From positions 384,001 to 448,000 of the forward strand of contig CAXXVZ010000004.1 in assembly GCA_963678065.2 (NCBI GenBank): a stretch of 64,000 nt of DNA, read 5' to 3'. Positions 1-64,000 of the stretch are shown here, in pieces. Position numbers and translations under genes: made by a program. The notes below the pieces were generated by a model. That model saw only the letters and a list, made by a program, of their open reading frames with translations. It did not search any database and was not told the origin of the DNA. Within the stretch, counting starts at the first letter, position 1. Each line of letters starts with the position of its first letter. The DNA is from Treponemataceae bacterium. GTDB lineage: Bacteria > Spirochaetota > Spirochaetia > Treponematales > Rectinemataceae.

Positions 1-1
1 T

Positions 2-592
2 GTCGTTGATCATGACGAGGCCGGCGCCCGCCATCTTGTAGACCTTCGCGTGCATGAGGCCGATGGGACCGGCACCGATGACGAGAACCGATTCGCCGGG
101 CCTCACCTGCGAGCGTTCGAAGGAATTGTACACGCAGGACAAAGGCTCGGCCATCGCGGCCTCCGCGAAGGAGACGGAGTCCCCTATCGGGGAGAGGTTG
201 CCCTGGGTCACCGCCGCGGCGGGAATGAGGACATATTCGGCGAAGCCGCCGTCCATGGTCACGCCGATGGCCGAAAGCGCAGCGCAGAGATGGGTGTCCC
301 CCGCGACGCAGCGGTCGCAGACGCCGCAGCCGAAGTTCGGCGCGACTGCGACCCGCATGCCGGGAGCGTAGCCTCTGACGCCTTCTCCGATCGCCGCGAT
401 GGTTCCGGCGAACTCGTGTCCGAGCGTGAGCGGGAGGTTTTTCGCGCCGTTCCTGAACATCCGCACGTCGGTGCCGCAGATGAGAGCCGCCCCCGTCCTG
501 AGGAGAATCTCTCCCGCGCCCGGCTCCGGCACGGGCAGCTCGACGACGCGCAGATCGTCCGGGCCGAAAAGTCTGATTGCCTTCATGTTCAT
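2..592 (-). CDS. Zn-dependent alcohol/polyol dehydrogenase (MDR family), runs off the window edge
   Basis: Not in the ORF track. Manual translation gives MNMKAIRLFGPDDLRV...ICGTD...LGHEFAG...CGVCDRC...HLC...VIGAGPIG (catalytic and structural Zn ligands, Rossmann motif). AAGGAG RBS upstream. Confidence 0.9.
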   Translation of the reverse strand, partial: MNMKAIRLFGPDDLRVVELPVPEPGAGEILLRTGAALICGTDVRMFRNGAKNLPLTLGHEFAGTIAAIGEGVRGYAPGMRVAVAPNFGCGVCDRCVAGDTHLCAALSAIGVTMDGGFAEYVLIPAAAVTQGNLSPIGDSVSFAEAAMAEPLSCVYNSFERSQVRPGESVLVIGAGPIGLMHAKVYKMAGAGLVMIND

Positions 593-610
593 CCCGTTCT
601 CCTTAGTTTT

Positions 611-647
611 CGGTCCAGTTTTTTTCAGTCCAGTTTTTTCAGTCCAG
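611..647. repeat. Short 14-15 bp tandem repeat reiterating the last codons and stop of the 639-1661 gene
   Basis: cggtccagttttttt / cagtccagtttttt / cagtccag; on the minus strand CTG GAC TGA is repeated. Confidence 0.7.
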
Positions 648-1661
648 CCTGACGGGCCGCTTCTCGACTATCGAACGGTTGCCCGCGTTGACGACGCGCA
701 CCGCCTCGAGCCCGTCTTTGCCGCTGACCTCAGGCTCGGTGTCCGCGAGGACGCAGGCCGCGAAGGAGGCGTCCTCTTCCTTGTACGCTTCGATGAAGAG
801 ATTGCGCCAGCTCTTGACCGCGGGGCTCACGATGTCGGCCCCCGTCGAGCAGACGACCACGGAGGAATCCGCGAGCCCGCCGACGAAGAGGACGCCCTTC
901 GTTCCGAGAACCTCGAGCCGGGCGTCGTAGCCGTAGCCCACAGACACGGCGCCGTCGATGCAGCCCTGCATGCCGTTCGCGAAGCGCGCGTTCATGACGA
1001 CATTGTCGTAGAAATCGGGATAGCGTTCCCGCGCCTCTGGGCAGCGGTAATTCCCGGCGATCGCGTAGACCTCCGCGATGTCGCTGCCGGCGAACCAGCG
1101 CAGGGTGTCGATGTCGTGGCTGTTGACTTCGGCCAGGGGGCCGTTGCTCTTCGCGATGTCGTACATCCAGGCTTGCGGGACGCTGGGGCCGCGGGTGAGC
1201 GACTTCACAAGGACGACGTCGCCGATGCGCCCTTCGTCCACGGCCGCCTTGGCCTGCCGGAAGTTGCGGTCGAAGCGGCGCATGAATCCGATCTGAAGCT
1301 TGACCTTCGCCGCAGCGCAGGCCTCGTCCATGACGCGACACTCGTCCGCGTCCATGGCCATCGGCTTCTCGCACAGGACATGCTTGCCGGCAGCCGCGGC
1401 GGCGAGAACTATTTCCCTGTGGTAGACAGTCGGGGTGACGACGACGACAGCGTCGATATCCGGATCGTTCATCGCGTCGCGGTAATCCCTGTATCCCCTG
1501 TCCAGCCCGAGCTCGCTCTTCGCGGACTCAAGCGCATCTTCGAATGGGTCGACCATGGCGACGAGCTTCGCCCCCTCGATGCCCGCGGCGAAATTGCGGG
1601 CGTGGATGAGCCCCGCCCTTCCCGAACCTATGACCGCCACTCCGAGCTTCCCACTCTTCAT
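639..1661 (-). CDS. Gfo/Idh/MocA oxidoreductase, inositol 2-dehydrogenase (IolG)-like
   Basis: IGSGRAG Rossmann motif, CEKP, GFMRRFD, HDID, YGYDARLEV; AGGAG RBS. Confidence 0.9.
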   Translation of the reverse strand: MKSGKLGVAVIGSGRAGLIHARNFAAGIEGAKLVAMVDPFEDALESAKSELGLDRGYRDYRDAMNDPDIDAVVVVTPTVYHREIVLAAAAAGKHVLCEKPMAMDADECRVMDEACAAAKVKLQIGFMRRFDRNFRQAKAAVDEGRIGDVVLVKSLTRGPSVPQAWMYDIAKSNGPLAEVNSHDIDTLRWFAGSDIAEVYAIAGNYRCPEARERYPDFYDNVVMNARFANGMQGCIDGAVSVGYGYDARLEVLGTKGVLFVGGLADSSVVVCSTGADIVSPAVKSWRNLFIEAYKEEDASFAACVLADTEPEVSGKDGLEAVRVVNAGNRSIVEKRPVRLD

Positions 1662-1689
1662 CGTCGCTCTCCTTGCAGTTTATATTATC

Positions 1690-1718
1690 ACTTTATGTTG
1701 TTTAATAGCATTTGTCAA
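1690..1718 (-). promoter_or_regulatory. Sigma70-type promoter for the IolG-like/MDR genes
   Basis: TTGACA-N17-TAAAGT in an AT-rich gap. Confidence 0.65.
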
Positions 1719-1920
1719 GCTTTTATTTTCATTATACTATCTCTTTGACGATTCAGTTGCGCAAAACAACAACGCAGGGCAAAGCACGGATTCTGAGCGG
1801 CCGGGACAATACGGACACAACACAGAACCTCATGCTGAAGCCGCTACCGGAACCGCGGATTTCCTTTGCGGTCCCGGCCAATCAGAGAAAGGAATTGTCC
1901 TGTCGCGGGCGACGAAACCT

Positions 1921-2781
1921 TCAGGCCAGCCTTCCCCTGACAAACTCGAGCGCCAGGCGGGCCTCGTGATCCAGATCGCAGTCGGGCATCAGGGAACGCC
2001 AGACCTTGATGTCCCGGCCGACCTCGCCGCCGGGCATGAGGAAGGGCTCCATGACGATGGCTCCGCCATACCGCATGTCCCGGAGGGTGCGGCCGATGCC
2101 GTCCCAGGGAATGTGGCCGTAGCCCGGCGGCTTGCGGTTGTTCTCGCCAATGTGCAGATGGCCCAGCGCCGGCCCGGCTTTCTGTATCGCGGCGCAGATG
2201 TCGTCCTCCTCGATATTCATGTGGTAAGTGTCGAGGAGCATTTTCAGGTTCGGACTCCCGACCCTGCCGAGATACTCGAGCGCCTCGTCGCAGGTGTTGA
2301 GCATGAACTGCTCGAAGCGGTTGACCACCTCCACGTTGAAGACGACATTGTTGTCCTCGGCGGCCACGATCGCCTCCTTCATGCTGTCGACACTCCGGGC
2401 CAGGCTTGCGGCCTTGTCCTCCCCCGGCTCCAGGGTCGACGGCCATGAGCCGTACAGAATCCCCGACAGTTTTCCGCCCCCCATCTCTCCTATCGCGCCG
2501 GCCATCTCCTTGAGGAAGGCGACTCCGCCGCGCCTGATGGCGGCGTTTGCGCTCGAGACATCGTGCTTCGCGGTGAGCCCGATACAGTAGCTGAGCTCGA
2601 TGCCCCGATCCTGTGCGGCACGCTTCAACTCGCGCCTGGCCGCCTTCGACATGAGCGCGATCGTGCCTCCGTTGACTTCGAGAATATCGAAGCCGAGCCC
2701 GGCGACTTTGTGCACGTACGGCACAAAATCGGCGTCCCAATCGTGGGTCCAGTAGGCGTAATAGATGCCGACTTTGTTCAT
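1921..2781 (-). CDS. Ketose 3-epimerase (D-psicose/D-tagatose 3-epimerase family)
   Basis: N-terminal GIYYAYW; EVVNRFE, LDTYHMNIEE, HIGENNR and MEPF supply the Glu/Asp/His/Glu metal site. Confidence 0.9.
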   Translation of the reverse strand: MNKVGIYYAYWTHDWDADFVPYVHKVAGLGFDILEVNGGTIALMSKAARRELKRAAQDRGIELSYCIGLTAKHDVSSANAAIRRGGVAFLKEMAGAIGEMGGGKLSGILYGSWPSTLEPGEDKAASLARSVDSMKEAIVAAEDNNVVFNVEVVNRFEQFMLNTCDEALEYLGRVGSPNLKMLLDTYHMNIEEDDICAAIQKAGPALGHLHIGENNRKPPGYGHIPWDGIGRTLRDMRYGGAIVMEPFLMPGGEVGRDIKVWRSLMPDCDLDHEARLALEFVRGRLA

Positions 2782-4208
2782 CGCTCGCCTCCGTCAAAAA
2801 CATCGGATCCGATGCCGAGGATCCTCGCGAGCATGAGGAGCTCGCGGACATGGTCGCCGTATACGCCGTGGATGTGGTTGCAGGGAAAGTGGTTCAGGAA
2901 ATAGCCGGCTGAAGACTTAAGGCGTGCGAAGGCGACGGGCCATTCCGGAGTCACGGTCGAGGCCTTCCGGAGCGCGACATCCCGGGGAAATTCGACAAAC
3001 GCGCCCGGCACTATGGAGAGTCGGTAGACGCCATCCTTCCTCGCGAGGCGCGCGAGAGTAACCTCGCCGGGAGCCGCGAAGTGCTGCACCGAGGCGCCGC
3101 CGGCCGGATAGTAATTCTTTTCCGGATAAAACGTGACGTTCCGGAGATTCACGGCGGGATCGGCCGATCTTCCGGCGAACCAGGTCGCGTGGGTGCCTGA
3201 GTTCGAGAAGTACCATACATCGTCTTCGCTGTCATAATGGCGGACATCCGCAAACAGGACGGGTTGGCCGGTGATCAGTTTCAGGAACTGCATGGTGAGG
3301 GCCCCGTCCATGTCCGCCTCCGTCGCCGCGACGATGGGCTCGTGGGCGCCGTCCCAGTCGTAGGGATCGTTGAGGAAGGCCTCCGCGATATCCATGGTCG
3401 CGAAGCTCTCCGTCAGGTCCCCGTGAGCCTTTATGCCGATGAAATCGAGGCCGCGCTCGTCGATGATCCGTCTGAGCGCGTAGTAGGACCGGATCTGCGT
3501 CCTGAGTTTTTCGGGCGTGAGGCCCGAACCGTCGTACCGTATTTCGCCCACGTTTTTTTCGAGCCAGGCGAGAGCGGCATCGACCCTGGAAGAATCGACT
3601 TCCTCCGAATACCGCACGATGTCATGCTGCTCGACATGCTCGACATCGACGCCGAAATCCCGCATCCACTGATCGAGGGCGCTGACCGCCGTGTACATGC
3701 CCATGGGTCTGCCGCCGAAAAGCCCGAAGGTCTGTCCCTTCACCCGGGAGACGGCGGCCGCCGTCCGGACAAAGCGCATGACCGCCGCGAGCACCTCCGG
3801 TTCGCGTATGTCGCCCCAGAGGCGCTCATGAGTGAGGGCCAGTTGGTCGAGCGTTCCTGCTGCGGCGAGCATGCCGACCATTCCCGGCTCCGAGGGATTG
3901 ATGTTGCAGAACACGAGGAAGGGACCGGGCGCGAACTTCGACGCGAGCGCCGTCAGGTGGGGGTAGCACCAGATGGCGTAGTTGAAGATCGTGAGCTCGA
4001 CCCCGGCGGAGCGGAGCCGCTTGGACTCGGCGACTGCGGCCCTGTTGTCGGAAATGATCCTGTCGCCCGTCACGACTTCGACGAGCCCCGTGGATTCGAG
4101 CGCGCCTTTAAGTCTGTCCTGGTATCCTCTCGTCACGGGGAGAAGTTCTTCGTGCAGATAGCTCCGCCCGTCGGAAAAAGTCAGGATTCCCACTTTGATT
4201 TTATCCAT
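2778..4208 (-). CDS. L-fucose/D-arabinose isomerase (FucI) family protein
   Basis: ATEADMDGA, FADVRH and CNHIHG match the FucI Mn ligands (Glu, Asp, His); PMGMYT. Confidence 0.85.
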   Translation of the reverse strand: MDKIKVGILTFSDGRSYLHEELLPVTRGYQDRLKGALESTGLVEVVTGDRIISDNRAAVAESKRLRSAGVELTIFNYAIWCYPHLTALASKFAPGPFLVFCNINPSEPGMVGMLAAAGTLDQLALTHERLWGDIREPEVLAAVMRFVRTAAAVSRVKGQTFGLFGGRPMGMYTAVSALDQWMRDFGVDVEHVEQHDIVRYSEEVDSSRVDAALAWLEKNVGEIRYDGSGLTPEKLRTQIRSYYALRRIIDERGLDFIGIKAHGDLTESFATMDIAEAFLNDPYDWDGAHEPIVAATEADMDGALTMQFLKLITGQPVLFADVRHYDSEDDVWYFSNSGTHATWFAGRSADPAVNLRNVTFYPEKNYYPAGGASVQHFAAPGEVTLARLARKDGVYRLSIVPGAFVEFPRDVALRKASTVTPEWPVAFARLKSSAGYFLNHFPCNHIHGVYGDHVRELLMLARILGIGSDVFDGGER

Positions 4209-5217
4209 GCTTCCGGTCTCCTTGTGTCTGTCGCGGTATCCGCGCCGGGATGGCCCTGGGGCGGGTGCCCCTCTTGAGGGAATCCGCGTACATAGCCGCG
4301 AGGATTATCCCGCCGCGGACGAAGGGGTAGAGGTAGGGCGAGGCCCCGACGTGATTCAGTCCATTTTCGATGATGCCGAGGGTGAGCGCGCCCAGCACGA
4401 AATTGGGAAGGATCGCTCCCTCGCCGCCGAAGAGGCTGATTCCACCGATGACGATGGCCGCGATGGCGGTGAATTCCATGCCCACACCCATCTGGAGCGT
4501 GACAGCCCCGATCTGGAAAACCATGAAGAGCCCGCCGAGACCGGCGCAGAAGCCTGACAGAACGAAGGCGGCAAGTGTGACTGCCTTGACCCGTATGCCG
4601 AGGCGGCCCGCCGTCTCCTTGTTGTTTCCGATAGCCATGATGTGGCGACCGAAAGGCGTCCTCGTGTGGACGAGATGGACGACGAAAAGGAAGGCGATGC
4701 CTATCAGTATGTCGAGATAGACGGGGCCGATGCGGAAATTTCCGAATGCGCGGAGGCCTTCGTCGATGCTTATGACGCGGGAACCCGTGATCTGAAGGGC
4801 GAGGCCGCGGAATACGAACATCGAGCCCATCGTCGTGATGAGCGGGTTGACCTTCAGGTACACGAAGACCAGGCCGTTGAGAAGGCCGCAGGCCGCGCCG
4901 GTCCCGACGACGAGAGGAAGGGCCAGAACGGGGGAAAGGCCTGATCTCGCCATGAGCACGGCGCCGATCGCGCTGCTGAAAAAGGAAATCGAGCCTATGG
5001 ATATGTCCAGGTTGCCGGTCATGACGATGAGGGCGAGCCCCGCAGCCATGATCATGAGGGGCGCACTGGCGTGAAAGAGGCCGAGAATGTTGGTCACTGA
5101 CAGAAAACGCTGTGTCGAAAGAGAAAATCCCAGCACCACGAGGCAGAGGATGACGATGAACCCGTACTCGCGCAGAATCCCGGCAAACCGGGCTATCGGC
5201 GTGTTCTCACGCTTCAT
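4201..5217 (-). CDS. Monosaccharide ABC transporter permease (RbsC family)
   Basis: Hydrophobic; GNLDISIGS, AIVIGGISLFGGEG. Start moved to MKRENT (GGAGG RBS, ATGA overlap). Confidence 0.9.
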   Translation of the reverse strand: MKRENTPIARFAGILREYGFIVILCLVVLGFSLSTQRFLSVTNILGLFHASAPLMIMAAGLALIVMTGNLDISIGSISFFSSAIGAVLMARSGLSPVLALPLVVGTGAACGLLNGLVFVYLKVNPLITTMGSMFVFRGLALQITGSRVISIDEGLRAFGNFRIGPVYLDILIGIAFLFVVHLVHTRTPFGRHIMAIGNNKETAGRLGIRVKAVTLAAFVLSGFCAGLGGLFMVFQIGAVTLQMGVGMEFTAIAAIVIGGISLFGGEGAILPNFVLGALTLGIIENGLNHVGASPYLYPFVRGGIILAAMYADSLKRGTRPRAIPARIPRQTQGDRKHG

Positions 5218-6731
5218 TTCAGGACCTCCTGACGCGCCCCGACGGCCGCCGAAAGCAGCTCTTCCTTGCTCGCGCCGGAATCGAGCCGCGCGACTATCCT
5301 TCCCCGGTCGATGACGAGGTAGCGGTGACTGACGCTCATGATTTCCTCTATCTCCGAAGAGATGACGAGGATGGAGGCTCCGCCCGAGGCCAGGGTTCCG
5401 ATCATTTCCTGGATTTCGATTTTCGCCCCCACGTCGAGCCCCCGCGTCGGTTCGTCCATGATCAGGATGGGAGGATTCTTCTGCAGCCACCGGCTCAGGA
5501 TGACCTTCTGCTGATTGCCCCCCGAGAGGGTCGCGACGGGCTGCTCCATATCCGATACCTTGATGCCGAGTCGGGCGATGAGCCGCCCTGCCTCGGATTT
5601 TTCTCTTTTCTCGTCGATGAGAGGCCAGAACTTCGAGACAAGGCCGGGAAGACTTGCCAGAGAAATGTTTTTCCTGACCGATGAGCGCAGAAGGAGCCCG
5701 TCATCGCGGCGGTTTTCGGTGATGAGCCCTATCCATTTCTGGGCCGATCTCTGCCTGATGCGCGCGCGGCCCGCGGGCGTGCCGACAGAAATTTCGCCTC
5801 TGTCGATCGAATCGAGCCCGGCAAGAGCCCTGGCGAGCTCCGTCCTGCCGGAACCGAGGAGTCCCCAGAGTCCGACAACCTCACCTTTGTGCAGCTCGAA
5901 GTCTATATTTTCGATCACGCCGGACCTGGTCAGATCCCTGACCTCGAGCGCGATGGCCCCGGATCGCTTTTTTGCCACGCCCGGCGCGCCCCGGAGATCC
6001 GGCTGTGCCCTTCCGAGCATGAGCTGCACGATTTTTTCGTAATTCAGGGCGCCGATGGAATCCCCGCCTGCGACCTCCCCGTTCCTGAGCACCAATGCCC
6101 GATCGCAGAGAGTGAAAACCTCGTCGAGGAAATGCGTGATGTAGATGATGGTGGCTCCGCCCGCCTTGAGCTTTTTTATCACGCCGAAGAGCCTCTCCTT
6201 CTCCAGGCCGGAAAGAGACGATGTCGGCTCGTCGAAGATGACTATCCGGGGGTTCCCGAGGAGGGCCCTCGCGATCTCGACCATCTGGCGGTCGCCTGAG
6301 CCAAGGTTTTTCACCTTGGTTTTCGGAGGAAACGAGCAGCCGAGGGACTTGAGGATTTCCGAGCACCGCGCAGTCGCCGATCTGAAATCGATGAGCCGGG
6401 CGCCTGTTCTCGGAAAGGATGAAATGTACATGTTTTCCGCTATCGTCATGGTGGGCAGAAGGGCCATCTCCTGATGGACGAAGGCGATGCCGCACCGGGC
6501 GGCGTCAAGGGGGCTGTTGATGGCAGCGGGCTTTCCCCCGATCTCGATGCTCCCGGAATCCATGCGAAGGACGCCGCCCAGCACGTTCATGAGCGTGCTC
6601 TTGCCGGCTCCATTCGCTCCTATGAGAGCCAGGACCTCCCCCGGAAAGGCCTCGAGGCTTATGCCGTTCAGAGCCCTGATGCCCGGAAAACTTTTGGTGA
6701 TTCCCGTCAATTTCAGACTGGATGCTGTCAT
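5214..6731 (-). CDS. Monosaccharide ABC transporter ATPase (RbsA/MglA, two NBDs)
   Basis: GANGAGKST, FDEPT, LSGGNQQK, DEPTRGLDVGAK; start MTASSLK. Confidence 0.93.
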   Translation of the reverse strand: MTASSLKLTGITKSFPGIRALNGISLEAFPGEVLALIGANGAGKSTLMNVLGGVLRMDSGSIEIGGKPAAINSPLDAARCGIAFVHQEMALLPTMTIAENMYISSFPRTGARLIDFRSATARCSEILKSLGCSFPPKTKVKNLGSGDRQMVEIARALLGNPRIVIFDEPTSSLSGLEKERLFGVIKKLKAGGATIIYITHFLDEVFTLCDRALVLRNGEVAGGDSIGALNYEKIVQLMLGRAQPDLRGAPGVAKKRSGAIALEVRDLTRSGVIENIDFELHKGEVVGLWGLLGSGRTELARALAGLDSIDRGEISVGTPAGRARIRQRSAQKWIGLITENRRDDGLLLRSSVRKNISLASLPGLVSKFWPLIDEKREKSEAGRLIARLGIKVSDMEQPVATLSGGNQQKVILSRWLQKNPPILIMDEPTRGLDVGAKIEIQEMIGTLASGGASILVISSEIEEIMSVSHRYLVIDRGRIVARLDSGASKEELLSAAVGARQEVLK

Positions 6732-6735
6732 GGCT

Positions 6736-7743
6736 TCACTCCTGGCTTCGCTTCGACCGCGAATCGATCGCGACGACGGCGATGATGACAAGACCCTTCA
6801 CGATCAGCGTCGCGTAGTAGGAAAGGTGGGCCATGTTCATGATGTTGCTTATCATCGTGATGATGACGGCGCCGAGTACGGCCCCGGGAAAGAAGCCGGC
6901 CCCGCCGTTGATGCTCACGCCGCCGACGACAGCTGACCCTACGACATTGAGCACGACGCCCTCCTGGCCCATCGTCGAGGAGGCGGAGGCGAGTCTCGCC
7001 GTCACGATTATCGCCGCGAGCCCTGCGAAGAAGCCGGCGAAGACGTAGGCGCCGAACAGGACCAGCCTCTTCGGAATTCCGCTCACCCGCGCCGTCTCGG
7101 CATTGATGCCCACCGCGTAGAGCCAGCGGCCGAATATGCTTTTCCCCGCAAGAAGGCCTACGACGAGGGCCGTGACCGCGAGGGCGAGCACAGGAAAGGG
7201 GATGATCCAGATCCTGGCCATGACGAAGTCCAGAAATCCCTGGTGCAGACCGAGCACACTGACGGAGTTGGTTATCATGACGCAGGCGCCCATGGCGATG
7301 GCCTGAGTCGAAAGCGTCACCACGAAGGGAATCATCCTGAGATACGCGACTGCGAAGCCATTGAGCGCGCCTCCCGCGATGCCGACGCCTACCATCATGA
7401 GGGCTCCGATCACGGGATTGCCGCCCGAGCGCATGTACATGGAGCCCAGGATTCCGCCGAGCGCCATGAGTGCGGGTATCGAGAGGTCCATGCCCCCGGT
7501 GATGAGGACGGCCGTCATGCCGATGGCCATGAAGCCGAGCGCCGAGGACTGCATGAGGATGTTGACGAGATTGTTGACCGTGAAAAAATTCCTGACCGTG
7601 AGGCCGAGAACGGCCGTGATCGCCAGAAAGAGGATGAGCGGCAAGAGCCGGACGAGAGGCCGTACGGCAGCCCCCGGGGCGCCAGCCTTCCGTCCGCCGA
7701 TCCGGAGCTCCGGAACAGGCTTCGCTGCGCTAGTGTGATTCAT
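6736..7743 (-). CDS. Monosaccharide ABC transporter permease (RbsC family)
   Basis: GGMDLS, VVGGVSINGGAG; start MNHTSAAK after GGAG. Confidence 0.9.
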   Translation of the reverse strand: MNHTSAAKPVPELRIGGRKAGAPGAAVRPLVRLLPLILFLAITAVLGLTVRNFFTVNNLVNILMQSSALGFMAIGMTAVLITGGMDLSIPALMALGGILGSMYMRSGGNPVIGALMMVGVGIAGGALNGFAVAYLRMIPFVVTLSTQAIAMGACVMITNSVSVLGLHQGFLDFVMARIWIIPFPVLALAVTALVVGLLAGKSIFGRWLYAVGINAETARVSGIPKRLVLFGAYVFAGFFAGLAAIIVTARLASASSTMGQEGVVLNVVGSAVVGGVSINGGAGFFPGAVLGAVIITMISNIMNMAHLSYYATLIVKGLVIIAVVAIDSRSKRSQE

Positions 7744-7831
7744 TGCGTTCTCCAGATGGGCATGTATCGCGGGAATGGACCGGCGGCCCGAAGGCCGCCG
7801 GTCGCGGAACCGGTGTCCGTGAGGGAGTTTC

Positions 7832-8839
7832 TCAGTCTTTGTACTCGCGGGCCCACATCTTTTCGAGCTTGTCGACATTGGAAGGGGTGGCGACCCGGCC
7901 GGCGACGAGGAAATCCTGACCGTTGAGCTTCTCGCCCGAGGCGAGGCGGACCGCTACCTTGACGAGTTCCACGGCGTGGAAGTAGGCGTCATAGGTTGTC
8001 GCCACGTCGATGTAGCCCTTCTTCATCGCCTCGTAACCCTGAGGATTGACGTCCTGCGTGGCGATATACATGTGCTTCGGATCCCCGATGGGAGCCCAGC
8101 GTCCTGCGTTCTGCAGCGCGGTCTGCACCGCGGAGAAGGCGAAGTCGCTGGCTATGAACATGCAGTTGGCCTCGGGGTGGGCCTGGAGGGCGTTGGCCGT
8201 CCCGGTCATGAACTTCTGGGGGTCCCACTCGGTCGGAACCTGGATCACGGTGCTCCACTGCCCCTTTTCGCTCTCGACCTTGTGCCAGCCGTTGGATCTC
8301 TGGACCGCGTTCATGTCGCGCAGGTCGCCCATGAGCTCGATGGCCTTGCCCTTGATTCCCTTGTCCGCCAGGATCTTGGCGAAGGCCTCCGCCGTGGAGA
8401 TGGCCTGATTGAAGCTGTCGGCGCCGACGTGGGCGTCGGGCTTCACGCCGGAAGACTTCCGGTCGAAGGTGATGAATTTGACCCCGGCCTTGCGCGCCGC
8501 CGTAATGGAAGCTCCGATCGCGGCCGCATCGTGGGGCCTCGCTATGATGATGTCCACCTTCTGGTTGATGAGATCTTCTATATTGGAAGCCTGCTGCGAG
8601 GGATCGCTGTCGGCGACGTTCACGATCCACTTGAACGCGATGCCGTTCTTTTTGCCGTATTCGGCGCTGTAGCTCTTCATGTAGTCTTCCCAGGCCTGGA
8701 TCAGGGCGTGCATCTTCTCGTTCCACGAAATACCGATGGTAATCGTTTTGGGTGTTCCCGGGCTCTGCGCCCAGACGGAAGTCGATGCGCCGAAAACCGC
8801 GAGACACAGCGCGAGACACAGAATCATTTTGCCCTTCAT
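7832..8839 (-). CDS. Sugar ABC substrate-binding protein (RbsB-type)
   Basis: Signal peptide ending VWA-Q; QQASNIEDLINQKVD, ITFDR; GAGG RBS. Confidence 0.9.
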   Translation of the reverse strand: MKGKMILCLALCLAVFGASTSVWAQSPGTPKTITIGISWNEKMHALIQAWEDYMKSYSAEYGKKNGIAFKWIVNVADSDPSQQASNIEDLINQKVDIIIARPHDAAAIGASITAARKAGVKFITFDRKSSGVKPDAHVGADSFNQAISTAEAFAKILADKGIKGKAIELMGDLRDMNAVQRSNGWHKVESEKGQWSTVIQVPTEWDPQKFMTGTANALQAHPEANCMFIASDFAFSAVQTALQNAGRWAPIGDPKHMYIATQDVNPQGYEAMKKGYIDVATTYDAYFHAVELVKVAVRLASGEKLNGQDFLVAGRVATPSNVDKLEKMWAREYKD

Positions 8840-9039
8840 GCTCTTCCTCCTCTAAGGAATGTCGTGATGGGCACAGTGTCGACCCGGTTTCCGGAAACGG
8901 CATAGAGACGAGTTCCTGCGATCAGTTCACTTTTCAGCTCTCCGCTTGTTTGAAATCGGCACTTTCTTTCACTTATCGCACCTTTTCATTGTCCACAGCG
9001 AAAAGTGGACGTATAGTTCGGTATGAAAGGGCGGCGGGA

Positions 9040-11001
9040 ATGACAGCTCGGGAAAAAACAAAGGGAAAACACTCACTGCTCCAGGTGTTTTTCCTCGCGA
9101 GCGCGGTTCTGATCCTTGTCCTCACCGGCATCGTCTTCTTCGTCGGGAACAACATCGTCACGATAAAGGATCTCTCCGTCAGCGCCTCGGAGCTTCTCGT
9201 AAAATGGAATGCGCTCAATGTGGCGACCCAGGACATTCTTCTCGGACGCTCGGACCCCCCGATTCCGGAGACGGAGGGACTCGAGACTTTCCGGAAGGAC
9301 TGGATTTCGAAGGCTCAGAGCTTCGACGCGCTGTTCGGGAATCTCCGGGAGGGAAAGAAACTCGCGTTCCTGAAAAAAGAATGGCGGGACAAGATGGACT
9401 CGGCGCTGGCGCTGTGGACCATCACCTATGAAAAACTGATCGCGGCGGACAAGGATCTCGGCGCAATCATCGCGTCGGGCCTCGGAGCCAAGGTCTTTCC
9501 GGGTCTCATCTACAACTATTACAGCAAACGCGGCCAGCGGGATCTGAGCTTCGACGAAATCGTCCTTCTCATGAATTTCACCAACAAAATCACGATCCTC
9601 ACCATCTCGGGCAACGAGTTCAACAGCACCGTAAATGAGATCGCCGACGCCATCCACTCCGAGTCGAACGCGGAAATCCGGAGGATCATCGCGTTCTCGC
9701 TCTGTCTCCTCATCCTTTTCCTGGTCACCATCGCCGTCATCCTCCGAATTCAAGAGGAGTACGCGGCCCTCCGCGCTGAAAAGGGAATTCTGGAGGAGGA
9801 TGCGCGGAACCGGGCTGTGCGGGAATGGATACTGGGTACGGGGGATGCCGATGGGCAGGTCCCCGCGGCGGGCGCATTGGGGAACAGCCGCGCGGGCATC
9901 GATCCCGAAGCCGGATTGGCCCTCATCCTTCTCAGGGTAAACCGCTTCTCCGAATTCTGCGCCAATCACAGCAAAAAGGACCGGGACAGGATTCTGTCTT
10001 CCGCCCTCAGACTGGCCGGGAACGTCGCGGACAGACGCTCCATAGCCTGCGTGGGAGTCGATTTCGAACAGCATCTGGCTCTTGTCCTGAATCCGCCCGG
10101 CGCTCCGGGCGACGAGGCGACGCGCGAGGTTCTGAAATCATTCGCGCTCGAAATCGCAGAATCGCTCGCCCGCAATCTCGATATACGGCTCTCCGCGACA
10201 GCCTGCCTTGTGCGCGGCGATGTCCGGTCCCTGGGCGATGCCTATGTCAGGGCGATCCAGGCTTCGAATTACCGCTTTACCTTGGGCTCGGAGCTGCTTA
10301 TCTGGGCCGACGCGGTCGGGTCGAACGATCCGGAAAGCTACGAGTATCCCCTGGAAAGGGAAAAGGCGCTCTGCAACGCCATAAAATCGGGAAAGAGCGA
10401 GGAAGCCCGGGCCGAATACCAGGCGATAACCAGGAACGCGGCGCGCTTTTCGTACAATGTCGCGCAATCCACGGTGCTCCGCATCGCCCTCGCCGTCAGC
10501 TCGACGATCGAGCTGATCGAAAAAAGCCACAACACGAAGATTCTCGCCGACATCGTCTCGCTGGTCGCGTCGATCAATGGCCTCGAAACCCTCGATGAAG
10601 TGGATATGGCCTTCTACGACGTGTTCAGGACCGTGACCCGGTATCTGGACGAAACGAGAAAGGACCGGCACACGCTCATCATCGGCGGCGTGAACAAAAT
10701 CATAGAAGCGAACTACAGGAACCCGAACCTGTCCATCGATCTCATCGCCGACGAACTCAGACTCTCAGCCAGCTACATCGGAAGGGTATACAGGAAGCTG
10801 ACGTCGAAATCCGTGGCCGAGGCGATCAACGAAAAACGGCTCACTATCGCCACGGCACTCCTCGTCGAGAAGGATTGCACGATCAGCGAGATCACCACCA
10901 GCATCGGAATCACGAACAGCGCCTATTTTTACACGCTTTTCAAGAGAACCTACGGCCTCACGCCGAATGAATACCGCAGGAATATACTTCCTGCGAACTG
11001 A
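9040..11001 (+). CDS. Membrane-anchored AraC-family transcriptional regulator
   Basis: Two hydrophobic segments flank a ~175-aa extracytoplasmic region; C-terminal AraC HTH (LSIDLIADELRLSASYIGRVYRK...YFYTLFKRTYGLTPNEYR). Start codon uncertain. Confidence 0.85.
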   Translation: MTAREKTKGKHSLLQVFFLASAVLILVLTGIVFFVGNNIVTIKDLSVSASELLVKWNALNVATQDILLGRSDPPIPETEGLETFRKDWISKAQSFDALFGNLREGKKLAFLKKEWRDKMDSALALWTITYEKLIAADKDLGAIIASGLGAKVFPGLIYNYYSKRGQRDLSFDEIVLLMNFTNKITILTISGNEFNSTVNEIADAIHSESNAEIRRIIAFSLCLLILFLVTIAVILRIQEEYAALRAEKGILEEDARNRAVREWILGTGDADGQVPAAGALGNSRAGIDPEAGLALILLRVNRFSEFCANHSKKDRDRILSSALRLAGNVADRRSIACVGVDFEQHLALVLNPPGAPGDEATREVLKSFALEIAESLARNLDIRLSATACLVRGDVRSLGDAYVRAIQASNYRFTLGSELLIWADAVGSNDPESYEYPLEREKALCNAIKSGKSEEARAEYQAITRNAARFSYNVAQSTVLRIALAVSSTIELIEKSHNTKILADIVSLVASINGLETLDEVDMAFYDVFRTVTRYLDETRKDRHTLIIGGVNKIIEANYRNPNLSIDLIADELRLSASYIGRVYRKLTSKSVAEAINEKRLTIATALLVEKDCTISEITTSIGITNSAYFYTLFKRTYGLTPNEYRRNILPAN

Positions 11002-11108
11002 AGGCCTTTGTGCGGCCGATCCGCCGATTGCCGGCGGTTGCATCGCCGACTCGCCGGATTGCCGGCCCGGTTTATCTCCGATTGCCGGCTCATTTTCCGG
11101 TTTCCCGT

Positions 11109-12113
11109 TCACTTCCGGGCAAGGACAACGCCCCACAGATCGTCCATGGTGTCTATGTTCGCGGCAGTCACGACCCGGCCGGGAACAAGAAAAACCTTCT
11201 GGCTCATGGACCTTCCGGTCCCGATGGAGAGAATGCTCTGCACGAGCATGGTCGTCATCGGCCATATGTCGAAGGCCGTATCGACATCGATGTAGCCTGC
11301 GCGGATGAGGGGTTCTCCATTCGGAAACACATCCTGGCTTCCGATAAAAAAATGCTCGGGGTCGGGATAGGGAGCCCACCTGCCGATCTTCCGGAGGCTG
11401 GCCTCGACGCCGTCCATCAACCAGTCGGAGGCGCAAAAAATGGCCGTCGCCTCCGGATGCCCGGCGAGCGCCGCGTCGAGTCCTGCCTCGACCTTTTCCG
11501 GAATCCAGTCCGAGTGAACCTCCGCGATTATCTCGGCTCCCATCTCCGCGGCCGCCCGCTTCAGGCCCTCGCTGCGGTTGAGCGCGTTCCTGTCGCCGAG
11601 GGAGCCCGTGATGTTGATGATCCTAGGACGAATTCCTTGTTCCTTCATCCGCTTGATGAGGGCGACCCCCGTCGTATAGGCCTGATCGATGGTGTCGAGA
11701 CCGATATAGGCATCAGGGACGAGAACCGGATCGGGGTCGGTGGCCCGATTGTACACTATGACCTTTATCCCCGCCGCGTGCGCTTCGCCGATGAGGGGAA
11801 GGACGGCTTTCGAGTCCTGCGGCATTATCACGATGATGTCGGGTTTTTTCGCTATGGCCGCCCTGATGTTCTGCAGCTGTTTCGGCGTCGAGGCGTACGC
11901 GTAGGAGAAGGAGACCAGAATATCCTTCCGGGGCGACTGAATGGCCTTGAGGAGAAAGGCCTCCATCGCGTGGTAGATATCGATGTCCTCGGCGCCGAAG
12001 GAAAATTCGACCCGGATCTGTCTGGGTTTCGCGGGCCCCTTCGCGGTGCATCCCGACAAGACCGCCATCGCGAACACAAGAAATACAGCACTCCTGACCA
12101 CGATCCGCACCAT
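11109..12113 (-). CDS. Sugar-binding lipoprotein (RbsB-type), paralog of 7832-8839
   Basis: Lipobox LSGC; shares ASD, QDV, GYIDV and FLVxGRV motifs with the ABC binding protein. Confidence 0.85.
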   Translation of the reverse strand: MVRIVVRSAVFLVFAMAVLSGCTAKGPAKPRQIRVEFSFGAEDIDIYHAMEAFLLKAIQSPRKDILVSFSYAYASTPKQLQNIRAAIAKKPDIIVIMPQDSKAVLPLIGEAHAAGIKVIVYNRATDPDPVLVPDAYIGLDTIDQAYTTGVALIKRMKEQGIRPRIINITGSLGDRNALNRSEGLKRAAAEMGAEIIAEVHSDWIPEKVEAGLDAALAGHPEATAIFCASDWLMDGVEASLRKIGRWAPYPDPEHFFIGSQDVFPNGEPLIRAGYIDVDTAFDIWPMTTMLVQSILSIGTGRSMSQKVFLVPGRVVTAANIDTMDDLWGVVLARK

Positions 12114-12138
12114 TCACTCCCCCGTACCGGAAGACGCA

Positions 12139-12951
12139 TTATAGCACGCGCTGCGGCTCCGGCATGGACAATGTCGCCGGCATTTCGTACTTCGTGTTCA
12201 CCCTGTCCGGGCCGGTGGCGAGGTCGGGACGGCCTGTCTGCAGGTAGAGCCTGACATCCGAGAGGCTTCCCATCACGCCGTGAACGCGGGCCAGGGTCGC
12301 GGCGTCGGGCTGCACGAGGTCGGGCACCATGACGGGGATCGCTCCCGCCGCGTGGGCGGCCGCGATGCCGATCCGCGAATCCTCGAGCACGAGGCAGCGT
12401 CCGGGAGAGGTTCCGAGCCGGGCCGCGGCGCTCAGGTAAATCTCGGGGGCGGGTTTGCAGCGAAGGACCTCGTCGCCGCAGACGACGACCTGGAAAAAAC
12501 CGGCGACACCGGATCGGGCAAGCAGTGGCTCGACCCTCGCCCTGTTCGTCGAGGTGGCGACCGCCATCGGAATGCCCGCCGCTCGGAGGAAGGCGAGGAG
12601 CTCGCGCAATCCCTCCTTAACCGGCACGCCGTATTCGTCCAGATGAAGGGCTGCGATCTCGAGCCTGAGCCGGCGCAGTTCGTCGTAGGGGAAGGATTCT
12701 CCGTACAGTTTTGCGAGGATGGGCTTCATGCTGCCGGCAGCTGTCCCGACCATGGCCAGAAACACCTCCCTTCCGACGGCATAACCGAGCTGCTCTGCGG
12801 CCGCGACCCAGGAATCGACGGCCACGCGCTCGGTGTCGAACATGAGGCCGTCCATATCGAAAATGGCCGCCTCGATCTGCGCGTCCCCGACACGAAGGGA
12901 ACCAGAGCGCGATCGGGGACCACAGTCACCGGCACAGGTATCGTCTTTCAT
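12139..12951 (-). CDS. HAD-family phosphatase (beta-PGM/YniC-like)
   Basis: FDMDGLMFDTE, ATST, KPAP, LEDS. Start uncertain. Confidence 0.85.
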   Translation of the reverse strand: MKDDTCAGDCGPRSRSGSLRVGDAQIEAAIFDMDGLMFDTERVAVDSWVAAAEQLGYAVGREVFLAMVGTAAGSMKPILAKLYGESFPYDELRRLRLEIAALHLDEYGVPVKEGLRELLAFLRAAGIPMAVATSTNRARVEPLLARSGVAGFFQVVVCGDEVLRCKPAPEIYLSAAARLGTSPGRCLVLEDSRIGIAAAHAAGAIPVMVPDLVQPDAATLARVHGVMGSLSDVRLYLQTGRPDLATGPDRVNTKYEMPATLSMPEPQRVL

Positions 12952-13078
12952 AGAGCCTACGTTTTTACACAAGAGACAGCGTCACGACAAGCTGTCCTTC
13001 GGTTAGATTTCCGGATGAGGCAATACGGCTGTCCGGTCCCGCCCTTGCCGGCACAGATGTGGCCTTTCGTCGCGACCG

Positions 13079-13741
13079 TCAGTCCAGCGCGGCGGGCTCC
13101 GGCGCGTGCGCAAGGTCGGGCGCGCACCAGAGCGCCCCGGCATCGCGCAGAACCGCCTCGGAGAAACTCGTCGTGATGCCGAGGCAGCGCGCGCCCGCGG
13201 CCACTCCCGCCTTCAGGCCGTTCACGGCATCCTCGACAACGAGGCATTCTTCGGGCCTGACGCCTATCCTGCGCGCGGCCTCGATGTAGATGTCGGGGAA
13301 TGGTTTCTTCCGGACCACATCCCCTCCCGTCACGACGGCGTCGAAGGCCGACTCGTCGATGCCGAGAAACTCGAGGTTGATGAGGACCTTGACCCTGTCG
13401 GCGGCGGAGGCGAGCGCGATGCGCAGACCGGAGGACCTGCAGGCGCGCAGGTATTCCACCGCTCCAGGAAGGACTTTCATGCCGCGCTGCCCCGTGCCCG
13501 CGCACTCGCCGTAGATCGCGTAGGTCGCGGCCTTCGCCTCGTCGATATCGATGACGATCCCGTACTTCTCCGCGACGCCGCCTATGTAGCGGCTCTCTCC
13601 CGCGCCGACGAAGGGCAGGAAATCGTCGTGGCGCACGGCGAGTCCGTATTTGCGGGCGAACATCTGGAGGGCGGCCTCTGCGATGAGTGCTTCGGAATCG
13701 ACGAGCACTCCGTCCATGTCGAACAAAACAGCGGAAATCAT
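13079..13741 (-). CDS. HAD-family phosphatase
   Basis: FDMDGVLVDSE, ASAA, KKPFPD, VEDA; GGAG RBS before MISAV. Confidence 0.88.
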   Translation of the reverse strand: MISAVLFDMDGVLVDSEALIAEAALQMFARKYGLAVRHDDFLPFVGAGESRYIGGVAEKYGIVIDIDEAKAATYAIYGECAGTGQRGMKVLPGAVEYLRACRSSGLRIALASAADRVKVLINLEFLGIDESAFDAVVTGGDVVRKKPFPDIYIEAARRIGVRPEECLVVEDAVNGLKAGVAAGARCLGITTSFSEAVLRDAGALWCAPDLAHAPEPAALD

Positions 13742-13781
13742 CGGAACTCCTTGGGGCTGCGGTGTGGCGGTGCGGATCAAA

Positions 13782-14597
13782 TCAGATGTAGCGTTTGAGG
13801 GGCGAACCCGTGACGAATGCGTAGAGCTCGATGTACTGCTTGATCGTGCTGCGGCCCAGCTTGGCGATCAGCACTTCCTCGATCTGGAAGAATCCGACCT
13901 CGGAGGACATCTCCACCATGATGGATATGGGTTTTTCTCCGCCGGCCTGGATGTGGACATCCTCGATGGAACTCGCGGAATACTTGTGTATGTCGCCTAC
14001 GCGGGGCTCGTTCCCGAGCGAGAGAGGGATTCGCGCCCTGCCCTTCTGTATGTCGCAGCCGTCGGCGACAAGGATGACACCCGCCTCGAGCGAGTGTATG
14101 GCGCGCGTGCCCATGTGGCCCGATATTCCTTCGATCGCGAGGGAGCGGAGAATGAAGCGCCGGCTCGCGTCGTCATGGAAGACGGCGGCGAGAACGCGGT
14201 CGATCACGGGAAGGCCGAGGTAGACAGAGTGGAGCTCGTGGTCCTGGCGCCCGATCGTCATGCCGAGATCGTGAAGGAATGAGGCGAGGATGACGGCGAC
14301 GAGACTGTCGGAAAAGCTGCCGATCTCCTCCTCCTCGAGGCTCGTCTTCACGCCGGCTTTTTTCAAGAGGTTCATCATGAGGATGGCGTTGAGCACCACC
14401 GTGCGCATGTGGACGGGGCCGTGGTCGTTGAAACCGAGGCGTTTGATCGAGACGGTGTTGGCGTAGTCCTGCATGATCTGGACTTCGGGATCGTCCATGA
14501 GGAGCTGCGCGGTCTTGAAGGCCGGATTGTCGCGGCCATACTCGGAAAGGAGCGAGAGGATCTTCCTCTCCAGCACCATTTCCTTGGGGGATTTCAT
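13782..14597 (-). CDS. HD-domain metal-dependent phosphohydrolase
   Basis: DHGPVH, LHDLG, GHMG, VADGCD. Confidence 0.85.
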   Translation of the reverse strand: MKSPKEMVLERKILSLLSEYGRDNPAFKTAQLLMDDPEVQIMQDYANTVSIKRLGFNDHGPVHMRTVVLNAILMMNLLKKAGVKTSLEEEEIGSFSDSLVAVILASFLHDLGMTIGRQDHELHSVYLGLPVIDRVLAAVFHDDASRRFILRSLAIEGISGHMGTRAIHSLEAGVILVADGCDIQKGRARIPLSLGNEPRVGDIHKYSASSIEDVHIQAGGEKPISIMVEMSSEVGFFQIEEVLIAKLGRSTIKQYIELYAFVTGSPLKRYI

Positions 14598-14664
14598 TAA
14601 AAAAACATCTCCATAACAGTGGAATTCCGCTGCGCGGCGCCTCGACGAAGCGCGCGCTGCAGTG

Positions 14665-14688
14665 GCGGGGATCGCGAACGATCCCCGC
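14665..14688. terminator. Stem-loop downstream of the DeoR operon (possible terminator or stabiliser)
   Basis: GCGGGGATCG-CGAA-CGATCCCCGC, perfect 10-bp stem. No clear U-tract on the minus strand. Confidence 0.5.
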
Positions 14689-14698
14689 TTTCAAGATA

Positions 14699-15961
14699 TC
14701 AAATATCCGGCGCGTTGGCGAGGAGGTAGTCCTCGGCCTCTTTGCACCAGAGCATGTCGTGGGCGGCGACGATGCGCGCGAGCTCGGCGTAGAAGGAACT
14801 GCGCGTGCCGAGGGAAGCGAAATCGGCGAGGGCGACGAGCTCGAGCCTCTTGTGCGTGTAGATGAGCTTCTTGCCTCCGGGAATCTTGTCGAGGTTGATG
14901 GTCGTCGACGCGGCGGAGTTGAGTCCGCCCACGTGGGTGATCATGGAGACCGGATTGAGGGTTCCCGCGGCCATCATCTCCAGGGACTCTATCATGTCGT
15001 CGGTGTTGCCGCCCGAGGTTCCGACGAGGTGGTGGGACTCGTAGTGGACGTTGTAGAAGTTGAAAGCGGCCGAGAACCCCGTGTCGGTGGGGCCGGCGAA
15101 GAAGTTGAGGCAGCCATCCGTCCCGAGAAGCTTGTCGGCCATCTCGATGAGGGGCTTCACGGGGGCGAAGACGAAGACATCGTCGAAGAGCTTGCCGCCG
15201 TTCTGTTTCTGCAGGTAGGCCACGGGGTCGGCGATTTCCTTCGTGTTCACGTAGACCAGTTCGACGCCGTTCTTCGCGGCCTCGGCCACGGTGATGATGC
15301 GCGCGGCGCGCTCCAGGCGTGCAGGATCGATGTCGGTCACGACGACGCGTTTCGCGCGGCGCGGCGCGTGGATGGCGTAGTCGATGGCGCCGAGTCCCAT
15401 GGGACCGACGCTCGCGAGCAGCGCGAGTGATCCGCCCTCCTTGATGCCCATCTCGTGAACGTAGGAGCCACCTTTGGTGTGGTACTGGGCGTGGTAGGCG
15501 CCGACGATGCAGGAAACCGGCTCGGAGAGGGAGCCCATGAAGAAGTTGTCAGCCTTGTACTCGAGGAGGCAGCCGCACTCCATGACCTCGTTCGGGATGA
15601 TGGCGTAGGTCGAGTCGCCGCCCGTGTACTCGTAGGAGTAGCCCGGCGCCCAGAGCGTGCCCTGGTAATTGAGCGCCGGCTGTATGGCGAACGTGGCCCC
15701 GGGCCTGAACTGTCCGGCCCACTTGGATCCGACTTCCTCGATGACGCCGCAGAACTCGTGGCCGATGATGACCGGGTTCTTCGCGAGTTCGTGGCGCACG
15801 CGCTTGTGCTTTTCGCCCTGCATCGCGAGCTTGTGGCTCGACATGCAGATGGAGTCGGAGACGATCCGGACGAGAATTTCGTCGTCCTTGATCGCCGGAA
15901 GCTCGAATTCCTCGAGCCTGAGGTCGTTCACGCCGTGGATGCGTACGGCTTTTGTCTTCAT
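14699..15961 (-). CDS. L-sorbose 1-phosphate reductase (SorE)-like MDR dehydrogenase
   Basis: SDSICMSS, IGHEF, EPVSC, GPMGLGAIDY, LNFFAGP, GTSGG, IPGGKKLIY. Confidence 0.82.
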   Translation of the reverse strand: MKTKAVRIHGVNDLRLEEFELPAIKDDEILVRIVSDSICMSSHKLAMQGEKHKRVRHELAKNPVIIGHEFCGVIEEVGSKWAGQFRPGATFAIQPALNYQGTLWAPGYSYEYTGGDSTYAIIPNEVMECGCLLEYKADNFFMGSLSEPVSCIVGAYHAQYHTKGGSYVHEMGIKEGGSLALLASVGPMGLGAIDYAIHAPRRAKRVVVTDIDPARLERAARIITVAEAAKNGVELVYVNTKEIADPVAYLQKQNGGKLFDDVFVFAPVKPLIEMADKLLGTDGCLNFFAGPTDTGFSAAFNFYNVHYESHHLVGTSGGNTDDMIESLEMMAAGTLNPVSMITHVGGLNSAASTTINLDKIPGGKKLIYTHKRLELVALADFASLGTRSSFYAELARIVAAHDMLWCKEAEDYLLANAPDI

Positions 15962-16039
15962 GTGCGTTCTCCTTCAGCCGGCACGATGCCGGCTTTGACC
16001 ATTCGGCCCCCTCCGGGTTTCAGTCCGGGGCCGGTCCGT

Positions 16040-17590
16040 TCAGATGCCGGAAACCCGTCCGCCCCTTCGTGCAACGAGGCCGAGCATAGCTTCCATGTAG
16101 TCCGCGAATCCGTCCAGGCCCTCCATGGGCCGGACTGACTTGTATTCTATATCGAAGTCGGATCCGAAATCCTCGAGGGGGCGTCCGGACAATGCGCTGG
16201 CTGCCGTCATCGCCGCTCCGAAGGATGTCGCCTCGGCGAGGTCGGTGATCCAGGTCGCGTTGCCGGGCAGGGCGGCCGCGAGAATGCCGCAGTAGTCGGG
16301 ATTCTTGCGGAAGCCGCCCTCGGTGAACACGTCGCTGCCGGCTTCGAGTCCCGTGCGGCCGAGAGCGACGAGGGTCTGGACAGCGAGAGAGAGGTTGAGC
16401 ACCGCCCCCGCGGTCTCAGGATCGGAAAAAAAGGCAGGAACCTTCTCCCCGCTCTCCATCGTCGCGAGGGGGAAGTCCGTCCCGCCCTCCACGGCCATGG
16501 CGCTCGAGCCCGGAAATTGTCCCGAGCCAGGGACGATCTCCGGAAGGATGAAGAGCCGTTTCTCCCGGACGATCCTCGCGTAGACGGAGGGATCGGAGCA
16601 TGCGGGCACCGGAGAGGACGTTTTCGCGATGAGATCGGTGTAGGTCCCGTACTCGAATCCGCCGAGGAATATGGCGGTCTTGACGGGCTTCAGGAAGGCC
16701 GATCGGTTGAAGAATACGACCTTGCCCAATTCGTCCGCCTTGAATCCGTACTCGGGGCAGGGGTGCATGAGGACGCACCATGTTCCCGTCGAGTTGAGGA
16801 CGAAATCGCGTCCGCCGCGCGCGACGATGTGCGGGACGAGGGAGGCGTTGGAATCGTGGATGCCCATGGTCACGATAGTGGAAGCGTCGAGGCCGAGACG
16901 GGCGGCCAGCTCGGGTTTGAGCCTTCCGAGGATGTCCTGCGATTTCCTCAAGGGGGAAGGCATCTTGTCCGCGAGACCGAGGACCCGCGCGACGGAGGAG
17001 TACTCTTCTTTTTGCCAGTCCCAGAGGTAGGTGTGACAGCCGACGTAGGTGCCCTCGGCTCCGGCCGCGCCTGAGAGCCTGTATCCCCAGTACTGGGGAT
17101 AGGAGAGCACGAGCTCCGTCCGGGCGAATTGTTCCGGGAAGCGCTCCTTCGCGAATAAAAGCCCCTTCGCGGGATTGATGAGGGCGGAGAGGACAGGCGT
17201 GCCGGTTACCGCCTGGAGCGCCTCGGGCTTTCCGGTCAGGTCGTAGAAACGCTTCTGGAACTCCGGTCCGGGCTCGTAGGTGTAATAGACGCAGGGCAGG
17301 CAGGGCTTCCCGTCCGCGCCGAGGCAGACCATGGTGGCGCCGTGCGTCGAAACCGCGATGGCGCGGATCGGATAGCGCTCTGCGAAATCGGCGAGCATTT
17401 CGAGGAACCAGTCCTCCATGCCCGCGAGATCGTGGGTTTCGATATCCCCCAGCATGACCGGCTCGAAGGTCCTCGACACGGAGGCGAGACAGTGCGGCTT
17501 GACGCCTTGTCCGGCTGAGTCCGGCCATTCGTAGATGGCGACCTTCTTGTTGGTCATGCCTATGTCGATGACGGCGATGATGTGGCTCAT
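16040..17590 (-). CDS. FGGY-family carbohydrate kinase
   Basis: IDIGMTNKK, VSTHGAT, GIHDSNAS, NSTGTW, EGGF, ATSFGAA. Confidence 0.85.
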   Translation of the reverse strand: MSHIIAVIDIGMTNKKVAIYEWPDSAGQGVKPHCLASVSRTFEPVMLGDIETHDLAGMEDWFLEMLADFAERYPIRAIAVSTHGATMVCLGADGKPCLPCVYYTYEPGPEFQKRFYDLTGKPEALQAVTGTPVLSALINPAKGLLFAKERFPEQFARTELVLSYPQYWGYRLSGAAGAEGTYVGCHTYLWDWQKEEYSSVARVLGLADKMPSPLRKSQDILGRLKPELAARLGLDASTIVTMGIHDSNASLVPHIVARGGRDFVLNSTGTWCVLMHPCPEYGFKADELGKVVFFNRSAFLKPVKTAIFLGGFEYGTYTDLIAKTSSPVPACSDPSVYARIVREKRLFILPEIVPGSGQFPGSSAMAVEGGTDFPLATMESGEKVPAFFSDPETAGAVLNLSLAVQTLVALGRTGLEAGSDVFTEGGFRKNPDYCGILAAALPGNATWITDLAEATSFGAAMTAASALSGRPLEDFGSDFDIEYKSVRPMEGLDGFADYMEAMLGLVARRGGRVSGI

Positions 17591-17606
17591 GTATCGGATA
17601 CTCCTG

Positions 17607-18869
17607 TCAGTTCAGCATGACCTGTCCGCCGGTGACCGGCAAGGCCTGTCCGGTTTCATATTCCTGATCTACAAGGTAATAAATCGCGCGCATGACGTCA
17701 GGTCCCGTGCAGCCTCTTCCCATGGGAACTTTGGCCTCGTAGAAGGCCTTGACGTCGGCGATGGTTTTCGCGCCGGGGACCTTGCCCGCCTCGAGGTACT
17801 GGACGAAGAGTCCTCGGACGGGATCGGACCAGAGGGGGCCGTCGAAGAAGTTGCCGGGGCAGATCGCGTTCACTTTGATTCCGAATTCGACGAGTTCGAG
17901 GGCGAAGCTCTGCACGAGCCCGATCGAGCCGAACTTGGAGCCGGCGTAGGAGGCGTTCTTGTTGGATCCCTGCAGTCCCGATTTGGAATTGATCTGGATG
18001 ATATCGGTCGGCCTCTTGCCGGAGGTCCTGCTCTGGGCGCGCATGGTGAGCCCCGCGTGCTTCGTGACGAGCATGAACGCGGTGTAGTTGACGTCCGTGA
18101 CGAACTTGAAGGCGCCGAGTTCCTGCTCGAGAACGGAGGATGCCTTGAGGACGCCGGCGTTGCTGACGACGAGGTCTATCCCTCCCGCCTCGACCGCGAT
18201 GGTCCCGAACATGGCCTTCACCGAGGCTTCGTCCGCCACGTTCACGGCGATGGCCGCGGCGACTTCCCTGCCCTGTTCCGCATTGAGGGTTCCGGCGAGG
18301 CGACGTGCACCCTCGAAGTTCATGTCTGCGATGAAAACGTAGGCTCCGGAGGACGCGAGGCCCCGCACGATCTCCTCGCCGAAGCCCTGGGCGCCGCCCG
18401 TCACACAGGCGATCCTGCCCTCGACGACGCGGGAGCGGCCAGAGGCAGAAGCCGCATTGCCCGACCGGAGCCTTGAGTCGGCACAGGAGTCCCAGAAAGC
18501 CACATCGCCTCTCGTGGCGCGCGCGCGGGCGGCTTCCATGGAAAGCCCTGCGTAGAAGGAGATGCTCCCCTCCTCAGTCCCGAGGCTCAAGCCTCCGGGA
18601 AGATGTTCAGGTCCCGCGCCCATCTTCGCGAAAGCGGAGACGAGTTCGGAGGCGGCTTCCTTCCCGGAAAGATTTGTCAGCGAGATGAGGGCCGGACCCT
18701 CCGCGATCGGGTCGTCCGCGATCGGACCCTCCGCGACCTGGCCCTGCCCGTCCCGCCCCCGAGCGGCCGGAGCCTCGCCAGGGACTACGAAGACGGGCAT
18801 CCCTGCGGCCCCGAGATAGAGGCCGCGCACGAGGGGCGCATATGTGGCGAGAGTCTGTGTATCAGTCAT
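17607..18869 (-). CDS. SDR oxidoreductase, sorbitol-6-phosphate dehydrogenase (SrlD)-like, with ~145-aa N-terminal extension
   Basis: TGGAQGFG, NAG, NSKSG, YAGSK, GNFFDGPLW, VTGGQVM. Confidence 0.85.
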   Translation of the reverse strand: MTDTQTLATYAPLVRGLYLGAAGMPVFVVPGEAPAARGRDGQGQVAEGPIADDPIAEGPALISLTNLSGKEAASELVSAFAKMGAGPEHLPGGLSLGTEEGSISFYAGLSMEAARARATRGDVAFWDSCADSRLRSGNAASASGRSRVVEGRIACVTGGAQGFGEEIVRGLASSGAYVFIADMNFEGARRLAGTLNAEQGREVAAAIAVNVADEASVKAMFGTIAVEAGGIDLVVSNAGVLKASSVLEQELGAFKFVTDVNYTAFMLVTKHAGLTMRAQSRTSGKRPTDIIQINSKSGLQGSNKNASYAGSKFGSIGLVQSFALELVEFGIKVNAICPGNFFDGPLWSDPVRGLFVQYLEAGKVPGAKTIADVKAFYEAKVPMGRGCTGPDVMRAIYYLVDQEYETGQALPVTGGQVMLN

Positions 18870-20293
18870 CTGAGCCTTCCTTCCGCGACGAGGGCGGCGA
18901 TATCCGCAACCACAGCTGGTTGCCGGGGGTCGAGCATGCGGCCGGCCACCGCGTAGATGGCGAGGCGATCGGCGAGACTTCTGTCCGCGAGCGGATTGTC
19001 GGCCCTGAAGAGGCCGAGCCGCGGATCGGCGGAGGCAAGTTTTTCATGGGCCACCAGCGCCCAGGTCGTATCGACGAGGTGGGCGAACTCAGGCCGCCGA
19101 AGCTCGGGGCAGTTGAAGGTCTGCCTCGGCTGGTTGATGTCGACGCCGGAAATTTCCATGAAGTCGTGCTTCGCGCAGAGCGCCTTCACACGCCCGAGCT
19201 GGGCGGAGGTGTTGCGCGGCGGCATGTAGGTCACGGCGAGATATCCCAGCTTCCCGAGCTCGACGAAGAGCTCGTCGAGATAATCGTCCTCGAACTTCTC
19301 GGCCTTCTTGTCGCCCGTGGGAGATTCGCCGACATCGCCCAAGTAGGCGTAGGCGGGAATCGCTCCGATGGAGCGGGCGAAGGCGACGGCCTCGCGGACG
19401 GGGATGCATTCGCTCTCGTCGGGCTGGATGAAAATTCTGTCCAGGAAACCTGTCTTGAGCACGTTGATGAGGTCGTAGACGGCGATGGCGTTGGCCGGGT
19501 CGGAGAGGAGGGCGGCGACCTTGGATGTCACCTTTATCCCGAAATCCTTTTCAAGCCCGGCGACGAGGCCCCTGCCATGTCCGGCGGTATCGGTGGCGGT
19601 CCCCGGAGCGTCATAGTGCGCGATCATGCGCCCGGCCACCGCCCGGCAGAGGTGGCGCTCGGTAATGCCACCGCCCTCGGAGGCCATCGAGAGGGGGAGG
19701 ATGTCCTTTTCCATGGAGATGCCGGGGATGCCGGCGGCTTCGAGAAGATGGCTCGCAGCCGCCGCCATAGCGACAGTCCGCATGTTGCGCCTCGCGCGTA
19801 TGGGCGCAAGGAAGGCGTCGAGCCTGTCGATGTTGTACGCGGGCACGCCCTGGATCGTCATGTAGACGATGCCGGCCGAGTCCGGATTGTTGATCTTGCG
19901 CGAGGCGAAGGGGCTCATCCCTCCATCGGCCGCCTCGCGGAAACTGACCCTGAGTTCGCAGCCGGTGACCCCGCCGAGGCCCAGGACGGCGCAGGCTTCC
20001 GTCATCTCGCGGGCGGCGGAGATCGAATCGTGGTCGACGGAGCCCGCCACTTCCAGCCCGGCCTCGAAGGCGCGCAGGGCGGCCATCGAGGGCGTGTAAG
20101 GGCTGAAGCTGTAGATCGTGTGGATGTGGTTGTTGACTTCCGCGCCCGGCGCCGCGGCTGCGGGCGCGGGAACCCTCAGGGCCAGGCCGGTGTCGACGTA
20201 GGATCGAAGGGCGGCGCAGCGATCCCGGGGACTGAGCCCGGAATCATTGATTCTGAGACGCAGAGCCTCGGCCGTCATGTCGCCCTCACTCAC
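18866..20293 (-). CDS. PHP-domain protein (putative metal-dependent phosphoesterase)
   Basis: NNHIHTIYS, VDHDS, GCE, SGVDIN; GTG start after AAGGAG. Confidence 0.78.
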   Translation of the reverse strand: MSEGDMTAEALRLRINDSGLSPRDRCAALRSYVDTGLALRVPAPAAAAPGAEVNNHIHTIYSFSPYTPSMAALRAFEAGLEVAGSVDHDSISAAREMTEACAVLGLGGVTGCELRVSFREAADGGMSPFASRKINNPDSAGIVYMTIQGVPAYNIDRLDAFLAPIRARRNMRTVAMAAAASHLLEAAGIPGISMEKDILPLSMASEGGGITERHLCRAVAGRMIAHYDAPGTATDTAGHGRGLVAGLEKDFGIKVTSKVAALLSDPANAIAVYDLINVLKTGFLDRIFIQPDESECIPVREAVAFARSIGAIPAYAYLGDVGESPTGDKKAEKFEDDYLDELFVELGKLGYLAVTYMPPRNTSAQLGRVKALCAKHDFMEISGVDINQPRQTFNCPELRRPEFAHLVDTTWALVAHEKLASADPRLGLFRADNPLADRSLADRLAIYAVAGRMLDPRQPAVVADIAALVAEGRLR

Positions 20294-20305
20294 GGGTAGC
20301 TCCTT

Positions 20306-22762
20306 TTAGAGACCAGTCCTCGCCCTGCGGGCGAGATCCATGGCTGTCTGGACTGTGGTCGGCACGTGGCCGGCGAGGGGCATGATTCTCTCATGGATCG
20401 TGTCGACGATCCAGTCCTTCTGCGGGAAGTAGAGCTGCTCCATCTCCGCGGCCGGCGTGATCCAGTTGCGGCTGCCGACCACGGCGACGGGTGCGTCGAG
20501 GTAATCGAAGGCGAACTGTGTCACGTTGGATGCCACGGTGTGCATGAAGCTGCCGCGCTCGCAGGAGTCGCTCGCGAGCACGAGCTTGCCGGTTTTCTTC
20601 ACGGACTCGAGGAGGACGGAGTAGTCGAGGGGCGCGATGAAGCGCAGGTCGACGACCTCGACCGAGAGACCGTACTTGTCCTCGAGGAGCTTCGCGGTGT
20701 CCATGGCGCGGTAGAGGGTGGCACCCAAGGTCGCGATGGTGAGGTCTTTGCCGGTCTTGCGCACGGCGCTCTGTCCCTCGGGTATCTCGTAGTAGCCCGC
20801 GGGCACGCCGCTCTTCTCGAATTGCTCGCCCACATCGTAGAGGAGCTGGCTCTCGAAGAAGATGACGGGGTCGGTGCCGCGCAGGGCGAGGTTCAGCATT
20901 CCCTTGGCGTCGTAGGGCGTGGCGGGGAAGTAGGCCTTGAGGCCCGGAACATGGGCGACGAAGGCCGACCAGTCCTGGCTGTGCTGGGCGCCGTACTTGT
21001 TGCCGACGGAGACGCGCACCGTCAGCGGCATCTTGAGGAGACCGGCCGACATGGACTGCCACTTGGAGGCCTGGTTGAATATCTCGTCCCCGGCGCGGCC
21101 CATGAAGTCGCAGTACATGAGTTCGACGACGGCGCGTCCGCCCGAGAGCGCGTAGCCGACGCCCGAGCCGACGATGGCTCCCTCGGAGATCGGGCTGTTG
21201 AAGAGCCTGTGGTAGGGAAGCGCCTCGGTGAGGCCGCGGTAGACGGCGAAGGCGCCGCCCCAGTCGCGGTTTTCCTCGCCCCAGGCGGCCATGGTCGGGT
21301 CGATCGCGAAACGGTGGATCATCGCCTCGAAGAGGGCGTCGCGGTACTGGAAGAGCTTGTTCTTGGAGACGGGCTTGCCCTCGGCGTCGAAGGCGTAGCG
21401 GACCTTTCCGGCAAGGGCCTTGACTCTGGCATTCTCGGCGGGGTCGCCGAGAAGCTCGGGCGCGCGCTCGTCGAGCTTTTCGGCTTTCGTGTTGGAGAAC
21501 ATGACGGATTCGATGAAGGCGCCGTTGACGCGCGGGCACTCGGCCTCGTTCGTGGCGAGCCTGACGACCGAGTCGAGTTTCTCGAAAATGGCTTTCCGCG
21601 CGGTGTCGAGTTCGTCGCGGGTCGCGACCTTGTTCGCGATGAGGTAATCGGCGTAGGACGTGATGGAATCGGTCGACTGCCAGAGCTCGACCTCTTCCTT
21701 GCTGCGGTAGCTCGAGGCGTCGGAGGGCGAGTGACCCGACACGCGGTAGGTGATGGTGTCCAGGAGCACAGGGCCGCGTCCCTCGAGGAGAATCTTCTTC
21801 TTGCGCCCGACGGCTTCGGCGACGGCGAGGGGATTGTAGCCGTCCACGCGCTCGGAGTGCATGTTCTCGGGGTTGACGCCGGCGCCGACGCGGGCGAGGA
21901 CCTGGTAGCCCATGGTCTCGCCATTGGTCTGGCCGCCCATGCCGTAGAAGTTGTTGAAGAAGTTGAAAAGGATGGGCGGAGCGCCGCCGACATCCTTGTC
22001 CCAGAGTTTGCGGTACTGATCCATGGCCGCCAGGCTCATGGCTTCCCAGACGGGGCCGCAGCCCATGGACGCGTCGCCGATGTTGGACACGACGATGCCG
22101 GGCTTGCGGTTGATCCTCTTGAAGAGGGCGGAGCCCGTCGCGATGTCGGCCGAGCCGCCGACTATGGCGTTGTTCGGCATCGATCCGAAGGGCGTGAAGA
22201 AGGCGTGCATGGAGCCGCCAAGGCCGCGGTTGAAGCCGGCCTTGCGCGCGAAGATTTCGGCGAGGGTGCCGAAAAGGATGAAGTTCTCCGCGCGGTCGGC
22301 CAGGTTTTTCGCGGGGATCTTGTCGACGAGTTTCAGGGTTTCGCCGTCGAGGAATTTCTCCATGACGGAGATGAGCTCGTTCTCCGGCAACAGGCGCGAG
22401 GCCGAGAGGCATTTGGCGAGGATTTCGCCGTGGCTGCGGTGCGAGCCGAAGATGAAGTCATCGGGCAGAAGGGCGGCGCACTGTCCGACCGAGGCCGCTT
22501 CCTGGCCGATGGAGAGGTGGGCGGGGCCCTTGTGGTTGTACTCGATGCCGTTCCAGGCGCCCATGGTCTTGAAGGTGTTGAGCATGGTCTCGAACTCGCG
22601 GATGTAGACCATGTCGAGCCAGATTTGCTTCAATTTTCCGGCGCCGAAAGTTTTCAGCTCCTTCTTGAAATCGCTCTTGTAGCTGTTGACTGGAATGTCG
22701 GCGATTTTGAGGGTCGAGGGTTTCCGCACATCGGCGGGGTCGACAAGTATCGATTTTGGCAT
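20306..22762 (-). CDS. Fused E1 alpha-beta TPP-dependent 2-oxoacid/acetoin dehydrogenase component
   Basis: Alpha half: [16 protein letters not shown]...NN, YRVSGHS. Beta half: [26 protein letters not shown]. Confidence 0.92.
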
Positions 22763-22826
22763 TGCTATCCTCCGTTATACTGTTGTGTGCGTGGGCCCTT
22801 CTACCAGGGAAGTCCCGCGCTCTTTA

Positions 22827-24206
22827 TCAATGGGCCATCGCCCAGGCCGCTTCGCGTATCGCTTCGCAGACCGAGGGGTGGGGAAAAATCATCTGGCGCA
22901 GGTCGGCGACGCTCATCTGTTGCTCGATGACCGGAGCGGCGCCCCAGATCATCTCGCTCGCGTAGGATCCGACGACGTGGACACCGAGCACCCGCTCCGT
23001 GCCGGCCTCGACGATCAGCTTCACGCCTCCCGGAGCCGCGAAGCCGTTCTCGGCCGCGAAGCGTCCGGAGACGCGCAGCGGGAGCGAGGAGGTCTTCACC
23101 GCGATGCCGCGGGCGGCCGCTTCCTGCTCGGTGATGCCGATGCCGGCCGCCTCCGGTATTCCGTAGACGGCCCAGGGAACGGCGTCGTAGCGCATGCGGT
23201 CAGCGCCCTTCGCGGCACCGCCGCCTGAGAGTATGTCGGTCACGGCGACTTCGGCCATGCGGTAGGCCGAGTGCGCGAGGAGGCTCTTGCCGGTAACGTC
23301 GCCTATCGCCCAGACACCGGGCAGATTCGTGCGCATGCGCTCGTCGACGATGATTCCTTTCGGCGTCATGTCGAGTCCGGCCTCCTGACCGCCCCAGCCC
23401 GAGAGATTGGGCCTGCGGCCGACGGCCATGAGGACGAGGTCGGCGGGGCTTTTCGCCTCCTGGCCATCCTTGGTCCGGTAGGCGACGGTCCCGCCTTCGA
23501 TGCGCTCGACCCTGCAGCCGAGCTTGAAGGAGACGGCTTTCATCGCACGGCGCAGTATGGGCGCGTGCTCCTTGTCCATGAAGGGCACGATCTCGTCCAT
23601 CATCTCGACGACCTCGACCTTGGAGCCGAGGGCGGAGAAGAGGCTCGCGAACTCGACGCCGATCACGCCGCCGCCGATCACGCAGAGCGAGGCCGGCACC
23701 TGGCCGATGGCGAGAAGTCCCGTGGAGTCGACGACGGCCGGATTGTCCTTCGCGCCGGGAATCGGCGGCATGACGGGCGAGGAACCCGTCGCGAGGATGA
23801 CGGCGGCCGCCCCGTGGACGACGCCGTTTACTTCGACCTTTCCCGACCCGACGAGCCGGCCGGTCGCCTGCACCACCTCGACGCCGAGCTTCTTCTCGGT
23901 GAGGGCGATGGCGCCGCGCAGCTTCTCGACCACTTCGGTCTTCCACGCCTGCATCGCGCTCCAGTCGAAGCTGACGCCCTCGGCTTTGACACCGAACCTG
24001 GCGCCTTCCTTTGCGTGCAGGTAGTACTTGGCGGAGTTGAGGAGAGTCTTGGTGGGAACGCATCCCACGTTGAGGCAGGTGCCCCCGAGGTACTCCTTCT
24101 CGACGAGAAGGACCTTTTTGCCTTTTTCCCCGAGGCGCTCGGCGGCGACATACCCGCCCGGCCCGCCTCCGAGGATTATGACATCATACTTGTTCATTTT
24201 TTCCAC
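22827..24206 (-). CDS. lpdA: Dihydrolipoamide dehydrogenase (E3)
   Basis: GGGPGGY, GGTCLNVGCVP redox disulfide, GGGVIG, HPSVCE. Confidence 0.95.
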   Translation of the reverse strand: MEKMNKYDVIILGGGPGGYVAAERLGEKGKKVLLVEKEYLGGTCLNVGCVPTKTLLNSAKYYLHAKEGARFGVKAEGVSFDWSAMQAWKTEVVEKLRGAIALTEKKLGVEVVQATGRLVGSGKVEVNGVVHGAAAVILATGSSPVMPPIPGAKDNPAVVDSTGLLAIGQVPASLCVIGGGVIGVEFASLFSALGSKVEVVEMMDEIVPFMDKEHAPILRRAMKAVSFKLGCRVERIEGGTVAYRTKDGQEAKSPADLVLMAVGRRPNLSGWGGQEAGLDMTPKGIIVDERMRTNLPGVWAIGDVTGKSLLAHSAYRMAEVAVTDILSGGGAAKGADRMRYDAVPWAVYGIPEAAGIGITEQEAAARGIAVKTSSLPLRVSGRFAAENGFAAPGGVKLIVEAGTERVLGVHVVGSYASEMIWGAAPVIEQQMSVADLRQMIFPHPSVCEAIREAAWAMAH

Positions 24207-24213
24207 ATCTCCT

Positions 24214-25659
24214 TCACACGAGCATCACGATGTCTATGTTCGCGATGTAGTCCCCGAGGTCCTTGAGGAAGCGGGCGGCGTCCGCCCCGTCGACGACGCG
24301 GTGGTCGACCGTGAGCGAGAATCCGATCCGCATCTCCGCGCCCACGGTCCCGTCTTTGGAGATGGTCGGCCTGGGCACGATGGCGTCCACGCCGAGGATT
24401 CCCGTCTCGGGCTCGTTGAGGATGGGCGTGAAGCTCTCGATGCCGAAAGCCCCCAGGTTGGTGACTGTGAAAGTCGAGCCGGAGAGCAGGTCGGGGTTGG
24501 GAGAACCGGCCACGCAGTCGCCGGCGAGCTTTTTGGAACGCTCGGAGAAGGCGCGAAGCGAGAGGGATTCGGCGCCGCGGATGACCGGGACCATGAGGCC
24601 GCGCGGCGTATCCACGGCGAGGCCGAGGTGGACACGCCCGAAGCTGCGGACCGCGCCGTCCACGACGTGGGCGTTGATCCGGGGGTACTTCGCGAGGACC
24701 CTCGTGGCGGCGAAGGCAACGAGGTCGCCGATCGTCACGCCGGAAAGGCCCAGGGCGGGGTCGGAGTTCTTGAGGCGGTTGCGCATGGAAAGAAGGCGCT
24801 CCGCCGGAGCGCTCGCGTTGAAAGTGAGCTGGGCGCTGGCCTGGAGCGAATGCATCATGCGGTCAGCGATGATTTTCCTGATGCTCTTGATCGGAGTCTC
24901 CGCGTAGGGGCCGGGGAAATCCGCGTCCCCGGCACCGCCGGTGACGCCTGCGACCGCAAAGGGAGCCGTGGTCGCGGCTGTGACAGCAGAGACCGCGGCA
25001 GGAGCGGCGGCAGCGGCGGCAGCGGCGAAGTCAGCGACGCCCGCCCGTCCACCGAAGGCCGTTCCGGCTCCGGGAACAGCGGCACCCTTCGTCGCGAGGA
25101 CGCGCGCCGCGGCCGTGAGCTCAGGCCTCTTCCCGAGAGCCGCCTTGATGTCGCGCTCGATGATGCGTCCGCCGGGACCGGAACCCGGGATGCCGGCGAG
25201 GGGAAGTCCCTCGCCGGCCGCGAGGTTGCGGGCCCTGGGGCTCGCAAAACCGACCGCGGCCGCCCCGGCTTCCGCCTGAGCGGCGGGCGGGTTTGTCCCC
25301 GCGGATGCGGGAGCGGAGCCTTCGGCAGCTGGAGCGGACATCTCGAGCCGGGCTTGCGCCTCCGACGGCGCGCCCGCAGCGGGAGCGCCGTCTTTGCCCA
25401 CAAGGGATGCCCAATCCTCTCCGCTCTTCCCGATCACCGCGATCGGCTGCAGAACGGGAACATCATCCCCCTCGGGATGAAGAATCTTGAGGACGACGCC
25501 ATCCGCTCCGGCAGGGACCTCGAAGCTCGCCTTGTCGGTCTCGACCTCGCAAATCGGCTGCGAGGCGGCGACAGCCTGCCCCTCAGCGACCTTCCAGCCC
25601 ACGATCACGCAGGATTCGACCGTATTCCCCTGCCTGGGCATAATCACAACATGTGCCAC
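24214..25659 (-). CDS. Dihydrolipoamide acyltransferase (E2), one lipoyl domain
   Basis: VETDKA lipoyl lysine; ASPRAR...GSGPGGRI E3-binding domain; DHRVVDG catalytic motif. Confidence 0.95.
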   Translation of the reverse strand: MAHVVIMPRQGNTVESCVIVGWKVAEGQAVAASQPICEVETDKASFEVPAGADGVVLKILHPEGDDVPVLQPIAVIGKSGEDWASLVGKDGAPAAGAPSEAQARLEMSAPAAEGSAPASAGTNPPAAQAEAGAAAVGFASPRARNLAAGEGLPLAGIPGSGPGGRIIERDIKAALGKRPELTAAARVLATKGAAVPGAGTAFGGRAGVADFAAAAAAAAPAAVSAVTAATTAPFAVAGVTGGAGDADFPGPYAETPIKSIRKIIADRMMHSLQASAQLTFNASAPAERLLSMRNRLKNSDPALGLSGVTIGDLVAFAATRVLAKYPRINAHVVDGAVRSFGRVHLGLAVDTPRGLMVPVIRGAESLSLRAFSERSKKLAGDCVAGSPNPDLLSGSTFTVTNLGAFGIESFTPILNEPETGILGVDAIVPRPTISKDGTVGAEMRIGFSLTVDHRVVDGADAARFLKDLGDYIANIDIVMLV

Positions 25660-25721
25660 CTTCTACCTCCACACGTGATCCCGTTCCGCGTCCTGCGCTC
25701 TTGCGCGGGACATGGGGTACT

Positions 25722-26477
25722 TCAGAACCTTTTTATCCGTATCGACGCCTGCTCGAGGGAGCGGACCACATCGGCCTGCAGCCCCGAGTCGGTAATGATT
25801 CCATTCACCGCCGAAAGCGGCAACACACCGACGAAGCCCGACTTTCCGTACTTGGACGAATCCGCCACGAGCCACGTCTCTCTGGCGCGAATGCGCATCG
25901 CCTTCACTATCTCTGCCCCTTCCACGAGTTGGGTCGTCATCCCATTCTCCAGGCTGAATCCGTCCGTTCCGACAAAAGCCAACGCGACATTGAAATCCGC
26001 TATCGTCCGGAGCGCGATCGGGCCGACCATGGACTCCGTCGCCCGCCTGAACTCGCCGCCAGTCATGGTTATGGAGAGCGCCGGATTGAGCCGCGCGTAG
26101 GAGTAGACGAGGGTGGAATTGGTGACGATGTGGATGTCCCTCTTGCCGAGAAGGTATTTCGCGATGAGGGCGGTCGTCGTCCCGGCCTCGATCATGATGG
26201 CGTCGCCGTCGCGCACGAGTTCCGCCGCGGCACGGGCTATCCTGTTCTTCTCCTCCACCATGCTGCGCTGCCTGTCGAGAATGGAGGGGTGGAAGGCGGG
26301 CGAGGCCCCCCCCCGCGAACGGGTGATGAACCCTCGATCCTCAAGGGACTTGAAATCGGAGCGCACCGTGACCTCGGACACACCCAGCTCGGCAGAGAGT
26401 GCGGCCACCGAGAGCGATCCGCGATCTGCCAGAAGCTCGAGTATCCTGCGATCCCTCTCGCCAAGCTCTTCGGTCAT
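25722..26477 (-). CDS. DeoR/GlpR-family transcriptional regulator
   Basis: LGVSEVTVRSD HTH, RSRGGA, EAGTTT, VTNS, DSSKYG; start MTEELGE. Confidence 0.92.
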   Translation of the reverse strand: MTEELGERDRRILELLADRGSLSVAALSAELGVSEVTVRSDFKSLEDRGFITRSRGGASPAFHPSILDRQRSMVEEKNRIARAAAELVRDGDAIMIEAGTTTALIAKYLLGKRDIHIVTNSTLVYSYARLNPALSITMTGGEFRRATESMVGPIALRTIADFNVALAFVGTDGFSLENGMTTQLVEGAEIVKAMRIRARETWLVADSSKYGKSGFVGVLPLSAVNGIITDSGLQADVVRSLEQASIRIKRF

Positions 26478-26478
26478 C

Positions 26479-26544
26479 TTCGATAACCTTTCGAAATACT
26501 TTCGAACATGCTTTGAATTTACATCGAAACTCGCATTTGCGCAA
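26479..26544 (-). promoter_or_regulatory. deoR operon promoter with five phased operator-like hexamers
   Basis: TTGCGC-N17-TAAATT on the minus strand; TTCGAA-like hexamers at 26479, 26490, 26501, 26512 and 26523. Confidence 0.7.
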
Positions 26545-26871
26545 GAGCTCGGTAGGCAAATTTCTACGGTAAATGAACGAACCCCGGAGCAGAGCTCCGA
26601 GGTATCGTTCGTTCTGTAAGGAATGGATTGTATGCGGGTATGGACCCGCATGCGAATCAATCGGAAAAACGGCAACTATCAGAAAAAAGGAAGGCAGCCA
26701 GAAACGGCAAACCACAGGATGACCGACAATACGGTATACCGATTCCGTCATATTTACTTTCACGATAAAACCATGCTAGATTCCAGCGCCCGGAAAGCAG
26801 TCCGGCGGGACGACCGCATCGGCCCCGCCCACTGCCCACCACGGACTACACCCACATTCATGGAGCCCTCG

Positions 26872-27498
26872 ATGAAAGAACGCGCCGCCGACATCTTCAA
26901 TGCCCCGGACACGAAAATCAGAGTCGCCGACACTACGGCCAATCCCGCCCCCCTCGGCCTCCTCGGATTCGGTATGACCACACTCCTCCTCAACTTCCAC
27001 AACGCCGGCTTCTACCCCCTCGACTCCATGATCATGGGCATGGGCATCTTCGTCGGCGGCATCGCCCAAGTCATAGCCGGCGTCCAGGAGTGGAAGAAAA
27101 ACAACACCTTCGGCGCCACCGCCTTCACCGCCTACGGCTTCTTCTGGATCGCCCTCGTCGCCACCTGGACCCTCCCCGCCATGGGACTCGGAGCCAAATC
27201 GGCCGGAACTGATATGGGCTTCTTCCTCGCCCTCTGGGGCATCTTCACCGCCGGCATGTTCGTCGGAACCCTCAGGCTCAACCGCGCCCTCCAGGTCATC
27301 TTCGGCTCCCTCACCCTCCTCTTCGCCCTCCTCGCCATCCGCGACTTCTCCGGTTCGACCGTCATCGGCAGGGCTGCGGGCTGGGTCGGCATCTTCTGCG
27401 GCCTCTCGGCCCTCTACGCCGCCATCGCCCAAGTCCTCAACGAGGTCTACGGAGCTGTCATCCTCCCCATCGGCCCCGTCGCAGCGAAACACAAATAG
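26872..27498 (+). CDS. satP: Acetate/succinate transporter, GPR1/FUN34/YaaH family
   Basis: ANPAPLGLLGFGMTT, NTFGATAFTAYGFFW, AQVLNE; GGAG RBS. Confidence 0.93.
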   Translation: MKERAADIFNAPDTKIRVADTTANPAPLGLLGFGMTTLLLNFHNAGFYPLDSMIMGMGIFVGGIAQVIAGVQEWKKNNTFGATAFTAYGFFWIALVATWTLPAMGLGAKSAGTDMGFFLALWGIFTAGMFVGTLRLNRALQVIFGSLTLLFALLAIRDFSGSTVIGRAAGWVGIFCGLSALYAAIAQVLNEVYGAVILPIGPVAAKHK

Positions 27499-27666
27499 GA
27501 CGGCCTTTCCCCCGAAAACCTCGATTTCCGGTTCAGGGCGCGTCGTCCCGGTCCGCCTGTTTCGCGCAGTCTCCGTACTGCGCCGGGAGACGCGGACCGG
27601 ACCCGACCGGGCTCTTCGCGCTCAATCGGAATCGCATTCCTCGCGCGATCATGCTATCATGGAGGC

Positions 27667-28266
27667 ATGAAACCGATGGCAGAACCCGCCCGAAAGCTCG
27701 ATGAGCTTTTCACGTACGGACAGTACCGGACCTGGCCGGACGAGGAGCGCTGGGAGCTCATCGACGGCGTCGCGTACAACATGAGTCCTGCGCCGACCTA
27801 CCGGCACCAGGATGTCGCCGGATGGCTCTTCGTCCGCATCTCCAACTTTCTGGAAGGCAAGCCCTGCAAGGCTTACATCTCCCCCGTCGACGTCCTTCTC
27901 CCCAAGCCTGGCCAGTCCGACGACGGGACGGACACGGTCGTCGAGCCCGACATCATCGTCGCCTGCGATCCTTCCAAAATCGAAGGGCGCTTTCACCGCG
28001 GAGCCCCCGACCTGGCCGTCGAAGTTCTCTCCCCCTCCACATCGCGCAAGGACCAGCACGAAAAATACATGGCCTACGAGCGCTCGGGCCTGCGCGAATA
28101 CTGGGTCATCGAGCCGCGTTCGTGCTGGCTCAACCGCTACAATCTCGGCCCGGACGGAAAGTATGGAGATCCGGTCGTGCGCGAACAGGGCGATAAGCTC
28201 GGTCCGGTCGCATCCGAAGTCCTTCCCGGCTTCTCCTTCGATCCTGAATCCCTGTTCGACCACTGA
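27667..28266 (+). CDS. Uma2/DUF820 family putative endonuclease
   Basis: RWELIDG, MSPAP..HQ, VEPDI, GAPDLAVEVLSPST, K...YE..G..EYW. Confidence 0.9.
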   Translation: MKPMAEPARKLDELFTYGQYRTWPDEERWELIDGVAYNMSPAPTYRHQDVAGWLFVRISNFLEGKPCKAYISPVDVLLPKPGQSDDGTDTVVEPDIIVACDPSKIEGRFHRGAPDLAVEVLSPSTSRKDQHEKYMAYERSGLREYWVIEPRSCWLNRYNLGPDGKYGDPVVREQGDKLGPVASEVLPGFSFDPESLFDH

Positions 28267-28321
28267 CCTGAGATCGGATTGGGCGCCGGTCATCCTCAGA
28301 GCGCCCCACAGGAGGAATTTC

Positions 28322-29497
28322 ATGAACGCAGCCAAGGCCTTCACATCTCTGACCCCGACCATCTCCGGGCTCGACAGCTTCATCGCCGACCCCGCCCGCC
28401 GCGGAAAGCGCTATGGCCTCGCGACGAACCCCGCCGCCATCACCCGATCCGGCGTTCCGGCCTGGAAGGCCTTCATGGACGCAGGTCTCGGACCGGCCGC
28501 CCTCTTCGGCCCCGAGCACGGTTTCCGGGGCGCAGCCCAGGATGCCGTCGAAGTCGGCGACGAAGTTTTCCGCGGCATCCCCTCCTACTCGCTCTACGGA
28601 AAACGGCTCAAGCCGGAGCCCTGGATGCTCGATAAGCTCGACGCGATGGTCTACGACATGCAGGACGTCGGCTGTCGCTACTACACTTTCCTCTACACAC
28701 TCGCCTACATCATGGAAGCATGTGCGCAGTGCGGCCTGCCCCTCGTCGTCCTGGACCGGCCCAACCCGATAGGCGGCACGAAGGTCGAGGGCTCCCCTAT
28801 CCCGCCGGAAGAGGACAGCTTTGTCGGCGGCTACGGGCTTGCGCCCCGCTACGGCATGACGGTCGGCGAGTTCGCCGAATACCTCAGAGGCGAGTACTTC
28901 CCGTCCTGCGCGCTCGAAGTTCTCCGCCTCGCCGGCTGGGAAACCCGTCCACGGTGGGGCGAGACCGGCCTGCCATGGCCTCTGCCCTCCCCCAACATCC
29001 CGAGCCTGTCCTGCGCGGAAGTCTATCCCGGAACCTGTCTCGTCGAGGGCACCTGGCTCTCCGAAGGCCGCGGAACGACCCGACCCTTCGAAATAGTCGG
29101 TGCCCCTTTTATAGACGGCGAGACCCTCCGCGGGCGGCTCTCGGAACTCGGTCTCCCCGGAGTGGTCTTCTCCTCCGTCTTCTTCAACCCGAGCATCTCC
29201 AAACACTCAGGCGAGGCCTGCGAGGGAGTCCTCCTCTCGGTGACCGACCCTGACTCGCTTCGCTCCCTCGACACGGGCATAGCCCTCATCCGCACCATCA
29301 AAGAGCTGCATTCCCGCGAGTTCCGCTGGCGCGAGGCCTGGGAGAATCCGGAGGCCTACTTCTTCGACCGCCTCGCCGGTGGCCCTGGTCTGCGCCGCCT
29401 CATCGATGCCCTCGCCCCCCTTTCCGATTGCCTCGCCTTCGCCCATGAACGCGAATCGGCCTTCCTCGCGAAGCGGGAGCGCTACCTGATATACTGA
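28322..29497 (+). CDS. namZ: Exo-beta-N-acetylmuramidase (DUF1343)
   Basis: FGPEHGFRG, YSLYG, DMQDVGCRYYT, LDRPNP, PSPNIP, SEGRGTTRPFE; AGGAGG RBS; no signal peptide. Confidence 0.9.
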   Translation: MNAAKAFTSLTPTISGLDSFIADPARRGKRYGLATNPAAITRSGVPAWKAFMDAGLGPAALFGPEHGFRGAAQDAVEVGDEVFRGIPSYSLYGKRLKPEPWMLDKLDAMVYDMQDVGCRYYTFLYTLAYIMEACAQCGLPLVVLDRPNPIGGTKVEGSPIPPEEDSFVGGYGLAPRYGMTVGEFAEYLRGEYFPSCALEVLRLAGWETRPRWGETGLPWPLPSPNIPSLSCAEVYPGTCLVEGTWLSEGRGTTRPFEIVGAPFIDGETLRGRLSELGLPGVVFSSVFFNPSISKHSGEACEGVLLSVTDPDSLRSLDTGIALIRTIKELHSREFRWREAWENPEAYFFDRLAGGPGLRRLIDALAPLSDCLAFAHERESAFLAKRERYLIY

Positions 29498-29560
29498 TCG
29501 TAAATCGCAACCGCGCTCATATGCCGGTCGCGACGGCCACCACCGTCCTGCGGCGCGCGC

Positions 29561-29935
29561 TCACTTCGATTCGGCCCCATCCGCCTCTGTCTGGTTTTTA
29601 ATAGGCATACCGGCGAGGAGGGCCTCGGTGCGGACCAGTTCGGCGCTCAGGAAAGTTTTTCGCGCCTCAAGCCCGCCGCGAAGTCCTTCTGCAGGGCTCG
29701 GCGCACCGGATGCCGGCTTGTAGCCGACCGCAAACCAGCCTATCCTTTTTGCCATGCCTCGCCCCGCACCCGCGACACGACCGCTACCCATGCAGTGACC
29801 TCGACCGAAGCCGCACCACGCAGCCGGCACCTTCTCTCCGTCGATCCCGACCGCGGCTGCGCCGTAGCATCCACCGCGTCCGAAGCCGGTTCCGGGACCT
29901 TCTCCATAGGGACCCATTGCATTCAATCCTGGCAT
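29561..29935 (-). CDS. DUF5320-like Gly/Arg-rich protein
   Basis: MPGLNAMGPYGEGPGTGFGRGGC N-terminus, GFGRG repeats, C-terminal coiled-coil-like segment; GGAGG RBS. Confidence 0.7.
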   Translation of the reverse strand: MPGLNAMGPYGEGPGTGFGRGGCYGAAAVGIDGEKVPAAWCGFGRGHCMGSGRVAGAGRGMAKRIGWFAVGYKPASGAPSPAEGLRGGLEARKTFLSAELVRTEALLAGMPIKNQTEADGAESK

Positions 29936-29992
29936 GTCTGCCTCCCCATACATTGATGAGATTTTTCAGAACGTCGACGACATCCGGAGATT

Positions 29993-30012
29993 AAAATGGC
30001 ATATGCTCATAA
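29993..30012 (-). promoter_or_regulatory. 20-bp palindromic site A (candidate DUF134 operator)
   Basis: TTATGAGCATATGCCATTTT on the minus strand, just downstream of TTGACT (30021-30016). Confidence 0.6.
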
Positions 30013-30125
30013 TATAGTCAAGTACGCCATCCAAGAATCGATCTCCTTCATCACGAAAGCTTCACAAGGTGGGGCGTCGGTGAAATCAACCGTATTCAGA
30101 AAAGTCCAAACTTCCACTTACACAA

Positions 30126-30145
30126 TTATTGGCATGTGCCAATAT
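30126..30145 (+). promoter_or_regulatory. 20-bp palindromic site B (candidate DUF134 operator)
   Basis: TTATTGGCATGTGCCAATAT, a perfect 8-2-8 inverted repeat upstream of the iscU remnant. Confidence 0.6.
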
Positions 30146-30170
30146 ATACAGCATAAGGAAGGCTTTCAGT

Positions 30171-30475
30171 GTGCGCAGCAATCATGGAATCGAGAGTGAG
30201 GCGCGGAACTATTCCGGTCCTATCCTTTATTATACCGACGCGGTATTCGATCATTTCACGAATCCACGCAACACGGGCGAGCTCAGCGCGGCCGAAACCG
30301 ACGGGTTTGCTTCAGCTGGCGATCTCGCCTGCAGCGACGAATTGAAGCTTTGGATTTCCTTGCCGTGAACGCCCTCGGCGGGATACCGGAAAACAAGAAA
30401 CATTGCTCCCTTCTGGGAGTCCGCGCGCTTCAAGCCGCGCTACATGACTGCGAGAATCGGGCACGTAGAAATTGA
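30171..30475 (+). pseudogene. iscU: IscU/NifU-N Fe-S scaffold with internal deletion and frameshift
   Basis: YTDAVFDHFTNPRNTG...ACSDELKLWI is joined out of frame to AVNALGGIPENKKHCSLLGVRALQAAL. The central FGC-containing segment is missing. Confidence 0.85.
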
Positions 30476-30521
30476 TTTTTCATCTTGACTATATATGTCT
30501 ATTTTAATATATATGCTTACT

Positions 30522-30704
30522 ATGTCAGTCACCATCAATCCGGGACGATGTCCCCAAAATCATCCTTGCCCGGCAGTCCGGGTTTGTCCAGTCGGAGCCC
30601 TTTCCCAGAAAAGTAACTCCGCGCCTGTCGTCGATCCGCATAAGTGCACAGATTGCGGCCACTGTAGCCGGTACTGCGCCTTCGGCGCCATCCGTGGAAG
30701 ATAA
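30522..30704 (+). CDS. Small 4Fe-4S ferredoxin-like protein
   Basis: CPQNHPCPAVRVCP and CTDCGHCSRYC; TTGACT-N17-TATATA directly upstream. Confidence 0.85.
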   Translation: MSVTINPGRCPQNHPCPAVRVCPVGALSQKSNSAPVVDPHKCTDCGHCSRYCAFGAIRGR

Positions 30705-30710
30705 GTTCAT

Positions 30711-31351
30711 ATGGAAATGAATGTCGATCTTCTTGTAGTGGGGCTGGTGTTGCCGGACTCGCCGCGGCGCAGTATGGAGCTCGCGCCAACCTCTCTACGC
30801 TCGTGATTGAAGAAGCCGGTCCAGGAGGCCAGGCCCTCTTCATCGATCGACTTGAAAATTATCCCGGAATGGCAGCACCGATCAAGGGTTTTGATCTTGC
30901 GGAGGGCATGCGCGCACAAGCTGAGGCTTTCGGCGCCAGGTTTCTGGTCACAAAGGGGTTTTCGCTCACCAAACATGCCAAAATATTCGAATCGACGAAG
31001 GGATGACCACGGTCGGATCTGAGGCTGAGCACTGTCGCACGGGAGATCCGTGGACAAAACGCGCTGGAATCAGTTCCTCTCGAGAATCCGGAAACAGGCG
31101 AACGGTACAAAGAAAAGGTGGCCGCTGTTTTCGTGTATGTCGGCTCCCTGCCCAGGACAGAACTTTTCTCCGGAGTCGGCCTCGACGGGGGTGGCTAGGT
31201 CAAAACCGGCCGGAATCTCGCGACATCCATCCCCGGATTGTTTGCTGCCGGCGATCTCGGGGACTCCCCATTCCGGCAGGTCGTGACCGCTGTGGCGGAC
31301 GGCGCGATCGCCGCACATGCTATTGTCTTGTCCTTCTCATGCCTCTCATGA
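30711..31351 (+). pseudogene. trxB: Thioredoxin reductase remnant
   Basis: DLLVVG/AGVAGLAAAQY is frameshifted at ~30743; GGQ...ENYPG present; CxxC and NADPH-binding region absent; in-frame TAG at 31196; TSIPGLFAAGD...RQVVTAVADGAIAA. Confidence 0.88.
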
Positions 31352-31967
31352 AACTTGACGGCTTCGCCCTTGGCATTTTCACAAATATCTCCCCGCTCAA
31401 AGATGTGGTGCCCGGCCACATTTTTCTTGGTCTTCCCCATGATGGTGCGAAACGATGTCCGGGAGCTATTCGGAAATCAGTGCCTGGAAGCGGATCCGAC
31501 TTCATCCTGGTTCCCGTCGGATCACAGACCTTCAGAGGATCGAGGCCGGACAAAGCCGCTATCTCCGACAAAAGGCCCTTACGGTCGGGCCAGTATTCAA
31601 TGCGGCCTTGTCGGCTTCGTCCGCTATGCGGGGTGCGCTCCTCCTATTTCATGTCCGAGCACCTGTTTCATGCCCCGCGAGCGCTTGTAACTGATTGCAG
31701 AATGTTTGTTCGCATAGCCCTTGGCTATCGTCCCGTCAACACTCTTGCCAGCATCATGGTCGGCGAATACTGTAATTGAAAGCAAATTTTCTGCACACGA
31801 GAAAACCCGGCAGACTCATGGAAGACTTGAAACAACCGGCTTCGGTGTTTCGGGGAATTGGAAAGCGACTTCAGTTGCACTGATCAGAGTTTGCTCGATC
31901 AAGCCGATCAGGGAGTCCACTTCCTCGGCAATCTTCCTTCTTATTGACGTATTGGGCAATCCTTCTC

Positions 31968-32011
31968 TTGACTCGTATTACTTTGTAATATATATTACAA
32001 AGTAATACGAG
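31968..32011 (+). promoter_or_regulatory. Promoter overlapped by a perfect 40-bp palindrome (31972-32011)
   Basis: TTGACT-N17-TATATT; CTCGTATTACTTTGTAATAT|ATATTACAAAGTAATACGAG. Confidence 0.85.
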
Positions 32012-32017
32012 GTATTT

Positions 32018-32257
32018 ATGAGAAGCCCGAAGACAGACCTCATAACATTCAAAGTCGAACATTCGCTCGCGGAGCTGATCGACTGCCTGCCAAACAAGTC
32101 GGAGTACATTCGGAATGCCCTCCTCGTGGCACTTTCGAATACCTGTCCCCTCTGCCAGGGAACGGGCGTTCTCACACCCGGACAGGTCGAGCACTGGAAA
32201 CATTTCACCGAGCATCACCGCGTCGAGCGCTGCACCGATTGTCAGCCGTCTACCTGA
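32018..32257 (+). CDS. CopG/ribbon-helix-helix-like regulator with Cys/His-rich C-terminus (possibly frameshifted; would extend to 32307)
   Basis: LITFKV beta-strand and NKSEYIRNAL helix; CPLC, HxxHxxxHH, CTDC; GAGG RBS; first gene before znuABC. Confidence 0.75.
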   Translation: MRSPKTDLITFKVEHSLAELIDCLPNKSEYIRNALLVALSNTCPLCQGTGVLTPGQVEHWKHFTEHHRVERCTDCQPST

Positions 32258-32308
32258 GCTGCGAGCTCGGACAGAACTCTCCTGACGCGACAATCAAGGG
32301 GTATTGAA

Positions 32309-33232
32309 ATGAAGCAGTATTTCAAGGGAGCCGCAGCTGCGCTGCTCCTCTCCACAGCGATCCTGTCCCTGGGTTCCTGCACGGGCAAAGCACGCGGAGG
32401 CAAGAAAACCATCGTCGTCACCTATTCGATCCTCGGATCGGTGGTCAAGGAACTCGTCGGGGATACCTTCGACGTCGTTGTATCGATTCCTGACGGACTG
32501 GACCCCCACGAGTGGGAGCCATCGGCCAAAGATATCGAGAGGATCAACAAGGCTACAATCGTCGTCGAGAACGGACTCGGCCTCGAGGAGGGCATGGAGA
32601 ACGCCCTCGCACAGGCGCACAAGGCCGGGGTTAAAATCTTTACCGCCTCCGATCACGTTATCGTGAGGACGGTGGGGAAAGGCGAAGGTATACCTTCAGG
32701 CGACCCTGACCAGGCGATCGGTGCCCAGGATCCACACCTTTGGACCGACCCCGAGACTGTGAAGGCTGTGGTGGATGCTCTGGCGGACTCTATCAAAGCC
32801 GATTTCGGCGTCGACCTTTCGAAGCGCCGCGCCGATCTCGACTCACGCCTCGTAGCCCTTGACGCGGAGGTCGCGGATTCGGTTGCGAAGATCCCCGAGA
32901 GTAAACGAAAACTCGTGACCGGGCACGAGTCGATGGGCTATTTTGCACAGCGCTACGGATTCAAGCTCGTAGGGGCTGTGGTTCCGAGTCTCTCGAGCCA
33001 GGCCGAGTCCTCGGCCGGGGAACTCGCGGAGCTTAAGAAGTTAATCGCAGCCAATGGCGTTACAGTAATTTTCACTGAGCTCAGCGAAAACCCGAAGGTT
33101 GTCCAGGCGCTATCCGCGGAGGCCAAGGTGGAGGTCGTCCCTCTTATGACGCATGCCCTGCCCAAAGACGGCGGCTATACGGAGTTCGTTCGAGGCCTCG
33201 CCTCGACGATCACAGGTGCCTTGGCTAAATGA
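32309..33232 (+). CDS. znuA: Zn/Mn ABC substrate-binding lipoprotein
   Basis: LGSC lipobox, DPHEWEP, DPHLW, HESMGYF. Confidence 0.88.
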   Translation: MKQYFKGAAAALLLSTAILSLGSCTGKARGGKKTIVVTYSILGSVVKELVGDTFDVVVSIPDGLDPHEWEPSAKDIERINKATIVVENGLGLEEGMENALAQAHKAGVKIFTASDHVIVRTVGKGEGIPSGDPDQAIGAQDPHLWTDPETVKAVVDALADSIKADFGVDLSKRRADLDSRLVALDAEVADSVAKIPESKRKLVTGHESMGYFAQRYGFKLVGAVVPSLSSQAESSAGELAELKKLIAANGVTVIFTELSENPKVVQALSAEAKVEVVPLMTHALPKDGGYTEFVRGLASTITGALAK

Positions 33233-34095
33233 TCGACTTCCTGCTCGGACCTTTCGCGAGGAACGAATTCATGGCGAGGGCCCTCGCGGGAGGCTTCCTG
33301 GTGTCCCTATCCTGCGCCATCGTCGGGACATTCGTAGTGCTGCGAGGCCTCGCCTTTATCGGTGACGCCCTCTCGCATGGTGTATTGCCCGGAGTGGCCA
33401 TCGCTCTCCTGCTCGGCCTGCCGGGAATGGCAGGGGCGGCAGCGGGCAGTCTCGCCATGATCGTGGGTATCGGGTACATAACACACCGCTCGAGCCTTTC
33501 CTCGGACACCGCGATAGGACTGCTTTTTGTCGGGATGCTGGCTCTCGGCGTCGTCATCGTATCCCGGTCCCGCTCCTTTTCGGGGGATCTCATTCGTATA
33601 CTCTTCGGGGAGGTCCTCGGCATCTCCTGGGTGGACATCGGAGGACAAGCGGTGGCGGCGTTCACGGTATGGACCGTGGCCCTCGTTTGCCGACGGCCCT
33701 TCCTCCTTCTCAGTTTCAGCCCCGAACAGGCCGATGTTTCGGGCTTCCCCTCGAAGCGCTATCACTCGATCATGCTCCTCATGATTGCCCTCACTGTCGT
33801 CGTCTCCTTCAAGACGGTAGGTACACTTCTGGTCTTCGGGCTCCTCATCGCGCCGGCAGCCTCAGCGGCTCTCTACGCGAAGAGGATACAGTCGATGATG
33901 GCCCTCGCATGGGCATTCGGCGCTTTCTCAACCTATGCAGGTCTCCTCGTGAGTTACCACATGAACATCGCGGGTGGCGCGTCGATCACCCTCATCGCGA
34001 CGCTGCTCTTCTTTACCCTTCTAGCATGCAAGCGGCCCGTCGCATCGCAGCCTGCACGGGGCGCCGGAACACGCATATCCGAGACACGACCATGA
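33229..34095 (+). CDS. znuB: Zn/Mn ABC permease
   Basis: GDALSHGVLPG, SSDTAIG, VGTLLVFGLLIAPA. Confidence 0.88.
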   Translation: MIDFLLGPFARNEFMARALAGGFLVSLSCAIVGTFVVLRGLAFIGDALSHGVLPGVAIALLLGLPGMAGAAAGSLAMIVGIGYITHRSSLSSDTAIGLLFVGMLALGVVIVSRSRSFSGDLIRILFGEVLGISWVDIGGQAVAAFTVWTVALVCRRPFLLLSFSPEQADVSGFPSKRYHSIMLLMIALTVVVSFKTVGTLLVFGLLIAPAASAALYAKRIQSMMALAWAFGAFSTYAGLLVSYHMNIAGGASITLIATLLFFTLLACKRPVASQPARGAGTRISETRP

Positions 34096-34868
34096 ACGGG
34101 CGGGCTATACCACAGCGCGCTGAAGCCGTAGCCGCTAGCGGACTCTCGGTTGGCTATGCGGGTGACGTCATACTCTCGGGCTTGAATTTCTCGCTGGGTC
34201 GCGGTCAAACACTAGCTCTCGTGGGCGCTAACGGATCGGGAAAATCCACCCTGCTCAAAGCCATCGCCGGGCTCCTTCATCCTCTGGGTGGCGAATTGTG
34301 CGTCTTTGGCGGGCTCCCCCTCGCCCATCCCGCCCGCGTTGCCTATCTCGGCCAATTCCATCCTTCGAGCTTCGTGCTGCCCCTGCAGGTGCTAGAAGTG
34401 GTGCGGATGGGGAGGTTCGCGGCACGGGGCCTCTTCGGCAAGTTCGGCCCCGAGGACGAAGAAGCCGTTCGCGAGGCGGTCGAGGCCGTCGGCATAGCCG
34501 ACATCGCCGATATGCCGCTCAGTGAGCTCTCAGGCGGTCAACGCCAGCGTGTGTTCATAGCCCAAGCCCTTGCGCGACGGGCTGAACTCCTCCTGCTCGA
34601 TGAGCCCGAAACCAATCTTGACGCAGCTTCACGTGCAGCCTCACGGCGGCTCTTCGCCGAGGCGGTCGGTCGGGGGGCGTCCGCAGTAATCGCCACCCAC
34701 GATATCGGAGCGGCGGCAGCTTGCGATCACACGATGCTGCTTGCCAGGCGCGTCATAGCCCATGGCCCCTCCGTCGGCGTCCTGCGGACAGAGGCCCTCC
34801 TCGAGACCTTTGGCGCCGTCGGCAAGACCGAAGGCGACACTTATAAAGAAGAATTGTTCTCGACATGA
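34092..34868 (+). CDS. znuC: Zn/Mn ABC ATPase
   Basis: GANGSGKST, LSGGQRQR, LLDEP, THD; start MNGRAIP at the ATGA overlap. Confidence 0.88.
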   Translation: MNGRAIPQRAEAVAASGLSVGYAGDVILSGLNFSLGRGQTLALVGANGSGKSTLLKAIAGLLHPLGGELCVFGGLPLAHPARVAYLGQFHPSSFVLPLQVLEVVRMGRFAARGLFGKFGPEDEEAVREAVEAVGIADIADMPLSELSGGQRQRVFIAQALARRAELLLLDEPETNLDAASRAASRRLFAEAVGRGASAVIATHDIGAAAACDHTMLLARRVIAHGPSVGVLRTEALLETFGAVGKTEGDTYKEELFST

Positions 34869-35659
34869 ACGCGTCATTCGTCTTCCCGCCCGAGCTAATG
34901 AAGGGCCTAAGTACATTCATAACGACTCTTTCGGGGCTCGTTTTTGAGACTCTGCCATTCCTTCTTATAGGAACCAGCATATCATCGGCGATTCATGTCT
35001 TCATTCCAGACAGGGCGCTGCGGCGGTTTTTCCCGAAAAACCATGTAGCCTCGATCTTTGTGGCGCTCGGTATCGGTTCCATACTCCCCATTTGCGAATG
35101 CGCGACGGTACCTCTCGCGCGCAGACTCCGAGAAAAGGGGCTCCCGGCCTCCACGGCGGTACTCCTGCTCCTTGTATTCCGGGGAGTCTCGGGGGCCATC
35201 TCCGCGGCGACCGATTCGCTCACGATTTATATGGAAGGCTTCGCCTACTGCGCTCTCATTGCGATGGCCGCCATCCTCTTCGTCCGCGCCATCGTCGATC
35301 TTGCAAAAGGCAGAACGCACGCCGACAACTCCATGAGCCTCGGCGCCCTCGTCCTGACTGGCATCTATCCCTGCCCTGGCGCCATCCTCATCCTCGTCCT
35401 CTCGCTGACCCTCAATATATTGTCCATCGGCATCGTGGCGGTCGTCGCCATGTCCCTCGGGATGAGCCTCCCCATCGTCCTCTTCGCCTACCTGGGCTGG
35501 TTCGGGCGCACAGGACTCGTCCACAGCCTCAAAAAAAACAAGACTGCGCTCCGGAAAGCAGGAACATTCGCGGAGATCGCGGGATTCGCCATCCTTCTCG
35601 TCTTCTCGATCTACCTCGCCCTGCCCTTCATCGCGAGCCTGGCCAGGCTCATCATGTGA
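34865..35659 (+). pseudogene. In-frame chimera: DUF318 permease N-terminus plus NicO/RcnA-type Ni/Co transporter C-terminus
   Basis: ETLPFLLIG...PICECATVP in aa 1-99, then GIYPCPGAILIL...AMSLGM. Each half lacks the rest of its family's motifs. Confidence 0.65.
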
Positions 35660-35677
35660 TCCGGACAAGAGCCCGCC

Positions 35678-36541
35678 TCATCGCCTCCTGGCCGACGATG
35701 GCGGGAAACGGGAATTAACGGCCTCCACTCCCGTCAGACTCCTATCCATCCCGGCCATGCCCGTCGCGACAAAGTGCGGGTATCCGTCGGGATCGACGAT
35801 CGTACCTTCGATGCCGAACACGGTCTTGAGGACATCGGCGCGTATCACTTCCGCGGGCTTTCCGTCGGCGGCGACGCGGCCATCCTTGACCGCGATGATT
35901 CGGTCGGAGTATCTGGCCGCGTGATTGAGGTCGTGGAGCACCATGATGACCGTCAGGCCTATATCGCGATTGAGCGACCGGACCAGATCGAGCACCTCGA
36001 ACTGGTAGCGGATGTCGAGATAGGTGGTCGGCTCGTCGAGGAGGAGTATGTCGGGCTCCTGCGCGAGCGTCATTGCGAGCCACACGCGCTGGCGCTCGCC
36101 GCCCGAAAGTTTTGGCAAGGGTCTGTCGGCGAATTCGGAGACACAGGCCAGATCGAGCGCGCGCCTGACGGCCGACGCGTCGCGGAGTGCGCTATTGCCA
36201 AGAACACGGCGGTATGGGAAGCGGCCGTATGAGACAAGCTCCTTCACCGTCACGTCCTCGGGCATTCCGTGCGTTTGCGGCAGGGAGGCGAGGCGGCGGG
36301 CAATATCTATCGTTTTCCACGACGCAAGCTCCTTGCCCTCGAGAAGGACAGCGCCTTTCGCCGGAGGGAGTATGCGCGCGAGCGTCTTCAGAATCGTCGA
36401 CTTTCCCGAGCCATTCGGACCGATGATCGACACCACAGTACCCGCCTCGATCGAGAAGCCGAGATCGCGGACGACGGAAGCGCCGTCGTAACCGACGTCG
36501 AGCGCGTGGGCTTCGAGTCTCGGGGGCCGATCAGTACTCAT
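35678..36541 (-). CDS. Cobalamin/Fe-siderophore ABC ATPase (BtuD/FecE-like)
   Basis: GPNGSGKST, LSGGERQR, DEPTTYLD, LHDLN. Confidence 0.9.
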   Translation of the reverse strand: MSTDRPPRLEAHALDVGYDGASVVRDLGFSIEAGTVVSIIGPNGSGKSTILKTLARILPPAKGAVLLEGKELASWKTIDIARRLASLPQTHGMPEDVTVKELVSYGRFPYRRVLGNSALRDASAVRRALDLACVSEFADRPLPKLSGGERQRVWLAMTLAQEPDILLLDEPTTYLDIRYQFEVLDLVRSLNRDIGLTVIMVLHDLNHAARYSDRIIAVKDGRVAADGKPAEVIRADVLKTVFGIEGTIVDPDGYPHFVATGMAGMDRSLTGVEAVNSRFPPSSARRR

Positions 36542-37538
36542 GTCGCCCCTTTCCCCGCAGCAGGTAGATAAACAGCGGCGCGCCGAGAGCCGCCATGATG
36601 ATGCCGACAGGCAACTCTACCGGGTCCATCGCGATCCGGCCTATGGCGTCGCAGCCGACCACGGGCCCCGCGCCGAACAACGCCGAGGCGGGCAGGAGGT
36701 AGCGATAATCCGAACCGATGAATAAGCGCGTCATGTGCGGCGCGATCAGTCCGACAAAGCCGAGAAGGCCGGCGACGCTGACCGCGGCGGCGGCAAGCAC
36801 CGAACTGACGACAATGAGGAGAGCTCGTGTCGGTTCGACGCGGAGGCCGAGGCCGGTCGCCGTTTCGTCACCAAGCGCCAGTATGTTGAGCCGCGGCGCG
36901 AGGGCGAAAGCCCCGGCGCATCCGCAGAGCACATAGGGCCAGAGCATCCGCACCTGTTTCCATGATCTGCCGGATAGCCCGCCCACGAGAAAGCCCACAA
37001 CGCCGGATAGACGGTCGGGGAAAAAGATCATCAGGGCATTTGAAAAAGCGCCCAGGAGACTCGATACCGCGACTCCCGCGAGAATCATCCTCGTGGGCCT
37101 GACGCCGCGCTTCCATGCGAGAAGGTAGATGAGCGTCGTGGCGCCGAGCGCTCCGACGAACGCAGCCGGTACGAGAAGAAAATAGAGTTCCGGCAACGCT
37201 ATCAGCACCACCATGGCCGCAAGTCCAGCCCCGGAACTGACGCCTATCAGGTTCGGGGCGGCCAGGGGGTTCCGCATGACTCCCTGGAGTATCGCGCCCG
37301 AAAGCGACAGGCACACGCCGACGAGCGCCGCCGCAATGTTCCTCGGAAGCCGTACATTGAGGATGATCTGCCTCTGCGCCGCTGTCCCGCCCCCGAAGAG
37401 CACTGCGAGCAAATCGCGGAGCGGAAGCCTGAGCGATCCGACTCTGAGCGCGGCCAGGAATGCCAGCGCCGCGAAGGCGGCCAGGGCGACAAGGACTGCC
37501 ATCTTATACAGGCGCCGCTCGCGGGACCTATGATTCAT
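36531..37538 (-). CDS. FecCD/BtuC-family permease
   Basis: RLPR, QGVMRNPLAAP, GFVGLIAPH, ELPVG. Confidence 0.9.
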   Translation of the reverse strand: MNHRSRERRLYKMAVLVALAAFAALAFLAALRVGSLRLPLRDLLAVLFGGGTAAQRQIILNVRLPRNIAAALVGVCLSLSGAILQGVMRNPLAAPNLIGVSSGAGLAAMVVLIALPELYFLLVPAAFVGALGATTLIYLLAWKRGVRPTRMILAGVAVSSLLGAFSNALMIFFPDRLSGVVGFLVGGLSGRSWKQVRMLWPYVLCGCAGAFALAPRLNILALGDETATGLGLRVEPTRALLIVVSSVLAAAAVSVAGLLGFVGLIAPHMTRLFIGSDYRYLLPASALFGAGPVVGCDAIGRIAMDPVELPVGIIMAALGAPLFIYLLRGKGRHEY

Positions 37539-38533
37539 TACTTTACTCCAGGATACAGGAAGGCTGCGAGCGCCTCGAAAGCTTCGGGAAAGCGATCGTT
37601 CGGCTTAAGGAGGAAAAGGTCGTTGGGAAGGAAATGGACCCGTCCATCTTTTACGGCGCGCAGGCTCTTCCATGCATCCGATTCCATGAAATCCTTTCGC
37701 ATTTTGGCGCGAATCTCGCCGAGATCTCCCATCGCTGTCACGAAAATGACGTCGGGATCTTCCATATGAATGCGTTCCAGACTTAAGGGGATGCGGGAAA
37801 AGGAAGCTGTCACTGTTGTTTTCTCTACGATGTTGCGCGCCCCGAGGTAGGTGGCCATGAAAGCCGTATGCGCCAGATCCGTCTCCGCCTGCGCATCGAA
37901 GGTCGAAGCGAAAATCGACAGGAACCGGGGCGCCGGTCTGCCCCGCGTCAGGGCGCATATCGCGTCTACCTTGTCGACGACCGCCCTCGCGCCTGTGTCA
38001 GCGGAGAAGTTCCCACCATTCAACCGATAGAACAGATCCAGAATGCTTATATAATCAGCGTAAGTCTCATACGAGAGCAGAAGCGTCTCGATTCCCGCCC
38101 CGTCGAGTATGTCCTTGAGCGCTCTCTGCTTTTCCATGTTGGCCGCGAGAATGACGAGTGTCGGATCGAGCGAAAGAATGCGCTCGATGTTCGGCGCGGC
38201 AGTGTGCCCTGTCGTCGCTATGCCGCGCGCGACATCGGGAAGATCTGCCCGGCTTTTCGTATCGGGCATGCCGACGGCCACGCCTCCCGCGCGGTACCAC
38301 AACCCGACAAGCGATGTGTAATTAATGATCGCTCGCCTGGGCCGCTTGTGGAGCGCGACCGTCTTGCCATCGGCGCCGCGGCAGGTGACTGTGTCCGCGC
38401 TCTCCGAGATGGCGAGTGTCGGCCTAGACGCCGATGCCATCGTCGACTTCGATGCGTCCTTCGGTCCCGCTGCCCAGGCGGAGGTCGCCATCGCGAACAG
38501 CAGGGCCGCCATGATGATCCTTGATGCCTTCAT
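37538..38533 (-). CDS. Periplasmic binding protein, BtuF/FecB type (likely corrinoid)
   Basis: Signal peptide, PNIERILSLDP, DPDVIF, WKSLRAVKDGRVH; lies in a B12-riboswitch operon. Confidence 0.85.
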   Translation of the reverse strand: MKASRIIMAALLFAMATSAWAAGPKDASKSTMASASRPTLAISESADTVTCRGADGKTVALHKRPRRAIINYTSLVGLWYRAGGVAVGMPDTKSRADLPDVARGIATTGHTAAPNIERILSLDPTLVILAANMEKQRALKDILDGAGIETLLLSYETYADYISILDLFYRLNGGNFSADTGARAVVDKVDAICALTRGRPAPRFLSIFASTFDAQAETDLAHTAFMATYLGARNIVEKTTVTASFSRIPLSLERIHMEDPDVIFVTAMGDLGEIRAKMRKDFMESDAWKSLRAVKDGRVHFLPNDLFLLKPNDRFPEAFEALAAFLYPGVK

Positions 38534-39321
38534 ACATTCCCCTTTTGATTCCCAGCTGCGCCATAGCCGCGCGGTGTCAGTATCCTGTCATGTCTGATCG
38601 TCGATCGGGACGAAGCCACGATCACCACCGTGAACATATCGATCTCGCCCAGATGGCGATTCACCTCGCAAAGGGCGCAGACTCGGGATGCCTGATCTGG
38701 ACGAAGAGCGTTGCGCACGATACCGACGGGCGTCCCGGGACCTCTGGCATCGAGTAGGAGTCGGAGCGATTCGTCGAGCAGTTCCCCTCGCGAACGGCTT
38801 TTCGGGTTATAGAGCGCAATGGCGATATCGGAATCCACAGCGGCGCGGACCCTCCTGAGTATCGTCTCGCGGTCAGTCATGATGTCGCTGAGTGAAACCA
38901 CCATGTAGTCGTTGGCCAAGGGCGAACCGACAAGAGAGGCGGCTGAATTTGCCGCCGTTATTCCCGGAACTACCGTTACGGGAAAGGCGTCGTCGTCCCG
39001 CAGGCGTTCGAGCGCCAGTCCGCCGATGCCGTAGACACAGGCGTCTCCGCTCGCGACAACCGCGACACGGCGACCCTTTCTGGCCGCATCAAGCGCGTAT
39101 TCCGCACGCTCTGCCTCCGCGCGCATCGAACTCACGAAGCGTTCCTTTCCGACGATGAGCGGCGCGATAAGATCAAGGTAAAATCCGTAGCCGACGATGA
39201 AGTCTGCGCTCCCGAGCGCCTTCTCGGCCGCGCGCGTTATATGATCGAGCCCACCCGGGCCTATGCCGACAATCGCGAGGCTTCCGTCCCTGGCATCCCG
39301 GAAAGCAGTGGATGCTTCCAT
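38530..39321 (-). CDS. cbiH: Cobalt-precorrin-3B C17-methyltransferase
   Basis: VGIGPG, IVGYGFY, SGDACVYG, PGITA, SLSD, LYNPKSRSR, ILTPRGY. Confidence 0.9.
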   Translation of the reverse strand: MEASTAFRDARDGSLAIVGIGPGGLDHITRAAEKALGSADFIVGYGFYLDLIAPLIVGKERFVSSMRAEAERAEYALDAARKGRRVAVVASGDACVYGIGGLALERLRDDDAFPVTVVPGITAANSAASLVGSPLANDYMVVSLSDIMTDRETILRRVRAAVDSDIAIALYNPKSRSRGELLDESLRLLLDARGPGTPVGIVRNALRPDQASRVCALCEVNRHLGEIDMFTVVIVASSRSTIRHDRILTPRGYGAAGNQKGNV

Positions 39322-40145
39322 TCCCCGATGGCCGGTTCGACGACCGGTTCGCGAGTCGGTTCGATAACAGACTCGAGGGCCATTTCCTCCTGGTCATCCA
39401 CTCCACCATCCTCGATGGCCACGGCAACGGTGACAGGACCATATATCCGCTTCGGAAAGACAAGCCGGGCGCGCCTGCCCGCGAGCAGGGCGCAGGGTTC
39501 CGCGACCGCGCGCACCCCGATGTTCCGCTCGGCCGCACCGCTCGGAACGTAGGGCCCGTCGTAGCGGTTGATCTCATCTTCAGGTATGAAGAGGAGTGGG
39601 ATGCCAAGTTCTCGGAAGGCCCCGACCAGTCCCGCCTCGCCTCGCTTCAACCTGATGCTGGCGCCATGCCGAAGGTCAGATATCTTCAGCCCCGCCTCCG
39701 AGGTCGCTGCGGTAACAGCGGACTTGACCTCGTCGATCGATACGCCCTTGCGGCATCCGATCCCAATCGTCGCCAGTCTCTTTGTATCCGTTCCCGTCGT
39801 TACGACAGGCTCGGCGCCGGTTGCCGCGGCGACCTCGTACGCCAGTCGGTTAGCCCCACCCTCATGTCCGGACAAGAGGCTAATCGCGAATCGGGCCGCG
39901 CCATCCACGACGACGACAGCGGGATCGGAGAACTTGCTTTTGGCCAGAGGTCCCGCCATGCGCACGGCGATGCCGCAGGCCATCACGCAGACGAGGCCCT
40001 CGTACCCGGCAAAAGCGCGGAGGAAGAGATTTGGGAGTGCTCCGTCGCGGCCGGAACGGAGTTCAACCGTGTCCGGCAGCCACGCAGCTATTTCCCCGGC
40101 CACTTCTCCGCCGGCGGCGTCCAGGGTCAAGACAGCTATTCTCAT
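39261..40145 (-). CDS. cbiG: Cobalt-precorrin-5A hydrolase
   Basis: ACGIAVR, DPAVVVVD, LLSGHEGGAN, VVTTGTD, GIGCRKG, VAEPCA. Confidence 0.9.
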   Translation of the reverse strand: MRIAVLTLDAAGGEVAGEIAAWLPDTVELRSGRDGALPNLFLRAFAGYEGLVCVMACGIAVRMAGPLAKSKFSDPAVVVVDGAARFAISLLSGHEGGANRLAYEVAAATGAEPVVTTGTDTKRLATIGIGCRKGVSIDEVKSAVTAATSEAGLKISDLRHGASIRLKRGEAGLVGAFRELGIPLLFIPEDEINRYDGPYVPSGAAERNIGVRAVAEPCALLAGRRARLVFPKRIYGPVTVAVAIEDGGVDDQEEMALESVIEPTREPVVEPAIGEWKHPLLSGMPGTEASRLSA

Positions 40146-40903
40146 TCGCCGCCGCCTTTCCTGCATCCATGGGAGAACTCAGGATCGTAGAGCCGCGATC
40201 GCCCATAGCCTGAAACGGAGGGATCGAGGACGTGACCTACCAGGATCATGGCCTGTCCGCCAAGCCCCGCCGCCTTCGTCTCGATATCGGCGAGGGTCCC
40301 TTCGATTATCTTCTGGTCGGGCCAGGAGGCGCGGTGCACGAGGCGGACCGGACAATCGGCGCCGTAGGATGGCATGAGTTCGCGGACCAATTCCGCGATG
40401 AGAGTCGCGGACAGGTAGATCGCCATCGTGGCGCCGTGCGCCCCCAGTTTTGCGAGGCCTTCGGCCTCAGGAACCGGCGTCCGGCCGACCGCGCGCGTCA
40501 GGATGAGGGTCTGGCTCAAGCCCGGCAGAGTGAGTTCCCGTTTCAACGCCGCCGCTGCCGCGAAAACCGACGAGACTCCGGGCACAACTTCCACGGGGAT
40601 ATCGTGTCCGGCGCAGAAATCGATCTGTTCCTGGATCGCTCCGTACAGAGAGGGATCTCCGGTATGCAGGCGCACGATAAGCCCATCCTTGTCCGCGTTT
40701 TCCGCGTAGATCGCGACAATCTCCTCCAGCGTCATCCCAGATGAATCCCGGATGGGGATACCTGATCGAACGAAGGCGAGAAGCTCTGGATTCACGAGCG
40801 ATCCGGCATAGATGACGATGTCCGCCGCTTCCAGAAGTCGACGACCCTTTATCGTGATGAGTTCCGGATCCCCGGGGCCTGCGCCGATGATGGCCACCTT
40901 CAT
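40142..40903 (-). CDS. cbiF: Cobalt-precorrin-4 C11-methyltransferase
   Basis: GAGPGDPELIT, YAGSLV, RLHTGDPSLYGAIQEQ, RLYDPEFSH. Confidence 0.93.
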   Translation of the reverse strand: MKVAIIGAGPGDPELITIKGRRLLEAADIVIYAGSLVNPELLAFVRSGIPIRDSSGMTLEEIVAIYAENADKDGLIVRLHTGDPSLYGAIQEQIDFCAGHDIPVEVVPGVSSVFAAAAALKRELTLPGLSQTLILTRAVGRTPVPEAEGLAKLGAHGATMAIYLSATLIAELVRELMPSYGADCPVRLVHRASWPDQKIIEGTLADIETKAAGLGGQAMILVGHVLDPSVSGYGRSRLYDPEFSHGCRKGGGE

Positions 40904-41241
40904 CGGCAGGCCTCCTCATTCTTGCCGGCGCGTGTACCCGGTACCCTCCGAACGCTCCGCGCGGTTCCGATAAGCCCGACGGACAGGTAGCCCTCGGCTT
41001 TCGCGGCGATATCGAGCAGCTCCCCGGCCATTTTCCTCGACTGCCCGACGCCCGCGACCAACCGCGCGTCGGCTTCGAGTCCACGCATCTTCACCCACCG
41101 GGCGAGATCGTGGAGTCTGCCTCCGATCTTGTAGATCACCAGCCGGTCGACCAAGGGCAGAAAGGCGTCCAGGGTTTCGACCGGATCGGGAAGAGGGAGG
41201 AGGACGAGCCCTTCGTCACCCTCCACGAGAGGAAGGCCTAG
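40900..41241 (-). pseudogene. cbiL: 3' fragment of precorrin-2 C20-methyltransferase
   Basis: LGLPLVEGDE...VIYKIG...YLS resembles the CbiL C-terminal half. The N-terminal GxGPGD half is absent; truncation is at the MITE. Confidence 0.72.
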
Positions 41242-41348
41242 TCATAATGAAGTGACCGCCCCGAGCGTAGACGCGTAGGTTGCGCTACGATCGGGAGAAG
41301 GTAGCGTAGAGCTACATACGAAGGAGGCGGTCACTTCATTATGACTAG
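41238..41348. mobile_element. MITE, 111 bp, 23-bp perfect terminal inverted repeats with CTAG ends
   Basis: CTAGTCATAATGAAGTGACCGCC ... GGCGGTCACTTCATTATGACTAG; no coding capacity; separates two gene fragments. Confidence 0.85.
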
Positions 41349-41495
41349 CGTGGATTCATAGCTCATACCGAAACTCACAACCAGAATCCCCTTTTTCACG
41401 GATGTCGCGGGAGTCGCCGGCGCCGCGGCGAGCGTTAGTGCCGAAAACGTGAGGACTGCGAATGTGGTCTTCATTCCCTTCATGGTAAGGTTCAT
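41349..41495 (-). pseudogene. cbiK: 5' fragment of a signal-peptide-bearing CbiK cobaltochelatase
   Basis: GAGGAG RBS, signal peptide, then KKGILVVSFGMSY (CbiK N-terminal motif); cut by the MITE. Confidence 0.8.
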
Positions 41496-41642
41496 GTTCT
41501 GCTCCTCGATTGTTATGGATTTGCCCGGTTTGCTTCCGACGGATTTCCGGAGAGTCTGCCATTGGCCCGTGCGCATCGGGACCGCGGAATGGCCATGGGG
41601 AAATACGAGGGGAGCACACCGAAAACACAGTAAAAAGCTTCC

Positions 41643-42152
41643 TTAGTATTCAATGCCTTCGCGGGCAGCGATGCCCCTGTCGATGTAGTGCTTGAGCGGT
41701 TTCATTTCGGTGACGAGATCGGCGGCCGCGATGAGGCGGGGGTGAGCGTCGCGTCCGGTGATGACGAGTTCGCAGGTCTCAGGTCGCGAGGCTACAAGCT
41801 CGAGGACATCCTCTACAGGCACGAGTCCGCGCGCGACAGCGACGTTGAGTTCGTCCAGAATGACAAGATTGAATGAAGACGAAGCAACTGCGGTTCGTGC
41901 CCGCTCCATTCCGGTGCGGGCGGCCGCCTTGTCGCGGTCAATTACCGGATCGTAGACCGAGCGTGGCGAGCCGAAAAGCTCGTGCGTAACGGTCGGAAGA
42001 AGCTTCAAGGAGAGAGCCTCACCCGAATACTCGTGCTTGAAGAACTGGCCGATGAATACCCGTTGGCCGCGACCTGCGGCGCGCAGCGCGAGGCCGAATG
42101 CGGCCGTCGTCTTGCCCTTGCCGGAACCTGTGTAAATCTGGAAAAAGTTCAT
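41643..42152 (-). CDS. cobO: Cob(I)yrinate a,c-diamide adenosyltransferase (CobO/BtuR)
   Basis: YTGSGKGKTTAAFG, QFFK, LDEL, LVITGR, ADLVTEM, AREGIEY. Confidence 0.92.
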   Translation of the reverse strand: MNFFQIYTGSGKGKTTAAFGLALRAAGRGQRVFIGQFFKHEYSGEALSLKLLPTVTHELFGSPRSVYDPVIDRDKAAARTGMERARTAVASSSFNLVILDELNVAVARGLVPVEDVLELVASRPETCELVITGRDAHPRLIAAADLVTEMKPLKHYIDRGIAAREGIEY

Positions 42153-42287
42153 CCACGAAACCTCGCATGGTTCCGTGCGGAGAGGATGTATCGAAGGGGC
42201 AGGAAAGACCGGAATCCCCGGGGTATGGAAGGGCTCCCGACTCGAGTCTGTCCTGTGCCGGACCACCACGAACCGCACAGAGATAAT

Positions 42288-42548
42288 CGTCACGGCAGGT
42301 CTTCTGGCTTCCGGCTCAAACCTCACGTCCGGCCTTCCCGAACCTTTTTCAGGATCAGTGGCTTTACCAAACGATCGGAATCCACAAAGATTCCATTCGT
42401 TTGGTGCAGGCGCTCGTAACCGGTCACAGCGGCGGGTCCGCTCCCGATTTACCTTTCTGCCCCGAAAGCCGCTTAGCGGATTCAGGAGCAGTGGTCCACG
42501 GGATTCCCTCTTGGCGACAGCGGGTATTCCCGCTGCCGAACCGTAACG
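42288..42548 (-). ncRNA. Cobalamin riboswitch
   Basis: AAGAGGGAATCCCGTG...AAATCGGGAGCGGACCCGCCGCTGTGA...GCCACTG...GGGAAGG...GCCAGAAGACCTGCC (B12 box); P1 CGTTACGG/CCGTGACG; upstream of cobO-cbi. Confidence 0.92.
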
Positions 42549-42556
42549 TCGGATTC

Positions 42557-42586
42557 TCTATACTGCTTTGCCCGGGGCGCTGTCAA
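42557..42586 (-). promoter_or_regulatory. Promoter of the riboswitch-cob operon
   Basis: TTGACA-N18-TATAGA just upstream of the riboswitch. Confidence 0.55.
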
Positions 42587-42658
42587 CCGCGTCCTCACAT
42601 AAAAACCGGAACATTTCTTTGAAAGCGAATCATGCAAAGAACAGTTCCTGCCAGTTCA

Positions 42659-43697
42659 TCAAGCCGCGGTTGCCGAACACTCATCCCGACTGGTTTTCCT
42701 GTAGTATTCCTCTACCGCATTGAAGAAAGCATCGATATTCGCAAGGGGTGTCGTGGGAGGAATATCGCAGCCGGTAGAAATCACCCAATTGGGGTATTCG
42801 CCCAATCGCTCCAACAATTCAGTGGTTGCGGCTGCCACTGATTCTGCCGTTCCATTCCGGAATTCGCCAGATGGATCAAGATTGCCCATGACAAGCATTT
42901 CCGGTGGGTACTTATCGATCACATCCTCAAGCTTGACGGCGTTGCCAAGATGAAAGGCCTGCGCTCCTGTAGCCAGGATGGGATCCACAAGGTTAGCTGT
43001 TGCCGCAATTATGATAGATGACAAGAAAGTTTTCGTCCTGCACCGCGTCGATGATCTGTTTTATGTACACGCTGGAAAAATCGTGACACAGAGATGGAGA
43101 CAGCAGCCCGGCTGCCGGTTCAGCCATGACTATACCGTTCGCGCCGGCCGCCTTGAAAGCCGGAATATATTGAGTAAGGAACTGACTTGCTTTTTGAAGC
43201 ACCCTGTGTGCCGTGTCGGGTTCTATCAGACATTTTATCATTACCTCAGTCATATCCAAGAGGCGCCCGGCCAAAGAGAAAGGACCAATGACGCCAGCCA
43301 ATACAGGTCGGTCAGTGATCAGTTCTACAGCCTTGGAAATCCCCTTGATACATTCGCCGGTCCGGGCCGCACCAATCTTGGGAATCGCAAGAGCCTCAGC
43401 TTCTTCTTCGGTGTCCACCAGACGACCAATTACCGTAGGCACTTCAGCATCTGAATATAAAACCTTGGCCCCAAATGCTTCGGCCTCCACGGACAGATCC
43501 ATATTGCTCAATGAAGCGGCTGAATCATACCTATCTGCAATGGCTTTCATGCATTGCGCCTGCAATTCCCCGTTATCCACCAAATCCCTGACAGTAATGC
43601 CCAGTATCTGAATGCCGGGAAAAGACAGCACCGGCAAAGGTTTTTTAACTGATGTCTCTTTGATATCTTCAACCCATTGGAACATATTACGCTTCAT
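42659..43697 (-). pseudogene. UroD/MtaA-CmuA family methylcobamide methyltransferase, frameshifted at ~42995
   Basis: DLSVEAEAFGA, GPFSLAG, AEP, YHNCG|ANLVD, MGNLDP, STGCDIP; two ORFs in different frames; AAGGAG RBS. Confidence 0.85.
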
Positions 43698-44021
43698 ATG
43701 CTGACTCCTTGTTACAAAAATATTACAAAATTTAGAATGTTAGCATACGCAAAAACATCTTTCTTGTATTTTTTTCCCAAAATAATGAGTTATATAGCTA
43801 TTTTTTTCTACTTTGCGAATAAACGTCTGTGCACAAGTCTACACACAATGACTGCGTTGCGTTCATAAAGGATAAAAAGATTGATTGAAGACGAAGCAAG
43901 TGCGGATCGTATCCGGAGCGGAGGCACGGCCGAATACATCCGTCGTCTTGCCGTGCGGAGACCTGCATCTGGGAAAAATCATCCATGGAGCCTCGCATGT
44001 ATCCACAGCTTACGAGCTAAT

Positions 44022-44840
44022 TCAGCCTGCCACCGATCTGTCCTTTCTTCGTTCGGCAACCTTCGCCGCGAATACGATGAGCGAGCCGACGACGATGATA
44101 GCGGGGCTTGTCGGCAGATCCAGTGTCGCGGCGAGGACGAAGCCGCCATAATTCATCGCGAGGCCGAAGACGCCGCCCCAGACCAGGGTTCCCCGCAGCC
44201 CCACGCGCATTGATCGGGCCGCGAGGGCAGGCAGGATGGTGACCGCGTCGACCATGAGGGCGCCCGTAACCTTCATGGAGAGGCCGATGCCGAGACACAC
44301 GAGGATGACGATTCCGTAGTAAACCGCGCGGGAAGGAATGCCCTGAGCTGCAGCGAGTTCGCGGTCGTAGAGGACTGCACGGATCTCGCGAAAGAAGAGG
44401 CTTATCAGCGCGATCGTCAGTATGGCTCCGCCTGAGGTCAGCGCAAGCTCGCCATCCGAGAGCGCCAGGACACTGCCCCAGAAAAGATCGAAAGCTTCGA
44501 TCGAGTTGACCTCGGATTTATAGAAGAGAATGAAGGAGAGACCGAGGCTCAGAGTCATCACGAGGCCGAGGTTGCCTCCAGCGGAAGCCGTACCATGTTC
44601 GGAAAGCCGCGCGACGCCCGCACCCGCGACAAAGGCCGCAAGCAAGGCCATCGGAAGGGGGTGGACACCGAGAAGGAGTCCGAGAGCCGCGCCGAGGAGG
44701 GATGCGTGCATGACCGCGAAGCGGGCCGGCACGAGCTCCAGCGCGAGGATGAAGGTGCCGAGAGCCGGGAATGCCGCCCCGGTGGCCGCCAGGGCGATGA
44801 GTGCGCGCCTGAAGGGAGGGAGGGCGAGTAGCTCAAACAT
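44022..44840 (-). CDS. Metal ABC transporter permease (ZnuB/MntB family)
   Basis: AVMHASLLG, LFWGSVLA, VTGALMV...LPALAA. Confidence 0.85.
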   Translation of the reverse strand: MFELLALPPFRRALIALAATGAAFPALGTFILALELVPARFAVMHASLLGAALGLLLGVHPLPMALLAAFVAGAGVARLSEHGTASAGGNLGLVMTLSLGLSFILFYKSEVNSIEAFDLFWGSVLALSDGELALTSGGAILTIALISLFFREIRAVLYDRELAAAQGIPSRAVYYGIVILVCLGIGLSMKVTGALMVDAVTILPALAARSMRVGLRGTLVWGGVFGLAMNYGGFVLAATLDLPTSPAIIVVGSLIVFAAKVAERRKDRSVAG

Positions 44841-45525
44841 CGCTCATTCCAACACGGCTCTTGCCGAAATCGAGATAGGTGTCGCACAAGATCAGAAGCT
44901 CGCGATCGTGGGATACGAGAAGCATCGAGGCCGCTTTCTCCCGCGCGAGGGATCCCAGAAGTTCGACGATGCCTCTCCGCCCGGCTGTGTCGAGATGCGA
45001 GCCTGGTTCGTCAAAGAGGAGGAGTTCGGGTTCGGCAGCGAGAGCCCGCGCTATTGCGACGCGCTGGTACTGTCCTCCCGAGAGCTCCTGCACGGCGCGA
45101 CGCGCGAGGGTGTCGACTCCGGCCCTCTCCATCGCCGCCCGGATCGCGCGATGATCGTCAGCACAGGTTCTCCCGAGAAAACCTATCCTGCCATATCGCC
45201 CGAGCCCGACGGCCTCCTCTACAGAGAGTCGCAGCTGCCCGGGCGGCCGGGATTGGGGAACATAGCCGAGTCTTGAAAGCAGGCCACGGAAACCTCGCTC
45301 GCCGCGCATGAGTCCCATCAGTCTCAGAGTCCCGGCGCTCGGCGCGTGAAGCCCGAGGCAAGCCTTGAGAAAGGTCGACTTCCCGGCGCCGTTCGGCCCG
45401 CGGAGACCGACGATCCGGTCTCTCTCCCCATCGATCCTGAGCGATACATCCTCCAGGACCTTGACGGGGCCGTAGCCAAGGGATAAGCCCTCGGCCACGA
45501 GAAGGGGTGGGCAGTCAGTGCTCAT
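44833..45525 (-). CDS. Metal ABC transporter ATPase
   Basis: GPNGAGKST, LGYVPQ, LSGGQYQR, FDEP, SHD. Confidence 0.88.
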   Translation of the reverse strand: MSTDCPPLLVAEGLSLGYGPVKVLEDVSLRIDGERDRIVGLRGPNGAGKSTFLKACLGLHAPSAGTLRLMGLMRGERGFRGLLSRLGYVPQSRPPGQLRLSVEEAVGLGRYGRIGFLGRTCADDHRAIRAAMERAGVDTLARRAVQELSGGQYQRVAIARALAAEPELLLFDEPGSHLDTAGRRGIVELLGSLAREKAASMLLVSHDRELLILCDTYLDFGKSRVGMSDV

Positions 45526-46285
45526 TTCTTGCGGTTTTTGCCGCGGCGAGGAAGGATCGCTCGTTGAGGGCAAAGACATCCTCGATTGTCCTCGTCCCTT
45601 CCAGGCCGGGGAAATTCACCAGCGTAACAAGGGGAGCGCCCGCCGCCTCGACGAGCGCCTTTCCCGAAGGATTGTGGTAATTGTCGATCACGAGAGCGGG
45701 TCTGGCCTTGATGAGATCGAAAAGCAGGGCCGGCGAAGGCTCGCCAGGTCCGAATGTGCCGACAACCTCGAAGCCGAGCCACTCGGCGTAGGTCTTCAGA
45801 TACTTGTGGACGGCGACGCGCCTGTCGGGGAAGGCCGCGGCTACTCTGGCCTTCATGGACTCGGTAGTGGCATCGAATGATCGGACCCAGGACTCATAGA
45901 GCGGCAGCGTGCCGAACAGGATGGCCAGTTTCCGCGTCTCGGACTTGAAGGTCTCGGGGAGATTGTCCGTGTAGACTTCGGCGATCACAAGCCCCTGGCT
46001 CCCGGCGGTCTCGGCGAGGCGCTTCGCGAAACGCTCGTAGCCTGAATGGACGAGAAAGCGGGAGCCCGCGACGGCCAGGAGATCGGATGGCTTGATTTCA
46101 TACTCGGGCGGGTGTCGGAGTTCAAGGGGAGCTATGATCACGATATCGCGGGCGCCCGCCGCACGGGCGAAGGCCGCGGTCCAGGATGTCGAGGCAACAA
46201 CGCGGAAGGGAGCGACCGTCTGGGCGGGAAGAGCCGCGGCCGCGAAAGCGAGGATCGCGCAGGCGATGAGAAATCTGTGTTTCAT
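45515..46285 (-). CDS. Metal ABC substrate-binding protein (divergent ZnuA/TroA-like)
   Basis: Signal peptide, VVASTSW, HPPEYEIKPSD, VIDNYHN, NFPG. Confidence 0.78.
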   Translation of the reverse strand: MKHRFLIACAILAFAAAALPAQTVAPFRVVASTSWTAAFARAAGARDIVIIAPLELRHPPEYEIKPSDLLAVAGSRFLVHSGYERFAKRLAETAGSQGLVIAEVYTDNLPETFKSETRKLAILFGTLPLYESWVRSFDATTESMKARVAAAFPDRRVAVHKYLKTYAEWLGFEVVGTFGPGEPSPALLFDLIKARPALVIDNYHNPSGKALVEAAGAPLVTLVNFPGLEGTRTIEDVFALNERSFLAAAKTARNEH

Positions 46286-46527
46286 GGTGTGAGTCCGTTT
46301 CGGGGTGATCGTGCGGCATCGTGCCGCGAAAGGGCGCTTCCTGCGTCCTGAAACCGCGACCGACAAAAGACAACGTCTTTTGTCGAAACGCGCTGATGAA
46401 AGGATGAGCGGAAGGCGAACCCGCGGTTCGAGCTGCCAGCAAAGCGTACGTCACGTGCGCCATTTACACAGATAGCGCCGCCAGTAAGGCAGGGACAATC
46501 CGCACCGGCTTCATGCCGAGAGGTGTA

Positions 46528-46950
46528 TTATACCGGGCCGAGTCTTTCCTTGGCCAGTGCCGCGGCTTCGTCGAGAAGGCGGCCAAGAGGTTTTTGTTCC
46601 ACTCCCGCGAGTATGAAGTGCTCTTGGGCGACAGGTACAAGGATACGCTCGCCCGGAGCGCGGAGAACGGCCTCAGCCATGGCCGGCGTGATCTCGCCGA
46701 GCATGCCGTTCGGGATGACGATCCCGATGGGCCCCATGACGAGGTCCCCGAGGCCGACCGAGATCTGGATGGCGTTCTCGCCGCTCGCGCCGCGATCGGC
46801 TCCCGCCTTGACCATCCGCTCGGTCGCGCCGGAGTTCGCTCCGAGGGCGATGATCTCGACTCCGTTTCCCACGGATTCCCGGACACGCCCCACGAGCTGG
46901 GAGCCTATGCCCCCTCCCATACCGTCCACGATTACGATGCGTTTTTTCAT
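46528..46950 (-). CDS. DUF3842-like protein
   Basis: IVDGMGGGIG, ALGANSGAT, ASGENAI, MLGEITPAMAEAV. Confidence 0.78.
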   Translation of the reverse strand: MKKRIVIVDGMGGGIGSQLVGRVRESVGNGVEIIALGANSGATERMVKAGADRGASGENAIQISVGLGDLVMGPIGIVIPNGMLGEITPAMAEAVLRAPGERILVPVAQEHFILAGVEQKPLGRLLDEAAALAKERLGPV

Positions 46951-47064
46951 ACAGGCAAAACTACCCGCAGTGCCGGGCTGTGTCAAGAAAGCGCAGATAC
47001 CAGTCTATGCCGTCGATGGAGCGAAAACCTTGTACTGAGCGAATCCGTATCACCGAGCCGCGAT

Positions 47065-47904
47065 TCAAACCGTCAGAGCCAGACTCAGGCCCATGACCGC
47101 CATACCTCCGAAGAGCCCCGCCATTGCGAGATGGTGCTCGCCGAACTCATGGGCCGAGGGAAGGAGTTCGTCGAGGGATATGTAGATCATGATTCCCGCG
47201 ACACCTGCGAGGATGAGACCGAACAGCGGTCCGTGGAGGTAGCGCCCGAGAAGAAGGTATCCGATCAGAGCGCCGAGAGGCTCGGAAAGGCCCGAGGCGA
47301 AGGAGTACCAGAAAGCTCGGCTGCGCGATCCGGTCGCATAGTAGACAGGAACAGAGATTGCGATTCCTTCGGGAATGTTATGGATGGCGATCGCGAAGGC
47401 GATAGTGACTCCGAATCGCGGATTTTCGAGGGTTGCAAACAGAGTCGCGATGCCTTCAGGAAAGTTGTGGAGGGTGATGACGAAGGCGGTCAGAAGTCCC
47501 ATGCGGAGGAGCCTCGCACCGCGTCGCGATTCTTCGGCCTCCGGGCAGCTGTGGGAGTCGACGGCTTCGAACTTGGCCGCCTCCTTCGAGCGGGCTTCAT
47601 GGGGATTGATGGCCGGGGGCACCAAGCGGTCGATGAGGGCGATGAGGGCCATTCCTCCGAAAAATCCGCAGAGGGCGGCCTGATAGCCGCCTCGTTTGCC
47701 CCAGATCTCCGTGAGGCGCAGGACTGAGTCGCCGAAGAGCTCTCCAAGCGCGACAAAAATCATGACGCCCGCGGAGAATCCGAGTGAAACAGAAAGGAAA
47801 CGCGAGGTGGTCTGTTTTGAAAGGAGTGCGATGAGGCTGCCTACGCCTGTGGCGAGGCCGGCGATGATGGTTGCCCCGAAGGCGAGTGCGACTGGGTTGA
47901 TCAT
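47065..47904 (-). CDS. zupT: ZIP-family zinc transporter
   Basis: AGLATGVG, GFSAGVM, LHNFPEG, IHNIPEG, SGLSEP, DELLP. Confidence 0.93.
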   Translation of the reverse strand: MINPVALAFGATIIAGLATGVGSLIALLSKQTTSRFLSVSLGFSAGVMIFVALGELFGDSVLRLTEIWGKRGGYQAALCGFFGGMALIALIDRLVPPAINPHEARSKEAAKFEAVDSHSCPEAEESRRGARLLRMGLLTAFVITLHNFPEGIATLFATLENPRFGVTIAFAIAIHNIPEGIAISVPVYYATGSRSRAFWYSFASGLSEPLGALIGYLLLGRYLHGPLFGLILAGVAGIMIYISLDELLPSAHEFGEHHLAMAGLFGGMAVMGLSLALTV

Positions 47905-47973
47905 AGGACTGTCGACAAACTACGAGCCTTTTCAACTCGCTGTCAAGCATGGCTGACAGGCCTCGCACATCGG

Positions 47974-48019
47974 TTGACAGAGTGCCACCACAATCGTCAT
48001 TATGAGCAAATGGCGATAA
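47974..48019 (+). promoter_or_regulatory. Promoter and palindromic site C (48000-48019) over the start of the MBL-mrp-DUF134 operon
   Basis: TTGACA-N18-CATTAT; TTATGAGCAAATGGCGATAA overlaps the -10 element and the ATG. Confidence 0.6.
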
Positions 48020-48825
48020 CATCCCTCATCGATGATTTTAGTCCAAAGCGCGGACTTCGCGGCGAGCACGGATTGTCCCTGTATATCGAGGCGGGGGCAA
48101 CGAAGCTGCTCTTCGATACCGGGCAAGGTGGAACCTTCATGGAAAATGCACGAACTATCGGAACCGATCTGACCGGACTCGATGCTGTCGTCCTGAGCCA
48201 TGGGCATTATGATCATGGCGGAGGAGTATCGGATCTGTACAGATCCCTCGAAGCCTCCCTGCCGCCCTTTTTTGCCGGGCGGGGCTTCGATGCCGTGCGG
48301 AGTTCGAGGAGTGGGACCAGACTGATGGATATCGGGCTTCCTGTGCCCGCCCTGCCGCCCGGCGCTCCACTCGCGGTCATCACTACCTTCGAGGAGTTCG
48401 CACCGGGCGTCTGGTTCCTCCCGGCTGCCGAACTCGTCGACGGAGCCGAAGCGAATCCGAAATTCCGCATTTTCAGCGGCGACACGGAAGGAATCGACAA
48501 TTTCGACGACGAGCTCTCCCTCGTTTTCGATGAGGAAGACGGAATCGTAATCGTAACGGGATGCGCCCACCGCGGCATCCTGAATATCGCCCGCGCCGCC
48601 ATGCGGTCCTTCCCCGGTCGTCCAGTGAGGGCGATCGTCGGAGGCTTCCACCTCGTCGACGCGGAGCCCGAAACCCTGTCACGAGTCGCGGCTGGCATCG
48701 CCGCGATCGCCCCGAAGGCTGTCTTTTGCGCTCACTGTACGGGCCCGCGGGGTTTCGCGGCGCTTTCGGAAAGCGTGCAGACGACAGTCGCCTGGCTCTC
48801 CTGCGGCCTGAGCATCACTCTCTGA
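48010..48825 (+). CDS. MBL-fold metallo-hydrolase
   Basis: EHGLSLYIE, LFDTG, SHGHYDHGGG, GCAHRG, GGFHL, HCTG. Confidence 0.9.
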   Translation: MAITSLIDDFSPKRGLRGEHGLSLYIEAGATKLLFDTGQGGTFMENARTIGTDLTGLDAVVLSHGHYDHGGGVSDLYRSLEASLPPFFAGRGFDAVRSSRSGTRLMDIGLPVPALPPGAPLAVITTFEEFAPGVWFLPAAELVDGAEANPKFRIFSGDTEGIDNFDDELSLVFDEEDGIVIVTGCAHRGILNIARAAMRSFPGRPVRAIVGGFHLVDAEPETLSRVAAGIAAIAPKAVFCAHCTGPRGFAALSESVQTTVAWLSCGLSITL

Positions 48826-48839
48826 AAAGGAGTATCGAT

Positions 48840-49691
48840 ATGGATCTCGTTCCGGAAAAAAAACACAACCCGAGGATCAAGCGGGTTATCGGCGTCGTCA
48901 GCGGCAAAGGCGGCGTCGGCAAGTCCACGGTGGCCGTGCTGCTCGCCCAGGCCCTTGCGGCGGCGGGCAGAGGCGTCGGCATCCTCGACGCCGATATCAC
49001 GGGGCCGAGCCTGCCGCGACTCCTCGGCGTCGATTCCTTCAGGGCCGAATCCGACGGCCACATGCTCTTCCCCATCGTCAATGAAGAAGGAATCAAGGTC
49101 ATCTCGATCAACCTTTTCAGCGAGAACGAGGATGAGCCAGTCATCTGGCGCGGCCCCTTGCTCGGGAAGGCCATCGAACAGTTCTGGGGCGACAGCGACT
49201 GGGGCGACCTCGATTATCTCATCATCGACTTTCCTCCGGGCACTTCCGATATCGCCCTGACCGCCTTCCAGACCATACCCTTCTCGGGCGTCGTCGTGGT
49301 CGGCACGCCGCAGGACTATGTTTCGATGATCGTGACGAAATCGATCAAGATGGCCGCCATGCTGAAGGCGCCAGTGCTCGGCATAGTCGAGAACATGCGG
49401 ACGATGGTCTGTCCCTCCTGCGGTGAGGTGGTCAAACTCTTCGACGACGGGAGTTCGGGCGGCGAGAAGCGCCTCGGACTTCCCCTCATGGCGAGCCTGC
49501 CCTGGAGGAAAGAGGTCGCCCAGGCGCGCTCCCTCCGCTGGGCCGATCTTCCCGACGCGGCGCGCGCGGACGCCGACCTTATGGCGGTCAAGGTGGAGCT
49601 CGCGCTCTTGGCCCAAGATGCGGCGCTGACTTCATCCGCTGACCGGGCATCGGCCACAGTTTCCGCGGGAAAAGCCGCGGCGGCGGGCTGA
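48840..49691 (+). CDS. mrp: Mrp/NBP35 Fe-S cluster carrier ATPase
   Basis: SGKGGVGKST, DADITGPS, VIWRGP, DFPPGTSD, ENM...CPSC; AAGGAG RBS. Confidence 0.92.
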   Translation: MDLVPEKKHNPRIKRVIGVVSGKGGVGKSTVAVLLAQALAAAGRGVGILDADITGPSLPRLLGVDSFRAESDGHMLFPIVNEEGIKVISINLFSENEDEPVIWRGPLLGKAIEQFWGDSDWGDLDYLIIDFPPGTSDIALTAFQTIPFSGVVVVGTPQDYVSMIVTKSIKMAAMLKAPVLGIVENMRTMVCPSCGEVVKLFDDGSSGGEKRLGLPLMASLPWRKEVAQARSLRWADLPDAARADADLMAVKVELALLAQDAALTSSADRASATVSAGKAAAAG

Positions 49692-49695
49692 TGAC

Positions 49696-50382
49696 ATGTC
49701 GCGCCCGATAAGCGAGCGCAGGCTCGGCGCGCCCATACCGCCCCGCATCATGAAACCCGCGGGCATACCGGCACGCGAGCTCGAGGAAGTTCTTCTCGGC
49801 TTCGACGAGGCCGAAGCCCTGAGGCTGGCCGACCTCGAGGGTCTCTACCAGGAAGCCGCAGCCCGGTCCATGGGCGTTTCGCGGCAGACTTTCGGCAGGA
49901 TCGTCGAAACCGCGCGGCACAAGGTTGCCGACGCGCTACTGAATGGGAAAGCCCTCCGGATCGAGGGGGGCGAAATCGCGATACGCGAACAAGGAGCGTC
50001 AATCATGAAAATAGCGGTACCGTCCCGAAACGGGCTCGTCGACGAACACTTCGGCCACTGCGCGGAATTCCTCGTATTCCGCGCAGAAGGCGGCAGCCTC
50101 GTCGACGAAGCGACGATTCCCTCGCCCGAGGGCTGCGGCTGCAAATCCGGCGTCGCCGCCGACCTCGCCCGTGCCGGAGTGAGCCACCTCGTCGCCGGGA
50201 ACATGGGAGAGGGCGCCGTGCGCGTCCTCGGCTCGCACGGCATTGTCGTCATCCGGGGCGCCTCGGGCAGCGCGAAGGCGGCAGCCCAAGCATTCCTCTC
50301 CGGAACCTTTACCGACTCCGGCCTCGGCTGCGCCGATCATGGTTCAAGCCACGGCGAACCCGGACACGAGTGCACGCATTGA
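49696..50382 (+). CDS. DUF134 HTH protein fused to a NifB/NifX-family cluster-binding domain
   Basis: DEAEALRLADLEGLYQEAAARSMGVSRQTF...IEGG; then MKIAVP...HFGHC...GCGCKS...MGEGA; His/Cys tail. Confidence 0.88.
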   Translation: MSRPISERRLGAPIPPRIMKPAGIPARELEEVLLGFDEAEALRLADLEGLYQEAAARSMGVSRQTFGRIVETARHKVADALLNGKALRIEGGEIAIREQGASIMKIAVPSRNGLVDEHFGHCAEFLVFRAEGGSLVDEATIPSPEGCGCKSGVAADLARAGVSHLVAGNMGEGAVRVLGSHGIVVIRGASGSAKAAAQAFLSGTFTDSGLGCADHGSSHGEPGHECTH

Positions 50383-50412
50383 TCCGGATATGACCGGCAG
50401 GACAGAACAGCC

Positions 50413-50449
50413 GGAACGCTTTGCCCGCCTCATGCGGGCAAAGCGTTCC
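50413..50449. terminator. 16-bp perfect stem-loop after the DUF134-NifX gene
   Basis: GGAACGCTTTGCCCGC-CTCAT-GCGGGCAAAGCGTTCC; no U-tract. Confidence 0.5.
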
Positions 50450-50635
50450 CCCCGATGGGAAAAAAATTCGCAGAACATTGCGCTCACCGCAATCTCATAT
50501 ATCAAAAACCATATATAATATCGATAAAACGCATTTGGCACGCTTCCTGCTACAACACCTCTATCCGAATATCGGCAGTTTCAGCTGACAGAAATTATGC
50601 CTGATGTTCTGAAAAGCTCTATAAGGGGGTTTTCT

Positions 50636-50887
50636 ATGTTTCACGGCTGGAATGGCGGCGGCTATGCTTTTGGTTTTCCTTGGGGAGGTTTTACCATGGG
50701 GTTTCTGTTCATTGCGCTCATCGTTCTCGTGATCGTCGCGGTCGCCCGAACAGGCAGGATAGGCAGACTGGGTTCCGGGAACTCGAAAGAGCGAGGTCTC
50801 GAGATTCTGACCGAGCGGTTCGCCCGGGGCGAGATCGACGCGGAGACCTTCCGTTCGATGAAGCATGAGCTCGACGCCAAGCCTTGA
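50636..50887 (+). CDS. SHOCT-domain membrane protein
   Basis: One TM helix, then LEILTERFARGEIDAETF. Confidence 0.85.
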   Translation: MFHGWNGGGYAFGFPWGGFTMGFLFIALIVLVIVAVARTGRIGRLGSGNSKERGLEILTERFARGEIDAETFRSMKHELDAKP

Positions 50888-50945
50888 GTTCTCTCTCCAT
50901 AAACCGTCGCACACACGCACATCAGACTGAAAAAAGGAGAACTTC

Positions 50946-52442
50946 ATGGCTGCAAGACTGTCGCCGGTTCAGATCATCAGGCGGATAACGCTCGGAATAT
51001 CGCTCGTCGGTTTGACGATCCTCACCATTCTGCATCAAAAAATACAGGGTATTCCTTCGATCGACGCCCTCGATCCCTTCGGGGGACTGGAAACACTGCT
51101 CAAATATGTGGCGGGCGGCGAGTTCATCAAAAAAATCGAGCCTGGGACCGTCATTCTGTTCGGGGCTATCGTAGTCCTCGGCATCGTACTGTCGCGCTTC
51201 TTCTGCGGCTGGTTCTGCGCCTTCGGGGCCCTGCAGGGCGTCTTCGGATGGCTCGGAAAGAAACTCTTCGGCCGTCGCTTCACGGTTCCCAAAAAACTCG
51301 ACGCCCTCCTGCGCTGGGTCAAATACCCGCTTCTCGTCGCGATCATCTATTTTACCTGGCGTGCCGGCGATCTCGTCATAAGGCCATACGATCCGCTGGC
51401 TGCCTTCGGGCACCTCTCGGCGGGCCTGTCGGCAGTCTGGGCAGAGTTCGCGGTGGGCTTCGTCATTCTCGTCGCAGTTCTCCTTTTCTCGATGCTCTAC
51501 GAGCGAGCCTTCTGCAAGTACATCTGCCCACTCGGCGCGGTCAACGCTATTCTCGGCCGGATTCCGATTTTCAGGATCAAGCGCGTCGATTCCTCGTGCA
51601 TCTCCTGCGCAAAATGCGATCGCGTCTGCCCCATGAACATCGATGTCTCCCATGCGGATGCGATCGATTCGCCGGAATGCATTTCCTGCATGGAATGTGT
51701 CACTGCCTGTCCCACGAAGAGAAACACCCTCGCGACTACCCTTGGAGGGAAAGCCGTCAAGATCGGCGCCATCGTGGCTCTCGGACTCGGCATCTACCTG
51801 GGAGCGGCGGCTGTCGGTCAGGCTGTCGGCATGCTTCGCTTCTCTGCGCCATCCCTGAAAGAAAAAGCCAGTCTTGGAACCCTCAAGGTCGAGGACATCA
51901 AGGGTTCCTCCACCTACGCTATGGTGGCGGAGTCCTACGGCGTCGACCTCGAGCGGCTCTATCGCGAGGCGGGCGTCGACGAGACGAAGGTGCCGCCCGA
52001 GACCATGCTGAAGGACACAGGCAAACTCGCCGGCATCGAGGGCTTCGAGGCGGACGCCGTGCGCGTGGCCGTGGCCAGGATACTCGGGCTGCCCTATGCG
52101 GGAGAGAAGGGCAATCTGGCTCCGGCGAGCCCCGCCGTGGCTTCGGCCGCCCCGGGTGTCGCTGACACCGCGAAGCCGACAGCCGCGGCACCTGCTTTGG
52201 ACACCGCGAAGTCGACAATGACCGCGGGTCCCGAGCAGGGCGCGCTCGTCGTGCCGGCCGATTTCGCGCTCGAAGGAACCATGAGCATCGACGACATCGC
52301 AGCGGCGCTGAAAACGACCACAGCGGCAGTCATCAGGAAGCTGGGCTTGCCGCCCGGCATCGCCCTCGACAAACCCCTGCGCGACATGAAGGACCAATAC
52401 GGTTACACCTTGCCGACGCTGAAAGAGAAGATCAAACAATAA
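50946..52442 (+). CDS. Membrane 4Fe-4S binding protein (NapH/MauN-like) with soluble C-terminal extension
   Basis: FCGWFC, FCKYICP, CISCAKCDRVCP, CISCMECVTACP; AAGGAG RBS. Confidence 0.85.
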   Translation: MAARLSPVQIIRRITLGISLVGLTILTILHQKIQGIPSIDALDPFGGLETLLKYVAGGEFIKKIEPGTVILFGAIVVLGIVLSRFFCGWFCAFGALQGVFGWLGKKLFGRRFTVPKKLDALLRWVKYPLLVAIIYFTWRAGDLVIRPYDPLAAFGHLSAGLSAVWAEFAVGFVILVAVLLFSMLYERAFCKYICPLGAVNAILGRIPIFRIKRVDSSCISCAKCDRVCPMNIDVSHADAIDSPECISCMECVTACPTKRNTLATTLGGKAVKIGAIVALGLGIYLGAAAVGQAVGMLRFSAPSLKEKASLGTLKVEDIKGSSTYAMVAESYGVDLERLYREAGVDETKVPPETMLKDTGKLAGIEGFEADAVRVAVARILGLPYAGEKGNLAPASPAVASAAPGVADTAKPTAAAPALDTAKSTMTAGPEQGALVVPADFALEGTMSIDDIAAALKTTTAAVIRKLGLPPGIALDKPLRDMKDQYGYTLPTLKEKIKQ

Positions 52443-52626
52443 CATCCACACGGTGGGCGGAATAAAATGCGCGGCCGACGACGCAAATTTGCTGCGTCGG
52501 CGGCCGCGCTCAGATCGGCAAAGCCGGCCTGAGCAAGAATGCAGGCAGCCTGGGCACTCCTCGGGAAAAGAGATCCGAAGACCGCGGGAAAGCAGGCTTT
52601 GAATCCGGAATCGCTCATGGATGGGC

Positions 52627-52797
52627 TCAGCTGAAGAACATCTTGATCGCTATCCCCGCCAAAAACAAGGAAAAGGCCTTTCTTGAGTACTGCCTCGTTC
52701 AGTCCGATTCCGAGTTTGCTGCCGAGATAGCCGCCCAAAAAGAAAAACACGGCGATCACGACTGCAGCGGGGATATTTACATCGCCTGCTTTGTAGA
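52627..52797 (-). pseudogene. 3' fragment of a TauE/SafE (DUF81) membrane protein
   Basis: YKAGDVNIPAAVVIAVFFFLGGYLGSKLG...LKK/AFSLFLAGIAIKMFFS* with a +1 frameshift; 5' part missing at the tandem repeat. Confidence 0.65.
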
Positions 52798-52906
52798 GGG
52801 CGCCTGAACCCGAGGCGCCTTTATTACTTGAGGGCGCCTGAACCCGGGGAGCCCTTATTACTTGAGGGCTCCCGGACCCGGGGCGCCTTTATTACTTGAG
52901 GGCGCC
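52796..52906. repeat. 34-bp tandem repeat, ~3.3 copies, each with an internal hairpin
   Basis: Units start at 52796, 52830, 52864 and 52898 (partial); consensus GAGGGCGCCTGAACCCGGGGCGCCTTTATTACTT. Confidence 0.9.
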
Positions 52907-53719
52907 CTCAGTCAGGCCGGCGATGAACTGTTTCGAGAGGATCACGAAGACGAGGAGCACCGGCAGGACGGAGATATTCAGCGCCGCGAAGAGAAGGTCC
53001 CACTCGACCGTGTACTCGCCGAAGAAGGCCTGGAGTCCGAGGGGGATGGTCTTCTTCGCCTTCGAGCTGAGGAGGATGAGGGGGAAGAAGAAGTCGTTCC
53101 AGACATCGATGAAGTTGAACATGGCCACGGTCACGAGGGCGGGCTTCAGAAGGGGCAGGTCGACCTGCCAGTAGATTCTGAAGGGGCCGGCTCCGTCGAT
53201 GCGGGCCGAGTCCTCGAGATCGCGGGGGAGTTTCTTGAAGAAGTTTACGAGGAGGAACATGGAGAAGGCGATGCCGCCCGCTGCGTAGACCATGATGAGG
53301 GCGGTCAGAGTGTCCTGGAGATTCACCGAGCGGATGAGGAGGAAGATCGGGATGATGGCGAGGCGCGTCGGCAGGGCGAGTCCGGCGATCAGATACAGGT
53401 ACAGTATCTTCCGGAATTTGAACTCGAAGCGCGCGATGACGTAGGCCGCCATCGAGGAGACGAGGAGGATTGCGGCGATGGAGAGGGCGGTCACGATGAT
53501 GCTGTTCTTGAAATAACCGGCGAAGTTGGCCCTGTTCCAGGCGGCCACGTAGTTCTGCCATTTCCAGACAGCGGGAAAATTGAAGGGTTTCATGAAAATT
53601 TCCCGCGTCGTCTTGAAGCTCGACAGAGCCATGATGGCGATCGGGTAAAGGTTCAGGAAGGCGAGGAGCGCCATGAGTATCCATGCGAAAAATTTCTGCA
53701 CGGGGTTCAGCTTGAACAT
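52892..53719 (-). CDS. Carbohydrate ABC permease (MalG type)
   Basis: LEDSARIDGA EAA loop, WNDFF, FIAGLTEGALK. Confidence 0.92.
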   Translation of the reverse strand: MFKLNPVQKFFAWILMALLAFLNLYPIAIMALSSFKTTREIFMKPFNFPAVWKWQNYVAAWNRANFAGYFKNSIIVTALSIAAILLVSSMAAYVIARFEFKFRKILYLYLIAGLALPTRLAIIPIFLLIRSVNLQDTLTALIMVYAAGGIAFSMFLLVNFFKKLPRDLEDSARIDGAGPFRIYWQVDLPLLKPALVTVAMFNFIDVWNDFFFPLILLSSKAKKTIPLGLQAFFGEYTVEWDLLFAALNISVLPVLLVFVILSKQFIAGLTEGALK

Positions 53720-54618
53720 CACTCGCCCCTTTCCACGCGCTTTTCGAGCACGAACACATAGAATATCGACACGGGGAAGACCATGACGAAGATGAGGGTG
53801 ACGACAGCCGCTCCGAGGCCCATGCCGGTCTGGCTCGAGCCGAGACCGCCGAAGGCGATGCGGTAGAACAGGGTTCCGAGCACGTCGGTCGACCCGGCAG
53901 GACCGCCCTGTGTGCCTTCCATGGCGTAGACGATGTCGAAAATGTTGAATGTCCAGATGAACTTGAGCATGCTCGTCGTCGCGATGATCGGCCACAGGTG
54001 GGGAAGGACGATCCTCGAGGCGATCTGCAACTCGGTCGCGCCGTCAATCCGCGCGGCCTCCGTCATCTCCCTGTCCACCCCAAGGATGGCGGCGAGGTAG
54101 ACGAGGATGTAGAAGCCCAGGCCCCTCCAGGCAGTCACGAAGATTATAGTCGGCAGGGCGAGCTTGGTGTCGCCGAGCCAAGGCCGGGCGAGGGCCCCGA
54201 GGCCGATGAGCTTGAGGAGCTGGTTCACGAGTCCCCACTGCGGATTCAGAAGCAGCCCCCACAGGAAGCCGACGACGACGATGGCGAGGGTGTTGGGGAA
54301 GAAGTACACGACCTTGAGGAATTTTGTGCCCTTCAGGCTGGCCGCGAGAAGAAAGGCGAAGAGGAGTCCCGGAATCACCGAGAGGATGAGGGACCAGAAA
54401 AAGAAAACGATGTTGTGCCCGAGGGCCCTATAAAACTCGGGTTTCATGAAACCGCCGAGGATGTTGCGGTAGTTGTCCAGCCCTATGAACTTCTTGGGTC
54501 CGATTCCGGGCCAGTCGAAGAAGCTCAATCCCAGGCTCGACACGAAGGGATAGGCGACGAGGAATGTGTACAGGAGTACAGCGGGAACTATCATCAAGAG
54601 AAAAGAACGTCTGGGCAC
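53719..54618 (-). CDS. Carbohydrate ABC permease (MalF type)
   Basis: FIGLDNY, EAARIDGA, GGPAGSTDV; GTG start after AGGAG. Confidence 0.92.
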   Translation of the reverse strand: MPRRSFLLMIVPAVLLYTFLVAYPFVSSLGLSFFDWPGIGPKKFIGLDNYRNILGGFMKPEFYRALGHNIVFFFWSLILSVIPGLLFAFLLAASLKGTKFLKVVYFFPNTLAIVVVGFLWGLLLNPQWGLVNQLLKLIGLGALARPWLGDTKLALPTIIFVTAWRGLGFYILVYLAAILGVDREMTEAARIDGATELQIASRIVLPHLWPIIATTSMLKFIWTFNIFDIVYAMEGTQGGPAGSTDVLGTLFYRIAFGGLGSSQTGMGLGAAVVTLIFVMVFPVSIFYVFVLEKRVERGE

Positions 54619-54736
54619 GGCCGCCTCTCCTTGGAACAAGGCCTCCGCGGCCGTGCGGCAAGCGCGGCGGGGCGGAAGCCCATGGCATGCGGGCGGAGAT
54701 TCCACAGAAAACCGCCCGGAACGATCCATCCGGCAG

Positions 54737-54761
54737 GGAAGCTTCCCTTGCGGGAGCTTCC
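54737..54761 (-). other. Intercistronic hairpin (GCAA loop) after the binding-protein gene
   Basis: GGAAGCTCCC-GCAA-GGGAAGCTTCC on the minus strand. Confidence 0.5.
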
Positions 54762-54780
54762 GCTGGCCGGTACAGGGGAT

Positions 54781-56025
54781 TTATTTCTTGAAAGCGGGGT
54801 ACCAGGTCGAAATGCCGTCCTGGAGTTTCTTGGCCAGCTCCTCGGGGGTGATCTGGCCGAGGTACATGGCCTGCATCTGGTCCTGAAGAATGTTGTACAC
54901 GCTCGGGGTGCCGGCGTCGAAGGGAGAGCCGACCCAGTAGCGGTTCGCCGAAGCTATCTTGTTCATGAGATCGTAGCACTGGACGAGGATGGGCCTGTTC
55001 GCGGGCATCTTGACGCCCTTGACCGCCGTGATCTCACCCGTGATGCTGGAGAAGGACTCGCCGTAGGCCAGGGTGCCGGTGTAGTTCAGGACCTTGAAAG
55101 CGGCGTCCTTGGCTTTGGAAGCGTTCGAGAGTCCGTAGGATCCGTCCATGTAGGTGTAGGCGCGGGCGGGGAGGTTCTTGTCCTTCGGGGGAATCGGGAA
55201 ATAGTCGAACTTGAGGTCGGGATTGTTCTTGAGCCAGTTCGTCGTGCCCCAGACGCCGTAGAAGACCATGGCCGCCTGCTCCATCGCGAAGGTCACGTCC
55301 TGCTCGGCGGAGGTGTTGGCGGAGAAGTCCTTCTGGTAGTACTTCTTGAGCGCGTTGAGATCCTTGAGCATGTTGACGTACTCAGGATCGGTGAACTTGA
55401 CCTCGCCCTTGGCGAGCTTGCCGATCCAGGCCTCTCCGGGGTAGCTCACGCCGACCATCGCGTTCTGCATGGCGAGGGTCCAGGCTTCCTTCGCGGTGAC
55501 GAAGAAGGGTGTCACGCCCTTTTTCTGGAGCGTGTCGGCGATCTGCACGAGTTCGTCCCAGGTGGCAGGTTCCTTGAGTCCGTATTTGTCGAAAATCGCT
55601 TTGTTATAGAAGATACCGATGATCTGGTTGGCGAAGGGAACGCCCCAGGTCTTCCCGCCGGAGCGGATGAAGCTCAGGGATACGTCGGTGAAGTTGGAGA
55701 GATCGACCTTTCCGTCGAGGGCAACGAGGTAGTTGTTGTCCATGAGGGCCTGGGTCCTGGCTCCCGGGAGCCTGCGCGTGTACATGATGTCCGGCCCGAC
55801 GCCGCCCTGGAGGGAGACGAGGAGCTTGGAATCGTACTCGGTCGGGGGGAAGACTTCGTACTTGATGGTGATGTTCTCGCCCTTGGCCTTGAGCGCAGTC
55901 TCGGCGGCTTTCCAGACATCGACGTCCTGGGCGCGCCATCCCCAGACAGAGACAGTCGCTTTTGTCTGCGCGCCGAGGGGGATCAGCATGCAGGCTAAGA
56001 GAGCGAGAATGACGAGTTTCTTCAT
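54781..56025 (-). CDS. Carbohydrate ABC substrate-binding protein (CUT1)
   Basis: Signal peptide MKKLVIL...LGA-Q; GPDI, IFYNKAIF, PATWDEL; GGAGG RBS. Confidence 0.92.
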   Translation of the reverse strand: MKKLVILALLACMLIPLGAQTKATVSVWGWRAQDVDVWKAAETALKAKGENITIKYEVFPPTEYDSKLLVSLQGGVGPDIMYTRRLPGARTQALMDNNYLVALDGKVDLSNFTDVSLSFIRSGGKTWGVPFANQIIGIFYNKAIFDKYGLKEPATWDELVQIADTLQKKGVTPFFVTAKEAWTLAMQNAMVGVSYPGEAWIGKLAKGEVKFTDPEYVNMLKDLNALKKYYQKDFSANTSAEQDVTFAMEQAAMVFYGVWGTTNWLKNNPDLKFDYFPIPPKDKNLPARAYTYMDGSYGLSNASKAKDAAFKVLNYTGTLAYGESFSSITGEITAVKGVKMPANRPILVQCYDLMNKIASANRYWVGSPFDAGTPSVYNILQDQMQAMYLGQITPEELAKKLQDGISTWYPAFKK

Positions 56026-56098
56026 TTCCATACCTCCTGGAGATGTGTTCAAGGCTGTCGGGAAAACCGGAAGGAATGTCTCCGGCAGCCGGTAAGCC

Positions 56099-56149
56099 AG
56101 TATCCGATCGTTTTTTACCGAAGTCAAGAACAATTGAAACAATCTTTCA
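56099..56149 (-). promoter_or_regulatory. ABC operon promoter with RpiR-like TGAAA-N5-TTTCA site
   Basis: TTGACT-N17-GATACT on the minus strand; TGAAACAATCTTTCA at 56135-56149. Confidence 0.6.
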
Positions 56150-56216
56150 TAAAAAATCAAAATCCCCGCGATCGACGAAACATAATCCCGGAATGGGCAG
56201 AGGAAAAAACCCGGTC

Positions 56217-57674
56217 TCAGAGCTTCCGCTTCGCCAATTCGGCGCGATTCTTCTCCGCAGTGGCCCCATCGAGCCTATTTAAGGAGAGGAAGACGATGAC
56301 GCCGACAAAGAGAAGGATGGCCGGAATGAGGGCCGTGTGAAGCCTCACTCCGAATTTGGCCGCGTCGGAGCGGGGATTGCCCGCGAAACCGGTGACAAGG
56401 TGAACGAGCCAGAACGAGATGGCCTGGACAGCATAGGCGAGCCTGCCCGCGAAGGCGCGGAAGCCGAGATAGACACCGTCGTCTCGCACTCCGGTCGCGA
56501 GCACCATCTCGTCCACGACATCCGCGAGGGCGGGAGTCATCATGAGCCAGAAGCCGCCGAAGGCCAGCCCCCATGCGAACATCGCTCCAACGAATCCCCA
56601 GTACCCGGCCACGAACATGAGTGGCAGCGAGAGAATGCCGAGGGCGGCTGCCGAGGCGGCAAGCAGGGTCTGACTGCCCGCGATTTTTTTGGCCAGCGCG
56701 AGCCAGAGCGGCACCGCGGCGAGAGCCCCCGCGAGCATGCCGGCAAAGATGAGCGTCGTGCTCTTCCCGTCAAGGAGATAGTCGCCGACATAGTGGATGG
56801 AAGCCGTCATGGAGATCGTCGCAGACTGATAGAAGAAGTAGAGGAGGATGAAGGCGAGGAAGTTGCGGGTCTTGAGGGCGACGGCGAGTTGCCTGAAGAA
56901 GGAAGGGGCCTCGGTCCGCTTCTTTTCCTGAGCGAGGTAGCGTCCGATCATGTCGGGAGTTTCGCGGACACCCGGGCGAAGAAGGAGGGCTACGACAAGG
57001 GCGACGGCACAGAAAACGAGGGCGCTGGTCCGGTAGGTCGAAGGCTGGCCGTAGCGGATGATGAAGGTCGGAAGTACAGCCCCCGCCGCGATGCCGAAGA
57101 CGCCTATCAGGGTTCCGATGCCCGCGGCCCGGGATCGGTCGCGCCCTGAGCGGAAACGGTCCGGAAATATGGACTGGTAGTTCAGTTCCCAGGTCGAATA
57201 CAGGGCGTCGTAGAGGCAGATGCTTATGAGGAGCCATGCGAAGAGGACTGGTGTCTTCATGCCCCCCGGAGGAGCGAAGACCGCGAAGAAGGCGAAGGCG
57301 CAGGAGAGGCTTCCCGCGACGATCCAGGGATACCGGCGGCCGTATCGCGCGGTCAGGCGGGTGGGCCTGCTTGTGAAAAAGCCGATCAATGGATCGTTCA
57401 CCGCGTTCCAGACCGAGTAAAGGATCACGGCGAGGGCGACGAGTCCGGCGGGAAGCCCTATTTCAGTCTCGTAGAATTTGAAAACGAGGGCGGCGAAGCC
57501 GCCGGTGAGGAACTCCGCGAGAAACTTCCCGCTCCCGTAGCTCGCGAGAATGCCGATCCCGACCGGTCTCCCGTTTCCGACTGCGCTTCCCTGCCCCGCC
57601 GATCCGATCGCAGAGGCGGCCTTCATGCCCTTTCCGGCCTTTCCGGCCGCGGAAATACTTCTGTGCTTATCCAT
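56217..57674 (-). CDS. MFS transporter, glycoside-pentoside-hexuronide (MelB-like) family
   Basis: NAVNDPLIG, YGRRYPW, ADVVD...G.Y.G; ~12 hydrophobic segments. Confidence 0.88.
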   Translation of the reverse strand: MDKHRSISAAGKAGKGMKAASAIGSAGQGSAVGNGRPVGIGILASYGSGKFLAEFLTGGFAALVFKFYETEIGLPAGLVALAVILYSVWNAVNDPLIGFFTSRPTRLTARYGRRYPWIVAGSLSCAFAFFAVFAPPGGMKTPVLFAWLLISICLYDALYSTWELNYQSIFPDRFRSGRDRSRAAGIGTLIGVFGIAAGAVLPTFIIRYGQPSTYRTSALVFCAVALVVALLLRPGVRETPDMIGRYLAQEKKRTEAPSFFRQLAVALKTRNFLAFILLYFFYQSATISMTASIHYVGDYLLDGKSTTLIFAGMLAGALAAVPLWLALAKKIAGSQTLLAASAAALGILSLPLMFVAGYWGFVGAMFAWGLAFGGFWLMMTPALADVVDEMVLATGVRDDGVYLGFRAFAGRLAYAVQAISFWLVHLVTGFAGNPRSDAAKFGVRLHTALIPAILLFVGVIVFLSLNRLDGATAEKNRAELAKRKL

Positions 57675-57763
57675 TCGGGCAGGATAGCTCCGGCCATATC
57701 CGCGCGCAATGGTTGTCCGGCCCGATTTTCCGAAGACGCAGCGGGAAGATTCAGAGAATATTT

Positions 57764-57820
57764 TGAAAGCAAATTTCTTTACATCCGCCTTCTATCGTGA
57801 TAAAGTGTAATTCTATTTCA
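57764..57820 (+). promoter_or_regulatory. murQ promoter flanked by two RpiR-like sites
   Basis: TTTACA-N17-TAAAGT; TGAAAGCAAATTTCT (57764) and TGTAATTCTATTTCA (57806). Confidence 0.6.
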
Positions 57821-57886
57821 GAAGCTATCCGGAAAAGCGGGATACGCATGGTCCTGAGGATCGGGATGACGGAGGATGAAGAAGCT

Positions 57887-58828
57887 ATGATCGACCTTAC
57901 GATAACACAGGACACACTCGAAAGCTTCACGACCGAAAAACGCAACTCCGCCTCGATGGACATCGACACGAAGGACAGCCTCGAGATACTCAGGATAATC
58001 AACGATCAGGACAAAAAGGTGCCGTACGCCGTGGAAAAAGTCCTCGCCTCGGTGGCGGCCCTCGTGGACGATGTCGTCGACTCGTTCAGGAAGGGCGGAA
58101 AACTCGTCTATATCGGCGCGGGAACCTCGGGCAGGCTCGGCGTGCTCGACGCGTCGGAGTGTCCGCCCACCTACGGCACCGACCCCGAAATGGTCCAGGG
58201 ACTCATCGCGGGGGGACGGGAAGCCCTCGTCCGTTCGATCGAAGGAGCCGAGGACAACGCGGAACAGGGAGTGGCCGACCTCGAGGCCATCGGATTCACG
58301 CCCGACGATGTCCTCGTCGGCATAACGGCTTCGGGACAGGCTCCCTACGTGCTCGGCGCGATGGCGCACGCGAGGGAACTCGGGGCTGTCGTCGGGGCCA
58401 TAAGCTGCAATGCCGGATCGAAGACATTCTCATACGCCAAGCACTGCATCTACCTCGATGTCGGCCCCGAAGTGGTGACGGGCTCGACGCGCATGAAGGC
58501 AGGTACGGCCCAGAAGCTCGCCCTGAACATGATAACCACGGCCGCCATGATCAGACTCGGCAAGGTCTTCCACAATCTCATGGTCGACCTCCGCCCCGTG
58601 AACCGCAAGCTCGTCGAGCGATCCAAGCGGCTCATCCGGCAGGCTACCGGCTGCAGCCCCGAGGAAGCGGCCTCGGTGTTCGAGTCTTCGGGCAGGAAAC
58701 CCAAGACAGCGATCATCATGATTCTCCTCGGCGTCGACAGGCAGGAGGCGGAAAGGCTGGAAAAAGCGGGCGGCGGCCCTATCGCCAGGGCGATCGCTCT
58801 GTATAATAATGAGCTTCACAACGCCTGA
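57887..58828 (+). CDS. murQ: N-acetylmuramic acid 6-phosphate etherase
   Basis: TEKRN, GAGTSGRLGVLDASECPPTYG, EGAED, GPEVVTGSTRMKAGTAQK. Confidence 0.96.
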   Translation: MIDLTITQDTLESFTTEKRNSASMDIDTKDSLEILRIINDQDKKVPYAVEKVLASVAALVDDVVDSFRKGGKLVYIGAGTSGRLGVLDASECPPTYGTDPEMVQGLIAGGREALVRSIEGAEDNAEQGVADLEAIGFTPDDVLVGITASGQAPYVLGAMAHARELGAVVGAISCNAGSKTFSYAKHCIYLDVGPEVVTGSTRMKAGTAQKLALNMITTAAMIRLGKVFHNLMVDLRPVNRKLVERSKRLIRQATGCSPEEAASVFESSGRKPKTAIIMILLGVDRQEAERLEKAGGGPIARAIALYNNELHNA

Positions 58829-58844
58829 CACGGAGGCTCTCAAG

Positions 58845-59717
58845 ATGCAGGATATCCCACCGAACATAGAGAGCGCCCTCGCGGCCATGCACGCGGGCCT
58901 CGACAGCCTCTCCGACGCGGAGCGGAAAGTCGCGGAGTTCGTCTTCCGCGAACCCAAAAAGACCCTCCACTACAATGTCGCCGAGCTCGCCCGCCAGTGC
59001 GGGGCCTCTCAGGCAGCCGTCGTGCGCTTCTGCAAGCGCATAGGCCTCGGCAGCTTCAACGATTTCAAGCTCCGCCTCGCCAAGGACGTCTTCAAGGACT
59101 CCGACGAGCGGTTCTACCCCGATCTCGACCTGGAATCCGAGACTTCGGCCGCCGTGGTCATGAAAAACATCATCGGCTTCTCGCAGCGCAGCCTTTCCCT
59201 CCTCGGCACGATACTCGATCCCGCCCTCGTGGACGCCGCGGCCGACCGCATCCTCGCCTCGACCATGACCGTCCTCTTCGGGGTCGGCGCCTCCGGCATA
59301 GTCGCCAACGACTTTTTCCAGAAGCTCCTGCGCGTCGGCATCCCCTCGTCCTGGACCGCCGACACAGACCTCCAGGTGACGGCGGCCTCCTCGCTCACCG
59401 CGACGAACACGGCCTTCATCGTCTCCTACTCCGGCGAGAACGCCGCCATGGTCGAGGCCGCGAAACAGGCCCGCAACCGCGGCGCCACCGTCATCTGCCT
59501 GACCATGGACAGCCCGAACACGGTGCGCTCGCTCTCGGACATAGTTCTCCTCGTGCCGGCCTCCGAGCGGATCTACCGCCAGGGCGCGGTCACCTCGCGC
59601 ATCAACCAGCTCACTGTCATCGACATCCTGTATTCCATCATCATATCCCGCAATCTGGACGCCTCCATCGCCGCCATCGAGCGGACCATGCAGGCCACCC
59701 ACAGGACGCGGGGCTAG
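58845..59717 (+). CDS. MurR/RpiR-family transcriptional regulator
   Basis: SQAAVVRFCKRIG...FK HTH; SIS domain GVGAS, SYSG; GGAGG RBS before MQDIPP. Confidence 0.92.
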   Translation: MQDIPPNIESALAAMHAGLDSLSDAERKVAEFVFREPKKTLHYNVAELARQCGASQAAVVRFCKRIGLGSFNDFKLRLAKDVFKDSDERFYPDLDLESETSAAVVMKNIIGFSQRSLSLLGTILDPALVDAAADRILASTMTVLFGVGASGIVANDFFQKLLRVGIPSSWTADTDLQVTAASSLTATNTAFIVSYSGENAAMVEAAKQARNRGATVICLTMDSPNTVRSLSDIVLLVPASERIYRQGAVTSRINQLTVIDILYSIIISRNLDASIAAIERTMQATHRTRG

Positions 59718-59723
59718 GACTCC

Positions 59724-60650
59724 ATGCCCGTATTCGGTCTCGACGGAGGAGGCACCTCCGCCCGCCTCAGGTTTTCGGACGCGGAGAATGTCTGCATGTG
59801 GGAGGGACGCGGCGAGGGAATCAACCCCAACGCCTCCTCTCCTTCCGTGGCCGGCGCGCGCATCGCCGGGCTTTTTTTGCGGGCTTTCTCGGAAACAGGC
59901 CTCCGTGCGCGCGACTTTTCGGCCGGATGTGCCGGCGTCGCCGGCTCCGACAGGGAGGACGAGAGGGCCTGGCTCGAGTCGGTGTTCCGCGTCGATCTGG
60001 GATTCGCCTGCCCCCTCGTCATCACCGCCGACCCCGACATCGCCCTCGCCGGAGCCCTGCGCAGCCCCGAGGGAATCATCCTCATCGCCGGCACGGGCTC
60101 GGTCGCCCTCGCCCGTCTGTCCGACGGCACGAGAATCCGCTCGGGCGGCCTCGGCCACTTTCTCAGCGACGAGGGCTCGGCCTTCTGGATCGCCTTCCAG
60201 GCCATAGTCCGCTGTCTGCGCTCGGCGGAGGGTCGCGATCTGCCGACAGCCATGATGCCCGCCCTCCTCGCCCACTTCGGCTTCGCCTCGCCCGAGCGCT
60301 TCGTAGCCCTCACCTACAGGGAATTCGACAAGGCCCGCATCGCCAGCGCGGCCGGCCTCGTCGAGTCCTTCCGCGCGGCGGGCGATCCCCTCGCCTGTGA
60401 CATATTCGCCAAGGCCGCCGGAGAACTCGCCGCGCTGGTCAGGTCCGTCCGGGATGCCGCGGGCGCCCGACTCGTCAACCGAAAACTCGTGCTCTGGGGC
60501 GGAGTCTTCGAGAACAACCGATGGTTGGCGGAAAAGGTCGGAGCCGAAATCGCCTCGACGATGCCCGACCTCGCCATCGCCGAGGCGGCGGAGAGCGCGG
60601 CCTACGGAGCCTGCCTCCTCGCCCTCCGATGCTCACAGGGGAGATCATGA
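59724..60650 (+). CDS. BadF/BadG/BcrA/BcrD-family N-acetylglucosamine/MurNAc kinase-like protein
   Basis: GLDGGGTS, GVAG, IAGTGS, GGLGHFLSDEGSA, GGV. Confidence 0.88.
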   Translation: MPVFGLDGGGTSARLRFSDAENVCMWEGRGEGINPNASSPSVAGARIAGLFLRAFSETGLRARDFSAGCAGVAGSDREDERAWLESVFRVDLGFACPLVITADPDIALAGALRSPEGIILIAGTGSVALARLSDGTRIRSGGLGHFLSDEGSAFWIAFQAIVRCLRSAEGRDLPTAMMPALLAHFGFASPERFVALTYREFDKARIASAAGLVESFRAAGDPLACDIFAKAAGELAALVRSVRDAAGARLVNRKLVLWGGVFENNRWLAEKVGAEIASTMPDLAIAEAAESAAYGACLLALRCSQGRS

Positions 60651-61630
60651 GACGGATTCTCGCGATCCTCGTCGCCGCGTGCGCGACCATGGCCCTTCTC
60701 CCTTCCTGCGCCCACACCGGAGGGTCGGAGATCGGGGACGCGGAAAAAATGCCGCGGGGAGCCGAAACAGCACAATCAGGAATCAAGGAGGAACAGGCCA
60801 TGACCGCCACAAAAAAACCGCTCGTCATCGCCCACAGGGGCTACCGCGCCATCGTGCCGGAAAATACCCTCGAAGCGGCCCGCAAAGGCTTCGAAGCGGG
60901 CGCCGAATGGTGGGAACTCGATGTAGCCGAGACCACGGACGGCGTCCTCGTCGTCATCCACGACGACACCCTGCCCAGGACGACCGACGCAAAAAAAGTC
61001 TTCCCCGGCCGGGCGCCCTGGACCGTCTACGACTTCTCGCTCGCCGAACTGAAACGCCTCGACGCGGGAAGCTGGTACCGGAGGACCGACCCCTTCAGGC
61101 AGATCGCTGCCGGCAAGGTCGGCTCCGCCGAGCTCGCGGGTTTCGCGGGAATCAGGATACCGACCCTGGAAGAGTGCCTCGTCCTGACAAAGGACCTCGC
61201 CTGGAAGGTCAACATCGAGATAAAGGACGCCACGGGACAGGCCTGCGACCCGGGCCTCGTCGAGAAGACAGTGGCTCTGGTCCGGAGCCTCGGCATGGAA
61301 GATTCAGTCCTGATATCGTCCTTCAATCACGACTACCTGCGCCGGGTGAAGAAGGCCGCGCCGGGGATGGCTGTGGCTGCCCTCACCGACGACAACATCC
61401 CGGACATCGTAGGCAGACTCCGCGACCTTTCGGCCCTCGCCTGGCACCCGAACGGCAAAAAACTCGACGAAGCCTCGGTCGCGGCCGTACGGGCGGCCGG
61501 ATTCGACGTGAACGTCTGGACAGTCAACGAGGAGGCCGACATGAAACGCCTCACCGCCTGGGGCGTCACAGGCCTCATAACCGACTTCACCGAGCGGGCG
61601 CGCTGCATCGTCGATTTGACGGGACTCTGA
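60647..61630 (+). CDS. Glycerophosphodiester phosphodiesterase with lipoprotein signal
   Basis: LPSC lipobox; IAHRG, PENT, ELDV, HD, NIEIK, WTVN, GLITD. Confidence 0.9.
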   Translation: MRRILAILVAACATMALLPSCAHTGGSEIGDAEKMPRGAETAQSGIKEEQAMTATKKPLVIAHRGYRAIVPENTLEAARKGFEAGAEWWELDVAETTDGVLVVIHDDTLPRTTDAKKVFPGRAPWTVYDFSLAELKRLDAGSWYRRTDPFRQIAAGKVGSAELAGFAGIRIPTLEECLVLTKDLAWKVNIEIKDATGQACDPGLVEKTVALVRSLGMEDSVLISSFNHDYLRRVKKAAPGMAVAALTDDNIPDIVGRLRDLSALAWHPNGKKLDEASVAAVRAAGFDVNVWTVNEEADMKRLTAWGVTGLITDFTERARCIVDLTGL

Positions 61631-61725
61631 CATTTTTTCAATTGCGTCCCCCGGAAAACCGGAGTAGACTGCCCCTTGCGCATTGGTAACGTTTTCCGTT
61701 TTCTAACACCTTAAGGAGGATTTCA

Positions 61726-63030
61726 ATGAAGAGATTCGCGGTATTCGCAGTCGCGCTCCTCGTCCTGGCCTCGGGCGTCTTCGCCCAGACCACGGTCGAG
61801 TTCTGGCACGCCATGACTGGCAAGAACGGCGACATGGTCGTAAGCCTCTGCGACAAGTTCAACGCCAGCCAGAAAGACTACAAGGTCGTCCCGGTTCTCA
61901 AGGGCTCGTATGCCGATTGCCTGAACGCGGGCATCGCCGCCTTCCGCGCCGGCCAGGCTCCCGCCATCCTCCAGGTCTTCGAGGTCGGCACCGCCACCAT
62001 GATGGCCGCCAAGGGCGCCGTGAAGCCGGTCTACCAGCTCATGGCCGAGAACAACGAGAAGTTCGACCCGAACATCTACATCCCGACGGTCAAGGGCTAC
62101 TACACCACCGCCGACGGCAAGATGCTCTCCATGCCCTTCAACTCATCGACAGCCGTCATGTACTACAACAAAGACGCCTTCCGCAAGGCCGGCCTCGATC
62201 CCGAGAAGCCGCCGGTCACCTGGCCCGAGTTCTTCGCCGCAGCCCGCAAGCTCAAGGCTTCAGGCATGGAAGGCGGATACACCACCAACTGGATCTCCTG
62301 GATCCAGCTCGAGAACTTCTCCGCCTGGCACAACGTTCCCTTCGGGACCAAGTCCAACGGATTCGAAGGCCTCGATACCGAACTCGTGTTCAACACTCCC
62401 CTCCAGGTCAAGCACTTCACCCAGATCTACCAGGACTCCAAAGACAAGGTATTCATCTACGGCGGACGCGAAAACAAGGCCAACCCCCTGTTCATCTCCG
62501 GCCAGGTCGGAATGCATTTCGAATCGATCGGCGGATACGGCAACATGAAGGCCAACTGCAAGTTCGATTTCGGCGTCGCCCGCCTGCCCTACTATCCCGA
62601 CGTCGCGGGCGCTCCTCAGAACTCCATCATCGGCGGCGCGAGCCTCTGGGTTCTGAACGGCAAGACCAAACCCGAGTACCAGGCCGTGGCCGACTTCTTC
62701 TCCTTCATCTCCACCCCCGAGATGCAGTCCTACTGGCACCGCGAAACTGGATACGTCCCGGTAACGACCGCCGCCTATGAACTCACCAAGTCCATGGGAT
62801 TCTACAAAGACAATCCCGGCCACGAGATCGCGATCAAGCAGCTCCTCAACAAGGCTCCGACCGCCAACTCCAAGGGCATCCGCTTCGGCAACTTCGCCGC
62901 CATCCGCGAGATCGAAGACCAGGTCTGGGAAGACATCCTCGCCGGCAAACTGTCCGTCAAGGACGGCCTCGACAAGATGGTGAAAGACGGAAACACCAAG
63001 CTCCGCGAGTTCGAGCGCCTCAACAAGTAA
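61726..63030 (+). CDS. ugpB: sn-glycerol-3-phosphate ABC substrate-binding protein
   Basis: FWHAM, QVFEVGTATMM, SMPFNSST, ENFSAWHN, PQNSIIGGASLW. Confidence 0.93.
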   Translation: MKRFAVFAVALLVLASGVFAQTTVEFWHAMTGKNGDMVVSLCDKFNASQKDYKVVPVLKGSYADCLNAGIAAFRAGQAPAILQVFEVGTATMMAAKGAVKPVYQLMAENNEKFDPNIYIPTVKGYYTTADGKMLSMPFNSSTAVMYYNKDAFRKAGLDPEKPPVTWPEFFAAARKLKASGMEGGYTTNWISWIQLENFSAWHNVPFGTKSNGFEGLDTELVFNTPLQVKHFTQIYQDSKDKVFIYGGRENKANPLFISGQVGMHFESIGGYGNMKANCKFDFGVARLPYYPDVAGAPQNSIIGGASLWVLNGKTKPEYQAVADFFSFISTPEMQSYWHRETGYVPVTTAAYELTKSMGFYKDNPGHEIAIKQLLNKAPTANSKGIRFGNFAAIREIEDQVWEDILAGKLSVKDGLDKMVKDGNTKLREFERLNK

Positions 63031-63054
63031 TCTCCTTCACGTTTCGGCATGCAG

Positions 63055-63079
63055 GGGCCGCCCACAGGGCGGCCCTTTT
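63055..63079 (+). terminator. Intrinsic terminator-like hairpin between ugpB and ugpA
   Basis: GGGCCGCCC-ACA-GGGCGGCCC-TTTT. Confidence 0.65.
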
Positions 63080-63105
63080 ACAATCCATACCTTCCAGGAA
63101 CCGAC

Positions 63106-63996
63106 ATGGCCAAACAATACGAATTCAAGGCGAAAGGACTCCCCTATCTGCTCGTGCTGCCGCAGATGGTGGTCGTCTTCCTGTTCTTCTTCTGGCCGGC
63201 CGCGCAGGCGGTCTGGCAGTCCTTCTTCCTCCAGGACCCATTCGGAGGCAAAGTCATCTTCGTCGGGCTGGAAAACTACACTCGCCTCTTCACTGACCAG
63301 TCCTACTCCTACGGCGATTCCTTCGTCGTGTCCGTAGCCTTCGCGGTCTGTGTCACTGCCCTCGCCATGACCTCGGCCCTCTTCCTCGCCGTCCAGGCAA
63401 ACAAGAAACTGCGTCTCGGTCCCTTCTACAAGACGATGCTGATCTGGCCCTATGCCGTCGCCACGATGGTGGCCGGCGTCCTGTGGCTCTTCATGTTCAA
63501 CCCGAACGTCGGCGTCATCGCGTGGTTCCTCAAGCACAGCCTTGGCATCGAGTGGAGCCACCTTCTCAACTCGGGCCAGGCCTTCCTCCTCGTCACGATC
63601 GCCGCGAGCTGGAAGCAGATCGCCTACAATTTCGTGTTCTTCCTCGCGGGTCTCCAGAGCGTCCCGGCCACCCTCGTGGAAGCCGCCGCGATAGACGGGG
63701 CAGGCCCGACTCACCGGTTCTGGAGAATCGTCTTCCCCCTCCTGTCTCCGACGACTTTCTATCTCCTCGTCATGAACCTCGTCTACGGATTCTTCGAGAC
63801 CTTCCCCATCATCCACCAGGTCACTGCCGGCGGCCCGGGCAAGGCGACGAGCATCCTCGTCTACAAAGTCTGGAGGGACGGCGTCATCAACCTCGATCTG
63901 GGCGGATCGGCAGCCCAGTCCGTCATCCTCATGATTCTCGTGATCGGCCTGACGGTCATACAATTCCGCTTCATAGAGCGGAAAGTAAACTACTAA
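63106..63996 (+). CDS. ugpA: sn-glycerol-3-phosphate ABC permease
   Basis: LPYLLVLPQ, FFFWPA, EAAAIDGA, LSPTTF, SAAQSVILM, RFIERKVNY. Confidence 0.93.
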   Translation: MAKQYEFKAKGLPYLLVLPQMVVVFLFFFWPAAQAVWQSFFLQDPFGGKVIFVGLENYTRLFTDQSYSYGDSFVVSVAFAVCVTALAMTSALFLAVQANKKLRLGPFYKTMLIWPYAVATMVAGVLWLFMFNPNVGVIAWFLKHSLGIEWSHLLNSGQAFLLVTIAASWKQIAYNFVFFLAGLQSVPATLVEAAAIDGAGPTHRFWRIVFPLLSPTTFYLLVMNLVYGFFETFPIIHQVTAGGPGKATSILVYKVWRDGVINLDLGGSAAQSVILMILVIGLTVIQFRFIERKVNY

Positions 63997-64000
63997 GAGG

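Follow-up and report, generated by a model that had tools for sequence, protein, structure and literature searches.

A predicted aldolase-free route for 6-deoxyhexoses through a lipoamide dehydrogenase complex in a Treponemataceae bacterium

Related systems and operon layout

Acetoin dehydrogenase (AcoA/AcoB, AcoC, AcoL) cleaves an alpha-ketol into acetyl-CoA and an aldehyde; its ThDP/lipoamide E1-E2-E3 layout is shared by the operon described here, for which we propose the same cleavage. The operon differs in its E1, which is fused (818 aa), carries three inserts and is 29% identical to an annotated acoA match, and in its DeoR control, its sugar-phosphate partners and its proposed substrate, a six-carbon sugar phosphate. 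With the L-sorbose pathway it has in common the end-flip chemistry of a ketose-1-phosphate reductase (SorE, 48% identity) and a short-chain dehydrogenase (SDR) resembling hexitol-6-phosphate dehydrogenases. Unlike the L-sorbose operon, it has no PTS but an ATP kinase of RhaK type, its SDR is 26% identical to the Klebsiella gene in the SorD position and scores under the SrlD cut-off, and the flipped product would go to E1 rather than to glycolysis. The isomerase and kinase steps of the classical L-fucose and L-rhamnose pathways (FucIKA, RhaABD, RhaEW) are the same, whereas the proposed route would yield no lactaldehyde, propanediol or lactate, the methyl end leaving as acetyl-CoA. Anhydroglycolysis (YbiW/PflD, then FsaA) makes 1-deoxyfructose-6-phosphate, the favoured E1 substrate (YbiW and PflD both produce it; PMC13450708), but splits it at C3-C4 by an aldolase (into hydroxyacetone and glyceraldehyde-3-phosphate), whereas E1 would split C2-C3 oxidatively.

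The Caldicellulosiruptor cluster Athe_0699-0706/Csac_0865-0876, which we liken to the operon by gene lists, comprises SorE, lipoate ligase and E2-E3-E1 in this order, together with DeoR and RhaA, in the lists of PMC8579813, whose supplement gives the C. bescii E1 counterpart 41% identity to P27746; the layout of one of our E1 loci (L095) matches it. The cluster is rhamnose-induced and present only in rhamnose users (PMC4187192), and its function has been called unclear or predicted to be lactaldehyde oxidation, with SorE filed as 'Sorbose?' (PMC8579813, PMC4187192). C. saccharolyticus, however, has an aldolase; on rhamnose it forms propanediol, acetate, H2 and CO2 at 1:1:1:1 (PMC4187192), a stoichiometry into which the E1 route cannot fit as the main flux there, and it makes propanediol on L-fucose (PMC3637100).

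The window (the whole stretch of 64,000 nucleotides analysed) holds eight ORFs head to tail on the minus strand at 14699..26477, in the order deoR-E2-E3-E1-PHP-SDR-kinase-SorE, with intergenic gaps of 62, 7, 64, 12, -4, 16 and 78 bp from deoR to the sorE-like gene. The sequence-only reading had described this tightly packed, single-strand gene order and the lack of an aldolase or transketolase; all eight ORFs were confirmed, and neither an aldolase nor a transketolase gene lies within the operon. Families were assigned with Pfam and NCBIfam, the PHP protein, which has no Pfam match, being placed via the ESM Atlas and its predicted fold, and catalytic motifs are intact apart from an altered metal site in the PHP protein and an apparent aldolase remnant on the SDR. 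The first gene encodes a 251-aa DeoR-family repressor (25722..26477, minus strand; PF00455 and PF08220). The transcript may extend past the SorE-like gene into genes for a 271-aa HD-motif protein (13782..14597, minus strand, after a gap of 101 bp) and a HAD-family phosphatase (13079..13780, minus strand, after 1 bp; PF00702). The possibly co-transcribed HD-motif protein, which follows SorE also in one other genome (G195), has no Pfam or NCBIfam match and occurs in 0 of 80 E1 loci, and so is not a conserved member; the phosphatase, an occasional ninth member with a 53-58% orthologue directly after SorE in 4 of the 80 loci, possibly clears dead-end sugar phosphates. A scan gave 3 sites resembling promoters and 13 resembling terminators, numbers at chance level. 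We rejected the idea that the sugar genes upstream at 639-12113 belong to the system: the FucI-like, TIM and SBP genes among them lack a close orthologue in the 80 E1 loci.

The E1-E2-E3 complex and its partner proteins

The fused alpha-beta E1 (20306..22762, minus strand; PF00676, PF02779, PF02780) has the ThDP motif GDA(229)-X38-NN(270), its spacing 12 residues longer than in human E1-alpha, in agreement with the 818-aa length and long-spaced GDA-type motif first read from the sequence. Catalytic Glu547, His594 and His344 are present, as is the pair His108-Arg109, which aligns to Tyr-Arg of human PDH (1ni4_A), is invariant in 34 E1 rows and is found also in AcoA-like rows. Rhizobial members share about 50% identity with it, and all other E1-alpha proteins listed share 24-34%. 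As judged by sequence identity, the fused E1 is a distinct sugar-linked subfamily, with members in at least eight phyla, and it is the predicted component for cleavage of a 1-deoxyketose-6-phosphate; a quick tree of 34 rows contains a single outside row, which has a long branch.

A conventional role as pyruvate or branched-chain 2-oxoacid dehydrogenase, under shared control with the sugar genes and supplying NADH and acetyl-CoA on deoxy sugars, is very improbable for the complex. Such a role would agree with the automatic annotation of many E1 homologues as '2-oxoisovalerate dehydrogenase E1', with the best solved relatives of E1 (PDH/BCKDH beta subunits) and with the standard E2 and E3; E1, however, scores under the cut-offs of the curated PdhA and PdhB models (TIGR03182 174 bits, cut-off 393.85; TIGR03181 105, 411.35; NF006667 240, 321), has His-Arg where human PDH has Tyr-Arg, and carries the three conserved inserts. 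Its alpha half matches solved BCKDH alpha more weakly (E about 1e-11) than PDH, and no amino-acid catabolic (BCKDH-type) neighbour recurs among the 121 neighbour proteins scanned. The genome already encodes an AceE-like E1/E2/E3 set apart from this one, along with a second alpha/beta E1, and a 2-oxoacid substrate would leave unexplained both the absence of FucA from FucI-positive E1 genomes (below) and the roles of SorE, the SDR and the PHP protein. The E2 acyltransferase (24214..25659, minus strand, 481 aa; PF00364, PF02817, PF00198) has a single lipoyl domain (Lys in ETDKA), an E3-binding domain and a catalytic domain (DHR motif) and scores under every NCBIfam E2 cut-off; the E3 dihydrolipoyl dehydrogenase (22827..24206, minus strand, 459 aa) exceeds that of TIGR01350 (444 bits, cut-off 408.8).

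The SorE/YggP-type zinc reductase (14699..15961, minus strand, 420 aa), a predicted ketose-1-phosphate reductase, is 48% identical over 418 residues to Klebsiella SorE and 52% identical to E. coli YggP. The FGGY kinase (16040..17590, minus strand, 516 aa) is, by homology to rhamnose-operon kinases, RhaK-type and a predicted L-fuculose/L-rhamnulose kinase: it shares 35% identity with the terminal gene in a rhizobial rhamnose operon (rhaRSTPQUK-type, with the syntenic position seen) and 46% identical to the gene preceding rhaD in Treponema saccharophilum. The SrlD-like SDR (17607..18869, minus strand, 420 aa) scores 213 bits on the sorbitol-6-phosphate dehydrogenase model NF009050 (cut-off 307) and 138 bits on the next family, RhaEW. 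Over its first ~150 residues it resembles a decayed C-terminal half of a RhaE-type class II aldolase module that has lost its zinc site. This likeness is drawn from a shared short motif and from an intermediate form found in L080; the remnant in the window has no significant profile score of its own. The aldolase domain with three zinc histidines is absent from the window SDR and intact in L091, L077, L078 and this genome's separate RhaE-type gene; RhaE-SDR fusions are intact in L091, L121, L077, L078 and L042.

The PHP-fold metalloprotein (18866..20293, minus strand, 475 aa) is a barrel with a helical insert of the RNase AM/TrpH type (Foldseek E 1.9e-10; VIA Z 25.7 and 24.1), its predicted fold matching 3o0f with Z 25.7 and rmsd 2.8 over 277 residues. 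The metal site retains HxH, DHD and Glu; the AH-motif His is replaced by Tyr315, and the His after GSD, which we take to be a metal ligand in PHP proteins, by Asn387. Each of these two changes is shared by at least 90% of 24 rows, and the trinuclear ligand set of RNase AM/TrpH-type phosphoesterases is incomplete. By elimination, this protein may carry out an isomerase or epimerase step; against an epimerase role, its structural kin are phosphoesterases.

Genome context, aldolases and competing substrates

Across 80 E1 loci, many of them cut by contig ends, the operon partners recur (E2 in 65, E3 in 54, DeoR in 46, SDR in 34, PHP in 32, SorE in 26 and kinase in 16), and the arrangement is not chance. 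Among 251 spirochaete genomes, 12 carry a close E1 (59% identity or more); 9 of the 12 have FucI, 9 have RhaA and all 12 have one or the other, and E1 occurs in none of the 199 genomes that have neither isomerase. In one family (f2), E1 and FucI fall in the same 4 of 29 genomes, and a second phylum has E1 in 5 of the 6 genomes with full-length FucI among 121. E1 homologues are linked to sugar genes in the loci and in the spirochaete genomes alike, whereas unlinked homologues would have refuted the sequence-only reading. Four spirochaete fucose units and this genome's own lack a kinase and an aldolase, the kinase lying in the E1 operon, and in G155 the fucose uptake/isomerase unit is divergently adjacent to that operon. 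PHP is present in 12/12 close-E1 genomes and 0/229 E1-negative ones, and where E1 stands alone it is encoded elsewhere in 13 of 16 genomes; for distant E1s (35-38%), PHP matches in 9 of 10 genomes are of a divergent subtype in unlinked places and were therefore not counted as support. Among 18 actinobacterial E1 genomes, 13 have no FucI match (RhaI-type isomerases lay outside the search), and 12 of the 18 E1 loci carry a RhaE-type module.

Rhizobial E1 relatives (52-54%) adjoin genes for xylulokinase and the mannitol dehydrogenase family, and in their loci a free lipoyl domain and a hydrolase stand where E2 would be. A role in homoserine metabolism, considered for the Rhizobium pRL8 relative, was dropped, its immediate neighbours being sugar genes and a literature search giving nothing. 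Cleavage of an ordinary ketose phosphate (fructose-6-phosphate or xylulose-5-phosphate) into glycolyl-CoA and an aldose phosphate, in a pathway whose polyol genes would act on L-sorbose, D-arabinose or a polyol, would suit the rhizobial neighbourhoods, the SorE/SrlD homology and the use of D-arabinose by FucI (PMC3637100), and we give it a very small probability. The kinase is RhaK-type, no sorbose PTS, glycolate or glycolyl-CoA genes were seen among the 121 neighbour proteins, and the flip of ordinary ketoses already yields a central metabolite, so that no cleavage would be needed. The earlier suggestion that an acetoin-dehydrogenase-like complex, rather than PDH or BCKDH, cleaves a ketose phosphate is consistent with all the genomic tests made; its glycolyl-CoA form is less favoured, because the RhaK-type kinase and the fucose and rhamnose partners favour a 1-deoxy-ketose-6-phosphate and acetyl-CoA.

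No fuculose or rhamnulose aldolase was found in five genomes from two phyla with both FucI and E1: G155 (99% complete), G394, G276 and G353 have no class II aldolase match, and AraD is the sole match in G391. G155 also has no FSA/transaldolase match. A FucA-like gene scoring at least 175 bits on NF005302 occurs in 0 of 12 close-E1 genomes against 20 of 27 FucI-positive genomes without any E1 match, a line picked after the score gap was seen and with 18 of the 20 controls coming from one family. A class II aldolase other than AraD is kept in 10 of the 11 close-E1 spirochaete genomes searched, and the present genome encodes, next to RhaA, an intact RhaE-type protein and, in another cluster, a kinase with a FucA-like partner (120 bits). 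FSA-type aldolases adjoin E1 in five loci; their reading as transaldolases consuming erythrose-4-phosphate was rejected, since they carry the Gln/Tyr signature that we take to mark FSA.

These distributions bear on the reading that the complex handles a C3 aldol product (L-lactaldehyde to lactoyl-CoA, or hydroxyacetone to acetyl-CoA and formaldehyde), with SorE and the SDR acting on lactaldehyde or propanediol, which we consider unlikely. G155 has FucI and the operon, and with neither a class II aldolase nor an FSA match there is no source of either C3 compound there; the other four genomes likewise show no fuculose/rhamnulose-type class II aldolase, although 10 of the 11 close-E1 spirochaetes checked retain a candidate. 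FucA and E1 are mutually exclusive in the sample, the reverse of what a downstream role predicts. In many rhamnose-type loci the SDR is fused to a RhaE-type aldolase that is intact; this is the RhaEW architecture and speaks for a C3 substrate, yet the window SDR fits the sorbitol-6-phosphate dehydrogenase model better (213 bits against 138 on RhaEW), and SorE shares 48% identity with a reductase of sugar phosphates. Lactaldehyde oxidation has been predicted in print for Athe_0702-4 (PMC8579813), and hydroxyacetone is the known next product of 1-deoxyfructose-6-phosphate via FSA (PMC13450708), so that a C3 substrate would also unite the radical-enzyme and deoxyhexose contexts.

The link to radical enzymes is rare (3 of 80 E1 loci). 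L069 has a YbiW orthologue (887 bits to 8ID7) inside the E1 operon, and in L050 and L053 an E2-E3-E1 set without SorE, SDR, PHP or kinase lies within a PflD-like cluster; the L050 and L069 E1s nest in the E1 family in the 34-row tree with the same active-site motifs. A general linkage is unsupported: a close E1 occurs in 0 of 80 PflD-like loci, FSA in 26, and 19 with a long ROK-like gene have neither. The PflD-like enzyme scores 627 bits against PflD and 540 against glycerol dehydratase, only a moderate preference for PflD. In this genome a cluster with YbiW and PflD-like genes contains no FSA match.

The proposed pathway and its implications

The operon probably encodes an aldolase-free lower pathway for 6-deoxyhexoses in which the keto group is flipped and E1-E2-E3 releases acetyl-CoA, a proposal built on observed gene content, families, motifs and co-occurrence, with every substrate predicted from them. 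A literature search, with most subscription papers outside it, turned up neither an assay of an enzyme from this E1 family nor an account of an end-flip route. The kinase would form L-fuculose-1-phosphate or L-rhamnulose-1-phosphate, SorE would reduce C2 of the deoxyketose-1-phosphate, the SrlD-like SDR would oxidise C5 to give a 1-deoxy-ketose-6-phosphate, and E1-E2-E3 would cut this, yielding acetyl-CoA, NADH and a tetrose-4-phosphate. Reduction and oxidation together would turn the molecule end for end, placing the former sugar methyl in an acetyl group next to a secondary alcohol, as in acetoin.

In the most economical version, which carries somewhat more than half of our confidence in the route, SorE and the SDR would keep the stereochemistry of L-sorbose-1-phosphate and D-glucitol-6-phosphate; C3 epimerisation (fuculose-1-phosphate to 6-deoxy-L-sorbose-1-phosphate) would then be needed, by elimination through the PHP protein, and the products would be 1-deoxy-D-fructose-6-phosphate and then D-erythrose-4-phosphate. 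Without it, the flip would give 1-deoxy-D-tagatose-6-phosphate or 1-deoxy-D-sorbose-6-phosphate, and D-threose-4-phosphate, which the PHP protein might isomerise afterwards. As a control, the stereochemical bookkeeping reproduces the SorE/SorD route. More tentatively still, 1-deoxy-D-fructose-6-phosphate might be a hub for fucose, rhamnose and 1,5-anhydrohexitols, with E1-E2-E3 the first lipoamide complex to split a sugar phosphate oxidatively (into acetyl-CoA and erythrose-4-phosphate), PHP a new metal-dependent ketose-1-phosphate 3-epimerase and the RhaE-type module a rhamnulose/fuculose-1-phosphate 4-epimerase.

If the pathway is correct, at least eight phyla would possess a further route for breaking down fucose and rhamnose, which are major sugars in mucus, pectin and the walls of microbes, and the label 2-oxoisovalerate dehydrogenase on its E1 would be wrong. 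Neither toxic lactaldehyde nor the propanediol sink would be involved, and a hand calculation gives about 3.7 ATP per sugar, compared with 2 by way of an aldolase, though probably with more electrons to shed as hydrogen. The rhamnose-induced Caldicellulosiruptor cluster would gain a job, the reactions of lipoamide complexes would extend from 2-oxoacids and acetoin to sugar phosphates, and genome-based predictions of fucose fermenters and their products would change.

Operon structure and the E1 subfamily

The eight genes of the operon (DeoR, E2, E3, fused E1, PHP, SrlD-like SDR, RhaK-type FGGY kinase and SorE-like reductase) are all encoded by the minus strand and separated by -4 to 78 bp, bearing out the tight one-strand packing described in the sequence-only reading, and the long GDA-NN spacing it noted in E1 was recovered as well (38 residues, 12 above human E1-alpha). 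The families of DeoR, E2, E3, fused E1, SDR, FGGY kinase and zinc reductase were confirmed with Pfam and NCBIfam, and a motif check of E1, E2, E3, SDR, kinase and reductase found every catalytic motif intact. Escherichia coli yggP, in the E. coli genomes, is 52% identical to the SorE-like gene, versus 48% for SorE. An HD-motif protein that has no family match (window 13782-14597) lies 3' of SorE here and in genome G195, in which SorE borders the end of a contig and no E1 was found; in the operon of two related spirochaetes (L089 and L090), E2 and E1 have no E3 gene separating them. A separate sugar cluster (window 639-12113) encodes a Gfo/Idh/MocA oxidoreductase, a xylose-isomerase-like TIM barrel, a 476-residue FucI-like isomerase, an ABC transporter, a 749-residue AraC regulator and a second binding protein.

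Judged by its sequence, the fused E1 is a subfamily of its own. It scores below every NCBIfam PdhA/PdhB model cut-off, and the Tyr-Arg pair of human PDH is His-Arg in it; among the plasmid matches listed (60 of 314), rhizobial fused E1s share about 50% identity with its alpha half, and the other 57, including those annotated pdhA and acoA, share 24-34%. Arg499 and Lys589, conserved in the close family, are candidate phosphate ligands. Other E1 systems are also encoded in the same genome, and we consider it very unlikely that the complex is an ordinary 2-oxoacid dehydrogenase. One further alpha/beta E1 (G000:C2:450294-457099, in the same genome) is accompanied by a lipoyl protein, SDRs and an atypical FSA/transaldolase-like gene.

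A genome scan returned at least 598 matching stretches, and the 80 kept for analysis (53-81% identity) come from spirochaetes, Chloroflexota, Actinomycetota, Verrucomicrobiota, Lentisphaerota, Myxococcota, Gemmatimonadota and Poribacteria. In all three regions read for the rhizobial relatives (L279-L281, on Rhizobium pRL8, Agrobacterium pAt and Pleomorphomonas plasmids; 52-54% identity), E1 has sugar genes around it, including sugar kinase, xylulokinase or mannitol-dehydrogenase genes, and a stand-alone lipoyl domain plus an alpha/beta hydrolase replace E2; this variant possibly releases the free acid. A distant fused E1 family (35-38%; L096-L103), present in two to three copies per genome within one spirochaete family, adjoins, by eye, either mannitol-1-phosphate-dehydrogenase-like genes and DeoR or a GcvH-like lipoyl carrier; FucI occurs in 10/10 of these genomes and a strong FucA match in 0/10.

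Conservation and association with fucose and rhamnose genes

The operon arrangement is real and conserved, and Treponema primitia ZAS-10 is among its cultured carriers. Linkage of the complex to sugar genes, by which the sequence-only reading had placed it in a ketose/polyol-phosphate operon, recurs on a neighbourhood check, with SorE, SDR and PHP found together in 22 of the 80 E1 loci. Among the 42 loci of at least 15 kb, 22 contain at least one of the three and 15 contain all, and 17 have no sugar marker. PHP occurs elsewhere in the genome in 13 of the 16 genomes searched for these 17 marker-free loci; the seventeenth (L038) belongs to a genome, G002, with RhaB-RhaA-PHP-RhaE-SDR-SorE on another contig, and several unlinked sugar modules adjoin rhamnose or fucose genes (L276, L292, L295 and L299). 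Recurrent neighbours of E1 (121 proteins scanned, picked from 227 candidates) include fucose mutarotase, FucI, rhamnulokinase, RhaA and a rhamnose-binding protein, together with lipoate ligase, corrinoid/methyltransferase genes and a glycyl radical enzyme. At L046, L058 and L067 the operon has corrinoid and MtaA/UroD-like methyltransferase genes nearby, a hint that the upstream substrates are O-methylated deoxy sugars.

The same association is seen genome-wide. Among 251 spirochaete genomes (our own included), FucI is present in 46, RhaA in 21 and either in 52; a close E1 (fused, at least 59% identical to that of the window) is present in 12 and a distant one (35-38%) in 10 more. FucI or RhaA accompanies the close E1 in 12 of 12 genomes, and the close E1 occurs in 0 of the 199 genomes lacking both; PHP is found in 12/12, and SorE in 11/12 versus 2/239 of the others. 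In an actinobacterial family (121 genomes, 18 with E1), full-length FucI occurs in six, five of which have E1. A strong FucA-like match (at least 175 bits) was found in 0/12 close-E1 genomes versus 20/27 FucI-positive spirochaete genomes without E1, a contrast that Fisher values overstate because 18 of the 20 FucA-positive genomes are from one family and the 175-bit line was set once scores were seen. The FucA-like genes lie about 12 kb or less from fucI in 19 of these 20.

On sequence grounds, the kinase names the sugar class of the operon. A rhizobial homologue closes a rhamnose ABC operon, which is the position of RhaK (described in an excerpt of PMC3870299), and the Treponema saccharophilum orthologue is directly 5' of rhaD. 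In our genome and in four other spirochaetes (L149-L152), the fucose units comprise a mutarotase, FucI and an ABC transporter or regulator, and lack both kinase and aldolase; in genome G155 the fucose unit and the operon are divergent neighbours. That an ordinary ketose is cleaved to glycolyl-CoA, one of the two acyl-CoA products named in the sequence-only reading, we regard as very unlikely.

Proposed end-flip and cleavage

SorE reduces L-sorbose-1-phosphate at C2, and SorD/SrlD oxidises the other end of the product to give fructose-6-phosphate. The same flip by SorE and the SDR on a 6-deoxyketose-1-phosphate would give a 1-deoxyketose-6-phosphate, which shares with acetoin a methyl ketone adjoining a carbinol. 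From an AcoAB-type E1 the aldehyde half would then leave as tetrose-4-phosphate, and the acetyl group would pass to lipoamide and on to CoA. The operon and the complex would work in the same mode as the sorbose flip and acetoin dehydrogenase, respectively, without being members of either system. We think it somewhat more likely than not that the complex cleaves a sugar phosphate to acetyl-CoA.

Fischer-configuration bookkeeping (with the sorbose route as control) takes fuculose-1-phosphate to 1-deoxy-D-tagatose-6-phosphate and rhamnulose-1-phosphate to 1-deoxy-D-sorbose-6-phosphate, both leaving D-threose-4-phosphate; 6-deoxy-L-sorbose-1-phosphate, the C3 epimer of fuculose-1-phosphate, gives 1-deoxy-D-fructose-6-phosphate and erythrose-4-phosphate. 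Either version would require one further isomerase or epimerase. By elimination, as the sole core gene with no assigned role, we infer that the PHP protein may be this enzyme. A Pfam search gave it no match. In ESM Atlas it falls, at a score of 0.98, among PHP clusters in which 22-56% of members carry PF02811, and the fold predicted for it (pLDDT 90.5) resembles RNase AM/TrpH-type PHP proteins; it retains the HxH, DHD and Glu of the site, with Tyr315 and Asn387 replacing two histidines. A mannitol-dehydrogenase-family domain has the PHP protein fused behind it at L091:7173-9692 (840 residues), and a gene of that family adjoins PHP-SorE-SDR at L292. Immediately downstream of FucI in our genome, on the opposite strand, a DUF1537-type acid-sugar kinase and a PdxA-family dehydrogenase (L182:3828-6073; G000:C4:309827-312072) could serve a threose-4-phosphate branch; the pair was not seen next to FucI in the other fucose units read.

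Competing substrates and a possible radical-enzyme route

The complex may instead act on a C3 substrate, which we consider unlikely but well ahead of the other alternatives. Rodionov 2021 (PMC8579813, in excerpt) predicts lactaldehyde as substrate of the Caldicellulosiruptor bescii complex, so that this cluster, likened here by its published description, has already been noticed in print with a different substrate. Ten of the 11 close-E1 spirochaetes whose genomes were searched retain a non-AraD class II aldolase. Fusion of the SDR to an intact RhaE-type aldolase is common, and our genome encodes the RhaE-type module as a separate intact gene adjoining RhaA. A PF00596 search of 34 E1 genomes gave no match in four (G155, G394, G276 and G353), all FucI-positive, and AraD as the sole match in G391; in G155, the one of the four with a completeness figure (99%), an FSA/transaldolase search also gave no match. 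Caldicellulosiruptor saccharolyticus on rhamnose yields propanediol, acetate, H2 and CO2 at 1:1:1:1, its remaining rhamnose-cluster genes being termed unclear in the same review (PMC4187192, in excerpt), and propanediol is formed on L-fucose too (PMC3637100, in excerpt); in organisms with an aldolase, the E1 route is therefore no more than a side branch under these growth conditions.

Radical enzymes suggest a second, though not general, route to the substrate of E1 on the acetyl-CoA reading. YbiW and PflD open 1,5-anhydrohexitol-6-phosphates to 1-deoxyfructose-6-phosphate (PMC13450708, in excerpt). At L069 a YbiW orthologue separates the SorE module from DeoR-E2-E3-E1. At L050 and L053 E2-E3-E1 sits within a PflD-like cluster without SorE, SDR, PHP or kinase, and elsewhere each of these two genomes has another E1 copy as well as a SorE module. 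Radical enzymes are present at 3/80 E1 loci and a close E1 at 0/80 PflD-like loci, one of which has an AcoAB-like pair; FSA-type genes adjoin E1 in five loci. The homologous cluster of our genome (L179; G000:C5:1090000-1109900), where an FSA search gave no match, contains a YbiW orthologue that scores 921 bits against 8ID7. It also encodes a PflD-like enzyme, two activases, a ROK kinase, an AroE-like gene, a sugar ABC transporter and a 656-residue protein that has no Pfam match and is tied to ROK proteins by ESM Atlas.

Our literature searches found neither an assay nor a description of the proposed route, which would form an undescribed pathway built on a known kind of enzyme.
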